NCBI GenBank assembly: GCA_016935235.1
Contig: JAFGRJ010000124.1
Coordinates: forward strand, 1-45,377
Direction: 5' to 3'
Length of the DNA: 45,377 nt
Source of the DNA: Candidatus Cloacimonadota bacterium
GTDB lineage: Bacteria > Cloacimonadota > Cloacimonadia > Cloacimonadales > TCS61
The notes under the pieces were generated by a model. It had not been told where the DNA came from and searched no databases. It saw only the letters and a list, made by a program, of their open reading frames with translations. Numbering within the stretch: position 1 is the first letter of the stretch; the number at the start of each line of letters is the position of its first letter. A program made the translations under genes and the position numbers. Of this stretch, positions 1-45,377 are shown one piece after another.

Positions 1-1
1 C

Positions 2-871
2 ACCGGTGTGGATCCCTATGATGATCAGCCGATGATCCCCTACGACCTGGATGAGGACGGCGTTGTGGACAGCTGGGATGAGAATGGCTTGGTGGAATTC
101 GTTACGGTATGGCCTTCTCATTTCTTCGTGGGCGACTATCAGGACGGCTCTTTTCATGAACATTGTTTCAAAATAACCAAGAATGAAGAAATGGGCTGGG
201 TAGTCGCTTTCTTCATGGATGGTCGTTACCTGATGGAGTCTTATTATGAAACACCGGGCTATGAGGACTGGGCAGAAATTGCTCAGATAGCTGTATGCAT
301 GTCTACTGATCATGGCGCCACCTGGTCCGAACCTGCCTACCTTAATGCCAAGGTTGATGATGTAAACTTTTATCCCGAACTTGAGGGGATGCTGCCCTGT
401 TATATTTATCCCGCCGATGAGATAGAAATCGTCGAAAATAATCACGGCAGGATACCCATTATTTTCTTCAATGATAACAGCTATGGCTCCTATTCTTCAC
501 CAGTGGTTCATGGTCAAAATAATGGTGGAACTATTACCTATGCTGTTCTGGACATCGAAATTGTAACAGACACCGATGATAACACCGTTGCACCTGTTTA
601 CAATCTGGCTCAGAATTATCCCAATCCCTTCAACCCGATAACAACAATTGCCTACAGCCTGAAGGAAGCAGCTAATGTAACACTGGAAGTATTTAACATC
701 AAAGGACAGAAAGTAAAAACGCTCATCAATGAATTCAAGCAACCTAGCGATTACAGCGTGATCTGGGATGGCAGGGATGACCAGGGTCGCCTTCAGGACA
801 GCGGCATCTATTTCTACAAGCTTAATGTCGGAAAATACTCCTCAGCTAAAAAGATGTTATTGCTTAAATAA
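2..871 (+). CDS. 5'-truncated secreted protein with Asp-box/BNR motif and C-terminal FlgD-Ig / T9SS type A-like sorting domain
   Basis: Frame is open from the window edge. Contains Asp-box STDHGATWS, acidic DLDEDGVVD, and the C-terminal signature LAQNYPNPFNP...FNIKGQKVKTL...WDGRD...SGIYFYKL...KKMLLLK. Confidence 0.8.
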   Translation, partial: TGVDPYDDQPMIPYDLDEDGVVDSWDENGLVEFVTVWPSHFFVGDYQDGSFHEHCFKITKNEEMGWVVAFFMDGRYLMESYYETPGYEDWAEIAQIAVCMSTDHGATWSEPAYLNAKVDDVNFYPELEGMLPCYIYPADEIEIVENNHGRIPIIFFNDNSYGSYSSPVVHGQNNGGTITYAVLDIEIVTDTDDNTVAPVYNLAQNYPNPFNPITTIAYSLKEAANVTLEVFNIKGQKVKTLINEFKQPSDYSVIWDGRDDQGRLQDSGIYFYKLNVGKYSSAKKMLLLK

Positions 872-898
872 ATAGAAAGGGAGTTCTACCATTAGACC

Positions 899-930
899 GG
901 GAGCACGGATTTCCGTGCTCCCTTTTTTTT
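899..930 (+). terminator. Rho-independent terminator
   Basis: Perfect 10-bp stem GGGAGCACGG-ATTT-CCGTGCTCCC followed by T8, between convergent genes. Confidence 0.9.
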
Positions 931-2932
931 ACTTCAGACCGGCATCCCAGTTGAACTGAGAATACCGGGCTATTGGACGAGATTTCTGATAGGCTTCTAT
1001 CAAGCTGTGGATAAGGTATTGCGAGGGAAGCTGATAGGACAGGTCAAGGAGAAATCTGCGGAAACCGGCTTTATAAAGCTCATTTTTATGATGCAGCCAG
1101 GACACTGGTAGTTCGGGCACCAGACTGGTCAGTCCCTGTATCCTGAAACACCGCAGTTTTAACTCCTTACTGTTTATTATGCTATCCCGGCAACTCCTGA
1201 TGGGAACCCGTGAATAGAATAATTCAGGATAATAGAATAAAGGTACAATCCCTCTGCGATCCTTACCAGCAAGGAGATTCTTCCTGTCATTTTCCAGAGG
1301 ATAGACATACAATTCAACATCATGCTCCTTGAGAAATTGAATAGCGGCATCATTGAGTACATAAATGTTTTCAGCGGTGGAAATATGGATTTTAGCAGTT
1401 CTGGGCAGAAGGTCCTTCTGGGAAATATGGCTGAGCATGAATTGATGGAAACCGGAACGGTAAAAGGCCAGACATAATTGCCGATAGTATTCCAGATCGC
1501 TTTCCATGATGAATCTGGGAAGTTGCAGGATAATTCTGTGCCTGTTCTTCTTCAGAGTATAATTAGAGGGATTTAGATTCTCCCAGTCCTTTTTCTGCAG
1601 GTTCAGGATAAGGTAATGAAATTTATCCCAGTTCAATTTCTGGATCCAGCGGAGTGTAGAAATACGAATAAAGAGTTCGGATGAGGTGCAGATTTTCCCG
1701 GAACCTGTTTTCTGGAGAATATTGCTGATTTTTTTTTGTGACAGACGGTAATTTATTTTCTGTCTGTGTTCCGGGAAGCGGTGAGGAAATTTTTTCTGAG
1801 AACGACCGGTCAGGATTACCTGGTCGTTGATCCTGGCTTTAACCTCCTGGGTGAATATAGTGACCTCATTTCCTGCCTGAGCTCTGGTGACTGGCTGTCC
1901 CTGTTCCTGCATCTGGACTATTTTAAAACTCCGGGCATCTTCATCTCCCTGCGAAAGTAAGCGAAGACGGTCCTGAATATTGAGCAGGGTGCTGGTAGTG
2001 AAGGTAAAAGAATCTTTATTCCTTTTGCCAACCCGACCGATGACCTGGCCTGTATAAGGGATTTCAGTAAAGGGTTTCTGTAAATTCTTCCCCAGGAAAT
2101 ACTGGATTTTTTCCCGGCTCAGATCATTCTTAAGAATATCTCTGGCTTCCGGGAGCCGCGCAGGATCGTCGATCACCATGCGATAAGCTCTGGCTGTGAT
2201 ATAAACATATTCTGCGGATTTCATCCTGCCCTCAATCTTCAGTGATTTTATTCCCAGCTTGCAAAGATAGGGAACTAGGTCGATCAGTTGCAGGTCCCTG
2301 AGACTGAACAGATACCCATCTTTGTCCAGCTGCCGGTAAGCACGACGGCAGGGCTGGCAGCATAGTCCGCGATTAGCGCTCATACCACCCATGTAACTGC
2401 TGAACAGGCAGAGGCCAGATACGGAATAACAGAGGGCACCGTGAATAAATAATTCCAGTTCAACGCCGCTGCTTCTGGAAACGTGTTCCAGTTCTTTCAA
2501 GGTTAATTCACGTGCCAGGATTATTCTCTGCATGCCCAGATTATGGAAAAATTTACAGCCTGCTGAATTATGGACGGTCATCTGGGTACTGGCAAAAAGG
2601 GGAATTGAATCATGATATTTATGAAGCAGATGAAGAACTCCCAGGTCCTGGATGATGATAGCGGAGATTTTAATCTGTGAGATTTGATAGAGAATATTCA
2701 ATAATTCAGGCAGCTCATTATTTTTTATTAGGGTATTGAGGGTGAGGTAGACTTTTATTTTCTCATTGGTTGCTTTTTTTACCAGAACCTGCAACTGATC
2801 GATTGTGAAGTTCAGGGCTTTACCTCTGGCATTAAAGGATTTCAAGCCCAGGTAAACTGAGTCGGCACCTCCCTCCAGAGCAGCGTAGAAAGCTTCCGGG
2901 TTGCCGACCGGAAGCAGTAACTCGGGTTTCAT
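929..2932 (-). CDS. U32 family protein (RlhA/TrhP-like Fe-S RNA hydroxylation protein)
   Basis: KPELLLPVG, GADSVYLG, FASTQM, ILAREL, HGALCYSVSGLC, SANRGLCCQPCRR and LKIEGRMK motifs. The 667-aa length fits the RlhA-type long form. Confidence 0.85.
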   Translation of the reverse strand: MKPELLLPVGNPEAFYAALEGGADSVYLGLKSFNARGKALNFTIDQLQVLVKKATNEKIKVYLTLNTLIKNNELPELLNILYQISQIKISAIIIQDLGVLHLLHKYHDSIPLFASTQMTVHNSAGCKFFHNLGMQRIILARELTLKELEHVSRSSGVELELFIHGALCYSVSGLCLFSSYMGGMSANRGLCCQPCRRAYRQLDKDGYLFSLRDLQLIDLVPYLCKLGIKSLKIEGRMKSAEYVYITARAYRMVIDDPARLPEARDILKNDLSREKIQYFLGKNLQKPFTEIPYTGQVIGRVGKRNKDSFTFTTSTLLNIQDRLRLLSQGDEDARSFKIVQMQEQGQPVTRAQAGNEVTIFTQEVKARINDQVILTGRSQKKFPHRFPEHRQKINYRLSQKKISNILQKTGSGKICTSSELFIRISTLRWIQKLNWDKFHYLILNLQKKDWENLNPSNYTLKKNRHRIILQLPRFIMESDLEYYRQLCLAFYRSGFHQFMLSHISQKDLLPRTAKIHISTAENIYVLNDAAIQFLKEHDVELYVYPLENDRKNLLAGKDRRGIVPLFYYPELFYSRVPIRSCRDSIINSKELKLRCFRIQGLTSLVPELPVSWLHHKNELYKAGFRRFLLDLSYQLPSQYLIHSLIEAYQKSRPIARYSQFNWDAGLK

Positions 2933-2933
2933 A

Positions 2934-3410
2934 TCAGAGAGTTTTCAGCAGGACCACAGCCGTTGCGGTTACTGCTTTACCGCGTCCTGTTATTCCCAGG
3001 CCTTCTTCGGTGGTTGCTTTGAGGGAAACATTCCACAGGTCAGTATGCAGATCGCTGGCAAGATTCTCCTGCATTTTTTTCAGGTAAGTCTGCAGTTTGG
3101 GCTTTTCAGCGCAGATGGTTGCATCGAGGTTGCCGATCTCATAACCCGTGTTATCCATGAGGTCGGTTATTTCCCGCAGCAGAATACGGCTGTCAATATC
3201 CCGGTAACGTTCGTCAGTATCAGGGAAATGCTGCCCGATATCTCCCTTGGCAAGTGCACCCAGGATGGCGTCTATCACAGCATGGATAAGTACATCGGCA
3301 TCAGAATGTCCCACCAGACCTTTAGGAAAGGGAATGTCCACTCCTCCCAGGATCAGTTTACCCCCGGTATCGCTCAGTTTATGAACATCATAACCATAGC
3401 CTATGCGCAT
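2934..3410 (-). CDS. ispF: 2-C-methyl-D-erythritol 2,4-cyclodiphosphate synthase
   Basis: MRIGYGYDVH, GHSDADVLIHA, GDIGQHFPD, KATTEEGLG. Start placed at ATG 3410 with GGAGG upstream. Confidence 0.97.
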   Translation of the reverse strand: MRIGYGYDVHKLSDTGGKLILGGVDIPFPKGLVGHSDADVLIHAVIDAILGALAKGDIGQHFPDTDERYRDIDSRILLREITDLMDNTGYEIGNLDATICAEKPKLQTYLKKMQENLASDLHTDLWNVSLKATTEEGLGITGRGKAVTATAVVLLKTL

Positions 3411-3423
3411 ACTGTCCTCCCGA

Positions 3424-6141
3424 TCAGTCAACTGTTATGGATTTGGATACATTTTTGGGCACGTCCGGATGGACTCCGTGTTCCATGATACCGAGTTTAT
3501 CCAGTTTTTCCTTTTTCTTGATACTCATCCGCAGAGCCAGAAGCTGCAGCACGATTGTAGCAGAAAAGGTGGTCATCAGGGAATCGCCTGTCTTGGGCAG
3601 GATAATGTAACTCCAGCCGTAGTATCCCTCATCATTGGGATTCATGCGTGCATTTTCCAGTAACTCGTCATTTTCCTCAGCTATGACAAAAGTATCGCCC
3701 CCGCGGATTTTATGAGTGTTGATCTGGGATATGGTCAAATTGATGTCCTGTTCTTCCGGTCCGGTTACATAGATCAATGGGTAATTCCTGTAGACATGGC
3801 TGAAAAAATCACGTTCAGAGACGAAATTCTTGAAGAATTCAGCTCCTTCCCGGGAAAGGTCAAAGGGGAAAGTCCTCTTGAATATATAATTTACCAGAGA
3901 CTGGGTCATGCTTCTGATCTCTAGTTCCGGAATACCTTCCTCCCGGGCGGAAGATTCCAGTTCAATTGTCAACTGATTGTAGTTTTTCAACATTGCCTTC
4001 ATATTTTTAATACCGAAGACAGTATTTCTTCCCAGGATTGTATTGGGACCATGTTTGAATTCGGAAGCTTCACCGCCCTCAGCATGATTTAGAACCGTCT
4101 CCCTTATCTTGAGAGCACCTTCCTTGGCTACACCGGTGAGTTTAGTGGCCAGAATATGCATGGAAGGTTCCATGTATATTTTCCCGGCAGCATATTCGAT
4201 CTGTTCCGCGGTTGTTTCGATTGTTTCTTTGATGAGTTGGGGTATGTCGTTAATGGATTTCAGGCGGGTTGTCAGTTTATGATTGAGGAGAGCTGTTTTC
4301 TCCTGATCTGCAGAACTAATATTCCTGATATTCTGCTCCAGCACCTTGATAGCCAGGTAGTAGAAAAGGGTTATCTGGTTGATGAAACTTTTAGTTGCCG
4401 GTACAGCGATTTCCGGGCCACAGAAAATCGGGATTGAAACATCGCATTTTTCCTGTCCCAGCGTGGAATTCATATTATTAACCAGTACAATGGTTTTAAT
4501 ATCCAGTCCGAGATTCTCCACATAATTGAAGATATCGATCAGATCCTTGGTTTCACCGCTCTGGGATACACCCAGGATAACATCATTATTGCAAAGGCTT
4601 TTGGAGAACTGTCCCCGGAAATTACCGGGGAGCACGGGTATTATGTCCAGATTGGCGATATCATTGAAGAAAATGGAAGCGATCATGGCAGCATGGAAGG
4701 ATGTCCCACAGGCAATGGCATAGATATTACGGTTGAACCTGCAGCTGTTTGCAACTATATCAAGGAAATGTTCGATGCTCTGATTGAACTCCTTGACATC
4801 ATTCATCTCGCTGATCGAATCCAGCGCTTTGGCGAGGAGCAGTTTTTTCTTGTTGAAATATGAGTTCAGGAGTTCAATAAAAGTGTTTTTATTGGCAGAA
4901 AAGAAGTATTTCTTCTCAAAATCTTTCTTTACCAGTTCATTGTAAATGGAAACATACTGTTCTCTGACTTTCTGATAGAATGCATCGGCTTTTACGGAAG
5001 ATTCAAACCTGGAAAACAGGTTCGTCTGTTGGACCGGATCCTCGGTTTTAAGGATGTTTCTGCCCAGATCTTCGATATCATCAAAGAAATTTTCCTTTTT
5101 TAGCAGCTCAATCATACGGGTTCCCGTATTTGAGCCACCCTGGAAAAGCTTGATAAGCTTACCGGAGGTTTCAACTTCCGCATAGATTTCCTGCTCCATG
5201 AAATACTGAAAAGGGGGAACCAGTTCTGTGTCCTCTGCTCTCAGTTTTGATCTTACCGGCTGTTTGGGGATATGGTCACCCGGATTGATTATGAATTCAG
5301 CCTGGTTAGGTCGCTTGATCTTGAGTTTGCGGAGGGCGAAGATCTTATAGTCATCAACTTTGAATTCCACGAACTCACCTTCACGAAGATTAATCAGGGT
5401 TTTGGTGAATTTAAGTACAGCAGTAAGATCGGAAGAAGCCAGTCCAAACCTGTTACCCTCTATTTCACCGATGCCAAAATACAGGCTGCTCCCGCCCTTG
5501 ATAGCGTAAATGAATTCGGTATAGGGGTCCACAATCACAGCGGCATAGGAGCCCACCATCCTGGAACTGGCAATGATTATGGCATTGCGCATGGACTGGC
5601 AGCGAATCTGGGGATTGTGCTGGTCCCTGTCGCCGTGTCTTCCCAGTTCATTATCGAAATAATGCTCAATAGTATGAACCAGCATTTCGCCATCATTATT
5701 GGAAACAACATTATGACCTTCTGAGATCAGGAAACTTTTCAATTCCCGGGAATTGGTGATATTGCCATTATGAGCACCATAAATGTGCTGCTTGCATTTT
5801 ACTTCATGGGGTTGAGCGTTCTTGGGTGTGACAGTGCCAAATGTCGCCCAGCGAACCTGACCACAGAAAATTTTTCCCTGCTGCTTATCGATTCCCAGTG
5901 TTTTGACCAGAGTACTGGGTGCTCCTACATCCTTAAGCAGAATGATATTTTTCTTACCATCCTGGAATACACCGCCCGTGGAATCATAACCCCTGTATTC
6001 AAGGGCTTTTAGCAGTGTGGCAGCGTACTGGCCGAGCTTGACACTCACCCGGGCAAGTCCCAAACCCAGCACACCACAGCCCAGACCGGGGATAGGTATA
6101 TTAATCGTAAAATCAAATTTTCTTAATATCTTTTCTATCAT
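3424..6141 (-). CDS. glmS: Glutamine--fructose-6-phosphate aminotransferase-like protein (atypically long, 905 aa)
   Basis: CGVLG, LEYRGYDS, RWAT, QPH, HNG, ACGTS, SQSGET, GPEIAVPATK, EGALKIRE, KHGP and C-terminal PKNVSKSITVD. Has an N-terminal extension and two insertions. Confidence 0.85.
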   Translation of the reverse strand: MIEKILRKFDFTINIPIPGLGCGVLGLGLARVSVKLGQYAATLLKALEYRGYDSTGGVFQDGKKNIILLKDVGAPSTLVKTLGIDKQQGKIFCGQVRWATFGTVTPKNAQPHEVKCKQHIYGAHNGNITNSRELKSFLISEGHNVVSNNDGEMLVHTIEHYFDNELGRHGDRDQHNPQIRCQSMRNAIIIASSRMVGSYAAVIVDPYTEFIYAIKGGSSLYFGIGEIEGNRFGLASSDLTAVLKFTKTLINLREGEFVEFKVDDYKIFALRKLKIKRPNQAEFIINPGDHIPKQPVRSKLRAEDTELVPPFQYFMEQEIYAEVETSGKLIKLFQGGSNTGTRMIELLKKENFFDDIEDLGRNILKTEDPVQQTNLFSRFESSVKADAFYQKVREQYVSIYNELVKKDFEKKYFFSANKNTFIELLNSYFNKKKLLLAKALDSISEMNDVKEFNQSIEHFLDIVANSCRFNRNIYAIACGTSFHAAMIASIFFNDIANLDIIPVLPGNFRGQFSKSLCNNDVILGVSQSGETKDLIDIFNYVENLGLDIKTIVLVNNMNSTLGQEKCDVSIPIFCGPEIAVPATKSFINQITLFYYLAIKVLEQNIRNISSADQEKTALLNHKLTTRLKSINDIPQLIKETIETTAEQIEYAAGKIYMEPSMHILATKLTGVAKEGALKIRETVLNHAEGGEASEFKHGPNTILGRNTVFGIKNMKAMLKNYNQLTIELESSAREEGIPELEIRSMTQSLVNYIFKRTFPFDLSREGAEFFKNFVSERDFFSHVYRNYPLIYVTGPEEQDINLTISQINTHKIRGGDTFVIAEENDELLENARMNPNDEGYYGWSYIILPKTGDSLMTTFSATIVLQLLALRMSIKKKEKLDKLGIMEHGVHPDVPKNVSKSITVD

Positions 6142-6833
6142 ATTTTTTTTCCCTGATGCTTCCTCTTTATGAGAACTTCCGCCATCACAAGATCATCAAA
6201 ATAGGTAATCTTAAAATTAGTGCCGGTCGTTTCCCATCCGAATACGTTATGACCGTAATGCTCGAGAATAGCGGCATCATCTGTGAATTCAAGATGGTCT
6301 GCAACAGACTTCCGATGCATGTCCAAAATAAGTTCATAAGCGAACACCTGAGGAGTCAATGCGTTGAATAATCCCACTCGATCAATGGTTTTCTGAATTT
6401 TATCTCCGGTCATCACCTTTATGGTATCTCTTACTTTTACAACAGGGATAACAGCCTGCTTCAGTTTGACCAGACGAAGTAGATTACTGATATCCTCCGA
6501 CTTAACAAAGGGCCTTACTCCATCGTGGATAAGAACATATGCAGTTTCAGGAGCACATTTTCTCAGGGCGTTGAATACTGATTCCTGACGTGTGTTTCCA
6601 CCAGGGACTATCTGAATTTTAGTGGAGGGGTATTCCAATTTTATTTTATCGGAATAAACGGACATTTCCGGTGCCGGTAGGGTTATGATGATTGAATCGA
6701 TCCCGGGATGAGTGAAAAAAACATCGATGGTCCAGAAAAGCAGTGGTCTGCCGGCAAGGGACAGAAACTGCTTTTTGTGCAGGGTATTCATTCTGTTACC
6801 GCTTCCCCCAGCGGTTATGATGGCAGTATTCAA
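6138..6833 (-). CDS. ispD: 2-C-methyl-D-erythritol 4-phosphate cytidylyltransferase
   Basis: AGGSGNRM, KQFL, GGNTRQESV, IHDGVRPF, TPQVF, TDDA, NFKIT. TTG start with GAGGT RBS. Confidence 0.95.
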   Translation of the reverse strand: MNTAIITAGGSGNRMNTLHKKQFLSLAGRPLLFWTIDVFFTHPGIDSIIITLPAPEMSVYSDKIKLEYPSTKIQIVPGGNTRQESVFNALRKCAPETAYVLIHDGVRPFVKSEDISNLLRLVKLKQAVIPVVKVRDTIKVMTGDKIQKTIDRVGLFNALTPQVFAYELILDMHRKSVADHLEFTDDAAILEHYGHNVFGWETTGTNFKITYFDDLVMAEVLIKRKHQGKKI

Positions 6834-6853
6834 TTCTTTTACCTCAAGGGTGT

Positions 6854-8590
6854 TCAGAAGCTAAACCCTTTTTCCTGAAACAGTTTCAAGCAGGCATCCA
6901 CAGTATCTGCATCATACAGGATACCTTTATTCCGGTCAATTTCCTCCAAAGCGCTTTTAATATCCATCTGTGGCCGGTATGGTCTGTGATTGATCATCGC
7001 TTCGGTCACATCCGCTACACATAGTATCCTGGCTTCAGGCAGTATTTCCCCTTTTTTCAGTCCTCGGGGATATCCTGAACCATTCATCAATTCATGGTGC
7101 TGCAGAACAATATCCGCTATGGGTTCTGGGAAGGCAATAGTATTGAGTATTTCATAACCGGTTTGAGGATGCAGTTTTATCAGGTCGAGTTCGGCTTTCA
7201 GCAATTTTCTTCCCTTTGCCAGGATATCGGAGGGGACATTCAATTTACCTATATCATGCAGTTGAGAAGCGGTGTATAATTTTTCTATCTGCTGTTCCGG
7301 CAGATTCATTTCCAGTGCAATTGCTTCCGCCAGCTTTGCCACGCGCCGCTGGTGTTGAGCGGTATAGGGATCCCTGATCTCTATGGCTGCTATAAGACCT
7401 TTAACGGTGTCATGATACAGTTTCCTGGACTTAAGATAACTCATACGCAGCTTTATCTTGTCACTTCTCTTCTCGGTAATGTCATGCAGTATTGCTATAA
7501 ATCCCCGGAATTGCCCATTCTCGCTCATCGGTATGTGAGTAAGTGTGATATATTTTCTTCTTTCCTTTCCTTTTCCCAGAGTAAATTCGCTACTGGTGGT
7601 TGCAGAGGTTTCAGATCTACTGTCGCATATTTCCACAAATCGTTGCAGGTGGCTGAATTCGGAGAGATTTCTGCCCACGGCATCCTGTTCCGGTAATTTA
7701 AGCATCGCAATTGCAGCTTGGTTAATGAAACTCAGTATACCGGAGTCATCAACAATCAGAATTCCTTCTTTTATCGAAGAAACTATATTTCGCAGGTCTT
7801 CCTCTTTTTTCCTGGTATCGACCAGTGTGTTGTAACATTGGGTGATATCGGTTATAATGCCCTGAAGAGCAACTGGTTGTCCTTTGTCCCCCCAGGTAAT
7901 GACATTGGTCTGATGGAACCACCTGGGATTACCAGAGCTATCTATGATCTTGTACTCATAATAGGGAGGTGCTTTCCCCGACACTATTTTCTGCCATTCC
8001 TCTTCATAGTATTTCTTCATATCAGGATGCAATAATTTGCACAATAGATCAGGAGTATCATAGAAAGCCTTCTGATCGTAACCGGTCAACTTCTTACAGG
8101 CGGGATTGATGAATTCGATTTTTCGGTCTGGTATTGAGATCTTGAAAATAATATCACCCAGATCAGCTGTCAGCCGCGAATACATTTCTGTGCTATGATG
8201 CCTTATTTTATCCTGTTCATGCTTGTAAAGGGCGATTTCCATAACCGCTTTAAGTTCAGATACCTCGTAAGGCTTCATTATATAGCCATAGGGTTCTGAG
8301 GTCACAGCCTTCTGGATCGTCTGCCTGTCGGCATGAGCGGTAAGAAAAATTACCGGGATATTCATTTCTTTATACATTATCTCAGCAGCTTGAGTTCCTT
8401 CCATTTTTCCGGACAGCACAATATCCATGATAACCAGGTCGGGTTTTTCCTGCCGGGCTGTGATGAGTGCTTTCTCTGCAGTGTTGACAGCTCCCAGGGC
8501 AACATAACCAAATTGCTTCACATTCATCCGGATTTCTTCTGCAATGATGTTCTCATCTTCCACAATTAATATTTTTTTTCTAGATGACAT
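6854..8590 (-). CDS. Response regulator with REC-PAS-PAS-HD-GYP architecture (cyclic dinucleotide phosphodiesterase)
   Basis: REC (ILIVEDE, VIMDI, FLTA, KP), two PAS/PAC repeats, and HD-GYP motifs (RDPYT, LHDIGK, HHE, GSGYPRGL, HRPYR). Confidence 0.92.
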   Translation of the reverse strand: MSSRKKILIVEDENIIAEEIRMNVKQFGYVALGAVNTAEKALITARQEKPDLVIMDIVLSGKMEGTQAAEIMYKEMNIPVIFLTAHADRQTIQKAVTSEPYGYIMKPYEVSELKAVMEIALYKHEQDKIRHHSTEMYSRLTADLGDIIFKISIPDRKIEFINPACKKLTGYDQKAFYDTPDLLCKLLHPDMKKYYEEEWQKIVSGKAPPYYEYKIIDSSGNPRWFHQTNVITWGDKGQPVALQGIITDITQCYNTLVDTRKKEEDLRNIVSSIKEGILIVDDSGILSFINQAAIAMLKLPEQDAVGRNLSEFSHLQRFVEICDSRSETSATTSSEFTLGKGKERRKYITLTHIPMSENGQFRGFIAILHDITEKRSDKIKLRMSYLKSRKLYHDTVKGLIAAIEIRDPYTAQHQRRVAKLAEAIALEMNLPEQQIEKLYTASQLHDIGKLNVPSDILAKGRKLLKAELDLIKLHPQTGYEILNTIAFPEPIADIVLQHHELMNGSGYPRGLKKGEILPEARILCVADVTEAMINHRPYRPQMDIKSALEEIDRNKGILYDADTVDACLKLFQEKGFSF

Positions 8591-8619
8591 CTCCTGCTAC
8601 CTTTTTAGCGCATTCTCCT

Positions 8620-8647
8620 TATTGTTCCCGGATTGGCAAAATGTCAA
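8620..8647 (-). promoter_or_regulatory. Putative sigma70 promoter (-35 TTGACA) for the HD-GYP/ispD run
   Basis: TTGACA on the minus strand at 8647-8642 in an intergenic gap. No good -10 element. Confidence 0.4.
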
Positions 8648-8724
8648 GAGCAATATTGGAATGAAGATAGGAATGGAAAAGAGATTGGTACTTTCTTAAT
8701 TTATTTTGAAATACCGATAATGAA

Positions 8725-9060
8725 TTAATGATCGCAGGGATTAGTTCCCGTTTCCAGTTTGTTCTCAAGAAAGAGGTTGATCAAATCCTGCGGCAACTGA
8801 CCTGTGGCTCCGGTTATAACCTCGATATTCTGCATGTTGAAATGCTGTCTGGCTCTATGTCCCATGCCACCACATATGACAACACTGATTCCCTTATCAG
8901 CCAGGAAATGAGGATATGCTCCCGGTTCATGGACGGGTGGTATAAGAGTCTCCTCGCTTTTGATTTCTTTATTATCAACGGTGTAAACAGCAAAATTCTG
9001 ACAATGACCAAAATGCTGTGCTAAAAGCCCATTATTCACCGGTATAGCTATTTTCTTCAT
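8725..9060 (-). CDS. NifB/NifX family (IPR003731-type) metallocluster-binding protein
   Basis: KIAIP, HFGHC, ICGGMG and C-terminal NPCDH. Start at ATG 9060 after AAGGAG. Confidence 0.9.
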   Translation of the reverse strand: MKKIAIPVNNGLLAQHFGHCQNFAVYTVDNKEIKSEETLIPPVHEPGAYPHFLADKGISVVICGGMGHRARQHFNMQNIEVITGATGQLPQDLINLFLENKLETGTNPCDH

Positions 9061-9113
9061 TTTATCTCCTTTTAAACTGAAATCCAATATTATCGGAAGA
9101 GCAACAGACGGAT

Positions 9114-9452
9114 TTAAAACTGCTTCAACTTATTATCCTTATACGCACGGTATGCTTCATCGACCGTCATACCACCTGCTCCTACCAATATCCTGACGCC
9201 TGACGTGTTAAGAACTCTGGCAGCATTATTGCCGGGACCATTTCCAGTAATAAGGACACCGACTCCTGCTTCAATAATCTTCTGGGCTGTCCTCGGCCCG
9301 GCTCCATGAGCAACACTGGTTATGGCACTGTTGTCGATAATCTGTTTACTGTTATCTTTCTCGTCAAGGATGATAAAATACTCCGACCGGCCAAAGCGAG
9401 GATCGATCGGTGAATTCATCTCCAAACCCGTTGTACTGAAAGCTATTTTCAT
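9114..9452 (-). CDS. NifB/NifX family protein (MTH1175/IssA-like)
   Basis: MKIAF, DPRFGRSEYF, HGAG, LITGN.PG.NA. Confidence 0.9.
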   Translation of the reverse strand: MKIAFSTTGLEMNSPIDPRFGRSEYFIILDEKDNSKQIIDNSAITSVAHGAGPRTAQKIIEAGVGVLITGNGPGNNAARVLNTSGVRILVGAGGMTVDEAYRAYKDNKLKQF

Positions 9453-10336
9453 GTATCCTCCCCTGATATCTGTTTCAAAATAATATCCCAGGAATTGTTT
9501 ATCTTCAGGATGATATTTTCGGCATCAGTCTCCATAATGGTTTTTCCCGCTATCATCGCGTCTGAGAATGATCTGGAAAAAGGTATTTCAGCCAGCAGGG
9601 CTATTTCCCTGCTGACCAGGAAATCCTTTATTTCTGAGCTTATCTTCTCATTGAGGTCGCATTTATTTATGATACATCCTGCTGGCAGTCCAAACTTGCT
9701 TAACAGTATGTGTACCCTTTGCAGATCGTGAAAGGCGGAGCGACTGGGCTCGGTTACCATGACAACATAACCTGCTCCGGCAAGAGATGATATCACTGGA
9801 CAACCGATACCGGGGGAACCATCTACCAGGATAATATTTATTTTCTCCTTCTCCGCCAGCTTTCTGGCTTCTTTTTTCACTTTTGTGACCAGCTTTCCGG
9901 AATTTTCCGCCCCTATATCAAGTTCTGCATGAACAAGGATATTATCAAATCTGGTCTGTGAAATCTGAAAAATTCCGACTTTTCTTTCCGGTAGTGAAAT
10001 AGCCTGCTCCGGGCATATATGGAAACAATATCCACAACCCTCGCAGGATAGAGGATCTACAGAAAATCCCGTTCCGCCCGCATTGATTGCGTGGAAGCGG
10101 CAGATCTGAAAACATCTGGCACATGACGAGCAGAGGGAAGTGTTTATTTTTGCTTCCACACCACTGAAAAAAATCTCGGAAAGAATAGCCTGTGGCCTCG
10201 TTACAAGATGCATATCGGCAGCATCAACATCGCAGTCAGCCAGGATACAGTTTCCCCCTAATAGATAAGACATGGCGGCAGTGATCGAGGTTTTCCCGGT
10301 TCCACCCTTGCCTGATATAAAAACGATCTCTTTCAT
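9449..10336 (-). CDS. MinD-superfamily P-loop ATPase with inserted 2x[4Fe-4S] ferredoxin domain
   Basis: SGKGGTGKT, DCDVDAAD, CSSCARC..C, CEGCGYC...CP, ENSGKLV, DGSPGIGCPV, VTEP. Confidence 0.92.
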   Translation of the reverse strand: MKEIVFISGKGGTGKTSITAAMSYLLGGNCILADCDVDAADMHLVTRPQAILSEIFFSGVEAKINTSLCSSCARCFQICRFHAINAGGTGFSVDPLSCEGCGYCFHICPEQAISLPERKVGIFQISQTRFDNILVHAELDIGAENSGKLVTKVKKEARKLAEKEKINIILVDGSPGIGCPVISSLAGAGYVVMVTEPSRSAFHDLQRVHILLSKFGLPAGCIINKCDLNEKISSEIKDFLVSREIALLAEIPFSRSFSDAMIAGKTIMETDAENIILKINNSWDIILKQISGEDT

Positions 10337-11187
10337 GCCAGTTGCAGGTTATTCGCTATTACACTCAAGGCTTCCCGGATCACCGGGATCTCCTGATACA
10401 ATAATCTGCCTGCGGAATATAGCTCCGCGGCTCTTCTCATGTAGGGTATACAGGCAATTATTCTGTAATTCGCAGAATGGCAGAATTCAATAATGGTACT
10501 GTCAAATTCATCTCCTGCCTGATTCAGGACAATGCTGAAGGATTTATCCAATTTCTCCATGGTTTTTATGGCCAGCTTCAGGTCATGAAAACCAAAAGGA
10601 GTTGGTTCTGTGACCAGAATTACATGTTCAGCGGATTTTGTGACCTCTAGCATGGGACATGATGTACCCGGGGGAGAATCAAATATGAGAAGATCGTCAC
10701 TTGCTGCAATTCCTTTCAGATAGGATATGGTAGCGGAGATAAGAGGTACTGCTGAGACCTGTCCTATCTCCAGGTGGCTGTCGACCAGCTGGAGTTTCTT
10801 GCTGATTATGGAATGATAGAGAATACCACCTGTTTCACCGTGCATGGGCAGGGATGAAGTGGGACATAATTCCGAACAGGCAAAGCAACTATGGCACAAC
10901 TCCGGGAAAAGCATTATTCGATCCGGTATTTTCAGAACTGCGTTAAATCTGCATAATTCCTGACACTTACCGCACATTATGCAGGTGCGTTCAATCCACT
11001 CCGGGATCATCCTGCATATCTTTTCGGAATGAACCTGCCTTCCTTTTAAAAAAATACCGGAATTCGGTTCTTCCACATCAAGATCAGCCAATATAACCTT
11101 CCGCTTCTCCGCCAGAAATGCCGAGAGATTCACCGCCAGGGTAGTTTTTCCTGTTCCACCTTTACCGCTGGCTATGGCAATGATCAA
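10333..11187 (-). CDS. MinD-superfamily P-loop ATPase with inserted 2x[4Fe-4S] ferredoxin domain
   Basis: SGKGGTGKTT, DLDVEEPN, CIMCGKC...C, CHSCFAC...CP, DSPPGTSCP, VTEPTPFG.HDL. Confidence 0.92.
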   Translation of the reverse strand: MIIAIASGKGGTGKTTLAVNLSAFLAEKRKVILADLDVEEPNSGIFLKGRQVHSEKICRMIPEWIERTCIMCGKCQELCRFNAVLKIPDRIMLFPELCHSCFACSELCPTSSLPMHGETGGILYHSIISKKLQLVDSHLEIGQVSAVPLISATISYLKGIAASDDLLIFDSPPGTSCPMLEVTKSAEHVILVTEPTPFGFHDLKLAIKTMEKLDKSFSIVLNQAGDEFDSTIIEFCHSANYRIIACIPYMRRAAELYSAGRLLYQEIPVIREALSVIANNLQLA

Positions 11188-11438
11188 TCCACTACCTCAA
11201 TTTCCTTGATCTGCCTGGCAGTGCTTTCAGGTATTTTCCCTTGTTCAGGTTGGCTTATTCTTTGTCTGATGCTATTATAAAGCCGCTTTAATCTGCTTTC
11301 AGGTTTCGTCAGATCCTCGATAATATACCCGGCTAACCCGGAAACTATCGTGAAAAGAAGAGCTCCCGAACTTCGACCTGACTTCCTGCTGTCCCCGCTA
11401 TACCGATTAACCCTTTCTCTCTTTCGCAATCTTAACAT
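11184..11438 (-). CDS. Small hypothetical membrane protein
   Basis: Fills the operon gap and its stop overlaps the next start by 4 nt. Basic N-terminus and one hydrophobic segment (ALLFTIVSGLAGYII). Start uncertain (ATG 11438). Confidence 0.6.
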   Translation of the reverse strand: MLRLRKRERVNRYSGDSRKSGRSSGALLFTIVSGLAGYIIEDLTKPESRLKRLYNSIRQRISQPEQGKIPESTARQIKEIEVVD

Positions 11439-11463
11439 CTGTGTTCTCACGCAGGGGATTTTT

Positions 11464-11772
11464 TTACTTTTCTTTCTTCTTGTTTTCCAGAGCTTCCAGC
11501 CTTGACCGCATTGCGTCCAGTTGACCATTCATTCTCTCGATTTCTTTCTCGAGAAATTCCTTTTCATCGTACTCTACCGGTTCTGGGTAAGGATAATACT
11601 CAGGCATATATCTGCGAAATCCCCCGAAAAAACGGCGAAATCCCATCCTCAGATGACGGCGTGGCTGATAAGGATTGGCATATCCGGGTCGATCATAACC
11701 TGCACAATAACCTGCCCCTCTTCCAGTCATGGGACCAAATCCATCCGGTCCAGTTCTATCTCCTCTTGGCAT
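11464..11772 (-). CDS. DUF5320 family protein
   Basis: MPRGDRTGPDGFGPMTGRGAGYCAG N-terminus, R/G/Y-rich middle and C-terminal coiled coil. GGAGGT RBS before ATG 11772. Confidence 0.9.
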   Translation of the reverse strand: MPRGDRTGPDGFGPMTGRGAGYCAGYDRPGYANPYQPRRHLRMGFRRFFGGFRRYMPEYYPYPEPVEYDEKEFLEKEIERMNGQLDAMRSRLEALENKKKEK

Positions 11773-11774
11773 AA

Positions 11775-12227
11775 TTACCTCCCTCGTCTTTTTCTTTTTG
11801 CACAACAATTACCATGACCGAAACCACCAGCAAGATCTAGCAGATTTGCCGAATCGCAGGCAGGACAGGAGACAATAGGCTGGGTGAAATCATTTTTGAA
11901 CAAATGCCCACAATCCAGACAACGGATCAGATTTCCCCGGAAATGAATATTTCCTCCCGCGATAACGAGCTCTCTACCTTCTATCAGAAATTCAGCTATT
12001 TTGCTGCGGGCTTTTTCGATCAACCTGGTGAAAGTTGACCGTGAGATTTCCATCTCATCAGCTGCTGACAGATGATCGTGCCCCAGAAAATCAGCAAGCC
12101 GGATTGCCTCGAATTCATCAAGACTGAGCTGAATCGGGGTTAACTGGCTGCGCTGGATCCTTATGGGCTTGAATTCAGTATAGAGCGGTGGCTGTCTCAC
12201 TGTTCTCTCTTTCTGTGGTCGAGTCAT
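11775..12227 (-). CDS. DUF134 (UPF0251) predicted DNA-binding protein with C-terminal Zn-ribbon
   Basis: RP.K.R, FKP, LSLDEFEAIRLAD, AADEMEISRSTF.R, CLDCGH...CPAC and a CC tail. AAGGAG RBS before ATG 12227. Confidence 0.9.
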   Translation of the reverse strand: MTRPQKERTVRQPPLYTEFKPIRIQRSQLTPIQLSLDEFEAIRLADFLGHDHLSAADEMEISRSTFTRLIEKARSKIAEFLIEGRELVIAGGNIHFRGNLIRCLDCGHLFKNDFTQPIVSCPACDSANLLDLAGGFGHGNCCAKRKRRGR

Positions 12228-12251
12228 GCATTCTCCTTTATCATGGGAGGC

Positions 12252-12280
12252 ATTATTTTGCACATATGTTCATTAGTCAA
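12252..12280 (-). promoter_or_regulatory. Putative promoter TTGACT-N17-AATAAT with a palindromic operator TGAACATATGTGCA in the spacer
   Basis: A 14-bp imperfect palindrome (12259-12272; 6 of 7 pairs) lies between the -35 and -10-like hexamers upstream of the DUF134 gene. Confidence 0.55.
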
Positions 12281-12318
12281 GCAAAAATTTACTGCAGTCA
12301 GTTAAAAGATATCAGAAT

Positions 12319-12555
12319 TCAACGGGAATAGAATTCCTCCAGGATATTTATTATTTCCTGCTGTCTCTGGCTGGCTTCTTCCTCTGTGGGAAAGGACAGG
12401 ACAAATTTAGAGAATTCTTTACTATCGTAACCGAGTTCCAGATAAAATTCTTTCAACTTGTTATTGTAATTGATCATGGAGATATAGGATATCCTGGAAA
12501 GAAGGATTTTATATCCGGCATAGGTAGAATTTGCGAGTTCCAGAAAGACCGACAT
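12319..12555 (-). CDS. Hypothetical protein (78 aa)
   Basis: GAGGT RBS, co-oriented with neighbours and fills the gap. No family recognised. Confidence 0.65.
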   Translation of the reverse strand: MSVFLELANSTYAGYKILLSRISYISMINYNNKLKEFYLELGYDSKEFSKFVLSFPTEEEASQRQQEIINILEEFYSR

Positions 12556-12595
12556 AGTTACCTCGTATTCTTATATTGGAGCTGATTCCGCCAGG

Positions 12596-12919
12596 TCAGC
12601 TTTGTTTGTTGATTTCTTCCTCCGCCCAGTTCAGGGCAGCTGCCACGTTGGGAAAGCCGATGGTGCTGGTGAGGGCGATAAGAGCGTGGAATATTTCGTC
12701 CTTGGATGCACCGGCTTCTAGGGCACGTCTTACGTGACTGTGCACGGAACCTTCCGATCTGATGGCAGCGGCTCCTCCCAGCTGAATTAGCTGCAGGAAT
12801 TTTTCTTTCAGGGGACCTTCCTGTCGTGCTGTTTTGCCCATTTTTTCAACAGATTTGATAAATTCTGGATATTTTTCTTTAAGATAATTATACCATGCGG
12901 GTGTGTTATGGTCTGACAT
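12596..12919 (-). CDS. Carboxymuconolactone decarboxylase (CMD/AhpD-like) family protein
   Basis: LIQLGGAAAIRSEGSVHSHVRRALEAGASKDEI, TIGFP. GGAGGT RBS. No CxxC motif. Confidence 0.9.
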   Translation of the reverse strand: MSDHNTPAWYNYLKEKYPEFIKSVEKMGKTARQEGPLKEKFLQLIQLGGAAAIRSEGSVHSHVRRALEAGASKDEIFHALIALTSTIGFPNVAAALNWAEEEINKQS

Positions 12920-12973
12920 TTTTACCTCCTGCATGTAAATTACAGAGAAGATTAGGATAACACAAGGAAAATA

Positions 12974-13912
12974 TTAGGTCTTGTTAATCAGATAGAAATT
13001 ATTGTTTTTCTGACGCTCCGTTCTGATGATATTTCTCTCCAGAAGATCAGCCAGATATTTGCCGAGTTCATTGGGATGGAGGTTTAAAGCCTTTGCCAGA
13101 TCTTCGCTGGTGGCAGGTCTCCTTTTCAGAAAATCAATGATTGTTCCCTCAAAATCGGAGTCTAATCTTGTGATGTCATCGGTGAAAGTTTTCCTGGTTA
13201 TATATTCTGCAGGTAAGGGGGCAAAGAACCTGACAATTTTCTTTAATTTCTCTTCCGTAGGGTCAGTTACCCATTTTTCTGTTCCGGGTCGATCAAGAGT
13301 ATTGATCTGAATTTTATCGGGTTTGATTTTGTTAACTGCCAGACGGAGATGATGCAATTCCTGTTCGGTATCGTTCAAACCGGGAATTATAAAGATTTCC
13401 AGCCAGATTTGCCCCTGAAATTCATTTCTCAGCTGGATTAATCCCGTAATTATATCGGCAGCGCTTATCCCTGGGGCAGGGCGGTTAATTTTCCGGAAGA
13501 TTTTTTCGCTGGCAGCATCGAGAGAAGGGAGGATGAGATCGATTTTTTTAAGATCCTGCCTTACTTCCGGTTGCGGGAGCAGAGAGGAATTTGTCAGCAG
13601 TGCCAGAGCATATTGAGGAAACTCGGTTTTCAGAAAGGCGGTTATTTCTCTGATGCCACTATGCAGGGTAGGTTCCCCGGAGCCGGAGAAAGTTATGAAA
13701 TCCAGAAGTGGCTTGGACTTCAGATAATCTGTCAATTCCTTGATTAAACCTGCTACCGGGATATATTCCTTTCTGGTGCTGGTAAGATGTGTGGTTGCTC
13801 CCAATTCACAATAAACGCAATTAAAACTGCAGTATTTAAAGGGAACCAGATCCACACCCAGTGATATTCCCAGGCGTCGGGATGGTACGGGTCCGAAGAG
13901 GTGCTTATACAT
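12974..13912 (-). CDS. Radical SAM protein (COG0731-like) with C-terminal winged-helix-like tail
   Basis: FGPVPSRRLGISLGVDL, CSFNCVYC, SGSGEPTL, LTNSSL, SLDA, NTLDRP. C-terminal RRPATSEDLAKAL. Confidence 0.92.
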   Translation of the reverse strand: MYKHLFGPVPSRRLGISLGVDLVPFKYCSFNCVYCELGATTHLTSTRKEYIPVAGLIKELTDYLKSKPLLDFITFSGSGEPTLHSGIREITAFLKTEFPQYALALLTNSSLLPQPEVRQDLKKIDLILPSLDAASEKIFRKINRPAPGISAADIITGLIQLRNEFQGQIWLEIFIIPGLNDTEQELHHLRLAVNKIKPDKIQINTLDRPGTEKWVTDPTEEKLKKIVRFFAPLPAEYITRKTFTDDITRLDSDFEGTIIDFLKRRPATSEDLAKALNLHPNELGKYLADLLERNIIRTERQKNNNFYLINKT

Positions 13913-13943
13913 AATTTTTCTGAGAACTTATGGTTGATTTATC

Positions 13944-15608
13944 CTATATCTTTTCTTTGATCTGATTTTCCACGTTCAGAGCGGTATTGTTGATATGGTC
14001 CAGCATTTCCTCCACCCTGGTCATGATCTCGAACTTGAATTTTTCATCCTTAATACCGGACATATTTATTTTAATGTTAAGGTAAGCGCTCTTGGCGGCG
14101 GCGTTAGCGTTTATTGCAGCCACTCCCGCATCGGATAGAGCATTGCTGTTCCCTATCATACTGATCCTGGCTGCCAGATCCACTGCTTCTCCAGCTGACT
14201 GCAGCGTCGCCAGAGGCACCATGACAGCGGCCTTGGTTGCACTCTCCATTATTTGCTCTCTTTCTTCTTGCTGCTCCGGGGTTTGTTTCGGTAAGCGGCT
14301 AGCCTCCATCATTTTGTTGAACGCTTCAGTATCTTTATCAATCAACTCCAGTGCTTTTTTCTGGATTTCCTGACCCTGTTCAGCAATTTGATTAGCTTCC
14401 TGCCAGACTTTCTCGTAATTTTTTTTCCCGAAAGTGAGATTTGCCACCATGGCAGAAAGAGCACCGGACAGAACTGCACAAAGAGCCGCCACACTACCGC
14501 CACCGGGAGCCGGGGAATCGGAAGAAAGTTCGGCGGCGAAATCTTCCACCGGGAGGTTTACCAGATTGTTTTTATTCCTGATAGCGTATTCGATAATCTT
14601 CTCATTGGTGGCGAAAGGTACTAGATCATCCAGTCCCATGGACTGGATGGCAGTTTCGATAATCATCTTTTCAGGGATACCGCTGCATTCCCCCAGGCGA
14701 TTCAGGTAATATTTCCCGGCAGCGATGATGGCAGCTTTGGGGATGAGCCCCACCAACTCGCTTCCGGTGACCTGGATACCCTTCTGCATTGCCAGTTCAC
14801 GGATTTTTTCCAGAACCAGATGAGGAGGAGTTATCTTATAGTTGGTAAGATTAATACTTATCTGAGCTCTTCTGTATTCATCAATGTACCAGCCCACTGC
14901 TTTACAGTGCTTGAAAAAACCCGGTTCCCTGATTCGGGAACCTTCCTCGTCCGTTACTACGTTGCTTTTCCTGTCTCTTTTCAGGCGACCTTTCTCCCTG
15001 ATCATAAGGGCCAGGTCGTGGGCTTTTTTCTTATCACGGGTATTGAGATTGATGTTATAGGCGATAAGAAATTCCCGGGCGCTGATGGCAGTTGCCCCGG
15101 AGCGGACGTTGAATTTCTGGGGACCGTAATCAGGTTTCCAGACGGGATCCTTCATTTTCTCGGGGAGAGCCTCATATTCTCCCTTTCTTACTTCGGCCAG
15201 ATTCCGCCATTCCGGTTTTGTGGCGGCATACTCGTAAAGGTAAACTGGTATTCCCAGTTCTTCGCCTACTCTTTTTCCCAGTTTATGGGCCAGTTGCACG
15301 CATTCTTCCATCGTAATATCGGATACAGGTACAAAAGGACAAACATCAGTTGCCCCCATCCTGGGATGAGCTCCCGAATGTTTGCTCATGTCTATCAATT
15401 CGGCAGCTTTCTTTATGGCCTGAAAAGCACCTTCCACAACACTTTCCGGATCTCCCACAAAAGTAACTACCGTGCGATTGGTATCGGCACCGGGGTCAAC
15501 ATCAAGAAGAGTTACACCTTTCACCGAACGTATCGCATCAGCTATAGCATCAAGGATCTTATGGTCTCTGCCTTCACTGAAATTTGGAACGCATTCAACT
15601 ATTTTCAT
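13944..15608 (-). CDS. ftcd: Bifunctional glutamate formimidoyltransferase / formiminotetrahydrofolate cyclodeaminase
   Basis: VECVPNFSEGR, HSGAHPRMGATDVCPF, GSELVGL in the transferase part. APGGGSVAA and SDAGVA...NIKIN in the cyclodeaminase part. Start at ATG 15608 after GGAGGT. Confidence 0.95.
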   Translation of the reverse strand: MKIVECVPNFSEGRDHKILDAIADAIRSVKGVTLLDVDPGADTNRTVVTFVGDPESVVEGAFQAIKKAAELIDMSKHSGAHPRMGATDVCPFVPVSDITMEECVQLAHKLGKRVGEELGIPVYLYEYAATKPEWRNLAEVRKGEYEALPEKMKDPVWKPDYGPQKFNVRSGATAISAREFLIAYNINLNTRDKKKAHDLALMIREKGRLKRDRKSNVVTDEEGSRIREPGFFKHCKAVGWYIDEYRRAQISINLTNYKITPPHLVLEKIRELAMQKGIQVTGSELVGLIPKAAIIAAGKYYLNRLGECSGIPEKMIIETAIQSMGLDDLVPFATNEKIIEYAIRNKNNLVNLPVEDFAAELSSDSPAPGGGSVAALCAVLSGALSAMVANLTFGKKNYEKVWQEANQIAEQGQEIQKKALELIDKDTEAFNKMMEASRLPKQTPEQQEEREQIMESATKAAVMVPLATLQSAGEAVDLAARISMIGNSNALSDAGVAAINANAAAKSAYLNIKINMSGIKDEKFKFEIMTRVEEMLDHINNTALNVENQIKEKI

Positions 15609-15748
15609 GAAACCTCCGATCAATCAGTTAATATTCATTTTCCACAGGCAGTAGCACGTTTTACCGATCTTCTCTATGAAATCAACCTGGCTTTATAACC
15701 TGATATATTAAGGATATTCTGCATTTTCAACACCTGTTTGCTAACTTC

Positions 15749-15789
15749 AATTATCTGACTAAAATCAAGGTCATATCAGTCAAATAATT
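15749..15789 (-). other. AT-rich inverted repeat / hairpin directly downstream of the guaD stop
   Basis: AATTATCTGACT-N17-AGTCAAATAATT, 12-bp arms with one mismatch that is a G-U pair on the minus strand. No U-tract. Confidence 0.45.
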
Positions 15790-15795
15790 TATCAA

Positions 15796-17019
15796 TTAAT
15801 TTGCCTGATAGACTGATTTACCGGCTATCCAGACGGATTTTACCCTAAATTTATCTCCCAGAAAGAGAAGATCGGAAAGGAGGTCTTCCTTGCTTTTCTG
15901 TGCCAGGTCGGGTATCTCGATAAAAGTAAGGTCAGCTTCCTTGCCAGCAATGATAGAACCCAGATGATCATCTTTTCCCAATGATGCTGCTCCGGCCAGA
16001 GTAGCTCTATAGAAAGCCTCGCTGGGAGTGACTGTCTGTTCTGGTTGGCGATAATTGTACATTTTCATGGTATTCAGCATTGAAAGGGAGGTGCCAGCGC
16101 CGACATCGGTTCCCAGGGCGAAAGCGATTCCGGCTTTTTTTATCTTGTCCAGGGGGAAAGTACCGCTCTTCAGGAAGAAATTTGAGTCAGGGCAGTGGAT
16201 AATCTTGCTGTTATGATTCCTGATAATTTTCAACTCTGCTTCTTCCATGTGAATAGCATGTGCCAGAAGTGTCCGGGAATGCAGCAGATTGTGTGCTTCA
16301 TAGACTTCGGCGTAATTACGGAAATTCGGAAAAAGCTCTCTGACCATTTTGATTTCCTGCAGGTTCTCGGAAATATGGGTTTGGATGAAGATATTGTTTT
16401 TCGTGGTAAAATCGCCGACCATGTGCAGCAAACGGCTGGAACAGACCGGTGCGAAGCGTGGTGAGAAGGCGTATTCCAGCAGGGGTGTTGCTTTATGCCA
16501 GCGCTCGCAAAGAGTAACACTTTCCTGAAAGGACTGGTCAGTATTTTCCTGCAGGTGGTATGAGTTACTGTTGTCCATCATGGTTTTGCCCATGATGATC
16601 CGTACACCCATTTCAGACGCAGTCTGGAAAGCTATATTACAGGCAGCGAAGAAAGGGGCTGTATAGATAACGGCAGTGGTGGTTCCATTTCTTATTAATT
16701 CATGGAAGAAATCAATACTGATCTGATGGGCAAAATCCAGGTTTTGTGATTTATTCTCTTCGGAAAAAATATGGTCTCTCAACCAGGGCATAAGGCTGGC
16801 ACTGAATCTGCCCCGGGAATGCAACTGGGAAAGATGCACATGAGCATCAATAAATCCTGGCAAACAGAGGTAACCGGAGAGATCGATGTAATCAGGTTCC
16901 GGGCAGTGGGTAATGATCTGTTCTATGCGGGAGCCGGTTATTTTAATGTAAGTGTGCGGGAGATATTCGGTCTGTTCTGGGTCAAGAGGATTCAGAATAT
17001 TGGTTTTAAGCAGTGGCAT
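15796..17019 (-). CDS. guaD: Guanine deaminase (amidohydrolase family)
   Basis: PGFIDAHVH.Q, NGTTTA, PRFAPVCS, QTHISEN, LAHAIH, CPDSN, GTDVGAG. Confidence 0.85.
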   Translation of the reverse strand: MPLLKTNILNPLDPEQTEYLPHTYIKITGSRIEQIITHCPEPDYIDLSGYLCLPGFIDAHVHLSQLHSRGRFSASLMPWLRDHIFSEENKSQNLDFAHQISIDFFHELIRNGTTTAVIYTAPFFAACNIAFQTASEMGVRIIMGKTMMDNSNSYHLQENTDQSFQESVTLCERWHKATPLLEYAFSPRFAPVCSSRLLHMVGDFTTKNNIFIQTHISENLQEIKMVRELFPNFRNYAEVYEAHNLLHSRTLLAHAIHMEEAELKIIRNHNSKIIHCPDSNFFLKSGTFPLDKIKKAGIAFALGTDVGAGTSLSMLNTMKMYNYRQPEQTVTPSEAFYRATLAGAASLGKDDHLGSIIAGKEADLTFIEIPDLAQKSKEDLLSDLLFLGDKFRVKSVWIAGKSVYQAN

Positions 17020-18277
17020 CAGGTTCTTTTTCCTGGCGGGTCATTTCTACTTTCATGATTTTGGTGCTGGTTGCCTGAACTATTTTGATTTCCCATTCGT
17101 TGATTTTAATGTTAGTATTGCGCGCCGGAATTTTGGCCAGTCTGTCAATAATCAAACCAGCAATGGTTTCGTAGTCTCCTTCTGGAAGGTTCATTTCGTA
17201 TTCATCGTTGAGAAAATCAATCTCGACAAAACCCTGCACCAGAAAAGTATTATCATCAAGTTTCTCGATCTCGCTGGTGGTGGTGTCGTATTCATCCTGG
17301 ATTTCCCCGACAATTTCCTCCAGGATGTCTTCCACTGTGACCAGTCCCGCCGTGCCCCCGAAGGAATCGACAATTATCGCTATACTGATCTTGTGGTTCT
17401 GCATCTGGCTCAGCAGTTTGTTAACATCCATTGCTTCTGGAGCGAAATAAGCTTTGCGCATGAAATCCTTGGCGGTGAGATTATTGGTGGTGGTGGTACT
17501 TTTAAGTAGGTCATAGATGATCAGAATGCCTGTTATGGAATCCAGGTCCTGGTCATAAACAGGGAACCTTGTATATCCTTCTTTCTTGGCTACTTCGATC
17601 ACCTTTTCCAGAGGCATATCCTGGGGGAGGGCAACGATTTCCGTGCGATGAATCATCACATTTTCAGCCTTCAGTTCGCTGAATTCCAGGGCTTCTTCCA
17701 GCATCTCCCGCTGATGAGCATGCAGAATACCGTCATCTTCCGTCTGGGTAAGCATGTAGGATATATCTTCCCTGCTGATGAGGTGATATCCGGGTTGATT
17801 GGGGAGTTTAAAGAGTTTCAGGAGGAAACTGTTCAGCAAGGCTACGATTTTCACAAAAGGTCGCAGCAGCAGGTGCAGCAGATTCAGAAGCGGGAAGAAG
17901 CGCGGCACAATTGTATTTGGTTTTTCCCGGCATACAGCTTTAGGGATTATTTCTGCGAAAATAAGCAGGATCCCGGCCAGGATCAGACTACCCATTTCCT
18001 CGGAAATACCTTTCAAACCGTGTTGTCGGAGGTAATTGAGCAGGTAGATGCTCAGTGATGAGACAATGACTACGGATATATTTGTTCCGAATAAAGTGGT
18101 ACCGAATAACCGGTCAGGATTCTCCAGGAAGTTCAGAATCTGTTTCTTTTTACCACTGTCCTTGGCATCCTGTTCCAGTTTTAACCTGTCGACGGAAATC
18201 AGTCCCGTTTCCATTCCGGAGAAAAAACCAGCCAGAAGGAAAAAAATAACAATAATAAAAATCGAAACGATAATCAT
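17006..18277 (-). CDS. CNNM/HlyC/CorC family transporter (DUF21-CBS-CBS-CorC)
   Basis: FFSGMETG, FAEIIPK, YTRFPVY, VDSFGGTAGLVTVEDILEEIVGEIQDEYD, YETIAG. Confidence 0.93.
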   Translation of the reverse strand: MIIVSIFIIVIFFLLAGFFSGMETGLISVDRLKLEQDAKDSGKKKQILNFLENPDRLFGTTLFGTNISVVIVSSLSIYLLNYLRQHGLKGISEEMGSLILAGILLIFAEIIPKAVCREKPNTIVPRFFPLLNLLHLLLRPFVKIVALLNSFLLKLFKLPNQPGYHLISREDISYMLTQTEDDGILHAHQREMLEEALEFSELKAENVMIHRTEIVALPQDMPLEKVIEVAKKEGYTRFPVYDQDLDSITGILIIYDLLKSTTTTNNLTAKDFMRKAYFAPEAMDVNKLLSQMQNHKISIAIIVDSFGGTAGLVTVEDILEEIVGEIQDEYDTTTSEIEKLDDNTFLVQGFVEIDFLNDEYEMNLPEGDYETIAGLIIDRLAKIPARNTNIKINEWEIKIVQATSTKIMKVEMTRQEKEPDATA

Positions 18278-19345
18278 TCAGTTATTGACTTTCTCGTTCT
18301 TATAAGCTAATTTCACTGCCTCGATGAATTCATCGATTTCACCGGCAAGAATGGAATTAAGTTTATACGATGTCAAATTTATTCTGTGATCGGTAACGCG
18401 GGATTGCGGGAAATTGTAGGTCCTGATCTTGGCGCTGCGGTCACCTGTACCAACCTGTGCCCGGCGGGAACGGGCAATCTCGGCTTCTTTCCTGGAAATC
18501 TCGATATCCAGAAGTCTGGAGCGCAAAACCTTGAGGGCTTTGTTTTTATTCTTTAACTGTGATTTCTCATCCTGGCATGTTACTACCAGCCCGGAAGGAA
18601 GGTGGGTTATCCGTACCGCGGAATCAGTTGTATTAACACTCTGGCCACCATGTCCGGTAGAACGGTAGACATCTATTTTCAGGTCCTTCTCATCGATCTC
18701 CACCTCAACTTCGTCTGCTTCCGGCAGAACTGCAACGCTGACGGCGGAAGTGTGAATACGTCCCTGGGATTCGGTTTCCGGAACTCTTTGTACGCGATGC
18801 ACTCCACTTTCAAAGCGCATGGTGCCATATACGTTTTCTCCTGTGAGTGAAAAAATAATTTCCTTGAATCCTCCCACTCCTGTGGGATTGGATGATATAA
18901 CCGTAAGACGCCAGCCCTTCTTTTCAGCGAAGTAGGAATACATCCGGTAAAGGTCGGAAACGAACAGTGCTGCTTCCTCTCCTCCTGTACCAGCACGGAT
19001 CTCCATGATTACGTCCTTTTCGTCATTGGGGTCTCTGGGAAGAAGCAACCCCTTCAGTTTCTCCGTCGCTTCGTTCAGAGTATCCCGAAGTTCACGAATC
19101 TCTTCCTCCGCCAGGTCGATCAATTCCTGATCCTCTTCGGTCTTGATCAGCTTCAGATTATCTTCTATTCTGGAATTTATTTCAGAAATTCCTTCATAGC
19201 ATTTGAGAATTTCTTCCAGTTCCCTGAAACGGCGACTTATTCTGCGATAATAACGCTGATCGGCTATATTGGCCGGATTGCAGATCTTTTCACGCAATTG
19301 ATCGTATTCCAATTGCATGTCATTTATTTTCTTGATGTTAATCAT
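18278..19345 (-). CDS. prfA: Peptide chain release factor 1
   Basis: [14 protein letters not shown] tripeptide (RVPETES), GGQ motif, [16 protein letters not shown]. Confidence 0.98.
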
Positions 19346-19350
19346 AGGAA

Positions 19351-20298
19351 TTAAAGATACTTGATCTTCTCCTGTGCTGCGGGTTCTATCTCAAGGGCGC
19401 ATTGCATAGCTATTACAGCCACTTCGACCTGCTTGTCATCAGGAGGTTGAGTGGTTATTTTCTGCAGGATAAGACCTGGTGCAGTGATAACCTTGACCAG
19501 AGGATGGTTGATATTACGGGAAGAAAGTTTTAACAATTCATAAGATAAGCCCGAGATCAGCGGTATCAGTAGAAGGTGATATCCCAGCCTGACGAATACC
19601 TGCGGATATCCCCAGAAAGCAGTTACCAGGGTGTCAACTATGGAGAATACAGCAATCGAGATAAGCAATACCAGAAAAATGAAACTGGTTCCGCAACGGG
19701 GATGCCTGGTCGTGAATCTCTGGATCTCTCCGGGAACAAGCCTGCAACCATTCTCATAAGCGTACACTGATTTATGTTCTGCTCCATGGTACTGGAAGAT
19801 TCTATTGATATCCTTAAGCTTGCTGATCAGCCAGATATATACAATGAAGAAGATGATACGGATTGATCCAGCCAGCAGATTGAAATAAAGGTTCCCTTTG
19901 CTCAACCGTAACCACTCGGTTAACTGGTAGGGAAGATAGGCAAAAAGGAGAAAAGCCAGTCCGAAAGCCAGCACGAAACTGAGGATTTCCTGGAATTTTT
20001 CCCTGCTGTCAGATTTTTTTATCTGCCTGTTTTTATCCTCGTTATCCATTTCATAGCGGGATACTGAAAAACTGAGGCTTTTGAAACCGATAATAAGCAT
20101 TTCCACAAGGGAAACAAATCCTCTGATCACCGGTAGAGCCAATATTCGCTTTTTCCTGGTAATGCTCTGGAATTTCTCCCGATGAACTTCTATCGTATCA
20201 TCCTTCCGCCTTACAGCAGTGGCTATGTAGTCAGGACCACGCATCATCACTCCCTCGATTACTGCCTGTCCCCCGATCTGAATTTCTTTCTTACTCAT
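19351..20298 (-). CDS. DUF1385 domain membrane protein
   Basis: [37 protein letters not shown]. Typical position between rpmE and prfA. Confidence 0.93.
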
Positions 20299-20309
20299 AA
20301 TGTCTTCTT

Positions 20310-20351
20310 AAAAAAAACGCACCACAAACCATATTGATGATTTTGTGGTGC
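20310..20351 (-). terminator. Rho-independent terminator after rpmE
   Basis: Minus strand reads GCACCACAAA...TTTGTGGTGC (10-bp stem) followed by G and T8. Confidence 0.75.
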
Positions 20352-20367
20352 AAAAAGGTTTAAGATA

Positions 20368-20577
20368 CTAGTTATCGTTTTCTACACTGTATTTTTTATG
20401 GAATTTCTCTACCCGCCCAGCTTTGGCAACAGCTCTCTGTTTTCCTGTATAGAAAGGGTGGCACTCGGAACAAATCTCAACTTTCAGTTCGGAACTGGTG
20501 GATCTGGTTTCGAAAGTATTCCCGCAGGCACAGGTTACCTTAACTTTCTCATATTTGGGATGAATACCCTTTTTCAT
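20368..20577 (-). CDS. rpmE: 50S ribosomal protein L31 (Zn-binding C+ form)
   Basis: [30 protein letters not shown]. Confidence 0.98.
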
Positions 20578-20619
20578 TTCATTTCTCCTGATTTTTACAA
20601 TTCATTAACAGCTTGATGC

Positions 20620-20648
20620 AGTTTTTTTTCTGCCATGCATACTGTCAA
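20620..20648 (-). promoter_or_regulatory. Putative rpmE promoter TTGACA-N17-AAAACT
   Basis: Perfect -35 at 20648-20643 with a weak -10. Confidence 0.45.
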
Positions 20649-20668
20649 TTATTTTGTAGATTCCGGGA

Positions 20669-21220
20669 TTATCTTATTAACATGGGATTACTTACTTTTT
20701 CTGCCATCTGTTTCCCGAAAAGAAGCTCGATCAGGGTAACAGCAAATTCCAGAACAGTGCCTGGACCGCGACTGGTTATGCAATTTCCGTCTACCACGAC
20801 CCTGTCGGCAATCAGGTCAGCATCGATCAATTTATCTGTCAGAGCAGGATGGACCGTAGCCTTCTTCCCCCTGAGTAAACCATGATGCTGCAGGACAACA
20901 ACCGGAGAAGCGCATATAGCAGCGTACAGCCGGTTGGACTTAGCCTGTTCCCGCAACAGCCTGGTCAAAGGTTCCGAATCCCGTAAATATTCTGCACCAG
21001 GCATTCCTCCGGGTAGAGCGATAAGGTCATATTTTTCCCCGAGACAGTCTGTCAGTTTCCTGTCTGCGGTTATCTTCAGGCCCCGGGAGGCAGTTATCTG
21101 CAGGCCCTGGACTGAAGCAATTGTCACTTCCGCCCCGGCCCGGCGTAATGTGTCTACTATGCCGACGATTTCAATATCCTCGGAACCATTGGCAACCGGG
21201 ACAAGCACTTTTTTTCTCAT
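20669..21220 (-). CDS. DJ-1/YajL/ThiJ family protein
   Basis: GSEDIE...DTLRRAG, LPGGMPGA, AICASP, TSRGPGT. Start at ATG 21220 after GGAGG. Confidence 0.93.
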   Translation of the reverse strand: MRKKVLVPVANGSEDIEIVGIVDTLRRAGAEVTIASVQGLQITASRGLKITADRKLTDCLGEKYDLIALPGGMPGAEYLRDSEPLTRLLREQAKSNRLYAAICASPVVVLQHHGLLRGKKATVHPALTDKLIDADLIADRVVVDGNCITSRGPGTVLEFAVTLIELLFGKQMAEKVSNPMLIR

Positions 21221-21416
21221 CAGTACCCTCCTCACTGAAACTGCCTGAAAATACGGGCAGGCAGTCTGATAAAATAACATTTTTCGAAAGGAATACCAGG
21301 ATTAAAGAAAGAAACAATCTATTTCATCGAGTTTTTATTATGCTCATGTCTGAGGTGATTAATGTAACTGACAGACTGTCCCTGCATGGCTGGGGATGTT
21401 GCTACTCCAGAGGTTA

Positions 21417-22490
21417 TCATTCATCCAGGTCAATCAGCCGGTAGGATTTGTTTCCCAGGTTGATCTTGCTGGCATATTCGATCTGATTTTTCCCACTGAC
21501 GGAATTCACCTGCAGAAAGGTGTCATCACTCTTGTAATGTTTATCAACAAGGTCATGGCTGGCTTTTTCAATGGCAACGATGTCGGTTGATGCCAGAATG
21601 CATATATCTTCCATGAAGGGGGGGCGGGAGCGGCTGCTGCAGTCACAGTGAGTTGTGATATTTGCCAGTACGTTTATATAGACAGTATTGTAGTTATCAG
21701 ACACTCCTTTGGCATATTCCACCAGCCTCTCCAGGAATACACTGCGGGAAGTGCTGTTCCAGGGGACACCGAAAGCTCGCACCGGGCATATACCTATACA
21801 GGTTCCGCAGCCGATGCACTTATCAGGATCTATGACCAGGGGGTTAAGAGAGATGGCATTTCCGGGGCACTGGTCGACACAGATACCACACAGGATACAA
21901 GCATCGGGATTATAGACGGGGATAGTGGAAGCGTGCAAAGCCATTTTCCCGGCGATTGAAGCCAGCCCCATGGAGGTATTCTTGATGGCACCCCCGAATC
22001 CGCTCAACCCGTGACCCTTGAAATGAGAAAAAATTATGAAACTGTCATAATCATCCATGTGACTGCCTACTTTGATCTCGTGGTAGTGGTTCAGGTTGAC
22101 CGGAATAACCTTTTCTCCTTCAGAATCGAGGATGTCAATAGGAGCAAAATCAAAACCATGATCAATGGCCAGCTTGATATGACTATCAGTATACCTTCTT
22201 TTTCCTACATAGAGGACATTAGTCTCCACCAGAGTAGCATCCAGTTTCAGCACCAGGTCCTTCACCAGTTCCGGTTTCAGATAGGTCTCATTCCCTTCCT
22301 CTCCGAAATGCACCTTTATGGCAACCTTGCCCGTAACTTCTGCAGATATTTTCTCAAATACCTTCAGTACGCCCTCAGGAGAAATATCACTGGTAAAAAA
22401 TACTTCCGCGGGTTCAGGTTTTTCCACTCCGATAAGCAGCAGAAAAAACAGCACACAAATGATCATAACAACAATAGTAAGATTCTTCAT
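21417..22490 (-). CDS. DUF362 domain Fe-S protein with N-terminal signal/anchor
   Basis: KVHFGEEGN, SHFKGH...FGGAIKN, two CxxCxxCxxxCP motifs, CDC, and a hydrophobic N-terminus. Confidence 0.88.
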   Translation of the reverse strand: MKNLTIVVMIICVLFFLLLIGVEKPEPAEVFFTSDISPEGVLKVFEKISAEVTGKVAIKVHFGEEGNETYLKPELVKDLVLKLDATLVETNVLYVGKRRYTDSHIKLAIDHGFDFAPIDILDSEGEKVIPVNLNHYHEIKVGSHMDDYDSFIIFSHFKGHGLSGFGGAIKNTSMGLASIAGKMALHASTIPVYNPDACILCGICVDQCPGNAISLNPLVIDPDKCIGCGTCIGICPVRAFGVPWNSTSRSVFLERLVEYAKGVSDNYNTVYINVLANITTHCDCSSRSRPPFMEDICILASTDIVAIEKASHDLVDKHYKSDDTFLQVNSVSGKNQIEYASKINLGNKSYRLIDLDE

Positions 22491-22553
22491 ATTGTCTCTC
22501 TTACCTTTTTAACAAAGATATAAGGTATTACCTCGGGAATTTTCTGTTCTCCA

Positions 22554-22886
22554 TCAAGGCTGGGAAAATTCCTCCTCAAGCCGGGTGAGTTTAAAAATCA
22601 CGGGGCGGAAACCGTCAGTGCAACAGGTAAGGGCAGTACCCTTCTCCTTCATCCATTCCAGATCCCCTCCGCTCATCACTGCAACCAGTTCCCGGTGAAT
22701 ATCCACCCATGCCCAGGCACAGAATCCGGGAGGCATGGTGTTGGCATTTTCCACCAGGAATTGCTGTCCCTCGTTGAATAGCTCGCAGGGTCCAAAACCC
22801 CTGTTCCGGTAATTGTCATTGAGGTAAAGTTCGATGAGATCAGGAGAAATTGTGCGTTTGACCACTGTGATCAGGCATTTATGCAT
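22554..22886 (-). CDS. TIGR04076 family small Cys-rich protein
   Basis: ITVVKR, PC..F.EGQ.F, FCAWAW.DI, CCTDGFRPVIFKL.R. Confidence 0.88.
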   Translation of the reverse strand: MHKCLITVVKRTISPDLIELYLNDNYRNRGFGPCELFNEGQQFLVENANTMPPGFCAWAWVDIHRELVAVMSGGDLEWMKEKGTALTCCTDGFRPVIFKLTRLEEEFSQP

Positions 22887-23607
22887 GCAATTTCCTCTTC
22901 CAGTTGATTATGCTGCGGATATTGGTGTTAATGCGGCGAACAATCTGCAGGCGCATCCTGCTTTCTTCCTGCAGTGCTGTAGATATGTTTTTCTGGAGAG
23001 CAGCCCAGAGCAGGGCTATCAGGAGCAGTAATCCAGCAGAGGAATATATTTCCACGAAGCAGAGGAAATTGAACAGGGCATGAGAAATAATGGCGAGGAT
23101 GAGTCCAGTCAGGATTATGCCTTTCTTTTTATCAGAGGGAAGAAATTTTACTTTACCCAGGGCGTGACCCCAGAAGCCAGAGAACAGGGCGTGACCGGGT
23201 ACAGAAAGCAGGGAGCGGATCAGTACCACGTTGGAAAGGAGTTGCCTGGACACTTCGCTTACCCGGTACAGGTAGATGACATTTTCCAGTGAGGCAAAGC
23301 CCAGGGCAACAGCTGCTGCATAGATAATGCCATCCACTGGTTCATCGAAAGCCGGGTTGCTGAATAATCCTATCCTCACTGCCAGATATTTGGCGCTTTC
23401 TTCCAGAACGGGAGCGATAATCACTGCTCCCAGCAGATAGTTGAGTTTTAAAGGTAACTGGATAATGATAACGAGCAGAGCGGTCAGAATGCCCAGGAAA
23501 TAGGCTTTTATCAGCAATTTCTGCGGTTCTGGACGTAATTTGTCTTTTCGGATAAAATAAAGCAGCCAGTATATTCCGGGAGCAAAACCAAGGATCAGGT
23601 AGAACAT
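22879..23607 (-). CDS. PrsW family intramembrane glutamic protease
   Basis: DK..PEP, APVLEESAK, DGIIYA, LGFASLEN, PGHALFS, HALFN and multiple TM segments. Confidence 0.92.
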   Translation of the reverse strand: MFYLILGFAPGIYWLLYFIRKDKLRPEPQKLLIKAYFLGILTALLVIIIQLPLKLNYLLGAVIIAPVLEESAKYLAVRIGLFSNPAFDEPVDGIIYAAAVALGFASLENVIYLYRVSEVSRQLLSNVVLIRSLLSVPGHALFSGFWGHALGKVKFLPSDKKKGIILTGLILAIISHALFNFLCFVEIYSSAGLLLLIALLWAALQKNISTALQEESRMRLQIVRRINTNIRSIINWKRKLHA

Positions 23608-23610
23608 TCT

Positions 23611-23889
23611 TTACTCTCTGCTGAGATAGTAATTCTTACCAATGGCGCGTTTTATATCCAGTATCGTTTCATTGTCACGGAACATGTATTCTTCCAGCAG
23701 CAGATATTCCTCGTTATCGATTCTGCCATGATATCTGAACTGAAGCTCCTTCCAGTGGTGCTGATTCTGGATGTGTTCTGTATCGAGAACAAAATACTCC
23801 TTACAGATATCGCCCTCGATATTATCCAGTCGACAGGGGAATCTTTTTTTACTGGCGAGAATTTTTCTTATTACTTCCTGATCTGTCAT
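23611..23889 (-). CDS. Hypothetical protein (92 aa)
   Basis: Co-oriented, 41-bp overlap with the upstream gene and ends 3 nt before the PrsW start. No family recognised. Confidence 0.7.
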   Translation of the reverse strand: MTDQEVIRKILASKKRFPCRLDNIEGDICKEYFVLDTEHIQNQHHWKELQFRYHGRIDNEEYLLLEEYMFRDNETILDIKRAIGKNYYLSRE

Positions 23890-25144
23890 TCTCGTATTGA
23901 TGGATTAATTCCTCAGCAGTCTGCCAGCCGTGAGCTGTGGCATAGATGATGGAACGGGTGTGGCCGGAGCAGTCCCCGCTGAAGTAAAGATGCGGGATTT
24001 TCTGGTTACAGAGGCGGTTGGAGTAGAATTTAACTTCCGGAGCATAAACCAGATTATCATCATTGGCGATTCCGGGTATAACTGATTTCAGGTTTTCAAT
24101 GAAATCGATGATACTCTCGATAATCCTTCTGGGGAAAGCCAGATTTATATCGCCGAGAATATACTGGTTTTCCGGCAAGGTCGGCTGTACACGGTAAAGG
24201 TTCTTTGTTCGTTTGGAACTTTTGAAATTGGCATAGGTCTGTAGAATAACTTTGTCCTTGCCAGCCAGGATATTGCTCAGCTTGGCAATATAGGAGCCGT
24301 ATCCGATCGGATCATTGAAAGGTTGGGTCAGCTGGATAGTGGTAAGAACAGCGAAATTCGTATTATTGCTTTTTTCTTTGATTTTGGAATGACCATTCAC
24401 TGTAACGAAATCCTCGTAATGTTCTGTCACTACATAACCGGAAGGGTTATTGCAGAAGGTTCTCACCATATATCCGGTCCTGCTTTTATAGCGCACCTTG
24501 AATTCATACATTTCCTGGTTCAGGTCTGCTACGATATGGTCGGGGAGCTCATATCTTATCCCAAGGTCAACTTTGGTGTTGTCGGTTATCACTTCGGGGA
24601 AACGGGTGATAATTTTTTTAACCAGGTTATGTCCGCTGCGCCCTACAGACACGATCACCTGATCGAAGGCAAATTCCTGGTCAATGATGACCTTGTTTGC
24701 TTTGATAGCTATTTCTTGAACCGGGTGGTTGAAATGGAAATGAATGGCGGGATTACTGCTGTATTCCTTGTAAATGTTGAGCAACACTTCTTTGAGTTGG
24801 TCGGTGCCGATGTGATAGAAATCACTGACAACCGGTTGGAATCCTTTTTCATAGAATTTGTTATAGTATTCTTTTTTTTGGAAGGAGCTGCCTGTTTCGT
24901 ATTTTTTTTCTTCTGTCTTGCTTATATAGAAATCCACAAGTTTTTTCTGCAGTTCAAGATCGAGATCCAGATCACCGCCCATATCACGTGAAACGAACAG
25001 CTTGCCATCTGCCCTGATTCCCGAGATGCTGGAAGAAAAAATATCCTTGCTTTTCTCGAATATGTGTATTTCGGGTGCAATCTCCTTGATTCTCTCAACG
25101 AAACCGATGGAAGAAGCTCCAAAGCCAATAATTCCTATTTTCAT
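23849..25144 (-). CDS. FAD-dependent oxidoreductase (COG2509-like)
   Basis: IGIIGFG Rossmann start, DGKL, HIGTD, VGRSG, DLGIRYE, RTFCNNP.G.V, VNGHS, YAPEVKFYS, GDCSG.TR. Confidence 0.85.
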   Translation of the reverse strand: MKIGIIGFGASSIGFVERIKEIAPEIHIFEKSKDIFSSSISGIRADGKLFVSRDMGGDLDLDLELQKKLVDFYISKTEEKKYETGSSFQKKEYYNKFYEKGFQPVVSDFYHIGTDQLKEVLLNIYKEYSSNPAIHFHFNHPVQEIAIKANKVIIDQEFAFDQVIVSVGRSGHNLVKKIITRFPEVITDNTKVDLGIRYELPDHIVADLNQEMYEFKVRYKSRTGYMVRTFCNNPSGYVVTEHYEDFVTVNGHSKIKEKSNNTNFAVLTTIQLTQPFNDPIGYGSYIAKLSNILAGKDKVILQTYANFKSSKRTKNLYRVQPTLPENQYILGDINLAFPRRIIESIIDFIENLKSVIPGIANDDNLVYAPEVKFYSNRLCNQKIPHLYFSGDCSGHTRSIIYATAHGWQTAEELIHQYENDRSGSNKKNSRQ

Positions 25145-25173
25145 TTTATTGAATCTTTATTGGGCCCTGATGT

Positions 25174-26106
25174 TTAAAGAGATTTCAGTATTCTGGCGAC
25201 TTCTTCCACTTTGATGTTCATTTCTTTGGCGATTGCTTCGTTCTCCCAGCCGTTTTCAGCAAGCTTGGCCACCATTTTTTTCCGGAAATCCTCATCGCCA
25301 AAACCATCTGTAGAACGATAGGTTGTTTTTCTGACAGGAGTCTTGGTGGCAGGTTTTCTGTTCAGGAGAAAAATCATCAGAAAAATTATCAGGACGAGAA
25401 TCACCAGTATGATAATCCCCGTATATACATTCAGATGGGTTAATTTATCTACCAGCCGGTTGAAAATATTCCTGCTTGTCCTGGGGACATTACTCTCTGT
25501 TTTCTGTATTTGCTTTTCTGTTTCTTCGGGAGTTATAGGCTGTTCTTGCTGCTCCTTGTCATCAGTGACCTTATCTACGGCTGGCGGGGTTTTAACATCG
25601 GAAGTGCGTAATTTTTCGATAGCCTGTAAATGTTCCTTTGCTTTCTGGGTAAAACCGACCGTATTATAAAAATTTGCAAAACTCTGATGTTCGGCTATGG
25701 TTCTCGGATTACGGGTACTAAAGATGTCCAGAACCAGCTTGAACTCTTCCCGTTCCAGTTCCAGGCTTTCCAGATAGTATTTGGTTTGTTTCTTGGACAG
25801 GAAGGATTCATTCAGGGCTATAGTTATAATTAGATTATTATCATAGGGGTAGAAGGTGAAACTTTGCAGCAAGTTGCTGTCCGTCAGCTTCTGGTTCTGC
25901 ACGGATTCATTTTTGGCACAGTTTAATACCTCTATCTGTATATTGTACTGGTTCTCGATAATACTGTAGATGGGTTTCTGATCAAAGACAAGAACAGTCC
26001 GGTCAATTTCTCCGTAATCTCTATGATAGATTTTGTTGAAATTTGCAGCAGTTAAGAGGTAGAAAGAAATCAGGAACAGTAAAATAATGGTGCCACTTTT
26101 TCTCAT
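25174..26106 (-). CDS. Hypothetical bitopic membrane protein: signal peptide, AMIN-like exported domain, TM helix, cytoplasmic HTH-like tail
   Basis: N-terminal hydrophobic signal, DRTVLVFD, acidic/Pro linker, TM segment IIILVILVLIIFLMIFLL, C-terminal LAENGWENEAIAKEMNIKVEEVARIL. Confidence 0.7.
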   Translation of the reverse strand: MRKSGTIILLFLISFYLLTAANFNKIYHRDYGEIDRTVLVFDQKPIYSIIENQYNIQIEVLNCAKNESVQNQKLTDSNLLQSFTFYPYDNNLIITIALNESFLSKKQTKYYLESLELEREEFKLVLDIFSTRNPRTIAEHQSFANFYNTVGFTQKAKEHLQAIEKLRTSDVKTPPAVDKVTDDKEQQEQPITPEETEKQIQKTESNVPRTSRNIFNRLVDKLTHLNVYTGIIILVILVLIIFLMIFLLNRKPATKTPVRKTTYRSTDGFGDEDFRKKMVAKLAENGWENEAIAKEMNIKVEEVARILKSL

Positions 26107-26150
26107 AATATACTCCAGTTCAAGATTTGAACGTATGCTTATTCTCTACA

Positions 26151-26179
26151 AGAAATTGAGATAATATATCTTTTGTCAA
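26151..26179 (-). promoter_or_regulatory. Putative promoter (-35 TTGACA) for the 26106-21417 run
   Basis: TTGACA at 26179-26174 in the intergenic gap. The -10 is unclear. Confidence 0.4.
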
Positions 26180-26188
26180 TAATCCTTT

Positions 26189-26842
26189 TTACAGTCCGTT
26201 TAACCGTTTAAGCCTGGAGCGCACGAGATTGAGATTTCTCTGAAAAGTTTTGTTATCAGGGACCAGGCTTAGTGCCTGTTCCAGGTATTTATGGGCTTGC
26301 TGATAGTTTTTCAGTTTCATATGGACGTAGCCGGTATTATGAACTATATTGGGATCGAGGGGCTCATATTCCAGCGCCTTCTGCAGCTGTTCCAGTGCCT
26401 GTTGGTATTTCCTTGCTTCAAGCTCTCTCTGGGCACTGTCGGAAAGTTCCTGCGCGCGCACGTATTTTTCCCGGGCTACCACATCTTCCGCCCGTTCCAG
26501 GTATTTCGATATCATTTTGTTCTGGGGATTTTTATTGAGCAATTGCCGGTACACGGTCGCAACTTCTTTCCATTTGCGCTGTCGCAGCAGAACCTGCGCC
26601 AGGGTAAGGGACGATAGTTCATTATCTGGATATTCCTGGAATAATTTCCTCAGATATTCCTCCGCCTCCGGAAATTTCTTCAGGGCAGTAAGGGCTAGAG
26701 CCAGATTGAAGGTGTTCTCGGGGGTGGGAGCAATAAGCAGGGCTTTCCGAAATAAATGGAGAGCCCGTTCGAATTGGCCCCGGGAAAGATAGCGCTGCCC
26801 CCTGAGCTGCAGTTTCTTCCTTGCAGGGAAAAGGACGATCAT
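26189..26842 (-). CDS. Tetratricopeptide repeat protein
   Basis: Repeated A...L.KAL...P helical TPR pattern. Starts 3 nt after the rnfB stop. Confidence 0.88.
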   Translation of the reverse strand: MIVLFPARKKLQLRGQRYLSRGQFERALHLFRKALLIAPTPENTFNLALALTALKKFPEAEEYLRKLFQEYPDNELSSLTLAQVLLRQRKWKEVATVYRQLLNKNPQNKMISKYLERAEDVVAREKYVRAQELSDSAQRELEARKYQQALEQLQKALEYEPLDPNIVHNTGYVHMKLKNYQQAHKYLEQALSLVPDNKTFQRNLNLVRSRLKRLNGL

Positions 26843-26845
26843 TTC

Positions 26846-27835
26846 CTATCTCATCTCAATAGCAGCCTTGGGACATACCTGATAACAGATTTCGCAACCG
26901 ACGCATTTGTCCAGATCGATCTTATGGATCTTCTTGGCTTCTCCGCTGATCGCTTGCACAGGGCATTTCTTAGCGCATACGGTGCAACCGATGCATTTGT
27001 CTTCCAGAATGACTGCTTTTTTGCGTTTTCCCGCCAGGGGATCGATTATTGCCAGGGTGGGACATACGGTTGCGCAGAGTCCGCAACTTACACACTTCTG
27101 ATAATCAATCACTGCCAGGTCCTCCACCATGCTGATCGCCTCAACAGGGCATTTCTTGACGCAAAGCCCGCAGCCTATGCAGGCGGTATTATTACCACAC
27201 CTTTTCCTGGCTTCAGCTCCCTTGTCGTGAGATGTGCAGAGTATGTGTACCTTTTTAGCATATGGCACCAGCTCGATCAGATGACGGGGGCAGGCTTTCA
27301 CACAGGCACCGCAGGCTGTGCATTTCTGGGGATCAATGATTCTCATGCCATTTTTATCCAGATGGATTGCATCGAATTTACAGGCATCGATACAGTCATT
27401 CTGAAACAGACAACCCCAGCTGCAGAGATTGGGACCTTCGGAAACCAGAACAGCTGCCTTGCAGGTTGGGATTCCCTGATAATGGTAGCGAAAGTATGTA
27501 TTGTTGTATCCACCACTCTGGCAGTGAATAACAGCCACCTTCTTCTCCATGCTGGCAGCCTTTATGCCCATGATGGCAGCTATCTGCTTCACTGCTTTTT
27601 CCCCGCCGGGAGCACATTTATTGATCTCTTCGCCCTTACCGGCAATCGCTTCCGCGTAAGCAAAGCAACCGGGGTGACCACAGGCACCACAATTAGCTCC
27701 TGGTAGGATTTCATTGATAAGTTCTATCTTGGGATCGACCTCAACATGGAACTTCCGGGAAGCAAAAGCTAATCCCAGTCCGTAAAATAAACCCAGCACA
27801 CCAAGAGTGGCGATCGCATAAAGTATGATTGTCAT
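26846..27835 (-). CDS. rnfB: Rnf complex subunit B (polyferredoxin type)
   Basis: N-terminal TM, LPGANCGACGHPGC, then six ferredoxin-type Cys motifs. Confidence 0.95.
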   Translation of the reverse strand: MTIILYAIATLGVLGLFYGLGLAFASRKFHVEVDPKIELINEILPGANCGACGHPGCFAYAEAIAGKGEEINKCAPGGEKAVKQIAAIMGIKAASMEKKVAVIHCQSGGYNNTYFRYHYQGIPTCKAAVLVSEGPNLCSWGCLFQNDCIDACKFDAIHLDKNGMRIIDPQKCTACGACVKACPRHLIELVPYAKKVHILCTSHDKGAEARKRCGNNTACIGCGLCVKKCPVEAISMVEDLAVIDYQKCVSCGLCATVCPTLAIIDPLAGKRKKAVILEDKCIGCTVCAKKCPVQAISGEAKKIHKIDLDKCVGCEICYQVCPKAAIEMR

Positions 27836-27844
27836 GGTAACTCC

Positions 27845-28432
27845 CTAAAACTTTAAACCAGCAAATCCCTGAAAGGCGAGAGCCATGCAGCCGGCAATGA
27901 TCATGGCTATGGGTAGCCCCTTCATGGCTTTGGGCATTTCGGCTTTGTCGAGTTTTTCTCTTATACCAGCCATCAGAATTAATACCAGGGTGAACCCGAG
28001 TCCGGCAAAGAAACCATTCAGGATTGCTTCGATGAAGTTGAGCTTTTCATTTATATTCAGAAGGGCGACCCCCAGGACGGCGCAGTTGGTAGTGATCAGG
28101 GGCAGATAAACACCCAGTGCCTTGTACAAAGCCGGTGCGGTTTTCTGGATGATCATTTCTACCAGTTGTACCAGGGAGGCTATGGTCAGGATGAAGGCGA
28201 TTGTCTGCAGGAATTCGATCTGCAGGGGAATCAGGAGATAAGACTGAATAAGCCAGGTAAAAGTTGATGCCATCGTCATGACAAATATGACAGCCATGCC
28301 CATGCCGAGTGCAGAATCGAGTTTTTTGGAAACTCCGATGTAAGGACACAAGCCAAGAAAACGCATGAGAACGAAATTCTTGACCAGTATGGCTGCAATA
28401 GCCAGGGAAAAAATCTTGCTCATGAATTCCAT
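27845..28432 (-). CDS. rnfA: Rnf complex subunit A
   Basis: NFVL.RFLGLCP, LGVYLPLITTNCAVLG. Confidence 0.96.
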   Translation of the reverse strand: MEFMSKIFSLAIAAILVKNFVLMRFLGLCPYIGVSKKLDSALGMGMAVIFVMTMASTFTWLIQSYLLIPLQIEFLQTIAFILTIASLVQLVEMIIQKTAPALYKALGVYLPLITTNCAVLGVALLNINEKLNFIEAILNGFFAGLGFTLVLILMAGIREKLDKAEMPKAMKGLPIAMIIAGCMALAFQGFAGLKF

Positions 28433-28446
28433 CTATCTTCTCCGCT

Positions 28447-29031
28447 TTATTTCTTCAATAATTTCATCAGACCCATCAACAGACCCATTACCAGAAAAGC
28501 ACCGGGTGATAAGATCGCCGCCAATACTGGTTTATAGCTGAGAGGGAGGACATTGTAACCGAGAAACTGCCCTGCTCCTATAATTTCTCTGATGCCGCCG
28601 ATTACAATTAGTGCCAGGGTAAAACCGAAACCCATACCAACACCGTCCGCAAGCGATTTGATCACATTATTCTTGCCGGCAAAGGCTTCCGCTCTTCCCA
28701 GTATGATGCAGTTGACCACAATGAGGGGAATGAAAAGACCCAGATTCTTATGTAACATGGGAAAATAGGCATGCATGACCAGATCCACTATGGTAACGAA
28801 GGAGGCTATGACCACGATATAGGAAGGGATGCGGATCTTGGTGGGGATGAAATTCTTGATCAATGATATTATGACATTGGAACAGACCAGAACAAAGGTG
28901 GCGGCTATTCCCATACCTATCGCATTCTGCACGGAAGTAGTTACAGCAAGGGTCGGGCATAGACCAAGAGCCATTATGAAAACCGGATTCTCTTTGATTA
29001 AACCTTTACTGAATTCTTTAATCATGCTCAT
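28447..29031 (-). CDS. rnfE: Rnf complex subunit E
   Basis: ENPVF...LGLCPTLAVTTS, IRIP, FIPLIVVNCIILGRAEAFA. Confidence 0.96.
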   Translation of the reverse strand: MSMIKEFSKGLIKENPVFIMALGLCPTLAVTTSVQNAIGMGIAATFVLVCSNVIISLIKNFIPTKIRIPSYIVVIASFVTIVDLVMHAYFPMLHKNLGLFIPLIVVNCIILGRAEAFAGKNNVIKSLADGVGMGFGFTLALIVIGGIREIIGAGQFLGYNVLPLSYKPVLAAILSPGAFLVMGLLMGLMKLLKK

Positions 29032-29594
29032 CGCTCATTCTCCTCACCTGTTTGCAGATCGGTTTCAGCTATTTTTTTCTCCATGATTTCCATACCACTC
29101 CTTATTGAACTGGCAATGGTTCTGGTTGTAATGGTCGCTCCAGTTATACTGGCAATGCTACCGCCATCCTTGTCCACCTGCATCTCTGTTTTATCCTTTC
29201 CGGAGAACTGCTCCTGGAATTCACTTTTGCTGCAATTAGCTCCCAGGCCTGGTGTTTCTTGCTGTTCGATTATTTTTATTCGGGTAATATGAAAAAGAGT
29301 GTCCAGACCCACCATGGTTTTCACTTCACTGCTGTAACCGTAAAGGGAAGCCACAAAAGTATAACCCACTATTTTGTCTCTATCCAGGGCTATGTAGGCT
29401 GTCTCGCCGTTGAGGAAAGTAAGACTGTCAAATGAGGTTGCCTGAGGAAGAACCTCTTTCCGGGCTTCTTCTTTTTCCCGACGTTTATTTTCATCAATGA
29501 TGGGTTTGGTAATGCTGTTTACATAGGCCAGAATACCACTGGAAATAACTGCTATGACCAGCAGAACAAATCCCAGTCTTATATAGTATTTCAT
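29028..29594 (-). CDS. rnfG: Rnf complex subunit G
   Basis: N-terminal TM, GYS, ETPGLG, and the FMN-attachment motif ITGATIT. Confidence 0.95.
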   Translation of the reverse strand: MKYYIRLGFVLLVIAVISSGILAYVNSITKPIIDENKRREKEEARKEVLPQATSFDSLTFLNGETAYIALDRDKIVGYTFVASLYGYSSEVKTMVGLDTLFHITRIKIIEQQETPGLGANCSKSEFQEQFSGKDKTEMQVDKDGGSIASITGATITTRTIASSIRSGMEIMEKKIAETDLQTGEENER

Positions 29595-30640
29595 TTTGCT
29601 GCCTCCCCGAAAGGTCTGGGTATGGTGTAACGATCAATCAATGGAACCGCAATGTTCATCAGCAGTATTGAATAAGATACTCCTTCCGGATAACCGCCCA
29701 CGAACCTTATGATAACCGTCAATATTCCGCAGCCGATACCAAAGATCAACCTCCCCTTTTTGGTGACAGGGGAAGTGACCATATCGGTGGCCATGAAGAA
29801 AGCTCCCAGGATCAAACCACCGGCAAAAATGTGAAAGATCGGCAGGAACAGGGAAGCGGAAAACAGCCCGTTAATACCGCCAAAAATATAGGTCAGGACG
29901 AATACGGTGGTAATGTAGCTGACAGGGATTCTCCATTCGATTATATGTTTATAGGCCAGATAAGCAGCTCCTATCAGCAGGGCGGCTGCCGATATCTCTC
30001 CCAGACAGCCTCCGATATTTCCCCAGAAAACGTTCACTATCGTATCCATATTGGCCAGCTTGTTCATTACCACTTCAGCGATGTCGGGACTTATCTGGGT
30101 TGTATCACGCAGGGCTTTTGCTACTCCCAGGGGAGTTGCCGTAGTTATAACAGCAGGTATATTGGCGGGAAGATTGGAGAGACCGTTTATTGAACCCAGA
30201 CTGGTCTTCTCCCAACCTGCGGTCATCAGTGTGGGCCAGGAGGCTACCAGAAAGGCTCTGCCCAGCAGGGCGGGATTGAAAATATTGTAACCCAATCCAC
30301 CAAAAATCTGTTTGCCTATGGCGATGGCAAAAAAGGCTCCCACGACAGGAATCCACCAGGGAGCGCCAGCATTGATGTTAAAAGCCACCAGCATACCGGT
30401 TACAACAGCACTGCCATCGGTTATTGTTATTGGCACTCTCCGTAATTTCTGGATCAGAGCTTCCGTTATAACAGCAGCAGCAGCACCATACAGGGTCAAC
30501 AGTAAGGCTCTCATACCAAAGAAATACAGAGCTGCCAGCAGTGCAGGTAACAAGGCCAGTACTACCTGCCACATCACTGTCCTTACTGAAATATGCTGCT
30601 TGATATGAGGAGCTGCCGAAACAGAATATACATTATTCAT
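29591..30640 (-). CDS. rnfD: Rnf complex subunit D
   Basis: APH, DGSAVVTG, KQIFGGLGYNIFNPA, TATPL, GCLGEIS, FMATD.VTSP, YPEG. Confidence 0.96.
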   Translation of the reverse strand: MNNVYSVSAAPHIKQHISVRTVMWQVVLALLPALLAALYFFGMRALLLTLYGAAAAVITEALIQKLRRVPITITDGSAVVTGMLVAFNINAGAPWWIPVVGAFFAIAIGKQIFGGLGYNIFNPALLGRAFLVASWPTLMTAGWEKTSLGSINGLSNLPANIPAVITTATPLGVAKALRDTTQISPDIAEVVMNKLANMDTIVNVFWGNIGGCLGEISAAALLIGAAYLAYKHIIEWRIPVSYITTVFVLTYIFGGINGLFSASLFLPIFHIFAGGLILGAFFMATDMVTSPVTKKGRLIFGIGCGILTVIIRFVGGYPEGVSYSILLMNIAVPLIDRYTIPRPFGEAAK

Positions 30641-30675
30641 TGAACCTCCGGGAATTTAAAATAAGATCTGGTTCT

Positions 30676-31998
30676 TCAACTTTTAGCCTTGATCTCGGCA
30701 ATCTTGAGCTTGCCAATGTCTATCCATTGTATAAGCTTGATCTGAGAAGGGCAGACATAAGAACAGCTGCCGCATTTCATACAATCCAGAACACCGTATC
30801 GCTCCGCTTGCGCCCAGTCGTTATAGCGCACACTGTTTGCAATGAGACTGGGAACCAGGTTCATCGGGCAGATATCCACACAACGCCCGCAACGCAAACA
30901 TGTGTGTTCTTTATCTTTTTGGGATTCTCTGTGACTTAAAATAAGAAGACCGGAGCTGCCTTTGGCCAGAGGTGTATCCAGCGTGGGAACAGCAAAGCCC
31001 ATCATAGGTCCCCCCGCCACAATTTTGCCTATTTCTTCGCTGGTGCCACCGCAGTAGGCAACAAGTTCAGAAAACAGCGTTCCCACTCGTGCCAGCAGGT
31101 TTTTGGGATTTCTCACGATCTTACCTGTTACAGTGATTATTCTTTCAATGAGTGGTTTACCAAAACGGAGTGCCTCATATATGGCATAAGCCGTGCCCAC
31201 ATTATGCACTACCACGCCCACATCCATCGGTAGTCCGCCCCGGTTGGGGACCTTTCTTCTGGTAACTGCATATATAAGCTGTTTCTCGGCTCCCTGGGGA
31301 TATTTCAATCTTAATCCGGTGACGCTGATGCTTTCCTCCGCAGCCAAGAGCTGCTGGAAAAGCTTGATGACATCGGGCTTATTAGCCTCAACGCCAATAA
31401 TACCTCTTTTTGCTCCGAGAATTTTCAGGATTATCTTCAACCCGGTGATTATTTCCTCAGGTTTCTCCAGCATGAGCCTGTAATCAGCTGTTAAATAAGG
31501 CTCACATTCTACTCCGTTCAACAGGACAGTATCAATGTTTTTTCCGGCAGGAGGGGATAGCTTTACGTGGGTGGGAAATCCGGCCCCTCCCATGCCACAG
31601 ATTCCGGCATGAGCTATTATCTTCTTCATATCATCAGAAGAAAGCTCAAAAAAGACGGGATTTTCTTTTAACTCTACCCATCTGTCCAGACCGTCACCGG
31701 TGATTTCGATCGCCTCCGACATGATACCGCTGGGATGAGGGAACTTGGCTATCTTTGTCACTTTACCGGAGATTGAGGCATGCATCGGAATGGAAACAAA
31801 TCCGCCCGGCTCCGCTATTTTCTGCCCCGTCAGCACATTATCACCGACTTGGACCAATGCTTTGGCAGGGGCACCAATGTGTTGGGAAAGGGGAATGATA
31901 ACCCTGGAGGGAAGAGGCATTTTTTCCAGGACAGATTTCCTGGAATAAGCCTTGGCATCAGGAGGGTGGATACCACCGGGAAATGTCTTTAATCCCAT
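30676..31998 (-). CDS. rnfC: Rnf complex subunit C
   Basis: TFPGGIHP, QHIGAP, GMGGAGFPT, NGVECEPYLTAD, KYPQGAEKQL, GGPMMG and two 4Fe-4S motifs. Start at ATG 31998 after GGGAG; the longer ORF-track start is rejected. Confidence 0.96.
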   Translation of the reverse strand: MGLKTFPGGIHPPDAKAYSRKSVLEKMPLPSRVIIPLSQHIGAPAKALVQVGDNVLTGQKIAEPGGFVSIPMHASISGKVTKIAKFPHPSGIMSEAIEITGDGLDRWVELKENPVFFELSSDDMKKIIAHAGICGMGGAGFPTHVKLSPPAGKNIDTVLLNGVECEPYLTADYRLMLEKPEEIITGLKIILKILGAKRGIIGVEANKPDVIKLFQQLLAAEESISVTGLRLKYPQGAEKQLIYAVTRRKVPNRGGLPMDVGVVVHNVGTAYAIYEALRFGKPLIERIITVTGKIVRNPKNLLARVGTLFSELVAYCGGTSEEIGKIVAGGPMMGFAVPTLDTPLAKGSSGLLILSHRESQKDKEHTCLRCGRCVDICPMNLVPSLIANSVRYNDWAQAERYGVLDCMKCGSCSYVCPSQIKLIQWIDIGKLKIAEIKAKS

Positions 31999-32189
31999 AT
32001 TTTCTCCCAGACTATTGAATTTTTGCTTACGTATTTTTTTTATTGGATTACTACATTTAAAAGTCATAATTTTAAAGCAAGGATTTTTTCTGTTCATAAG
32101 AAAGCGGGGATATGAATTCAGATAAATATAGACAAAAATCGTGTTATCCAACCTTATGCTCCGCAAATGGTAAGAATCTGGAATATCTG

Positions 32190-33485
32190 ATGAAATTGAA
32201 TCGCCTGGAAAAGCAAACATTTCTACTGCTACTGGGGGCAGCGATTTTTAATGGTTTTGTTACGGGTTCTTTCCAGGTGCAGGATATCATAGCCAAGAAA
32301 GCCCTCCATGCTCTTGACTGGCAGATAACCATTCTGGTCATGCTCTGGCCGGTATCCAATCTTATCTCGATCTGGTGGGGTAAATTGCTGGAACATTCTC
32401 AGAGCATATCCCGCTTTTTCATCCTCACTGCTGTGATGGGAAGGTTACCCCTGCTCCTGATGCTGTTTGTTTCCGGTTTTAATCAGTATCTGTTGATCAT
32501 GGCATTACTCTTTTCCTTCAATGCCCTGATAAGTCCGGCTCAGAATACCATCTATCAATCGAATTTTCAGAAGAAGAACAGAGGCCTCGCCTTTGGTTAT
32601 ATTGCCAGTGTAACCACCCTGATCATCCTTGTTTTCAGTTTTGTCTCGGGTCGTCTTCTGGATATGAATGAGAACTGGTTCCGCCAGATATTTGGCATAG
32701 TGGGCATTATGGGGGTAATTGGGGCTGTATTTTTCGCTGTCATCAGGATTCGCAAAACAAGGTTTCACGATAAGGCTTTTCTGTCCATCAGAGAGCTGTT
32801 TATCAGCCCGGTGCGGAGATCTTTCGAGGTATTGCATAAAAACCGCTATTTCGCTTATTTTGAGAGGAACTTCTTCATTTACGGCATAGCTTACATGATT
32901 CTGTTGCCGGCTATACCCAAATATCTGGTTGAATACCTGAAGATGGATTATTCAGAGACTTTTCTGGCTAAAGGTATCATTTCACAGGTGGGCATCCTGT
33001 TGCTTGCTCCGCTGGCCGGGAAAATCTTCGATCGGAAAAATCCCGCTTACTTCAGTTTCCTCACTTATGCCAGTTTAACCCTTTACCCAGTCTTACTGCT
33101 GCTCTCCAGTTTTTTCATCGGTTATGCAAAGGTAAACTATATTGTCTATTTTGCTTTTCTGCTCTTTGGTATTTCCATGTCAGCCATATTCATTTCCTGG
33201 AATATCAGCTCGATTTTTTTTGCCAACGAGGAAGATGTCTCCATGTACCAGGGACTGCATGTGACCCTCACAGGTTTAAGGGCTTTATTCGCGCCCTTCT
33301 TGGGATATCTGATCATGAGACTGCTGAGTGTGCAGGCGGTATTTGTCTTCGCGGCGATTCTTTTTTTGCTTGCCTCAGCTTTGAGTTATAAATTATATTT
33401 GCATATGATGTATGAAGAGATGAAATTGAACAGCAGGGAAGTAAAACATTTCATCTATCTGAGGAAGATATTTCCTTTTAACTAG
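32190..33485 (+). CDS. MFS transporter
   Basis: About 12 hydrophobic segments in two halves, with GRLLD and GKIFDR loop motifs. Start placed at ATG 32190. Confidence 0.85.
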   Translation: MKLNRLEKQTFLLLLGAAIFNGFVTGSFQVQDIIAKKALHALDWQITILVMLWPVSNLISIWWGKLLEHSQSISRFFILTAVMGRLPLLLMLFVSGFNQYLLIMALLFSFNALISPAQNTIYQSNFQKKNRGLAFGYIASVTTLIILVFSFVSGRLLDMNENWFRQIFGIVGIMGVIGAVFFAVIRIRKTRFHDKAFLSIRELFISPVRRSFEVLHKNRYFAYFERNFFIYGIAYMILLPAIPKYLVEYLKMDYSETFLAKGIISQVGILLLAPLAGKIFDRKNPAYFSFLTYASLTLYPVLLLLSSFFIGYAKVNYIVYFAFLLFGISMSAIFISWNISSIFFANEEDVSMYQGLHVTLTGLRALFAPFLGYLIMRLLSVQAVFVFAAILFLLASALSYKLYLHMMYEEMKLNSREVKHFIYLRKIFPFN

Positions 33486-33493
33486 GAGGAAAA

Positions 33494-34606
33494 TTGCGCA
33501 GAGCAGTCTTTTTTTTCCTTTTCCTTGTTTATGTACTGAGTACAGATGCTTCTTTACGGGTCGAATATAATACCAGCCTGGCTCCTGAAATTATCAATAC
33601 GGAAAAGATCGAGGGAGAGGAATATTTCAATGTTTTTGAACTTAATAAGGCCTTCAAGGCTCATATCAAAGAGGATATCCTCGATCAGCGTCTGAAAATA
33701 AACATTTATGATAACCAGCTGGTAGTATTGATAAATGCTTCCTACCTTTTCCATGGTAACAAGCTGTACAATTGCGGTCAACCGGTTTTGGCCAGACAGG
33801 GCAAGTATTACCTGCCTGTGAGTTTTCTAACCGATATCCTGCCCCTGCTTTATCCAGAGCAAATCAGTTATGACAGTAATGTTATCAGGGCAGCGACGCC
33901 TGTGGACAGCTCGATCCGTAAGATTGTCATCGATCCCGGGCATGGAGGCAAGGACCCGGGGGCGGTAGGGTTCTCCAAGGAAAATTATGAGAAGGATATC
34001 GTCCTGAGAATAGCTCTTTATCTGAAAAAACTGCTGCGGGAGAAGACTGATCTGGATGTTGTCCTTACCAGGGAAAGTGATGATTTTGTCTCGCTGCAGG
34101 AACGGACTCAACTGGCTAACAGAGCTAATGCGGACCTTTTTGTCTCTTTACATTGCAACGCCAATCTTTCCAACAAGGTGAACGGTATCGAAGTCTACTA
34201 CCTCTCTACGGCGATCACCGATGAAGACAGGGCGGCTGAAGCACTGGAAAACTCTGTTGTATACGACTTTGAGGGTGGCGAGGAAGCAGTCAAGAGATAC
34301 GATGACCTGGCTTTTATCCTGGCGGATATGGCCCAGAACGAACAACTTGTAGAAAGTTATGAACTAAGCAGTATCCTGCAGAATAACCTGGTGTCCAGTG
34401 TTGATTGCAGAAACAATGGTGTCCGCCAGGCAAACTTCTATGTTCTGCGTGGGGCTTATATGCCGGCTGTCCTGGTCGAACTGGGTTACCTCACCAATAA
34501 AGAGGAAGAGAAGAAACTGATCAATGAATCCTATCAGGATAAACTGGCACAAGCTATTTACCACGGTATAAAGAACTTTAAATATAAATTCGATCAGATT
34601 CAGTAA
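33494..34606 (+). CDS. N-acetylmuramoyl-L-alanine amidase (Amidase_3)
   Basis: Signal peptide, IDPGHGGKDPGA, EK, TR..D, SLHCNA, VLVELGY, and a regulatory-helix-like segment EALENS. TTG start after AGGAGG. Confidence 0.93.
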   Translation: MRRAVFFFLFLVYVLSTDASLRVEYNTSLAPEIINTEKIEGEEYFNVFELNKAFKAHIKEDILDQRLKINIYDNQLVVLINASYLFHGNKLYNCGQPVLARQGKYYLPVSFLTDILPLLYPEQISYDSNVIRAATPVDSSIRKIVIDPGHGGKDPGAVGFSKENYEKDIVLRIALYLKKLLREKTDLDVVLTRESDDFVSLQERTQLANRANADLFVSLHCNANLSNKVNGIEVYYLSTAITDEDRAAEALENSVVYDFEGGEEAVKRYDDLAFILADMAQNEQLVESYELSSILQNNLVSSVDCRNNGVRQANFYVLRGAYMPAVLVELGYLTNKEEEKKLINESYQDKLAQAIYHGIKNFKYKFDQIQ

Positions 34607-34623
34607 AATAATTAAATTTTTAT

Positions 34624-34652
34624 TTGACATATAATAGCCTTAACTTTTTCTG
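34624..34652 (+). promoter_or_regulatory. Putative rpsT promoter region (TTGACA immediately followed by TATAAT)
   Basis: TTGACATATAAT at 34624-34635 in an AT-rich gap. Confidence 0.4.
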
Positions 34653-34682
34653 TCGCAAAAAATTATAAAAACGGAGGTAATA

Positions 34683-34958
34683 ATGCCTACTCATAAATCC
34701 TGTGAAAAGAGATTGCGACAGGAAAAGAAAAGGGCTGCCCGTAATCACTACGTCAAGAAGACAATCAAAACACTTGCTAAAAAAATGCAGAGTAACCTGG
34801 CAATGCCAGAAAAGGAAAAGCTTCTGTCAGAGGTTTATTCACAGCTTGATAAAGCCGCCAAGAAAAAGGTCATTCACAAGCGTACGGCATCCCGGCGCAA
34901 AGCCAGGCTGGCTGCCTATTTCAATAAGATAAAAAACAGCGTTTCTGCTTCGGAATAG
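34683..34958 (+). CDS. rpsT: 30S ribosomal protein S20
   Basis: KS.EKR.RQ, LDKAAKK.VIHKRTASRRKARL. GGAGGT RBS. Confidence 0.97.
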   Translation: MPTHKSCEKRLRQEKKRAARNHYVKKTIKTLAKKMQSNLAMPEKEKLLSEVYSQLDKAAKKKVIHKRTASRRKARLAAYFNKIKNSVSASE

Positions 34959-34965
34959 ATGTAAT

Positions 34966-34995
34966 GGGCAGACGTTGATGCGTCTGCCTTTTTTT
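34966..34995 (+). terminator. Rho-independent terminator after rpsT
   Basis: GGCAGACG-TTGATG-CGTCTGCC followed by T7. Confidence 0.9.
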
Positions 34996-35011
34996 ATTTC
35001 ATGAGATTTTC

Positions 35012-36037
35012 ATGTCAAAAGAACTTTCTTTTCTCCTTTTAACAGCTCTGCTTGTTCTTGTTGTCCTTATCATCATTTTTTCCCGGCAGCGTCGGCAGAA
35101 GACCACTAAAACAGGTGTTACAGGAAGCCTTTTCTTGGGTATTACCGGGACCAGGCAGAATTTTCTGAGCAGGATTTCTGAATTACTGAATATGTTTCCC
35201 CGGATTGATGATGATGTTCTGGAGCAGCTCGAGAACACATTGATAGCAGCTGATATCGGGGTTAAAACTTCTGCCTGGATAATTGAAGTACTCAGGGAAA
35301 GAATTGCCACCAGAAAGATGGACTCGTCCCGGGAAATTCAGGCGGAACTGGAAGATATCATTCGTAATCTGCTGAAACAGGAATACTCGGATCAGGATCA
35401 TTTCACTGTAAGTGATTCCCGCCCATATGTGATTTTGTTCGCTGGTGTGAACGGTGTTGGTAAAACAACCTGTATCGGAAAACTGGCATATAACCTTAAG
35501 AATAAAGGATACAGTATCTTGTTGATTGCAGCTGATACCTTCCGGGCGGCAGCAGCCGAGCAACTGAAGATATGGGGTGAACGGGCAGGAGTACCGGTTC
35601 ATACCCAGCTGCCCGGTGCAGATCCAGCTGCCGTGGTTTATGATGGTTTGAGTTTCGCCATTGCCAGGAATGTTGATGTGGTGATGATAGACACTGCTGG
35701 CAGGCAACATACCAGGGCTAATCTTATGAATGAGTTGAACAAGATCTGCCGCACAGTGAAAAAACTGGCTCCGCAGGGTCCACAGGAAAGGCTACTGGTT
35801 ATTGATGCCACCACCGGCCAGAATGCCCTCAACCAGGCTGATTTGTTCCACAAGGCAGTTAATTTAACAGGTATTGTACTGACCAAGCTTGATGGTACGG
35901 CAAAGGGCGGTATAGTAATCGGCATCAAGCACCAGTTCAATATCCCGGTGAAATTCATCGGAGTAGGGGAGAAACAGGAAGATCTGCTTGTCTTTAACCC
36001 AGATGCCTTTGTGGATGCCATATTTAGAGAAGGATGA
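35012..36037 (+). CDS. ftsY: Signal recognition particle receptor FtsY with N-terminal TM anchor
   Basis: GVNGVGKTT, DTFRAAA, DPAAV, DTAGR, DATTGQN, TKLDGTAKGG, GVGE. Confidence 0.97.
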   Translation: MSKELSFLLLTALLVLVVLIIIFSRQRRQKTTKTGVTGSLFLGITGTRQNFLSRISELLNMFPRIDDDVLEQLENTLIAADIGVKTSAWIIEVLRERIATRKMDSSREIQAELEDIIRNLLKQEYSDQDHFTVSDSRPYVILFAGVNGVGKTTCIGKLAYNLKNKGYSILLIAADTFRAAAAEQLKIWGERAGVPVHTQLPGADPAAVVYDGLSFAIARNVDVVMIDTAGRQHTRANLMNELNKICRTVKKLAPQGPQERLLVIDATTGQNALNQADLFHKAVNLTGIVLTKLDGTAKGGIVIGIKHQFNIPVKFIGVGEKQEDLLVFNPDAFVDAIFREG

Positions 36038-36041
36038 TAAT

Positions 36042-36074
36042 AAAAAAAGGTCGGTTTTTTATTACCGACCTTTT
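36042..36074. terminator. Bidirectional terminator between convergent ftsY and PPIase genes
   Basis: AAAAGGTCGGT...ACCGACCTTTT inverted repeat with flanking A and T tracts. Confidence 0.85.
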
Positions 36075-36098
36075 CCTGTTACTTCCTGATCCAGTATT

Positions 36099-37880
36099 TT
36101 AAATATCGAAGAACATGCTCCGATTGTCTTCTATATTTGCTTCTTTTCTGAGTTCTTGATACCATTCTGAAAAATGCTTATTCTCAGCCTCAGCCTGGGC
36201 ATCTTCCTTGAGCTTCTCCTTGTCACGTTCAAAAACCTCCATATCGGGTTCATACCTTTTCAGCACATAAGCTATGTACGATCCGCGTTCGCCTTCGATG
36301 AGGTCAGTGAATTCCCCGGCATTTTTACTGAGAATGGCTTCATTGAGAGCGGTCTCGTTTCGGATCTTGCCAATGAGAGCATCTTTGGTGATGTTTTCAC
36401 CTTCTACAGTCTCCCAACCTTCTTTGATAGCCTGCATTAAATACATGTTGGGATCGTAAGAGGCATGAAATTCACGAGCTTTTTCCTGAACAGCAGCCAG
36501 CTGCCGTTCGCTTTCAATTTTGCGCTTTATGTTTGTCTTGGCTTCTTCGATATCCTGATAATGTACTCCCAGTTTCTCGGAGATCTCAGCAACCAGATAG
36601 TCTCCCTGCTCCAGTTTCACCGGTTCATGCAGCGTACCTACTTTCTTCTTGAAGGCAAAATCAACCATCTCTTCCTGTTTTCCTATACCGCTGATGAATT
36701 TCGATTCCTGGGTAAACTCTCTTGATTCTGCAACCTCGTAATTATATTCAACTGCTGCAGAGTCCAGTCCCACCTCCTGAGCCCGTGTGTAAAAATCTTC
36801 CTGGATAATTTCCAGATTGGCTTCTGTCTCGGCGGAAATTACAGGTTTGATCAGGATATGGCTTGCTTTGACTTCCTCCTCACCCTTATCATTTTTTCTG
36901 CGGTCAAATAACTTGATTATATGCCAGCCAAACTGGGTAAGAACTGGTTCGGATATCTCTCCGGTGCGCAAGGCGAACACGGCTTCTTCAAATTCAGGTA
37001 CCATCCTACCCCTGGTGAAATAACCCAGATCACCTCCCTGCGGAGCACTGGGACCCTCCGAATACTCCATGGCTGCCTCGGCAAAATCCATGCCGCCTGT
37101 AACAATATTGTATACCGAATCAGCCCTCACCTTCGCCAGGTTTTTATCAGCTTCACTGGGTGCCAGCGGTATTCTTACGTATTTGTACTTGCACATGGGA
37201 TCCCTCTTGAACTCTTCCTTATTCTCCTCGTAATACTGCTGCATGTCTTCATCGGTGATTTCGATGTCGGTGATCTTTTTGGGATCGAAAAAGATAACCT
37301 TGACATCGGCTTTATTGTTCTTATCTATATATTGCTGTTTTACATCTTCATCGGTCAGAGCGACCTCAGCTTTGATGGTCTCGAAAAGAATCTCGTAAGG
37401 CAGATTGCCCCGGAGACGGTTCTCCATATAAGCAGCAAAATTAGGATTCTCGATCAGCATATCCTGATATTTATCATAATCGAACTTGCCATTGGTCTGA
37501 AATTCTTCGATACTTTTTATATCTTCGGGAGGATCTTTCAACTTTTCCAGAACCTTCTGATCGGTCACCCTGATATGCAGTCTCTTTATTTCCTGATTAT
37601 ATATGATGCTGGCAACCAGATTGTTCCAGGTTTCGTTGTTTATCTGCTTGAGAATGGTCTCATCGATCTCTGTTTCAGGATTCTCCTGAGCATAACGGGC
37701 ATAGGCATTTTTCAGATAATTAGAGTATTCCTCGTACTCTATCTTCTTGCCGGCAATTCGCCCCACATATGGCTTGTTGATGAATATGCTGGTTATTCCT
37801 CCAATAGCCATTGATAAAATAAAAACAGCAGCTACAATGAATATGACCAGCTTGGCTTTTTTCCTCATTCCTTCCAGCAT
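36099..37880 (-). CDS. PpiD-like peptidyl-prolyl isomerase (SurA N-terminal domain plus parvulin domain)
   Basis: ML..MR followed by a TM helix. F.E.A.EYS, GGDLGYF, MVPEFE, T.FGWHIIK, ASHILI. Start at ATG 37880. Confidence 0.9.
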
Positions 37881-38032
37881 ATCTTTTCCTCCATTATTAT
37901 GCATGTTCCTGTGAATGGTGCAATAACTGTAATAACTGTTTTTTCTTCAAGTTTTTTTTTACAGGATACCTGCAGAGTGAATGGAATCATTGAGAAATCT
38001 TTAGAAAATAATTATTTAGTATATTTTCCAGC

Positions 38033-38060
38033 TTGACAATAAAATATGGTTGTAAACTTT
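38033..38060 (+). promoter_or_regulatory. Putative rpsU promoter (TTGACA ... TGTAAACT)
   Basis: TTGACA at 38033-38038 with TAAACT only 14 nt downstream. Confidence 0.45.
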
Positions 38061-38093
38061 GACCTGATATAGAAAAAAAGGGGGTGAGACTTA

Positions 38094-38306
38094 GTGCCCA
38101 AGGTCGTATCGAGAGATAATGAACCTTTTCAGGTTCTGCTGCGAAGGTTTAAGAAATCCTGTGAAAAATCGGGTCTCCTTTCTGACATCAAGAAGAATAA
38201 CTATTATGAGAAACCCAGCGTGGTCCGCCGCAAAAAGCTTAAGGATGCCCGCAGAAAAGCCCTTAAGCTGCAGCGGAAAATCAATCGCATGAACAAGAGT
38301 ATCTGA
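38094..38306 (+). CDS. rpsU: 30S ribosomal protein S21
   Basis: LRRFKK..EK.G, YEKPS..R. GTG start after GGGGTG. Confidence 0.96.
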   Translation: MPKVVSRDNEPFQVLLRRFKKSCEKSGLLSDIKKNNYYEKPSVVRRKKLKDARRKALKLQRKINRMNKSI

Positions 38307-38307
38307 G

Positions 38308-38748
38308 ATGATAGACAAGATTTCTCAGAATATTACCACAGCCCTGCGTCAGGGTGAAAAAGAACGGCTTCTGGTTCTGCGTTCGCTGAAAACTGCGCTC
38401 AGAAACAAGGAAATTGAACTGATGCGTAAACTCAGCAATGAAGAAAGTATTATTGTTCTGCAGAGCCAGGTCAAAAGCCGGCAGCAAGCACAGGAATTAT
38501 ATATTCAGGGACAGAGGAAAGACCTGGCAGACAGGGAACAGGCAGAAATCGAAATCATCATGACCTATCTCCCCCAACCACTTTCAGAAACTGAGATGGA
38601 ACAGGAAGTGGAGGCAGCCATGACCGCACTGGCTGCACACTCAATGAAGGATATGGGTTCACTTATGAGACATCTCAAGGAAAAACTTGGCAGCAGGGCG
38701 AACGGAACTGTTTTGAGCTCAATCGTGAAAAAAAAACTCACATCCTGA
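38308..38748 (+). CDS. GatB/YqeY domain protein
   Basis: LR.LK, R.DLA..E..E..I...YLPQPLS, MKDMG.LM. Confidence 0.93.
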   Translation: MIDKISQNITTALRQGEKERLLVLRSLKTALRNKEIELMRKLSNEESIIVLQSQVKSRQQAQELYIQGQRKDLADREQAEIEIIMTYLPQPLSETEMEQEVEAAMTALAAHSMKDMGSLMRHLKEKLGSRANGTVLSSIVKKKLTS

Positions 38749-38772
38749 GAAGTATCTGTTTTTTAATATTCT

Positions 38773-38799
38773 GGGGAGATGTCATGTCTCCCCTTTTTT
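38773..38799 (+). terminator. Rho-independent terminator after yqeY
   Basis: GGGGAGA-TGTCATG-TCTCCCC followed by T6. Confidence 0.85.
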
Positions 38800-38826
38800 C
38801 TCTTAAAAATAAGGAGAGGCTGAATT

Positions 38827-39384
38827 ATGAATGTTCTTGATATTATCTTTGGAGTAATTTTATTGCTGTTTCTTCTGAACGGGATCAGAAAAGGCCTTGT
38901 TTCCAGCCTGATTCATCTGCTGGGGCTTGTCCTGGCTGTAGTCCTCATCAGTAAGACAGGTCACCTGGTCAAAGCTGGCCTGATGGACAAATTCAACATG
39001 AGTGAGATTCTGGCGGTAATCATTGCCTATGTGCTGATATTCCTTGTTATAATGATCATCACCCGTATTGCGATCAAGCTGGTTAACCGCATGGTCCAGT
39101 TCCTTAACCTGATGTGGCTCAATCGCCTTCTGGGAGGTATTTTCAGTCTGTTCTGCGGTGTCCTTATTATTGCCATCCTGATAATACTGGCTAATATCTC
39201 CCCCTTTGAAAAGGAGATCAGGGAATTTACCTCGGCATCATACATTATCAGCACTATTCGCACAACAACGGAAAAACTGGAAAGCCGCTATCAGAAAATC
39301 GAAGAGATCAAGAAACCGATTAAAGACACCATTACCGACACCATAGAAAAAGAACAGGAAAAGTTAGAAAACCTGATTGATTGA
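38827..39384 (+). CDS. cvpA: CvpA family membrane protein
   Basis: MNVLDII, G.RKG, LNRLLGGIF and 4 TM segments. AAGGAG RBS. Confidence 0.9.
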   Translation: MNVLDIIFGVILLLFLLNGIRKGLVSSLIHLLGLVLAVVLISKTGHLVKAGLMDKFNMSEILAVIIAYVLIFLVIMIITRIAIKLVNRMVQFLNLMWLNRLLGGIFSLFCGVLIIAILIILANISPFEKEIREFTSASYIISTIRTTTEKLESRYQKIEEIKKPIKDTITDTIEKEQEKLENLID

Positions 39385-39394
39385 GTCTTCCCTT

Positions 39395-41740
39395 ATGTCC
39401 TCTTTAGAGCAACTGGAATTTGATAAGGTCAGAATGCTCATTGCCCGGCAATGTCATTCCGATCTGGGGCAGAAACTGTGTTATGAGTTATACCCTCTGC
39501 AGAACAGAAACATAATTGAAGAAAGGCTGTTGCTGATATCCCAGGCTCAGGCAATGCTGAAGCGGGGAGTAAGTTTCGATCTCAGTTCCCTGACCGACCT
39601 GAGGATACTGTTCGAGGAGACCAGACATGCAACTTTTAATTATCCCGAGTTCAAGAAAATCTACAGTAATGTCAGACTTCTCAATATAATACACGACAGC
39701 AGGGAGAGCTTCACCGATTTTCCGGAACTGCAGGCGCTCCTTCAGGAAACGATTCCTGATCCTGCTTTGCAGAAGAGATTCGAAGAAATTTTCGATCCCG
39801 ATGGCAACGTCCGTGACACGGCTTCCCCCGAGCTGCGCATTATCCGCGATCGCAGGAACGGTTTGCGCATACAGGTCACTACCATCATGAACCGCAAATT
39901 GGAGGAATTTACCGCTTCAAATTTTCTACATGACCAGATTATTACCGAGAGAAACGGCAGGTATGTCATTCCCTTGAAAGAGGGTGCTTCCACTTTTGCT
40001 GCTGGTATCGTTCACGGTCGTTCCTCCAGCCGCTCCTCTGTTTATATCGAACCGGCTGAGACAGTGCCCCTGAACAATGACATCGAATTGCTGGATGGTG
40101 AGGAGAAGGAAGAGATCTACCGCATCTGCAAAGAATATACCACCAGATTACGTCTTAACAGAGATCAGATCCTGAAGAATTCTTCGGTCCTGCAACACCT
40201 GGATTTTCTTTTCGCTTCCGCCAGGTTTGCACTGCACAGTGTGGCTGTGAAACCACAGATCGTGGAAGAAATGATAGTAGAATTGCAGGAAGCGCGTCAC
40301 CCACTGCTGATAGATCATTTTCAGAATATGGACAGGGTGATTCCCTTTTCCCTTTCCCTGGGTAAAGACCATCGTATTCTGCTGATATCTGGACCCAATA
40401 CTGGCGGGAAAACCGTTACCCTGAAAAGTGTGGGACTGCTGGTTATAATGGCTCTGTCTGGCCTGCCTATCCCGGCAGGGGAGAATTCCAGAATCGGGAT
40501 GATCAATAATATCTATGCCGATATTGGTGATAATCAGTCGCTGGAGAGTTCCCTCAGCACTTTTTCATCTCATATGGGGAATATCAGGGAAATGCTGGAG
40601 CGTGGTGATGAGAATACTCTGGTACTCATCGACGAAATCGGAGCGGCCACCGATCCCGAACAGGGCTCTGCCCTGGCACAGGCTATTCTGGAGAAACTCA
40701 CCGTACTGGGGGTGCTGGGAATTATAACCACCCATTATACAGCTCTCAAGATCTTTGCCGAAAATCATCCAGCCCTCGTAAATGCTGCCATGCAGTTCGA
40801 CCCGCAGAAACTTACTCCAACCTACCAGTTTAAAATGGGTTTACCCGGTGACAGCTTTGCCATCGAGGTTGCAGCCGAGCTTGGCCTGGAAGCAGAATTG
40901 ATCGCCAGGGCAAAAATCCTGGCTGGCAGGCAGAATGTCGAGTTGACCGAAATTCTGCGGAAGATGGCACAGGAAAAGAACGAACTTGCCAGGCAGAATT
41001 ACCAGTATAAATTAAAAGTCAGTTTGCTTGATATGAAAATATCCGAACATGACCGCAAACTTGCTGATCTTGATTCGGAAAGCAAAAATATCAGAAAGAA
41101 ATCGGTGCAGGAAGCACGGGATTTTCTCACCAATCTGCAGAAAGAATTCAATGAAGAGCTCAGAAATCTGCGCAAGATAGACCGCGCCAGTAAAAAAGAG
41201 CTGCTGGAAAAAAGCCTGCATAAAGCTGTGAACAAGAACCTTGAATTGCAGGACTTTCAGAAAGAGCTCAGTGATTCCGGCAGAAAAAAGCTGGTCGCAT
41301 GTATGCCGGGAATGAAAGTGTGGATAGCGGATTTTGAAGCTGAGGGAGAAGTGGTCGAAGTGAAGGGTGACCAGATCAAAATTGCCATTAACGGTCTTTA
41401 TTATACAACAGAACTTGATAATCTCTATGAAGCTGCCCCCGGCGCTGAGAATAAGGATCTCCGAGCCCAGAGGCTGCCCCGTCCTGCTCCCCTGGCGAAA
41501 TTCGAGATCAAACTTCTGGGATATCGCTTCGAGGAAGCACTACCGGAACTTGACACTTTCATCGACCAGGCGTATCTGGGTGGACTGGACATGATCAGGA
41601 TCGTACACGGGAAAGGCACAGGAGCTCTCAGGAATAAGATCAGAAAGTACCTGCGTACTCACAATCTGGTCAGAGAATTCTATTCCCCTGCTCCCACTGC
41701 CGGGGGTGAAGGCGTGACGATCGCTGTCTTCAAGGAATGA
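39395..41740 (+). CDS. mutS2: MutS2 with C-terminal KOW-like and Smr domains
   Basis: LEFDKV, ARHPL, GPNTGGKTV, DIGD.QS...LSTFSSH, DEIG..TDP, TTHY, coiled coil, IVHGKGTGALR, GGEGVT. Alternative TTG start at 39377. Confidence 0.96.
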   Translation: MSSLEQLEFDKVRMLIARQCHSDLGQKLCYELYPLQNRNIIEERLLLISQAQAMLKRGVSFDLSSLTDLRILFEETRHATFNYPEFKKIYSNVRLLNIIHDSRESFTDFPELQALLQETIPDPALQKRFEEIFDPDGNVRDTASPELRIIRDRRNGLRIQVTTIMNRKLEEFTASNFLHDQIITERNGRYVIPLKEGASTFAAGIVHGRSSSRSSVYIEPAETVPLNNDIELLDGEEKEEIYRICKEYTTRLRLNRDQILKNSSVLQHLDFLFASARFALHSVAVKPQIVEEMIVELQEARHPLLIDHFQNMDRVIPFSLSLGKDHRILLISGPNTGGKTVTLKSVGLLVIMALSGLPIPAGENSRIGMINNIYADIGDNQSLESSLSTFSSHMGNIREMLERGDENTLVLIDEIGAATDPEQGSALAQAILEKLTVLGVLGIITTHYTALKIFAENHPALVNAAMQFDPQKLTPTYQFKMGLPGDSFAIEVAAELGLEAELIARAKILAGRQNVELTEILRKMAQEKNELARQNYQYKLKVSLLDMKISEHDRKLADLDSESKNIRKKSVQEARDFLTNLQKEFNEELRNLRKIDRASKKELLEKSLHKAVNKNLELQDFQKELSDSGRKKLVACMPGMKVWIADFEAEGEVVEVKGDQIKIAINGLYYTTELDNLYEAAPGAENKDLRAQRLPRPAPLAKFEIKLLGYRFEEALPELDTFIDQAYLGGLDMIRIVHGKGTGALRNKIRKYLRTHNLVREFYSPAPTAGGEGVTIAVFKE

Positions 41741-41748
41741 TCATTCTC

Positions 41749-43458
41749 ATGGAACAGGATAAGATAGACCGTATTCTTGAACTCACTAACATAGTGGATG
41801 TAATCAGCAGTTATTTCCCGCTGAAAAAAGCTGGCACCAATTTCAAGGCGCTTTGTCCTTTCCATCAGGAAAAAACGCCATCCTTTCTGGTCAGTGAAAA
41901 AAAGCAGATATACAAGTGTTTCGGTTGTGGCAAAGCCGGTAATGCCGTATCCTTCATCATGGACTACGAGAAAATATCCTTCCTGGAAGCCATGAAAAAA
42001 CTGGCTTCCCGGGTAGGTATCAACATTGAGACAACGGAAGCTGCAGCGAAAAAACATAGCCGGCGCGATCTTATTTATAAGATCTATGAGCTGGCCTGCG
42101 CTTACTACAGACAGAATCTAGAGGAACACGGAGCAGGTGCCTGGAGATATCTGGAAGCGAGAAATATCAGCCGGGAAACCGTGGACAGCCTCCAGATAGG
42201 CCTGGCTCTGAACTCCTTTTCGGGTCTGAAAAACTATCTTCTGCAAAATCACATTAACGAGCAAATCCTGCCCCGTACCGGTCTTTTCTCCAGCGGTGAG
42301 AAGGGTCTGTTCGATACTTTCCGGGATCGGATAATTTTTCCCATTCATTCCGTTACCGGTAAGGTGGTCGCTTTTGGAGGACGAGTCCTGCGGGATGACC
42401 AGCCCGGAGGTAAATATATAAATTCTCCTACAACGGAGATCTATACCAAGGGTAACGAGCTCTACGGATTGTTCCGTACCCGCTTCGAAATATCCCGGCA
42501 GGACAGTGCCATTATCTGTGAGGGATACACCGACTTCCTGAGATTGTACGAGAAGGGCTTTGCCAATACCGTTGCCTCGTTGGGCACCTCATTGACCACT
42601 ACCCAGATCCACCTCCTGGCCCGTTATACCAGCAATGTGTTCCTGCTTTATGACGGAGATCCTGCCGGTATCAACGCAGCTGTGAAAGCTGCTGGAAATC
42701 TGATCAAAGCAGGTATCGCAGCCCGGATCATTTCTCTACCCCCGGAAGACGATCCCGATAGTTTCCTGCTGAAACAGGATCCGGAAAAATTGAGAAATTT
42801 GTTGCAGCAGGCGAAACCTCTGACTGAGTTCCTGGATAAGGATAACCGTACCGGTCTTGATGTAAAAGGTAAGTTGGATCTTCTGGTAGAGATCATCAAT
42901 GAGATCGGGGATGAAATTGGTCGTGAACTTTTTGTCAAGGAAGTGGCGGAGGTCTTCCGGATCTCGGAAAGAGCGCTTTTTTCAAGGATAAAAATTCCCT
43001 ATGTAACCGGCAGGAACAAACCTGCCGAGAGTAAATTGCATAAGTTCCGGGAAGAAAGAGAATTATTGAAACATGTTCTCAATAACAGAGAATACTTTAA
43101 AAAAGTTGCCAAAGAGCTCAATCCGGATTATTTTTTATTCAAAATTTATAAGGATATCTACGAAATATTGATAAAATATCCTGAGAAGATCAACCAGGCT
43201 GGTGCTATGCTTGAATATGCCACAGAAGAGACAACCCGTAATCTGCTTGCTGAACTGCTCATTGAAGATGTTCATGAATACGATTTCATGCAAGCTCTCC
43301 AGGCTGTCAAATTAAGAAAATATCAGAAAGATCTCCAGGTAGTAACTGAACAACTGCGCAGTGATCCCTCCAATAAGGAATTACTCGATAATAAAAATGA
43401 ATTGAAACGTCTTATCCTCACCCTGGATAAGAAAGTCGTCCGTAAGACCCTATATTAA
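41749..43458 (+). CDS. dnaG: DNA primase
   Basis: CPFHQEKTPSF...CFGC zinc domain, FRDRIIFP, AFGGR, KYINSP, EGYTD, SLGT, YDGD.AG, DPD. Alternative start at 41737. Confidence 0.98.
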   Translation: MEQDKIDRILELTNIVDVISSYFPLKKAGTNFKALCPFHQEKTPSFLVSEKKQIYKCFGCGKAGNAVSFIMDYEKISFLEAMKKLASRVGINIETTEAAAKKHSRRDLIYKIYELACAYYRQNLEEHGAGAWRYLEARNISRETVDSLQIGLALNSFSGLKNYLLQNHINEQILPRTGLFSSGEKGLFDTFRDRIIFPIHSVTGKVVAFGGRVLRDDQPGGKYINSPTTEIYTKGNELYGLFRTRFEISRQDSAIICEGYTDFLRLYEKGFANTVASLGTSLTTTQIHLLARYTSNVFLLYDGDPAGINAAVKAAGNLIKAGIAARIISLPPEDDPDSFLLKQDPEKLRNLLQQAKPLTEFLDKDNRTGLDVKGKLDLLVEIINEIGDEIGRELFVKEVAEVFRISERALFSRIKIPYVTGRNKPAESKLHKFREERELLKHVLNNREYFKKVAKELNPDYFLFKIYKDIYEILIKYPEKINQAGAMLEYATEETTRNLLAELLIEDVHEYDFMQALQAVKLRKYQKDLQVVTEQLRSDPSNKELLDNKNELKRLILTLDKKVVRKTLY

Positions 43459-43467
43459 GGAGTATGG

Positions 43468-45210
<1,743 letters not shown>

Positions 45211-45235
45211 TGTAATGACCGATGACAAATTATGC

Positions 45236-45262
45236 TTGACATTAAGTCACTGTAGTTAGTTT
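45236..45262 (+). promoter_or_regulatory. Putative tRNA promoter TTGACA-N15-TAGTTT
   Basis: Perfect -35 at 45236-45241 upstream of the tRNA. Confidence 0.45.
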
Positions 45263-45300
45263 TTTACCACTGCTTTAAGTAAAAAAATACATAAATTTCC

Positions 45301-45376
45301 GGGCCTATAGCTCAGTTGGTAGAGCTTCCGGCTCATAACCGGACGGTCAGAGGTTCGATCCCTCTTGGGCCCACCA
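45301..45376 (+). tRNA. tRNA with CAT anticodon, most likely tRNA-Ile2 (lysidine)
   Basis: Acceptor stem GGGCCTA/TGGGCCC, D-arm GCTC/GAGC, anticodon arm TCCGG-CTCATAA-CCGGA, T-arm AGAGG-TTCGATC-CCTCT and an encoded CCA. G1-C72 is paired (so not the initiator), and C4-G69 and C5-G68 match Ile2. Confidence 0.93.
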
Positions 45377-45377
45377 A

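Follow-up and report, generated by a model that had tools for sequence, protein, structure and literature searches.

The long-form gene and its neighbours

The window, a stretch of 45,377 nucleotides of contig JAFGRJ010000124.1 from a Candidatus Cloacimonadota bacterium, carries on its reverse strand, as do all the features described below, ispD (6138..6833; PF01128, 202.6 bits), a long-form glmS-like gene (3424..6141) and, immediately downstream, ispF (2934..3431; PF02542, 217.9 bits). The ispD gene is the sole full copy in this genome and ispF the sole copy. The TTG listed as the start of ispF overlaps the end of the glmS-like gene by 8 bases, and an in-frame ATG is found 7 codons later. The order ispD, long-form glmS-like gene, ispF is strongly conserved across the phylum Cloacimonadota; in two sets of loci, ispD is upstream in 31/32 and 22/23 cases, and ispF downstream in 24/32 and 21/23. 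In the window, ispF is followed by a gene for a Peptidase_U32 protein of 667 residues, an arrangement also seen in 13 of the 23 and 11 of the 32 loci; such a gene is absent nearby in 10/23 and 21/32, with some of the flanks covering only 1.5 kb.

The product of the central gene, a precursor of 905 residues, was recognised as a GlmS-like amidotransferase/isomerase from its open reading frame and translation, Pfam, TIGR01135 and its fold. According to Pfam (GATase_6/7 and SIS), a class II glutaminase domain is followed by two SIS subdomains. The glutaminase (Ntn) domain extends from residue 22 to approximately 300 (5242..6078; NF001484 match 22-331), and the isomerase part, with both SIS subdomains and the C-terminal tail, occupies 3427..4776 (Pfam SIS domain at 471-598). 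They are separated by a helical insertion of approximately 120-150 residues, with approximate boundaries at residues 301-455 (4777..5241), that appears as a gap between model matches (residue 331 corresponds to model position 270, and residue 453 to position 276); the AF2 model has helices at residues 314-468 in this region. A second insertion, at approximately residues 709-785 (3787-4017), was located inside the isomerase part from the AF2 model and the model match, and the latter contains nothing equivalent to its helices (711-775).

The first-pass annotation had taken this protein for a GlmS. Its two-part architecture and fold are like those of GlmS/GFAT (E. coli GlmS 1JXA/2J6H, human GFAT-1 6R4E), and the best Foldseek matches are GFAT-1 and GlmS; the TM score, when normalised to E. 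coli GlmS 2j6h, is 0.77. The K-S-x-T-V tail of GlmS is also kept, since the C-terminal PKNVSKSITVD resembles NLAKSVTVE of the GlmS encoded in the same genome. However, the whole protein reaches 273.1 bits against TIGR01135, under the cut-off of 418.05, whereas the canonical GlmS of this organism, a protein of 612 residues with a Met-Cys start encoded on another contig, reaches 836.7 bits; moreover, its 905 residues and two helical insertions contrast with the approximately 610 residues of GlmS. The name GlmS was therefore abandoned: as judged by sequence, the gene is a paralogue that stands beside the true glmS of the same genome. It belongs to an uncharacterised long-form GlmS-like family of approximately 830-930 residues with two helical insertions, and species-representative genomes contain at least 831 confirmed loci of this family.

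The leader ahead of Cys22

The N-terminus of the precursor reads MIEKILRKFDFTINIPIPGLG-CGVLG. In alignments to models and structures of PurF and GlmS, Cys22 falls on their N-terminal Cys (residue 1/2 of the models). This cysteine is encoded by TGT at 6078-6076, and the codons just before it are CTG GGC (Leu-Gly). The predicted scissile junction Gly21|Cys22 (GGC TGT, 6076..6081), proposed from the sequence and the alignment to PurF/GlmS models, is preceded by a leader of 21 residues (6079..6141), a putative propeptide whose core, approximately residues 9-21, alternates hydrophobic and polar residues and includes P16, G19 and G21. The ATG at 6141-6139, which overlaps the ispD stop codon as ATGA, is the sole canonical in-frame start ahead of Cys22; reading the DNA directly, no ATG, GTG or TTG was found in frame between this ATG and Cys22, and the next candidates lie past the cysteine (GTG at Val24 and TTG at Leu27). 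These data confirm the initial description of a nucleophile placed behind a translated leader. In both AF2 models, one covering the whole protein and the other the isolated N-domain, the leader has a pLDDT below 50 (88.9 for the body of the N-domain); given that AF2 places the leader nowhere confidently, the folding of the precursor is not readable from either model.

The first-pass annotation had proposed to examine whether homologues conserve the leader and the Gly-Cys junction, and their alignment shows that they do. In 119 of the best 120 database relatives the cysteine is found at position 14-45, and the last, P0056, is a partial sequence starting after the Cys; none of them starts with Met-Cys, the form that would have pointed to a sequence error if present in close homologues. 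The conserved stretch comprises 13-16 ordered positions and ends, in Cloacimonadota loci, as h-P-h-h-G-h-G|C. Considering 142 leader-bearing proteins, Gly is present at -1 in 141, Gly at -3 in 134 and Pro at -6 in 140. The same residues were found in 47/47, 47/47 and 46/47 independent DNA copies, respectively, with all four synonymous codons used at each position, and a GGN codon directly precedes the cysteine in 23/23 Cloacimonadota loci. The motif is retained in a lineage with 65% GC (L125 and L126), and the leader is also present in a clade labelled Delongbacteria. At the level of sequence, then, the leader is under purifying selection as a protein. The idea that a normal Met-Cys start is masked by a misassigned start codon, a frameshift or faulty sequencing has nothing in its favour except the oddity itself; the recurrence of the leader in the 119 relatives, which come from independent assemblies, the invariable GGN codon and the lack of any other start ahead of Cys22 refute this artefact, and we give it practically no weight.

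Orthologues that lack the leader do exist. Those labelled Myxococcota, Acidobacteriota or Bdellovibrionales start with Met-Cys in 56/56 loci; in these non-Cloacimonadota loci the start directly before the Cys is ATG in 53 cases and GTG in one, and in two Met-Cys was taken from the printed translation. Since these proteins are distant from the window protein (about 41-50% identity) and belong to other phyla, they represent a natural control and not a sign of sequence error. When 142 leader-bearing and 104 Met-Cys proteins were compared, the mature part differed at only 4 positions, all of them conservative (25 L/I, 234 L/I, 241 A/S and 572 I/L), and for this reason the mature enzymes of both types should work alike. 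No conserved gene partner of the Met-Cys forms was found when 51 flanking ORFs from 9 loci were compared with Pfam. At two related loci only, among these 9, DapD-like genes adjoin the Met-Cys long-form gene, and the neighbourhoods offered no clue to function.

The history of the leader was addressed with a tree of 66 rows obtained by a quick method (LG+G4, leaders stripped), in which the branching order among the four long-form clades was not recovered and the outgroup row, the GlmS of the same genome, lies on an oddly long branch (3.72). The tree fits a single origin followed by losses as well as two to three gains; its count of 5 changes in leader state scores P0314 as leader-bearing, though this protein has Met at -1. 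Two proteins, P0361 and P0371, start with Met-Cys within a clade that is otherwise leader-bearing. A metagenome scan for the P0130 clade gave 80 loci, two of them of this clade and one a Met-Cys long form, the rest being ordinary GlmS.

A lipoprotein-type signal peptide, cut before the Cys by signal peptidase II so that the protein is exported and lipidated, would agree with the length of approximately 21 residues, the basic residues near the N-terminus and the small residues before an invariant Cys. We applied two lipobox rules, a loose one from PROSITE and the stricter G+LPP. The loose rule is passed by 58/142 leaders; nonetheless, given that -3 is Gly, the stricter one is passed by 0/142, and the leader in the window fails both. 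The uncharged run before the Cys has only 7-11 residues in 133/142 leaders, with a median of 4 Pro/Gly, and there is an alternation of charged and hydrophobic residues at -8, -10 and -12. Moreover, the substrates are cytoplasmic, as are the orthologues, given their Met-Cys start, and a lipidated Cys would be unable to act as the nucleophile of a catalytic site that is conserved. On these grounds we reject a lipoprotein signal, which we regard as very improbable.

Glutamine and isomerase sites

The long form retains most of the catalytic residues of both domains. In the alignment to E. coli GlmS, R50, R97, W98, T100, N125/G126 and D150 correspond to Arg26, Arg73, Trp74, Thr76, Asn98/Gly99 and Asp123, and these residues, together with Cys22, are invariant in 58/58 leader-bearing sequences. 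On the isomerase side, S526-Q-S-G-E-T531, K678, E681 and H697 correspond to residues 347-352, 485, 488 and 504 of E. coli GlmS, and along with K900 (E. coli Lys603) they are likewise invariant in all 58. The glutamine- and isomerase-site residues are common to the Met-Cys orthologues too. The product may be GlcN6P or a close amino-sugar phosphate.

Cloacimonadota are amino-acid fermenters of ammonia-rich habitats. This agrees with a scheme in which the leader stays on, with a glutaminase that is either inactive or mechanistically different and an enzyme that draws on free ammonia or serves solely as a sugar-phosphate isomerase or regulator; cleavage, in addition, is only predicted. Also in favour of this scheme, two histidines of the glutamine pocket of GlmS/GFAT (PMC7000685) are replaced (His77 by Phe101 and His86 by Gln110); of nine glutamine-site residues compared, taken in part from that paper, 7 are kept and invariant. 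The glutamine site is thus not fully canonical, but this is equally so in the Met-Cys forms, so that F101 and Q110 are not tied to the leader. The same applies to the motifs GQVRWATFG (residues 94-102) and HNGN (residues 124-127, HNGI in GlmS): both are present as initially reported, yet they have no link to the leader, given that they are family-wide and invariant also in Met-Cys orthologues. A dead glutaminase domain would be expected to drift, whereas Cys22 and all the other glutamine-site residues are invariant, and no compensating change distinguishes leader-bearing from Met-Cys forms. A silent glutaminase fed by ammonia, one of the two options initially considered, thus found no support, and retention of the leader seems to us doubtful.

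Proposed maturation of the precursor

GlmS/GFAT is the textbook case of a Cys exposed through Met removal, in contrast with the protein described here, in which the Cys sits behind 21 residues. For GFAT, it has been described that the free amino group of the first Cys is required and that N-terminal tags disturb activity (PMC7000685). Translation from the ATG at 6141, coupled to the ispD stop, would place the leader ahead of Cys22. Like the nucleophile of all class II (Ntn) amidotransferases, this residue must have its alpha-amino group free; because of this need, the precursor would most likely cut itself intramolecularly at Gly21|Cys22 and so lose the leader. In such a mechanism, which is the one described for PurF propeptides, the thiol of Cys22 would attack the preceding peptide bond, and an N-to-S acyl shift followed by hydrolysis would release a mature enzyme of 884 residues, equivalent to the Met-Cys orthologues from other phyla. 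By analogy, the leader is probably a self-cleaved propeptide of the PurF type, new for the GlmS family. The self-processing zymogen proposed in the first-pass annotation remains in this sense the best-supported reading, by virtue of the conserved leader and junction, with the qualification that both the occurrence of cleavage and its autocatalytic nature are matters that we infer.

PMC7056826 describes many microbial and all eukaryotic PurF proteins as bearing a short propeptide whose autocatalytic removal uncovers the Cys, and PMC9140057 gives the same description for MEROPS family C44. As in these precursors, the nucleophile Cys of the Ntn glutaminase domain comes immediately after a short translated peptide, and, as for E. 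coli versus B. subtilis PurF, leaderless orthologues exist whose mature enzyme should be otherwise equivalent. Unlike PurF, the synthase domain is a SIS isomerase and not a PRTase, and the leader is marked by a strongly conserved motif particular to it, which terminates in G-x-G|C; the propeptide of B. subtilis PurF has 11 residues and ends in Glu. The canonical PurF of the genome studied here, encoded on another contig, starts with Met-Cys, unlike the propeptide-bearing PurF proteins. The comparison crosses subfamilies, since full-text literature searches found no GlmS-family enzyme described with a propeptide or hidden N-terminal nucleophile.

Propeptides that hide the nucleophile are also known for glutamate synthase, in whose large subunit Cys1 is exposed when a presequence several tens of residues long is lost, by a cleavage mechanism that is not settled; it is likewise a class II amidotransferase but a different enzyme. 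Gly at -1 is found in other self-processing Ntn hydrolases, i.e., proteasome beta subunits and some acylases. Like the long form, these have a residue that is small and flexible just ahead of the nucleophile, and their precursor is inactive until cleaved; in contrast, they have Thr/Ser nucleophiles, unrelated sequence, and peptidase or amidase activity.

Alternatively, the leader could be removed by a separate protease, either a housekeeping enzyme or the Peptidase_U32 encoded after ispF, with the strongly conserved 13-16-residue motif as a recognition site. The presence of the U32 gene in the window and in the 13/23 and 11/32 loci mentioned above is consistent with this; however, many U32 proteins are not known to be proteases, the gene is missing near the remaining loci of both sets, some with flanks of only 1.5 kb, and the U32 protein of the window has no match within 4 kb at the leader-bearing loci L125 and L126. 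A dedicated U32 protease was for this reason rejected as a general explanation. Moreover, PurF precursors expressed in E. coli lose their propeptide with no helper (PMC7056826). Altogether, we consider removal by a separate protease unlikely.

The conservation of the leader goes far beyond what a disposable spacer would need, which hints at an additional role that the self-cleavage model leaves unaccounted for. It could be speculated, at a low probability, that the leader keeps a zymogen autoinhibited and cleaves itself off only in response to assembly, a substrate or a partner, as a one-way post-translational switch, the gene being co-transcribed with the MEP-pathway genes ispD/ispF in Cloacimonadota. 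If so, provision of GlcN6P or another amino-sugar phosphate would be coupled to that of the isoprenoid lipid carrier used in envelope synthesis.

The analysis brings out a widespread long-form GlmS paralogue that coexists with the housekeeping GlmS in the genome of the window. The family amounts to a natural experiment, with orthologues that carry or lack the leader and mature parts differing at four conservative positions, and with it one can test directly what Ntn autoprocessing demands of the sequence (G-x-G|C, Pro at -6 and an amphipathic strand).

The long form is a GlmS paralogue between ispD and ispF

The ORF at 3424..6141 (-) encodes a protein of 905 residues with the N-terminus MIEKILRKFDFTINIPIPGLG-CGVLG, in which Pfam detects class II glutaminase domains (GATase_6/7) and SIS domains. 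The first-pass annotation took this protein for a form of GlmS; nevertheless, a canonical glmS is present on another contig of the same genome (612 aa, 836.7 bits, starting with MCGIVG and ending with NLAKSVTVE), and the long form reaches 273.1 bits with the NCBIfam glmS model, well below the cut-off of 418.05. It is therefore a paralogue belonging to an uncharacterised family, and not the GlmS of this organism. A search of the genome, which is 93.5% complete, with the GATase_6 model (PF13522) revealed only these two genes and a canonical purF, which starts with MCGIFG. The match to the glmS model falls in separate stretches (22-331, 453-723 and about 792-904), indicating the presence of two insertions; both appear as helical regions in the full-length AF2 model (pLDDT 80.2, from an alignment of 58 sequences), which in structure comes closest to human GFAT-1 and E. 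coli GlmS (TM 0.77 normalised to 2j6h).

A phmmer alignment with E. coli GlmS (1JXA) located the glutamine site at R50, R97, W98, T100, N125/G126 and D150 (Arg26, Arg73, Trp74, Thr76, Asn98/Gly99 and Asp123 in E. coli), and the isomerase site at S526-Q-S-G-E-T531 (347-352), K678 (Lys485), E681 (Glu488) and H697 (His504), while the C-terminus, ...NVSKSITVD, resembles the GlmS tail that bears Lys603. All these residues, including that of the tail, are invariant in the 58 aligned family members. In contrast, two histidines of the GlmS pocket are replaced, His77 by Phe101 and His86 by Gln110; excerpts of PMC7000685 assign their human equivalents, His99 and His108, to the glutamate pocket.

The gene lies between ispD (6138..6833, -), located upstream, and ispF (2934..3431, -), located downstream, each being the only full copy in the genome. 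This order repeats across Cloacimonadota (loci L007-L037 and L053-L116): ispD is beside the long form in 31/32 and 22/23 loci and ispF in 24/32 and 21/23, counts in which some flanks are short or ended by the contig, and L017 and L034 represent one place. Of 121 genomes drawn from across the phylum, 102 carry the long form; where it is absent, ispD and ispF stand side by side in four of the five genomes tested. It may be speculated that an amino-sugar enzyme within a pair of MEP genes is linked to them via the isoprenoid lipid carrier of envelope synthesis. The gene immediately upstream of ispD (6854-8590, -), which has the same orientation, encodes a response regulator that combines two PAS domains with an HD domain of the HD-GYP type; further on, at 8725-11187 (-), two small Nitro_FeMo-Co proteins (NifX/NifB C-terminal like) are followed by two MinD/ParA-type ATPases that bear 4Fe-4S ferredoxin motifs. 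At the window edge, the product of 8-871 (+) ends in a sorting domain of the Por_Secre_tail / FlgD_ig kind, a type IX secretion signal.

A conserved leader ahead of the catalytic cysteine

As the first-pass annotation had described, CGVLG begins at residue 22, with the TGT codon of Cys22 at 6078-6076 preceded by CTG GGC (Leu-Gly), and the start codon, ATG at 6141, shares bases with the ispD stop, TGA (ATGA). Reading the codons directly, no in-frame ATG, GTG or TTG was found between this ATG and Cys22; the next possible starts, the codons of Val24 and Leu27, are downstream of the cysteine.

None of the 120 best relatives (about 57-75% identical, Cloacimonadota where labelled) shows a Met-Cys start, and the cysteine is located at position 14-45 in 119 of them, the other one being an N-terminally truncated fragment. 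Among all the full-length leader-bearing proteins gathered (n=142), the leader has 13-71 residues (median 21), with Gly at -1 in 141, Gly at -3 in 134 and Pro at -6 in 140, counting back from the cysteine, so the Gly-Cys junction is conserved as well. Hydrophobic residues occupy -5, -7, -9 and -11 in every leader or almost every one, with Pro or polar residues at -8, -10 and -12, as would suit an amphipathic strand that leads into a P-h-h-G-h-G turn. Among 47 independent DNA copies, Gly-1 and Gly-3 are present in 47/47 and Pro-6 in 46/47, and each of the three is encoded by all four synonymous codons, so it is the protein that is under selection. Judged from these sequences, the leader is real, conserved and translated, and the probability that it is an artefact is negligible. 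Its pLDDT is below 50 in the full-length and N-domain AF2 models, compared with 88.9 for the domain body; these values agree with a leader that is not part of the mature fold, and carry no information on the precursor. A role as a lipoprotein signal is very improbable: a loose lipobox rule is passed by 58/142 leaders, but the strict one by 0/142, the leader in the window fails both, and the uncharged run, rich in Pro and Gly, spans only 7-11 residues in 133/142.

Leader-bearing and Met-Cys long forms

An exhaustive search of species representatives revealed long forms at 41-48% identity in which residue 22 of the query aligns with residue 2. These Met-Cys forms also have GQVRWATFG, HNGN and the tail ...HGVHPDVPKNVSKSITVD; hence both motifs, which do occur in the protein of the window as first noticed, are family traits unrelated to the leader. 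At least 831 loci in these genomes carry a long-form relative, and 79 were examined. The 56 labelled Myxococcota/Polyangiales, Acidobacteriota/Thermoanaerobaculia, Bdellovibrionales or similar all have a start directly before the cysteine (53 ATG, 1 GTG and 2 Met-Cys by translation), and none has ispD or ispF near the gene, whereas the 23 Cloacimonadota-labelled loci all show a leader with GGN at -1. Four of five non-Cloacimonadota genomes tested also contain a canonical glmS; in the fifth, a 1.5-Mb MAG labelled Bdellovibrionales (locus L111), no GlmS-like gene other than the long form was found, which can therefore stand in for GlmS if the MAG is complete.

A further 118 relatives, found with protein P0130, comprise 95 Met-Cys forms, 20 leader-bearing forms, one whose called start lies upstream of a Met at -1, and two fragments. 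The leader-bearing ones include a group of 908-aa proteins, three of them labelled Candidatus Delongbacteria, and another labelled Acidobacteria, of which two metagenome loci (L125 and L126, 64-65% GC) have GGC at -1 in leaders with the same ending, ...P-x-P-G-x-G|CGVLG, and neither ispD nor ispF within 4 kb. A quick tree of 66 rows with leaders stripped placed the Cloacimonadota forms together with the Delongbacteria-like ones (support 100) and grouped the P0130 clade with two Met-Cys forms (support 99), over an unresolved backbone; the leader may have had a single origin followed by losses, or several gains. Within the Delongbacteria-like clade, two 884-aa proteins (P0361 and P0371) have Met-Cys starts, reflecting either a change of Gly-1 to Met that permits internal initiation or a gene-calling effect; their nearest relative, P0284, has a 25-residue leader, with branch lengths of about 0.05.

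Removal of the leader

When the mature parts of the 142 leader-bearing and 104 Met-Cys proteins were compared, only four positions (25 L/I, 234 L/I, 241 A/S and 572 I/L) consistently set all three leader-bearing groups apart, each by a conservative change, and nothing suggested that the glutaminase is degenerating or that other changes compensate for the leader. An uncleaved leader with a silent glutaminase, an option of the first-pass annotation, is thus unlikely, as the conservation of the nucleophile and the glutamine site speaks against it. Slightly less likely still is removal by a trans-acting protease. A 667-aa Peptidase_U32 protein (929-2932, -) is encoded directly after ispF; however, U32 recurs at this place in only 13/23 and 11/32 Cloacimonadota loci, being frequent but not universal, and nothing matching it was found near the leader-bearing L125 and L126. 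U32 proteins also have non-protease roles.

The leader is probably removed by self-cleavage at Gly21|Cys22, which would expose Cys22 as the N-terminus of an 884-aa mature enzyme. This reading is drawn from the invariant nucleophile and glutamine site, the equivalence of the mature enzymes with or without leader, the conserved Gly-1, the lack of an alternative start, and the precedent of PurF and MEROPS family C44. The PurF of B. subtilis carries a propeptide, glutamate synthase a presequence, and proteasome subunits have Gly at -1. According to excerpts of PMC7056826 and PMC9140057, many PurF enzymes have a few residues before the cysteine that are removed autocatalytically, and likewise the short stretch preceding it in C44. 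The long form resembles them in having residues ahead of the nucleophile that are predicted to be cleaved off. Full-text searches of the literature gave no account of a GlmS-family propeptide or of this long form; the putative propeptide, recognised here by its sequence in a long-form GlmS paralogue, would be an Ntn amidotransferase propeptide in a new setting.

Follow-up and report, generated by a model that had tools for sequence, protein, structure and literature searches.

In the window, that is, the whole stretch of 45,377 nucleotides that was analyzed from a Candidatus Cloacimonadota bacterium, two Fe-S ATPases are encoded next to two Nitro_FeMo-Co (NifX-type) proteins within a series of closely spaced minus-strand genes. 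What might such a gene set do, and which of its neighbors belong to it? A sequence-only reading had treated ten genes as one uncharacterized metallocluster-handling unit. All ten ORFs were found on the minus strand at the positions it had given, and most of them were confirmed by Pfam. The features of the locus are as follows.

12974-13912, minus strand: radical SAM gene, outside the operon (PF04055, 1.1e-15)
12596-12934, minus strand: CMD gene, outside the operon (PF02627, 7.7e-15)
12319-12555, minus strand: 78-aa ORF, outside the operon (no Pfam family)
12252..12280, minus strand: candidate promoter TTGACT-17-AATAAT, located where 91 nt separate the 78-aa ORF from DUF134
12259..12272, no strand assigned: candidate palindromic operator TGCACATATGTTCA (plus strand), with a promoter hexamer on either side
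12227 to 8725, minus strand: seven-gene operon, DUF134 first and NifX2 last
11775..12227, minus strand: DUF134 protein, 150 aa from ATG 12227 (PF02001, 1e-20 over the longest ORF, 11775-12263)
11464..11772, minus strand: DUF5320 protein, 102 aa from ATG 11772 (PF17253, 1.3e-25 over the longest ORF, 11464-11808)
11184..11438, minus strand: small basic protein, ATG 11438, 84 aa (114 aa for the longest ORF, which extends to 11528; no Pfam family)
10333..11187, minus strand: ATPase A, 284 aa (Pfam CbiA/ParA-type with Fer4 domains)
9449..10336, minus strand: ATPase B, 295 aa (Pfam CbiA/ParA-type with Fer4 domains)
9114..9452, minus strand: NifX1, 112 aa (Pfam Nitro_FeMo-Co, 1e-16)
8725..9060, minus strand: NifX2, 111 aa from ATG 9060 (Pfam Nitro_FeMo-Co, 2e-19 over the longest ORF, 8725-9087)

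Four genes (DUF134, DUF5320, the small ORF and NifX2) likely start at the ATG codons listed, downstream of their longest-ORF starts. The 4-nt overlaps noted earlier were confirmed at three junctions (114-aa ORF/ATPase A, ATPase A/B and ATPase B/NifX1). The absence of nif structural genes from the window was also borne out: no nitrogenase-type PF00148 gene was detected there or in the whole assembly, which is 93.5% complete. Gene content was counted in 47 related loci having at least 4 kb of upstream and 1.5 kb of downstream sequence; ATPase A and NifX1 were each present in 46, DUF134 in 34, DUF5320 in 31, and NifX2 in 28.

The start of the operon at DUF134 is marked by a palindrome, TGMACATATGTKCA, located within the candidate promoter that precedes this gene. 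The promoter-like site agrees with the consensus at 10 of 12 positions, and is a consensus match only, such sites being no more frequent in this region than in shuffled sequence; it is followed by an AAGGAG ribosome-binding site and by ATG 12227. Of the 49 related loci with a DUF134 match, 43 carry the palindrome no more than 400 nt upstream of that gene (48 sites in those 43). Its canonical form also heads nine clusters in which another gene was found first, directly preceding DUF5320 in five, ATPase A in three, and NifX2 in one. Seven sites in the genome itself match the pattern, and the one at the operon is the only one with an AT-rich center. This conserved candidate operator at the cluster head is a new observation.

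The radical SAM, CMD and 78-aa genes were considered as operon members and rejected, as the candidate promoter and conserved operator start the operon downstream of them, at DUF134. If they nevertheless formed a ten-gene unit with the operon, they might cooperate with it, for instance in making the organic or carbide portion of a cofactor for which the NifX proteins are the carriers. Consistent with this idea, 8 of 80 related loci, from three phyla, have a radical SAM homolog on the same strand no more than 8 kb away (46–54% identity over the full length; in L036, 33% over 70% of the length), and in Bacteroidales and Caldithrix radical SAM is among the recurrent accessory genes of the cluster, together with CGGC, TrmO_N, ArsP_2 and further NifX-like genes. 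However, among 121 genomes from the phylum, 120 have the radical SAM gene and 88 the ATPase, which is missing (E <= 1e-40) from 33 of the 120. Only seven genomes, all from the window's own family, have the two genes on the same contig at a distance of up to 13 kb; in 20 genomes from other families, the genes share a contig but are separated by 20 kb to 2.3 Mb (both read by eye). Unrelated genes separate radical SAM from DUF134 in three loci (L012, L013 and L069), and no operator was found upstream of the radical SAM gene. CMD occurs in none of the 80 related loci and in a single genome of the 121, the window's own, and no relative of the 78-aa ORF was found. All three genes are judged to lie outside the system; the ten-gene unit is largely refuted for CMD and the 78-aa ORF, and as a whole it appears very improbable.

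Within the seven-gene operon, NifX1 is a cysteine-free Nitro_FeMo-Co protein of the ORP/TM1816/MTH1175 subfamily and resembles Orp8. Its PDB matches included 1RDU (1.9e-16), 2WFB, which is ORP of D. gigas (1.2e-15), and 1EO1 (3.1e-14). No Cys is present in its conserved columns, RFGR, HGA and TxNGPGxNA are invariant, and the gene follows ATPase B in 75 of 80 related loci. NifX2, which gave no match to 2WFB at E <= 0.01, is the stand-alone C-terminal Di-Nase half of MrpORP/Orp9, matching positions 262-365 of 365 in NCBIfam NF041136 (MrpORP; E 8.2e-35). The HFGHC motif and terminal CDH previously noticed in this last protein are indeed present and show little or no variation among 43 aligned homologs; both motifs have been described for the Di-Nase domain (Pardoux et al., PMC6345978). 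The P-loop half of MrpORP was found on contig C163 (NF041136 positions 1-249, E 2.5e-103), and the genome's stand-alone Mrp scores 346 bits against NF041136 versus 244 bits against ApbC. This genome encodes MrpORP as two genes, each on its own contig; in locus L011, the genes for the two halves are neighbors and overlap by 4 nt. The nifB model TIGR01290 scored only 16 bits, with a cut-off of 343 bits.

ATPase A is a MinD/CbiA-type protein with a deviant Walker A motif and an inserted 2x[4Fe-4S] ferredoxin domain. Across 61 sequences, GKGGTGKT, C69/72/75/79, C98/101/104/108, D170xPPGTSC177P and C236 are invariant. ATPase B is its paralog (26% identity) with identical architecture, and shares the same eight invariant ferredoxin Cys in addition to C35, C179 and C221. 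A similar pair, Orp3 and Orp4 with two [4Fe-4S] motifs each, belongs to the Desulfovibrio ORP complex; of its members, Orp3, Orp4 and Orp8 are purified together, and in vitro MrpORP transfers Fe-S to them (PMC6345978). The window's ATPases appear Orp3/Orp4-like, an orthology suggested by architecture and neighborhood rather than by direct comparison with the Orp3 and Orp4 sequences. The cluster has a described relative, as the 2WFB and NF041136 matches indicate, and the earlier label of an uncharacterized system with no known assigned function is not supported. The proposal that a heterodimeric ATPase pair loads NifX carriers survives in outline, in that the corresponding ATPases and NifX-type protein of the homologous complex co-purify.

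Direct observations are the genes themselves with their conservation and ORP homology, the division of MrpORP between two genes, and the conserved candidate operator at the head of the operon; the best explanation, which we consider probable, is an ORP-type metal–sulfur operon controlled by DUF134. Its net job, by our best inference, would be ATP- and redox-coupled handling of metal-sulfide clusters. It could be argued instead that the MinD-like ATPases are spatial regulators acting in cell division or positioning, their metal clusters serving merely as redox sensors. In the literature covered, cell division is the sole role proposed for the ORP complex, whose biochemical function is not established there; the assignment is putative, and MrpORP was located at one cell pole (PMC6345978; PMC4641369). 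In addition, the closest solved folds to the AlphaFold2 model of ATPase B (pLDDT 91.8) are archaeal MinD, FlhG, FleN and Soj, which are MinD-class dimeric ATPases. Such likeness, however, reflects the class of ATPase and not its role, and with the queries used no division genes accompanied the cluster in 80 loci, the partners being Fe-S, metal and redox proteins. We regard a positioning role as improbable.

Another possibility concerns the cargo. ORP/Orp8 has a non-covalent S2MoS2CuS2MoS2 cluster and, like its homolog NifX1, is without conserved ligating Cys (PMC6345978), so that NifX1 might bind a Mo-Cu-sulfide cluster in the same way, and the operon would then handle thiometallates (Mo/W/Cu) in thiomolybdate or copper chemistry of sulfidic habitats. 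Metal transporters (ArsP_2-type permease and ZIP) are often added in related loci. Nevertheless, genes for molybdate, tungstate or copper are absent from the window, and the partners that recur in related loci belong to Fe-S assembly (Mrp, plus NifU_N/IscU at two loci), making this reading quite unlikely.

The small proteins bear on a further alternative. DUF5320 consists of a basic head rich in Gly, Arg, Pro and aromatic residues and a coiled-coil-like acidic tail (27 sequences aligned); its residues 1-66 include 12 G, 10 P, 11 R+K and 13 aromatic residues, with a pI of 10.0. The 84-aa protein, which has a single hydrophobic helix and a DLT motif, had been taken for a transmembrane orphan. 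It is instead a member of a clade-specific cluster family found in 17 of 80 related loci: a profile built from 11 syntenic proteins recovered it as the only significant match (E 2.8e-4) in a six-frame translation of the whole genome. The composition of the DUF5320 head is comparable to that of the IssA tail (70 residues, 11 Pro, 7 cationic, 14 aromatic, 15 Gly, pI 10.7), which has been proposed to wrap around anionic thioferrate (PMC5524996). It is conceivable that NifX1 nucleates an anionic iron-sulfide polymer (thioferrate), that the ATPases load or mobilize this store, and that DUF5320 and the other Gly/Arg-rich small proteins are a separate-protein version of the cationic Gly/aromatic C-terminal tail of IssA; the system would then serve to buffer iron sulfide, or to detoxify it, when sulfide is high. 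MTH1175, placed by the authors in their proposed IssA clade (PMC5524996), is among the top PDB matches of NifX1. On the other hand, compositional likeness is not homology, neither NifX1 (112 aa) nor NifX2 (111 aa) has a tail of its own, and NifX1 is at least as near to ORP, with its discrete Mo-Cu cluster, as to MTH1175. Moreover, the name 'CobQ' for the Palaeococcus genes comes from annotation only. Such a store is possible, yet unlikely. SipB, which the earlier reading called a radical SAM gene, appears as 'ATPase C-terminus' in a table of PMC4463584.

For the ORP-type operon, the location of the palindrome in the promoter and its recurrence at cluster heads suggest that DUF134, the first gene of the cluster in most related loci, is the likely regulator. 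The protein contains an HTH, a four-Cys ribbon (C103, C106, C121 and C124, invariant in 43 sequences) and a GFGHGxCC tail, and besides PF02001 shows a weak Sigma70_r4_2 match. DUF134 may bind the palindrome overlapping its own promoter and gate the whole operon, probably responding to redox or metal state via its six cysteines, in analogy to OrpR, the Fe-S redox sensor governing the Desulfovibrio orp operons. ATPases A and B would pair as a heterodimer of the MinD/NifH (SIMIBI) kind that depends on ATP. In each of them, two [4Fe-4S] clusters would transfer electrons, and an invariant Cys follows the Walker B Asp at a distance of seven residues; the dimer could dock the cysteine-free NifX1. Like ORP, NifX1 would bind an anionic metal-sulfide species without covalent bonds, and NifX2 would hold an Fe-S cluster via its Cys/His motifs, while the separately encoded Mrp half may mature the Fe-S sites of the ATPases and the basic Gly/Arg-rich small proteins may help in binding or organizing the anionic cargo. 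In a strongly reducing and sulfidic setting, the proteins would together load, hold or pass on Fe-S or metal-sulfide clusters.

Several known systems share parts with this operon. The closest solved proteins, TM1816 (1RDU) and MTH1175 (1EO1) for NifX1, and PH0822 (2YX6) and TM1290 (1T3V and 1O13) for NifX2, were solved as hypothetical proteins whose PDB entries carry no function. The PF02579 fold is common to NifX, NafY and the C-terminal domain of NifB, carriers of complex metal-sulfur clusters, but NifD/K-type genes are absent from this genome and there is no radical-SAM fusion. IssA/SipA of Pyrococcus furiosus belongs to the same IPR003731/Nitro_FeMo-Co fold family and has a similar basic Gly/aromatic/Pro-rich sequence; here, this segment is on a separate protein, DUF5320, the NifX proteins are tail-less, and two Fe-S ATPases are core parts.

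The Desulfovibrio vulgaris Hildenborough ORP complex differs in having two divergent operons instead of one and an undivided MrpORP. DUF5320 and the clade-specific small basic protein are additions here, and a candidate Orp5-like Cys-rich small protein is encoded off-operon, on contig C91. No sigma-54 promoter was found at the operon and OrpR is absent, a DUF134 gene and palindromic operator taking their place, which implies that regulation differs from that of the studied Desulfovibrio system. Both systems, from anaerobes without nitrogenase genes, share two paralogous MinD-type ATPases with two [4Fe-4S] motifs each, a single-domain cysteine-free Nitro_FeMo-Co protein homologous to ORP, and a Di-Nase domain with HFGHC and CDH together with the matching Mrp/NBP35 P-loop protein. 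The operon is a compact relative of the Desulfovibrio ORP complex cluster, and not a system new in kind.

All ten minus-strand open reading frames (ORFs) claimed by the sequence-only reading were found in the DNA: an operon of seven genes and, upstream of it, genes for a radical SAM protein, a CMD protein and a 78-aa protein. Three 4-nt overlaps were also confirmed, at small ORF/ATPase A, ATPase A/B and ATPase B/NifX1. Likely starts were set by reading the DNA and comparing homologues; the ATG of DUF5320 lies 2 nt past the DUF134 stop. No Pfam match was detected for the 78-aa ORF or for the small ORF in its longest, 114-aa form.

Genes of the minus-strand stretch, with Pfam matches
12974-13912, minus strand: radical SAM protein (PF04055, 1.1e-15), C-terminus weakly winged-helix-like
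12596-12934, minus strand: CMD protein (PF02627, 7.7e-15)
11775-12263, minus strand: DUF134 protein (PF02001, 1e-20), likely start ATG 12227 behind AAGGAG
11464-11808, minus strand: DUF5320 protein (PF17253, 1.3e-25), likely start ATG 11772
Likely start ATG 11438, minus strand: small ORF, 84 aa
10333-11187, minus strand: ATPase A (CbiA/ParA-type and Fer4 domains)
9449-10336, minus strand: ATPase B (CbiA/ParA-type and Fer4 domains)
9114-9452, minus strand: NifX1 (Nitro_FeMo-Co, 1e-16), 112 aa
8725-9087, minus strand: NifX2 (Nitro_FeMo-Co, 2e-19), likely start ATG 9060, 111 aa

To compare related loci, ATPase B was used in a scan that returned 80 loci (51-58% identical) from Bacteroidales, Cloacimonadota, Calditrichota, Spirochaetia, Kapabacteria and others, on which the window's proteins were placed by tblastn. 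A subset of 47 loci extends at least 4 kb upstream and at least 1.5 kb downstream. The DUF5320 counts take in partial matches to its Gly/Arg head, and the match covers at least 85% of the length in 26 loci.

Occurrence in all loci and in the subset; counts over all 80 are lower bounds, because many loci end at contig ends
ATPase A: 76/80; 46/47
NifX1: 75/80; 46/47
DUF134: 49/80; 34/47
DUF5320: 46/80; 31/47
NifX2: 45/80; 28/47
Cys-rich small protein: 36/80; 27/47
MBL-fold protein: 16/80; 14/47
Small-ORF family: 17/80; 7/47
Mrp: 10/80; 6/47
Radical SAM: 8/80; 6/47
CMD: 0/80; 0/47
78-aa ORF: 0/80; 0/47

The comparison separates a stable core (two Fe-S ATPases and a carrier resembling orange protein, ORP), a frequent shell (DUF134, DUF5320, the Di-Nase half of MrpORP and the Cys-rich protein) and a loose periphery. 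Genes normally run in the order DUF134, DUF5320, small proteins, NifX2, ATPase A, ATPase B and NifX1; only two loci (L035 and L041) have NifX2 immediately after NifX1, the arrangement of the window. In two Bacteroidota loci a NifU_N/IscU-type scaffold gene lies between NifX2 and ATPase A (L006:6728-7123 and L009:6670-7062), and its position within these clusters ties the cluster to Fe-S assembly.

Downstream of NifX1, six loci (L012, L021, L025, L036, L055 and L073) share a recurrent but variable same-strand neighbourhood. It comprises extra Nitro_FeMo-Co proteins of 130-143 aa, CGGC (PF08821), ARMT1-like/DUF89 (PF01937), TrmO_N (PF01980), an ArsP_2 permease with ten TM segments (PF11449), Cupin_7, DUF364, an MBL-fold protein, SAM methyltransferases, glyoxalase, class I/II aminotransferase, ZIP and FeS_assembly_P. 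Among the accessory genes searched for in the window's own genome, only CGGC (contig C104) and TrmO-like genes (C125 and C152) were detected, unlinked to the operon. In the window, the gene directly downstream of NifX2 (6854-8590) encodes a response regulator that combines two PAS domains with an HD domain of the HD-GYP type and has partial matches in only 2 of the 80 loci (L036 and L042). Further away are a 905-aa protein with glutamine amidotransferase and SIS domains (3424-6141), far longer than an ordinary GlmS, and an apparently complete operon for an Rnf-type ion-translocating ferredoxin:NAD oxidoreductase (26846-32220; RnfC, D, G, E, A and B), which fits a strictly anaerobic, ferredoxin-based metabolism.

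The proposal that the three upstream genes and the operon form one ten-gene unit is not supported by this comparison, the CMD gene and the 78-aa ORF being found in none of the 80 loci. We also analyzed a sample of 121 genomes of the phylum (genome G000 included), counting ATPase B at E <= 1e-40. The radical SAM gene occurs in 120 and ATPase B in 88 of them, and 33 genomes have the former without the ATPase. Inspection of the tables by eye put the distance between the two genes on one contig at 1.5-12.8 kb in seven genomes, all of the window's family, and at 20 kb-2.3 Mb in 20 genomes of other families. Unrelated genes separate radical SAM and DUF134 in L012, L013 and L069. A radical SAM homologue was also detected 5-7 kb downstream in four Bacteroidales loci and Caldithrix, in the company of extra NifX-like genes, CGGC, TrmO_N, ARMT1-like, ArsP_2, MBL and methyltransferase genes. 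This recurrence among accessory genes weakens an explanation of the link as pure local synteny; the neighbourhood link is loose and outside the core, with neither an operator nor co-dependence.

The radical SAM protein, mostly single-copy in the phylum, has an N-terminal FGPVPSRRLG, a CxxxCxxC motif and a C-terminal winged-helix-like stretch. It scores below every curated NCBIfam cut-off and is thus a conserved enzyme of unknown role. In the window's family its gene stands beside a formiminotransferase-cyclodeaminase gene (13944-15623). The CMD gene was detected only in the window's own genome and in none of the other 120, and was therefore probably acquired recently along with the 78-aa ORF, which has no relative among 5.8 billion clusters; the two look like a lineage-specific insertion. 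The CMD protein (12596-12934) carries SEGSVHSH at the place where AhpD-type members carry CxxC.

ATPases A and B are 26% identical to each other. Alignments of 61 sequences showed that GKGGTGKT is kept in both (T13 of ATPase B in at least 90%), as are eight ferredoxin Cys residues in each (69, 72, 75, 79, 98, 101, 104 and 108) and, seven residues past the Walker B Asp, a Cys (C177 of ATPase A, C179 of ATPase B) that may correspond to the switch II position of the NifH [4Fe-4S] ligand. Additional conserved Cys residues are C236 in ATPase A and C35 and C221 in ATPase B. Foldseek analysis of an AlphaFold2 model of ATPase B (pLDDT 91.8) gave 1ION, 1HYQ and 1G3Q as top matches (probability 1.00); archaeal MinD, FlhG, FleN and Soj are the closest solved folds, and nitrogenase-type Fe proteins stand lower in the list. 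Thus the deviant Walker A motif GKGGxGKT, the signature lysine and the MinD-like fold of the MinD/ParA (SIMIBI) class are all present, dimerisation itself being putative. A PDB sequence search returned separate ferredoxin and MinD matches and no whole-length solved relative. In a complex prediction of ATPase A, ATPase B and NifX1, NifX1 as partner scored 0.23 against a mark of 0.32, a value that weighs neither for nor against the complex.

The PDB matches of NifX1 are TM1816 (1RDU, 1.9e-16), the Desulfovibrio gigas ORP (2WFB, 1.2e-15, spanning residues 2-108 of 112) and MTH1175 (1EO1, 3.1e-14). NifX1 has no Cys in the invariant or near-invariant columns of a 61-sequence alignment, and so resembles the single-domain ORP homologue without cluster-ligating cysteines that is expected of an ORP cluster. 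NifX2 matched PH0822 and TM1290, and gave no match to 2WFB at E <= 0.01 in the PDB sequence search. It aligns with positions 262-365 of 365 in the NCBIfam model of MrpORP (NF041136; E 8.2e-35, 121 bits), a Mrp/NBP35 domain joined to a Di-Nase domain; the first Cys of the CxHFGHCE motif is replaced by Ala. The other part of the model (positions 1-249, E 2.5e-103) is matched by a 277-aa Mrp protein on contig C163 of the same genome, which scores 346 bits to MrpORP versus 244 bits to ApbC. Neither protein alone reaches the MrpORP cut-off of 450 bits. The two halves, both present and unfused, are unlinked in this genome; in L011 they are adjacent genes with a 4-nt overlap. These matches imply that Orp9, the fused MrpORP of Desulfovibrio vulgaris, is two proteins in this lineage.

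A role in nitrogenase cofactor assembly, in which such NifX-type domains would accompany nitrogenase structural genes and a NifB radical SAM-NifX fusion, was rejected. PF02579 is confined in the own genome to NifX1 and NifX2, PF00148 nitrogenase-type genes gave 0 matches in this 93.5%-complete genome, and the neighbouring radical SAM protein is encoded by a separate gene without a nifB-level score.

The sequence-only reading had called the small ORF a TM orphan; its hydrophobic stretch covers 15 residues, the membrane span is putative, and it belongs to a family. Eleven Cloacimonadota loci have an ORF of 83-112 aa at the same place after DUF5320. Searched against a six-frame translation of the whole genome, a profile built from these 11 proteins gave the small ORF as its sole significant match (E 2.8e-4); it also matched 17 of the 80 loci, and in L058 a DUF5320-type head (PF17253, 1.1e-6) precedes the small-ORF helix. 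The syntenic profile and this head suggest that the small ORF is a clade-specific, DUF5320-related member of the cluster. In the ESM Atlas, the 84-aa protein had no match above 0.86 (lead level).

A protein of 57-97 aa, built of a Gly/Arg head and a CVCxxCG...CxxxxCPxCG tail, is encoded in most loci. The own-genome member (72 aa, Gly/Arg head, seven Cys; homologues in 36 of the 80 loci) is encoded on contig C91, ahead of genes for a methyltransferase and an MBL-fold protein. Its 90 relatives are unnamed, and none of the libraries searched assigns it to a named family. The basic Gly/Arg-rich head is common to DUF5320, the small ORF protein and this Cys-rich protein.

DUF134 combines an HTH with four Cys that are invariant and a GFGHGxCC tail that is nearly so, and no solved relative was found in the PDB sequence search. 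In the gap before its gene lies a promoter-like site, TTGACT-17-AATAAT (12280-12252, minus strand), with the palindrome TGCACATATGTTCA at 12259-12272 between the hexamers. When the palindrome pattern with an AT-rich centre was searched in 933 kb of related loci, 74 occurrences were detected, 48 of which lie within 400 nt upstream of DUF134, likewise between promoter-like hexamers, in 43 of the 49 loci with a DUF134 match. In loci whose first detected gene is another one, the canonical palindrome stands immediately before DUF5320 (five loci), ATPase A (three) or NifX2 (one); the remaining 17 sites are mostly degenerate AT-rich words. A looser pattern, TGMAC-N4-GTKCA, gave seven matches in the own genome versus about eight expected; only the window's site has an ATAT centre, and among the seven it alone is credible. 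From these sequences we infer that DUF134 regulates the operon and that the palindrome is its operator. A two-mismatch copy, TGCACATATGCTTA, at C91:2512-2525 (locus L082), about 205 nt upstream of the Cys-rich gene, may be a second DUF134 target; the own genome has 35 two-mismatch sites in all and one exact site, that of the window.

A full-text search covering few subscription journals turned up no paper about what DUF134 or DUF5320 does and no regulator-operator pair like DUF134 and TGMACATATGTKCA. This putative pair is concrete and testable, and would let expression studies ask which signal (redox, sulfide or iron) induces the system.

One possible function is suggested by IssA, the Pyrococcus thioferrate store. 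The available text of PMC5524996 describes an IssA tail of 70 residues (15 G, 11 P, 7 cationic, 14 aromatic, pI 10.7), proposed to bind anionic thioferrate. Residues 1-66 of DUF5320 are alike in composition (G 12, P 10, R+K 11, aromatic 13, pI 10.0). DUF5320, the small ORF protein and the C91 Cys-rich protein could then be free-standing counterparts of this tail, wrapping anionic iron-sulfide or thiometallate species nucleated by the cysteine-free NifX1; the Fe-S ATPase heterodimer would load or release the store using ATP and low-potential electrons, and DUF134 would sense the same chemistry via six cysteines and gate the operon at the palindrome. In IssA itself the IPR003731 domain continues into a long, cationic Gly/aromatic tail at the C-terminus. 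NifX1 (112 aa) and NifX2 (111 aa) stop where the domain stops, and the tail-like composition is found on the separate DUF5320 protein only. SipB, which the sequence-only reading had named as a radical SAM gene, is listed as 'ATPase C-terminus', not as a radical SAM, in the available part of PMC4463584. We regard the metal-sulfide store as a whole as unlikely. If it were true, the ORP-type clusters widespread in anaerobes would serve as a regulated buffer for metal sulfide, not as a cell-division device. The operon is best read as encoding a putative machine, coupled to ATP and redox, for the loading, holding or transfer of Fe-S or metal-sulfide clusters.

The described system closest to this operon is the ORP complex of Desulfovibrio vulgaris, which, according to the available text of PMC6345978, includes two similar proteins, Orp3 and Orp4, each with two [4Fe-4S] motifs; Orp5, a small protein homologous to a [2Fe-2S] protein; Orp8, an ORP homologue with a non-covalent Mo-Cu-sulfide cluster; and Orp9 (MrpORP), in which a Mrp/NBP35 domain is fused to a Di-Nase domain bearing the CxHFGHCE motif and ending in CDH. 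Orp3, Orp4 and Orp8 are reported there to co-purify, with MrpORP as the Fe-S donor in vitro (PMC6345978; Pardoux et al. 2019). The gene set of the window agrees with this description part for part. It has the two adjacent paralogous MinD/CbiA-type ATPases with two [4Fe-4S] motifs, whose likeness to Orp3/Orp4 (DVU2103/DVU2104) was judged by architecture and conserved Cys, and the C91 Cys-rich protein may be the Orp5 counterpart.

The two systems differ in regulation. The D. vulgaris orp operons depend on sigma-54 and OrpR, an Fe-S-cluster sensor of redox potential, as far as the available part of PMC8359166 describes them. No sigma-54 promoter (TGGCAC-N5-TTGCW, at most 2 mismatches) was found on the minus strand between 8.7 and 14 kb, and the window as a whole has about as many matches as expected by chance (23 versus 21.6); in place of sigma-54 promoters and OrpR, DUF134 and the palindrome are present. 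Few conserved gene sets of strict anaerobes that still lack a biochemical function are as widespread as ORP-type clusters, and the operon is real and a variant of this known, functionally unsolved system. The window itself adds little that is unique; it is the comparison that sharpens the picture, showing MrpORP as a split gene and DUF134 with its putative operator where the D. vulgaris complex has a sigma-54 promoter.
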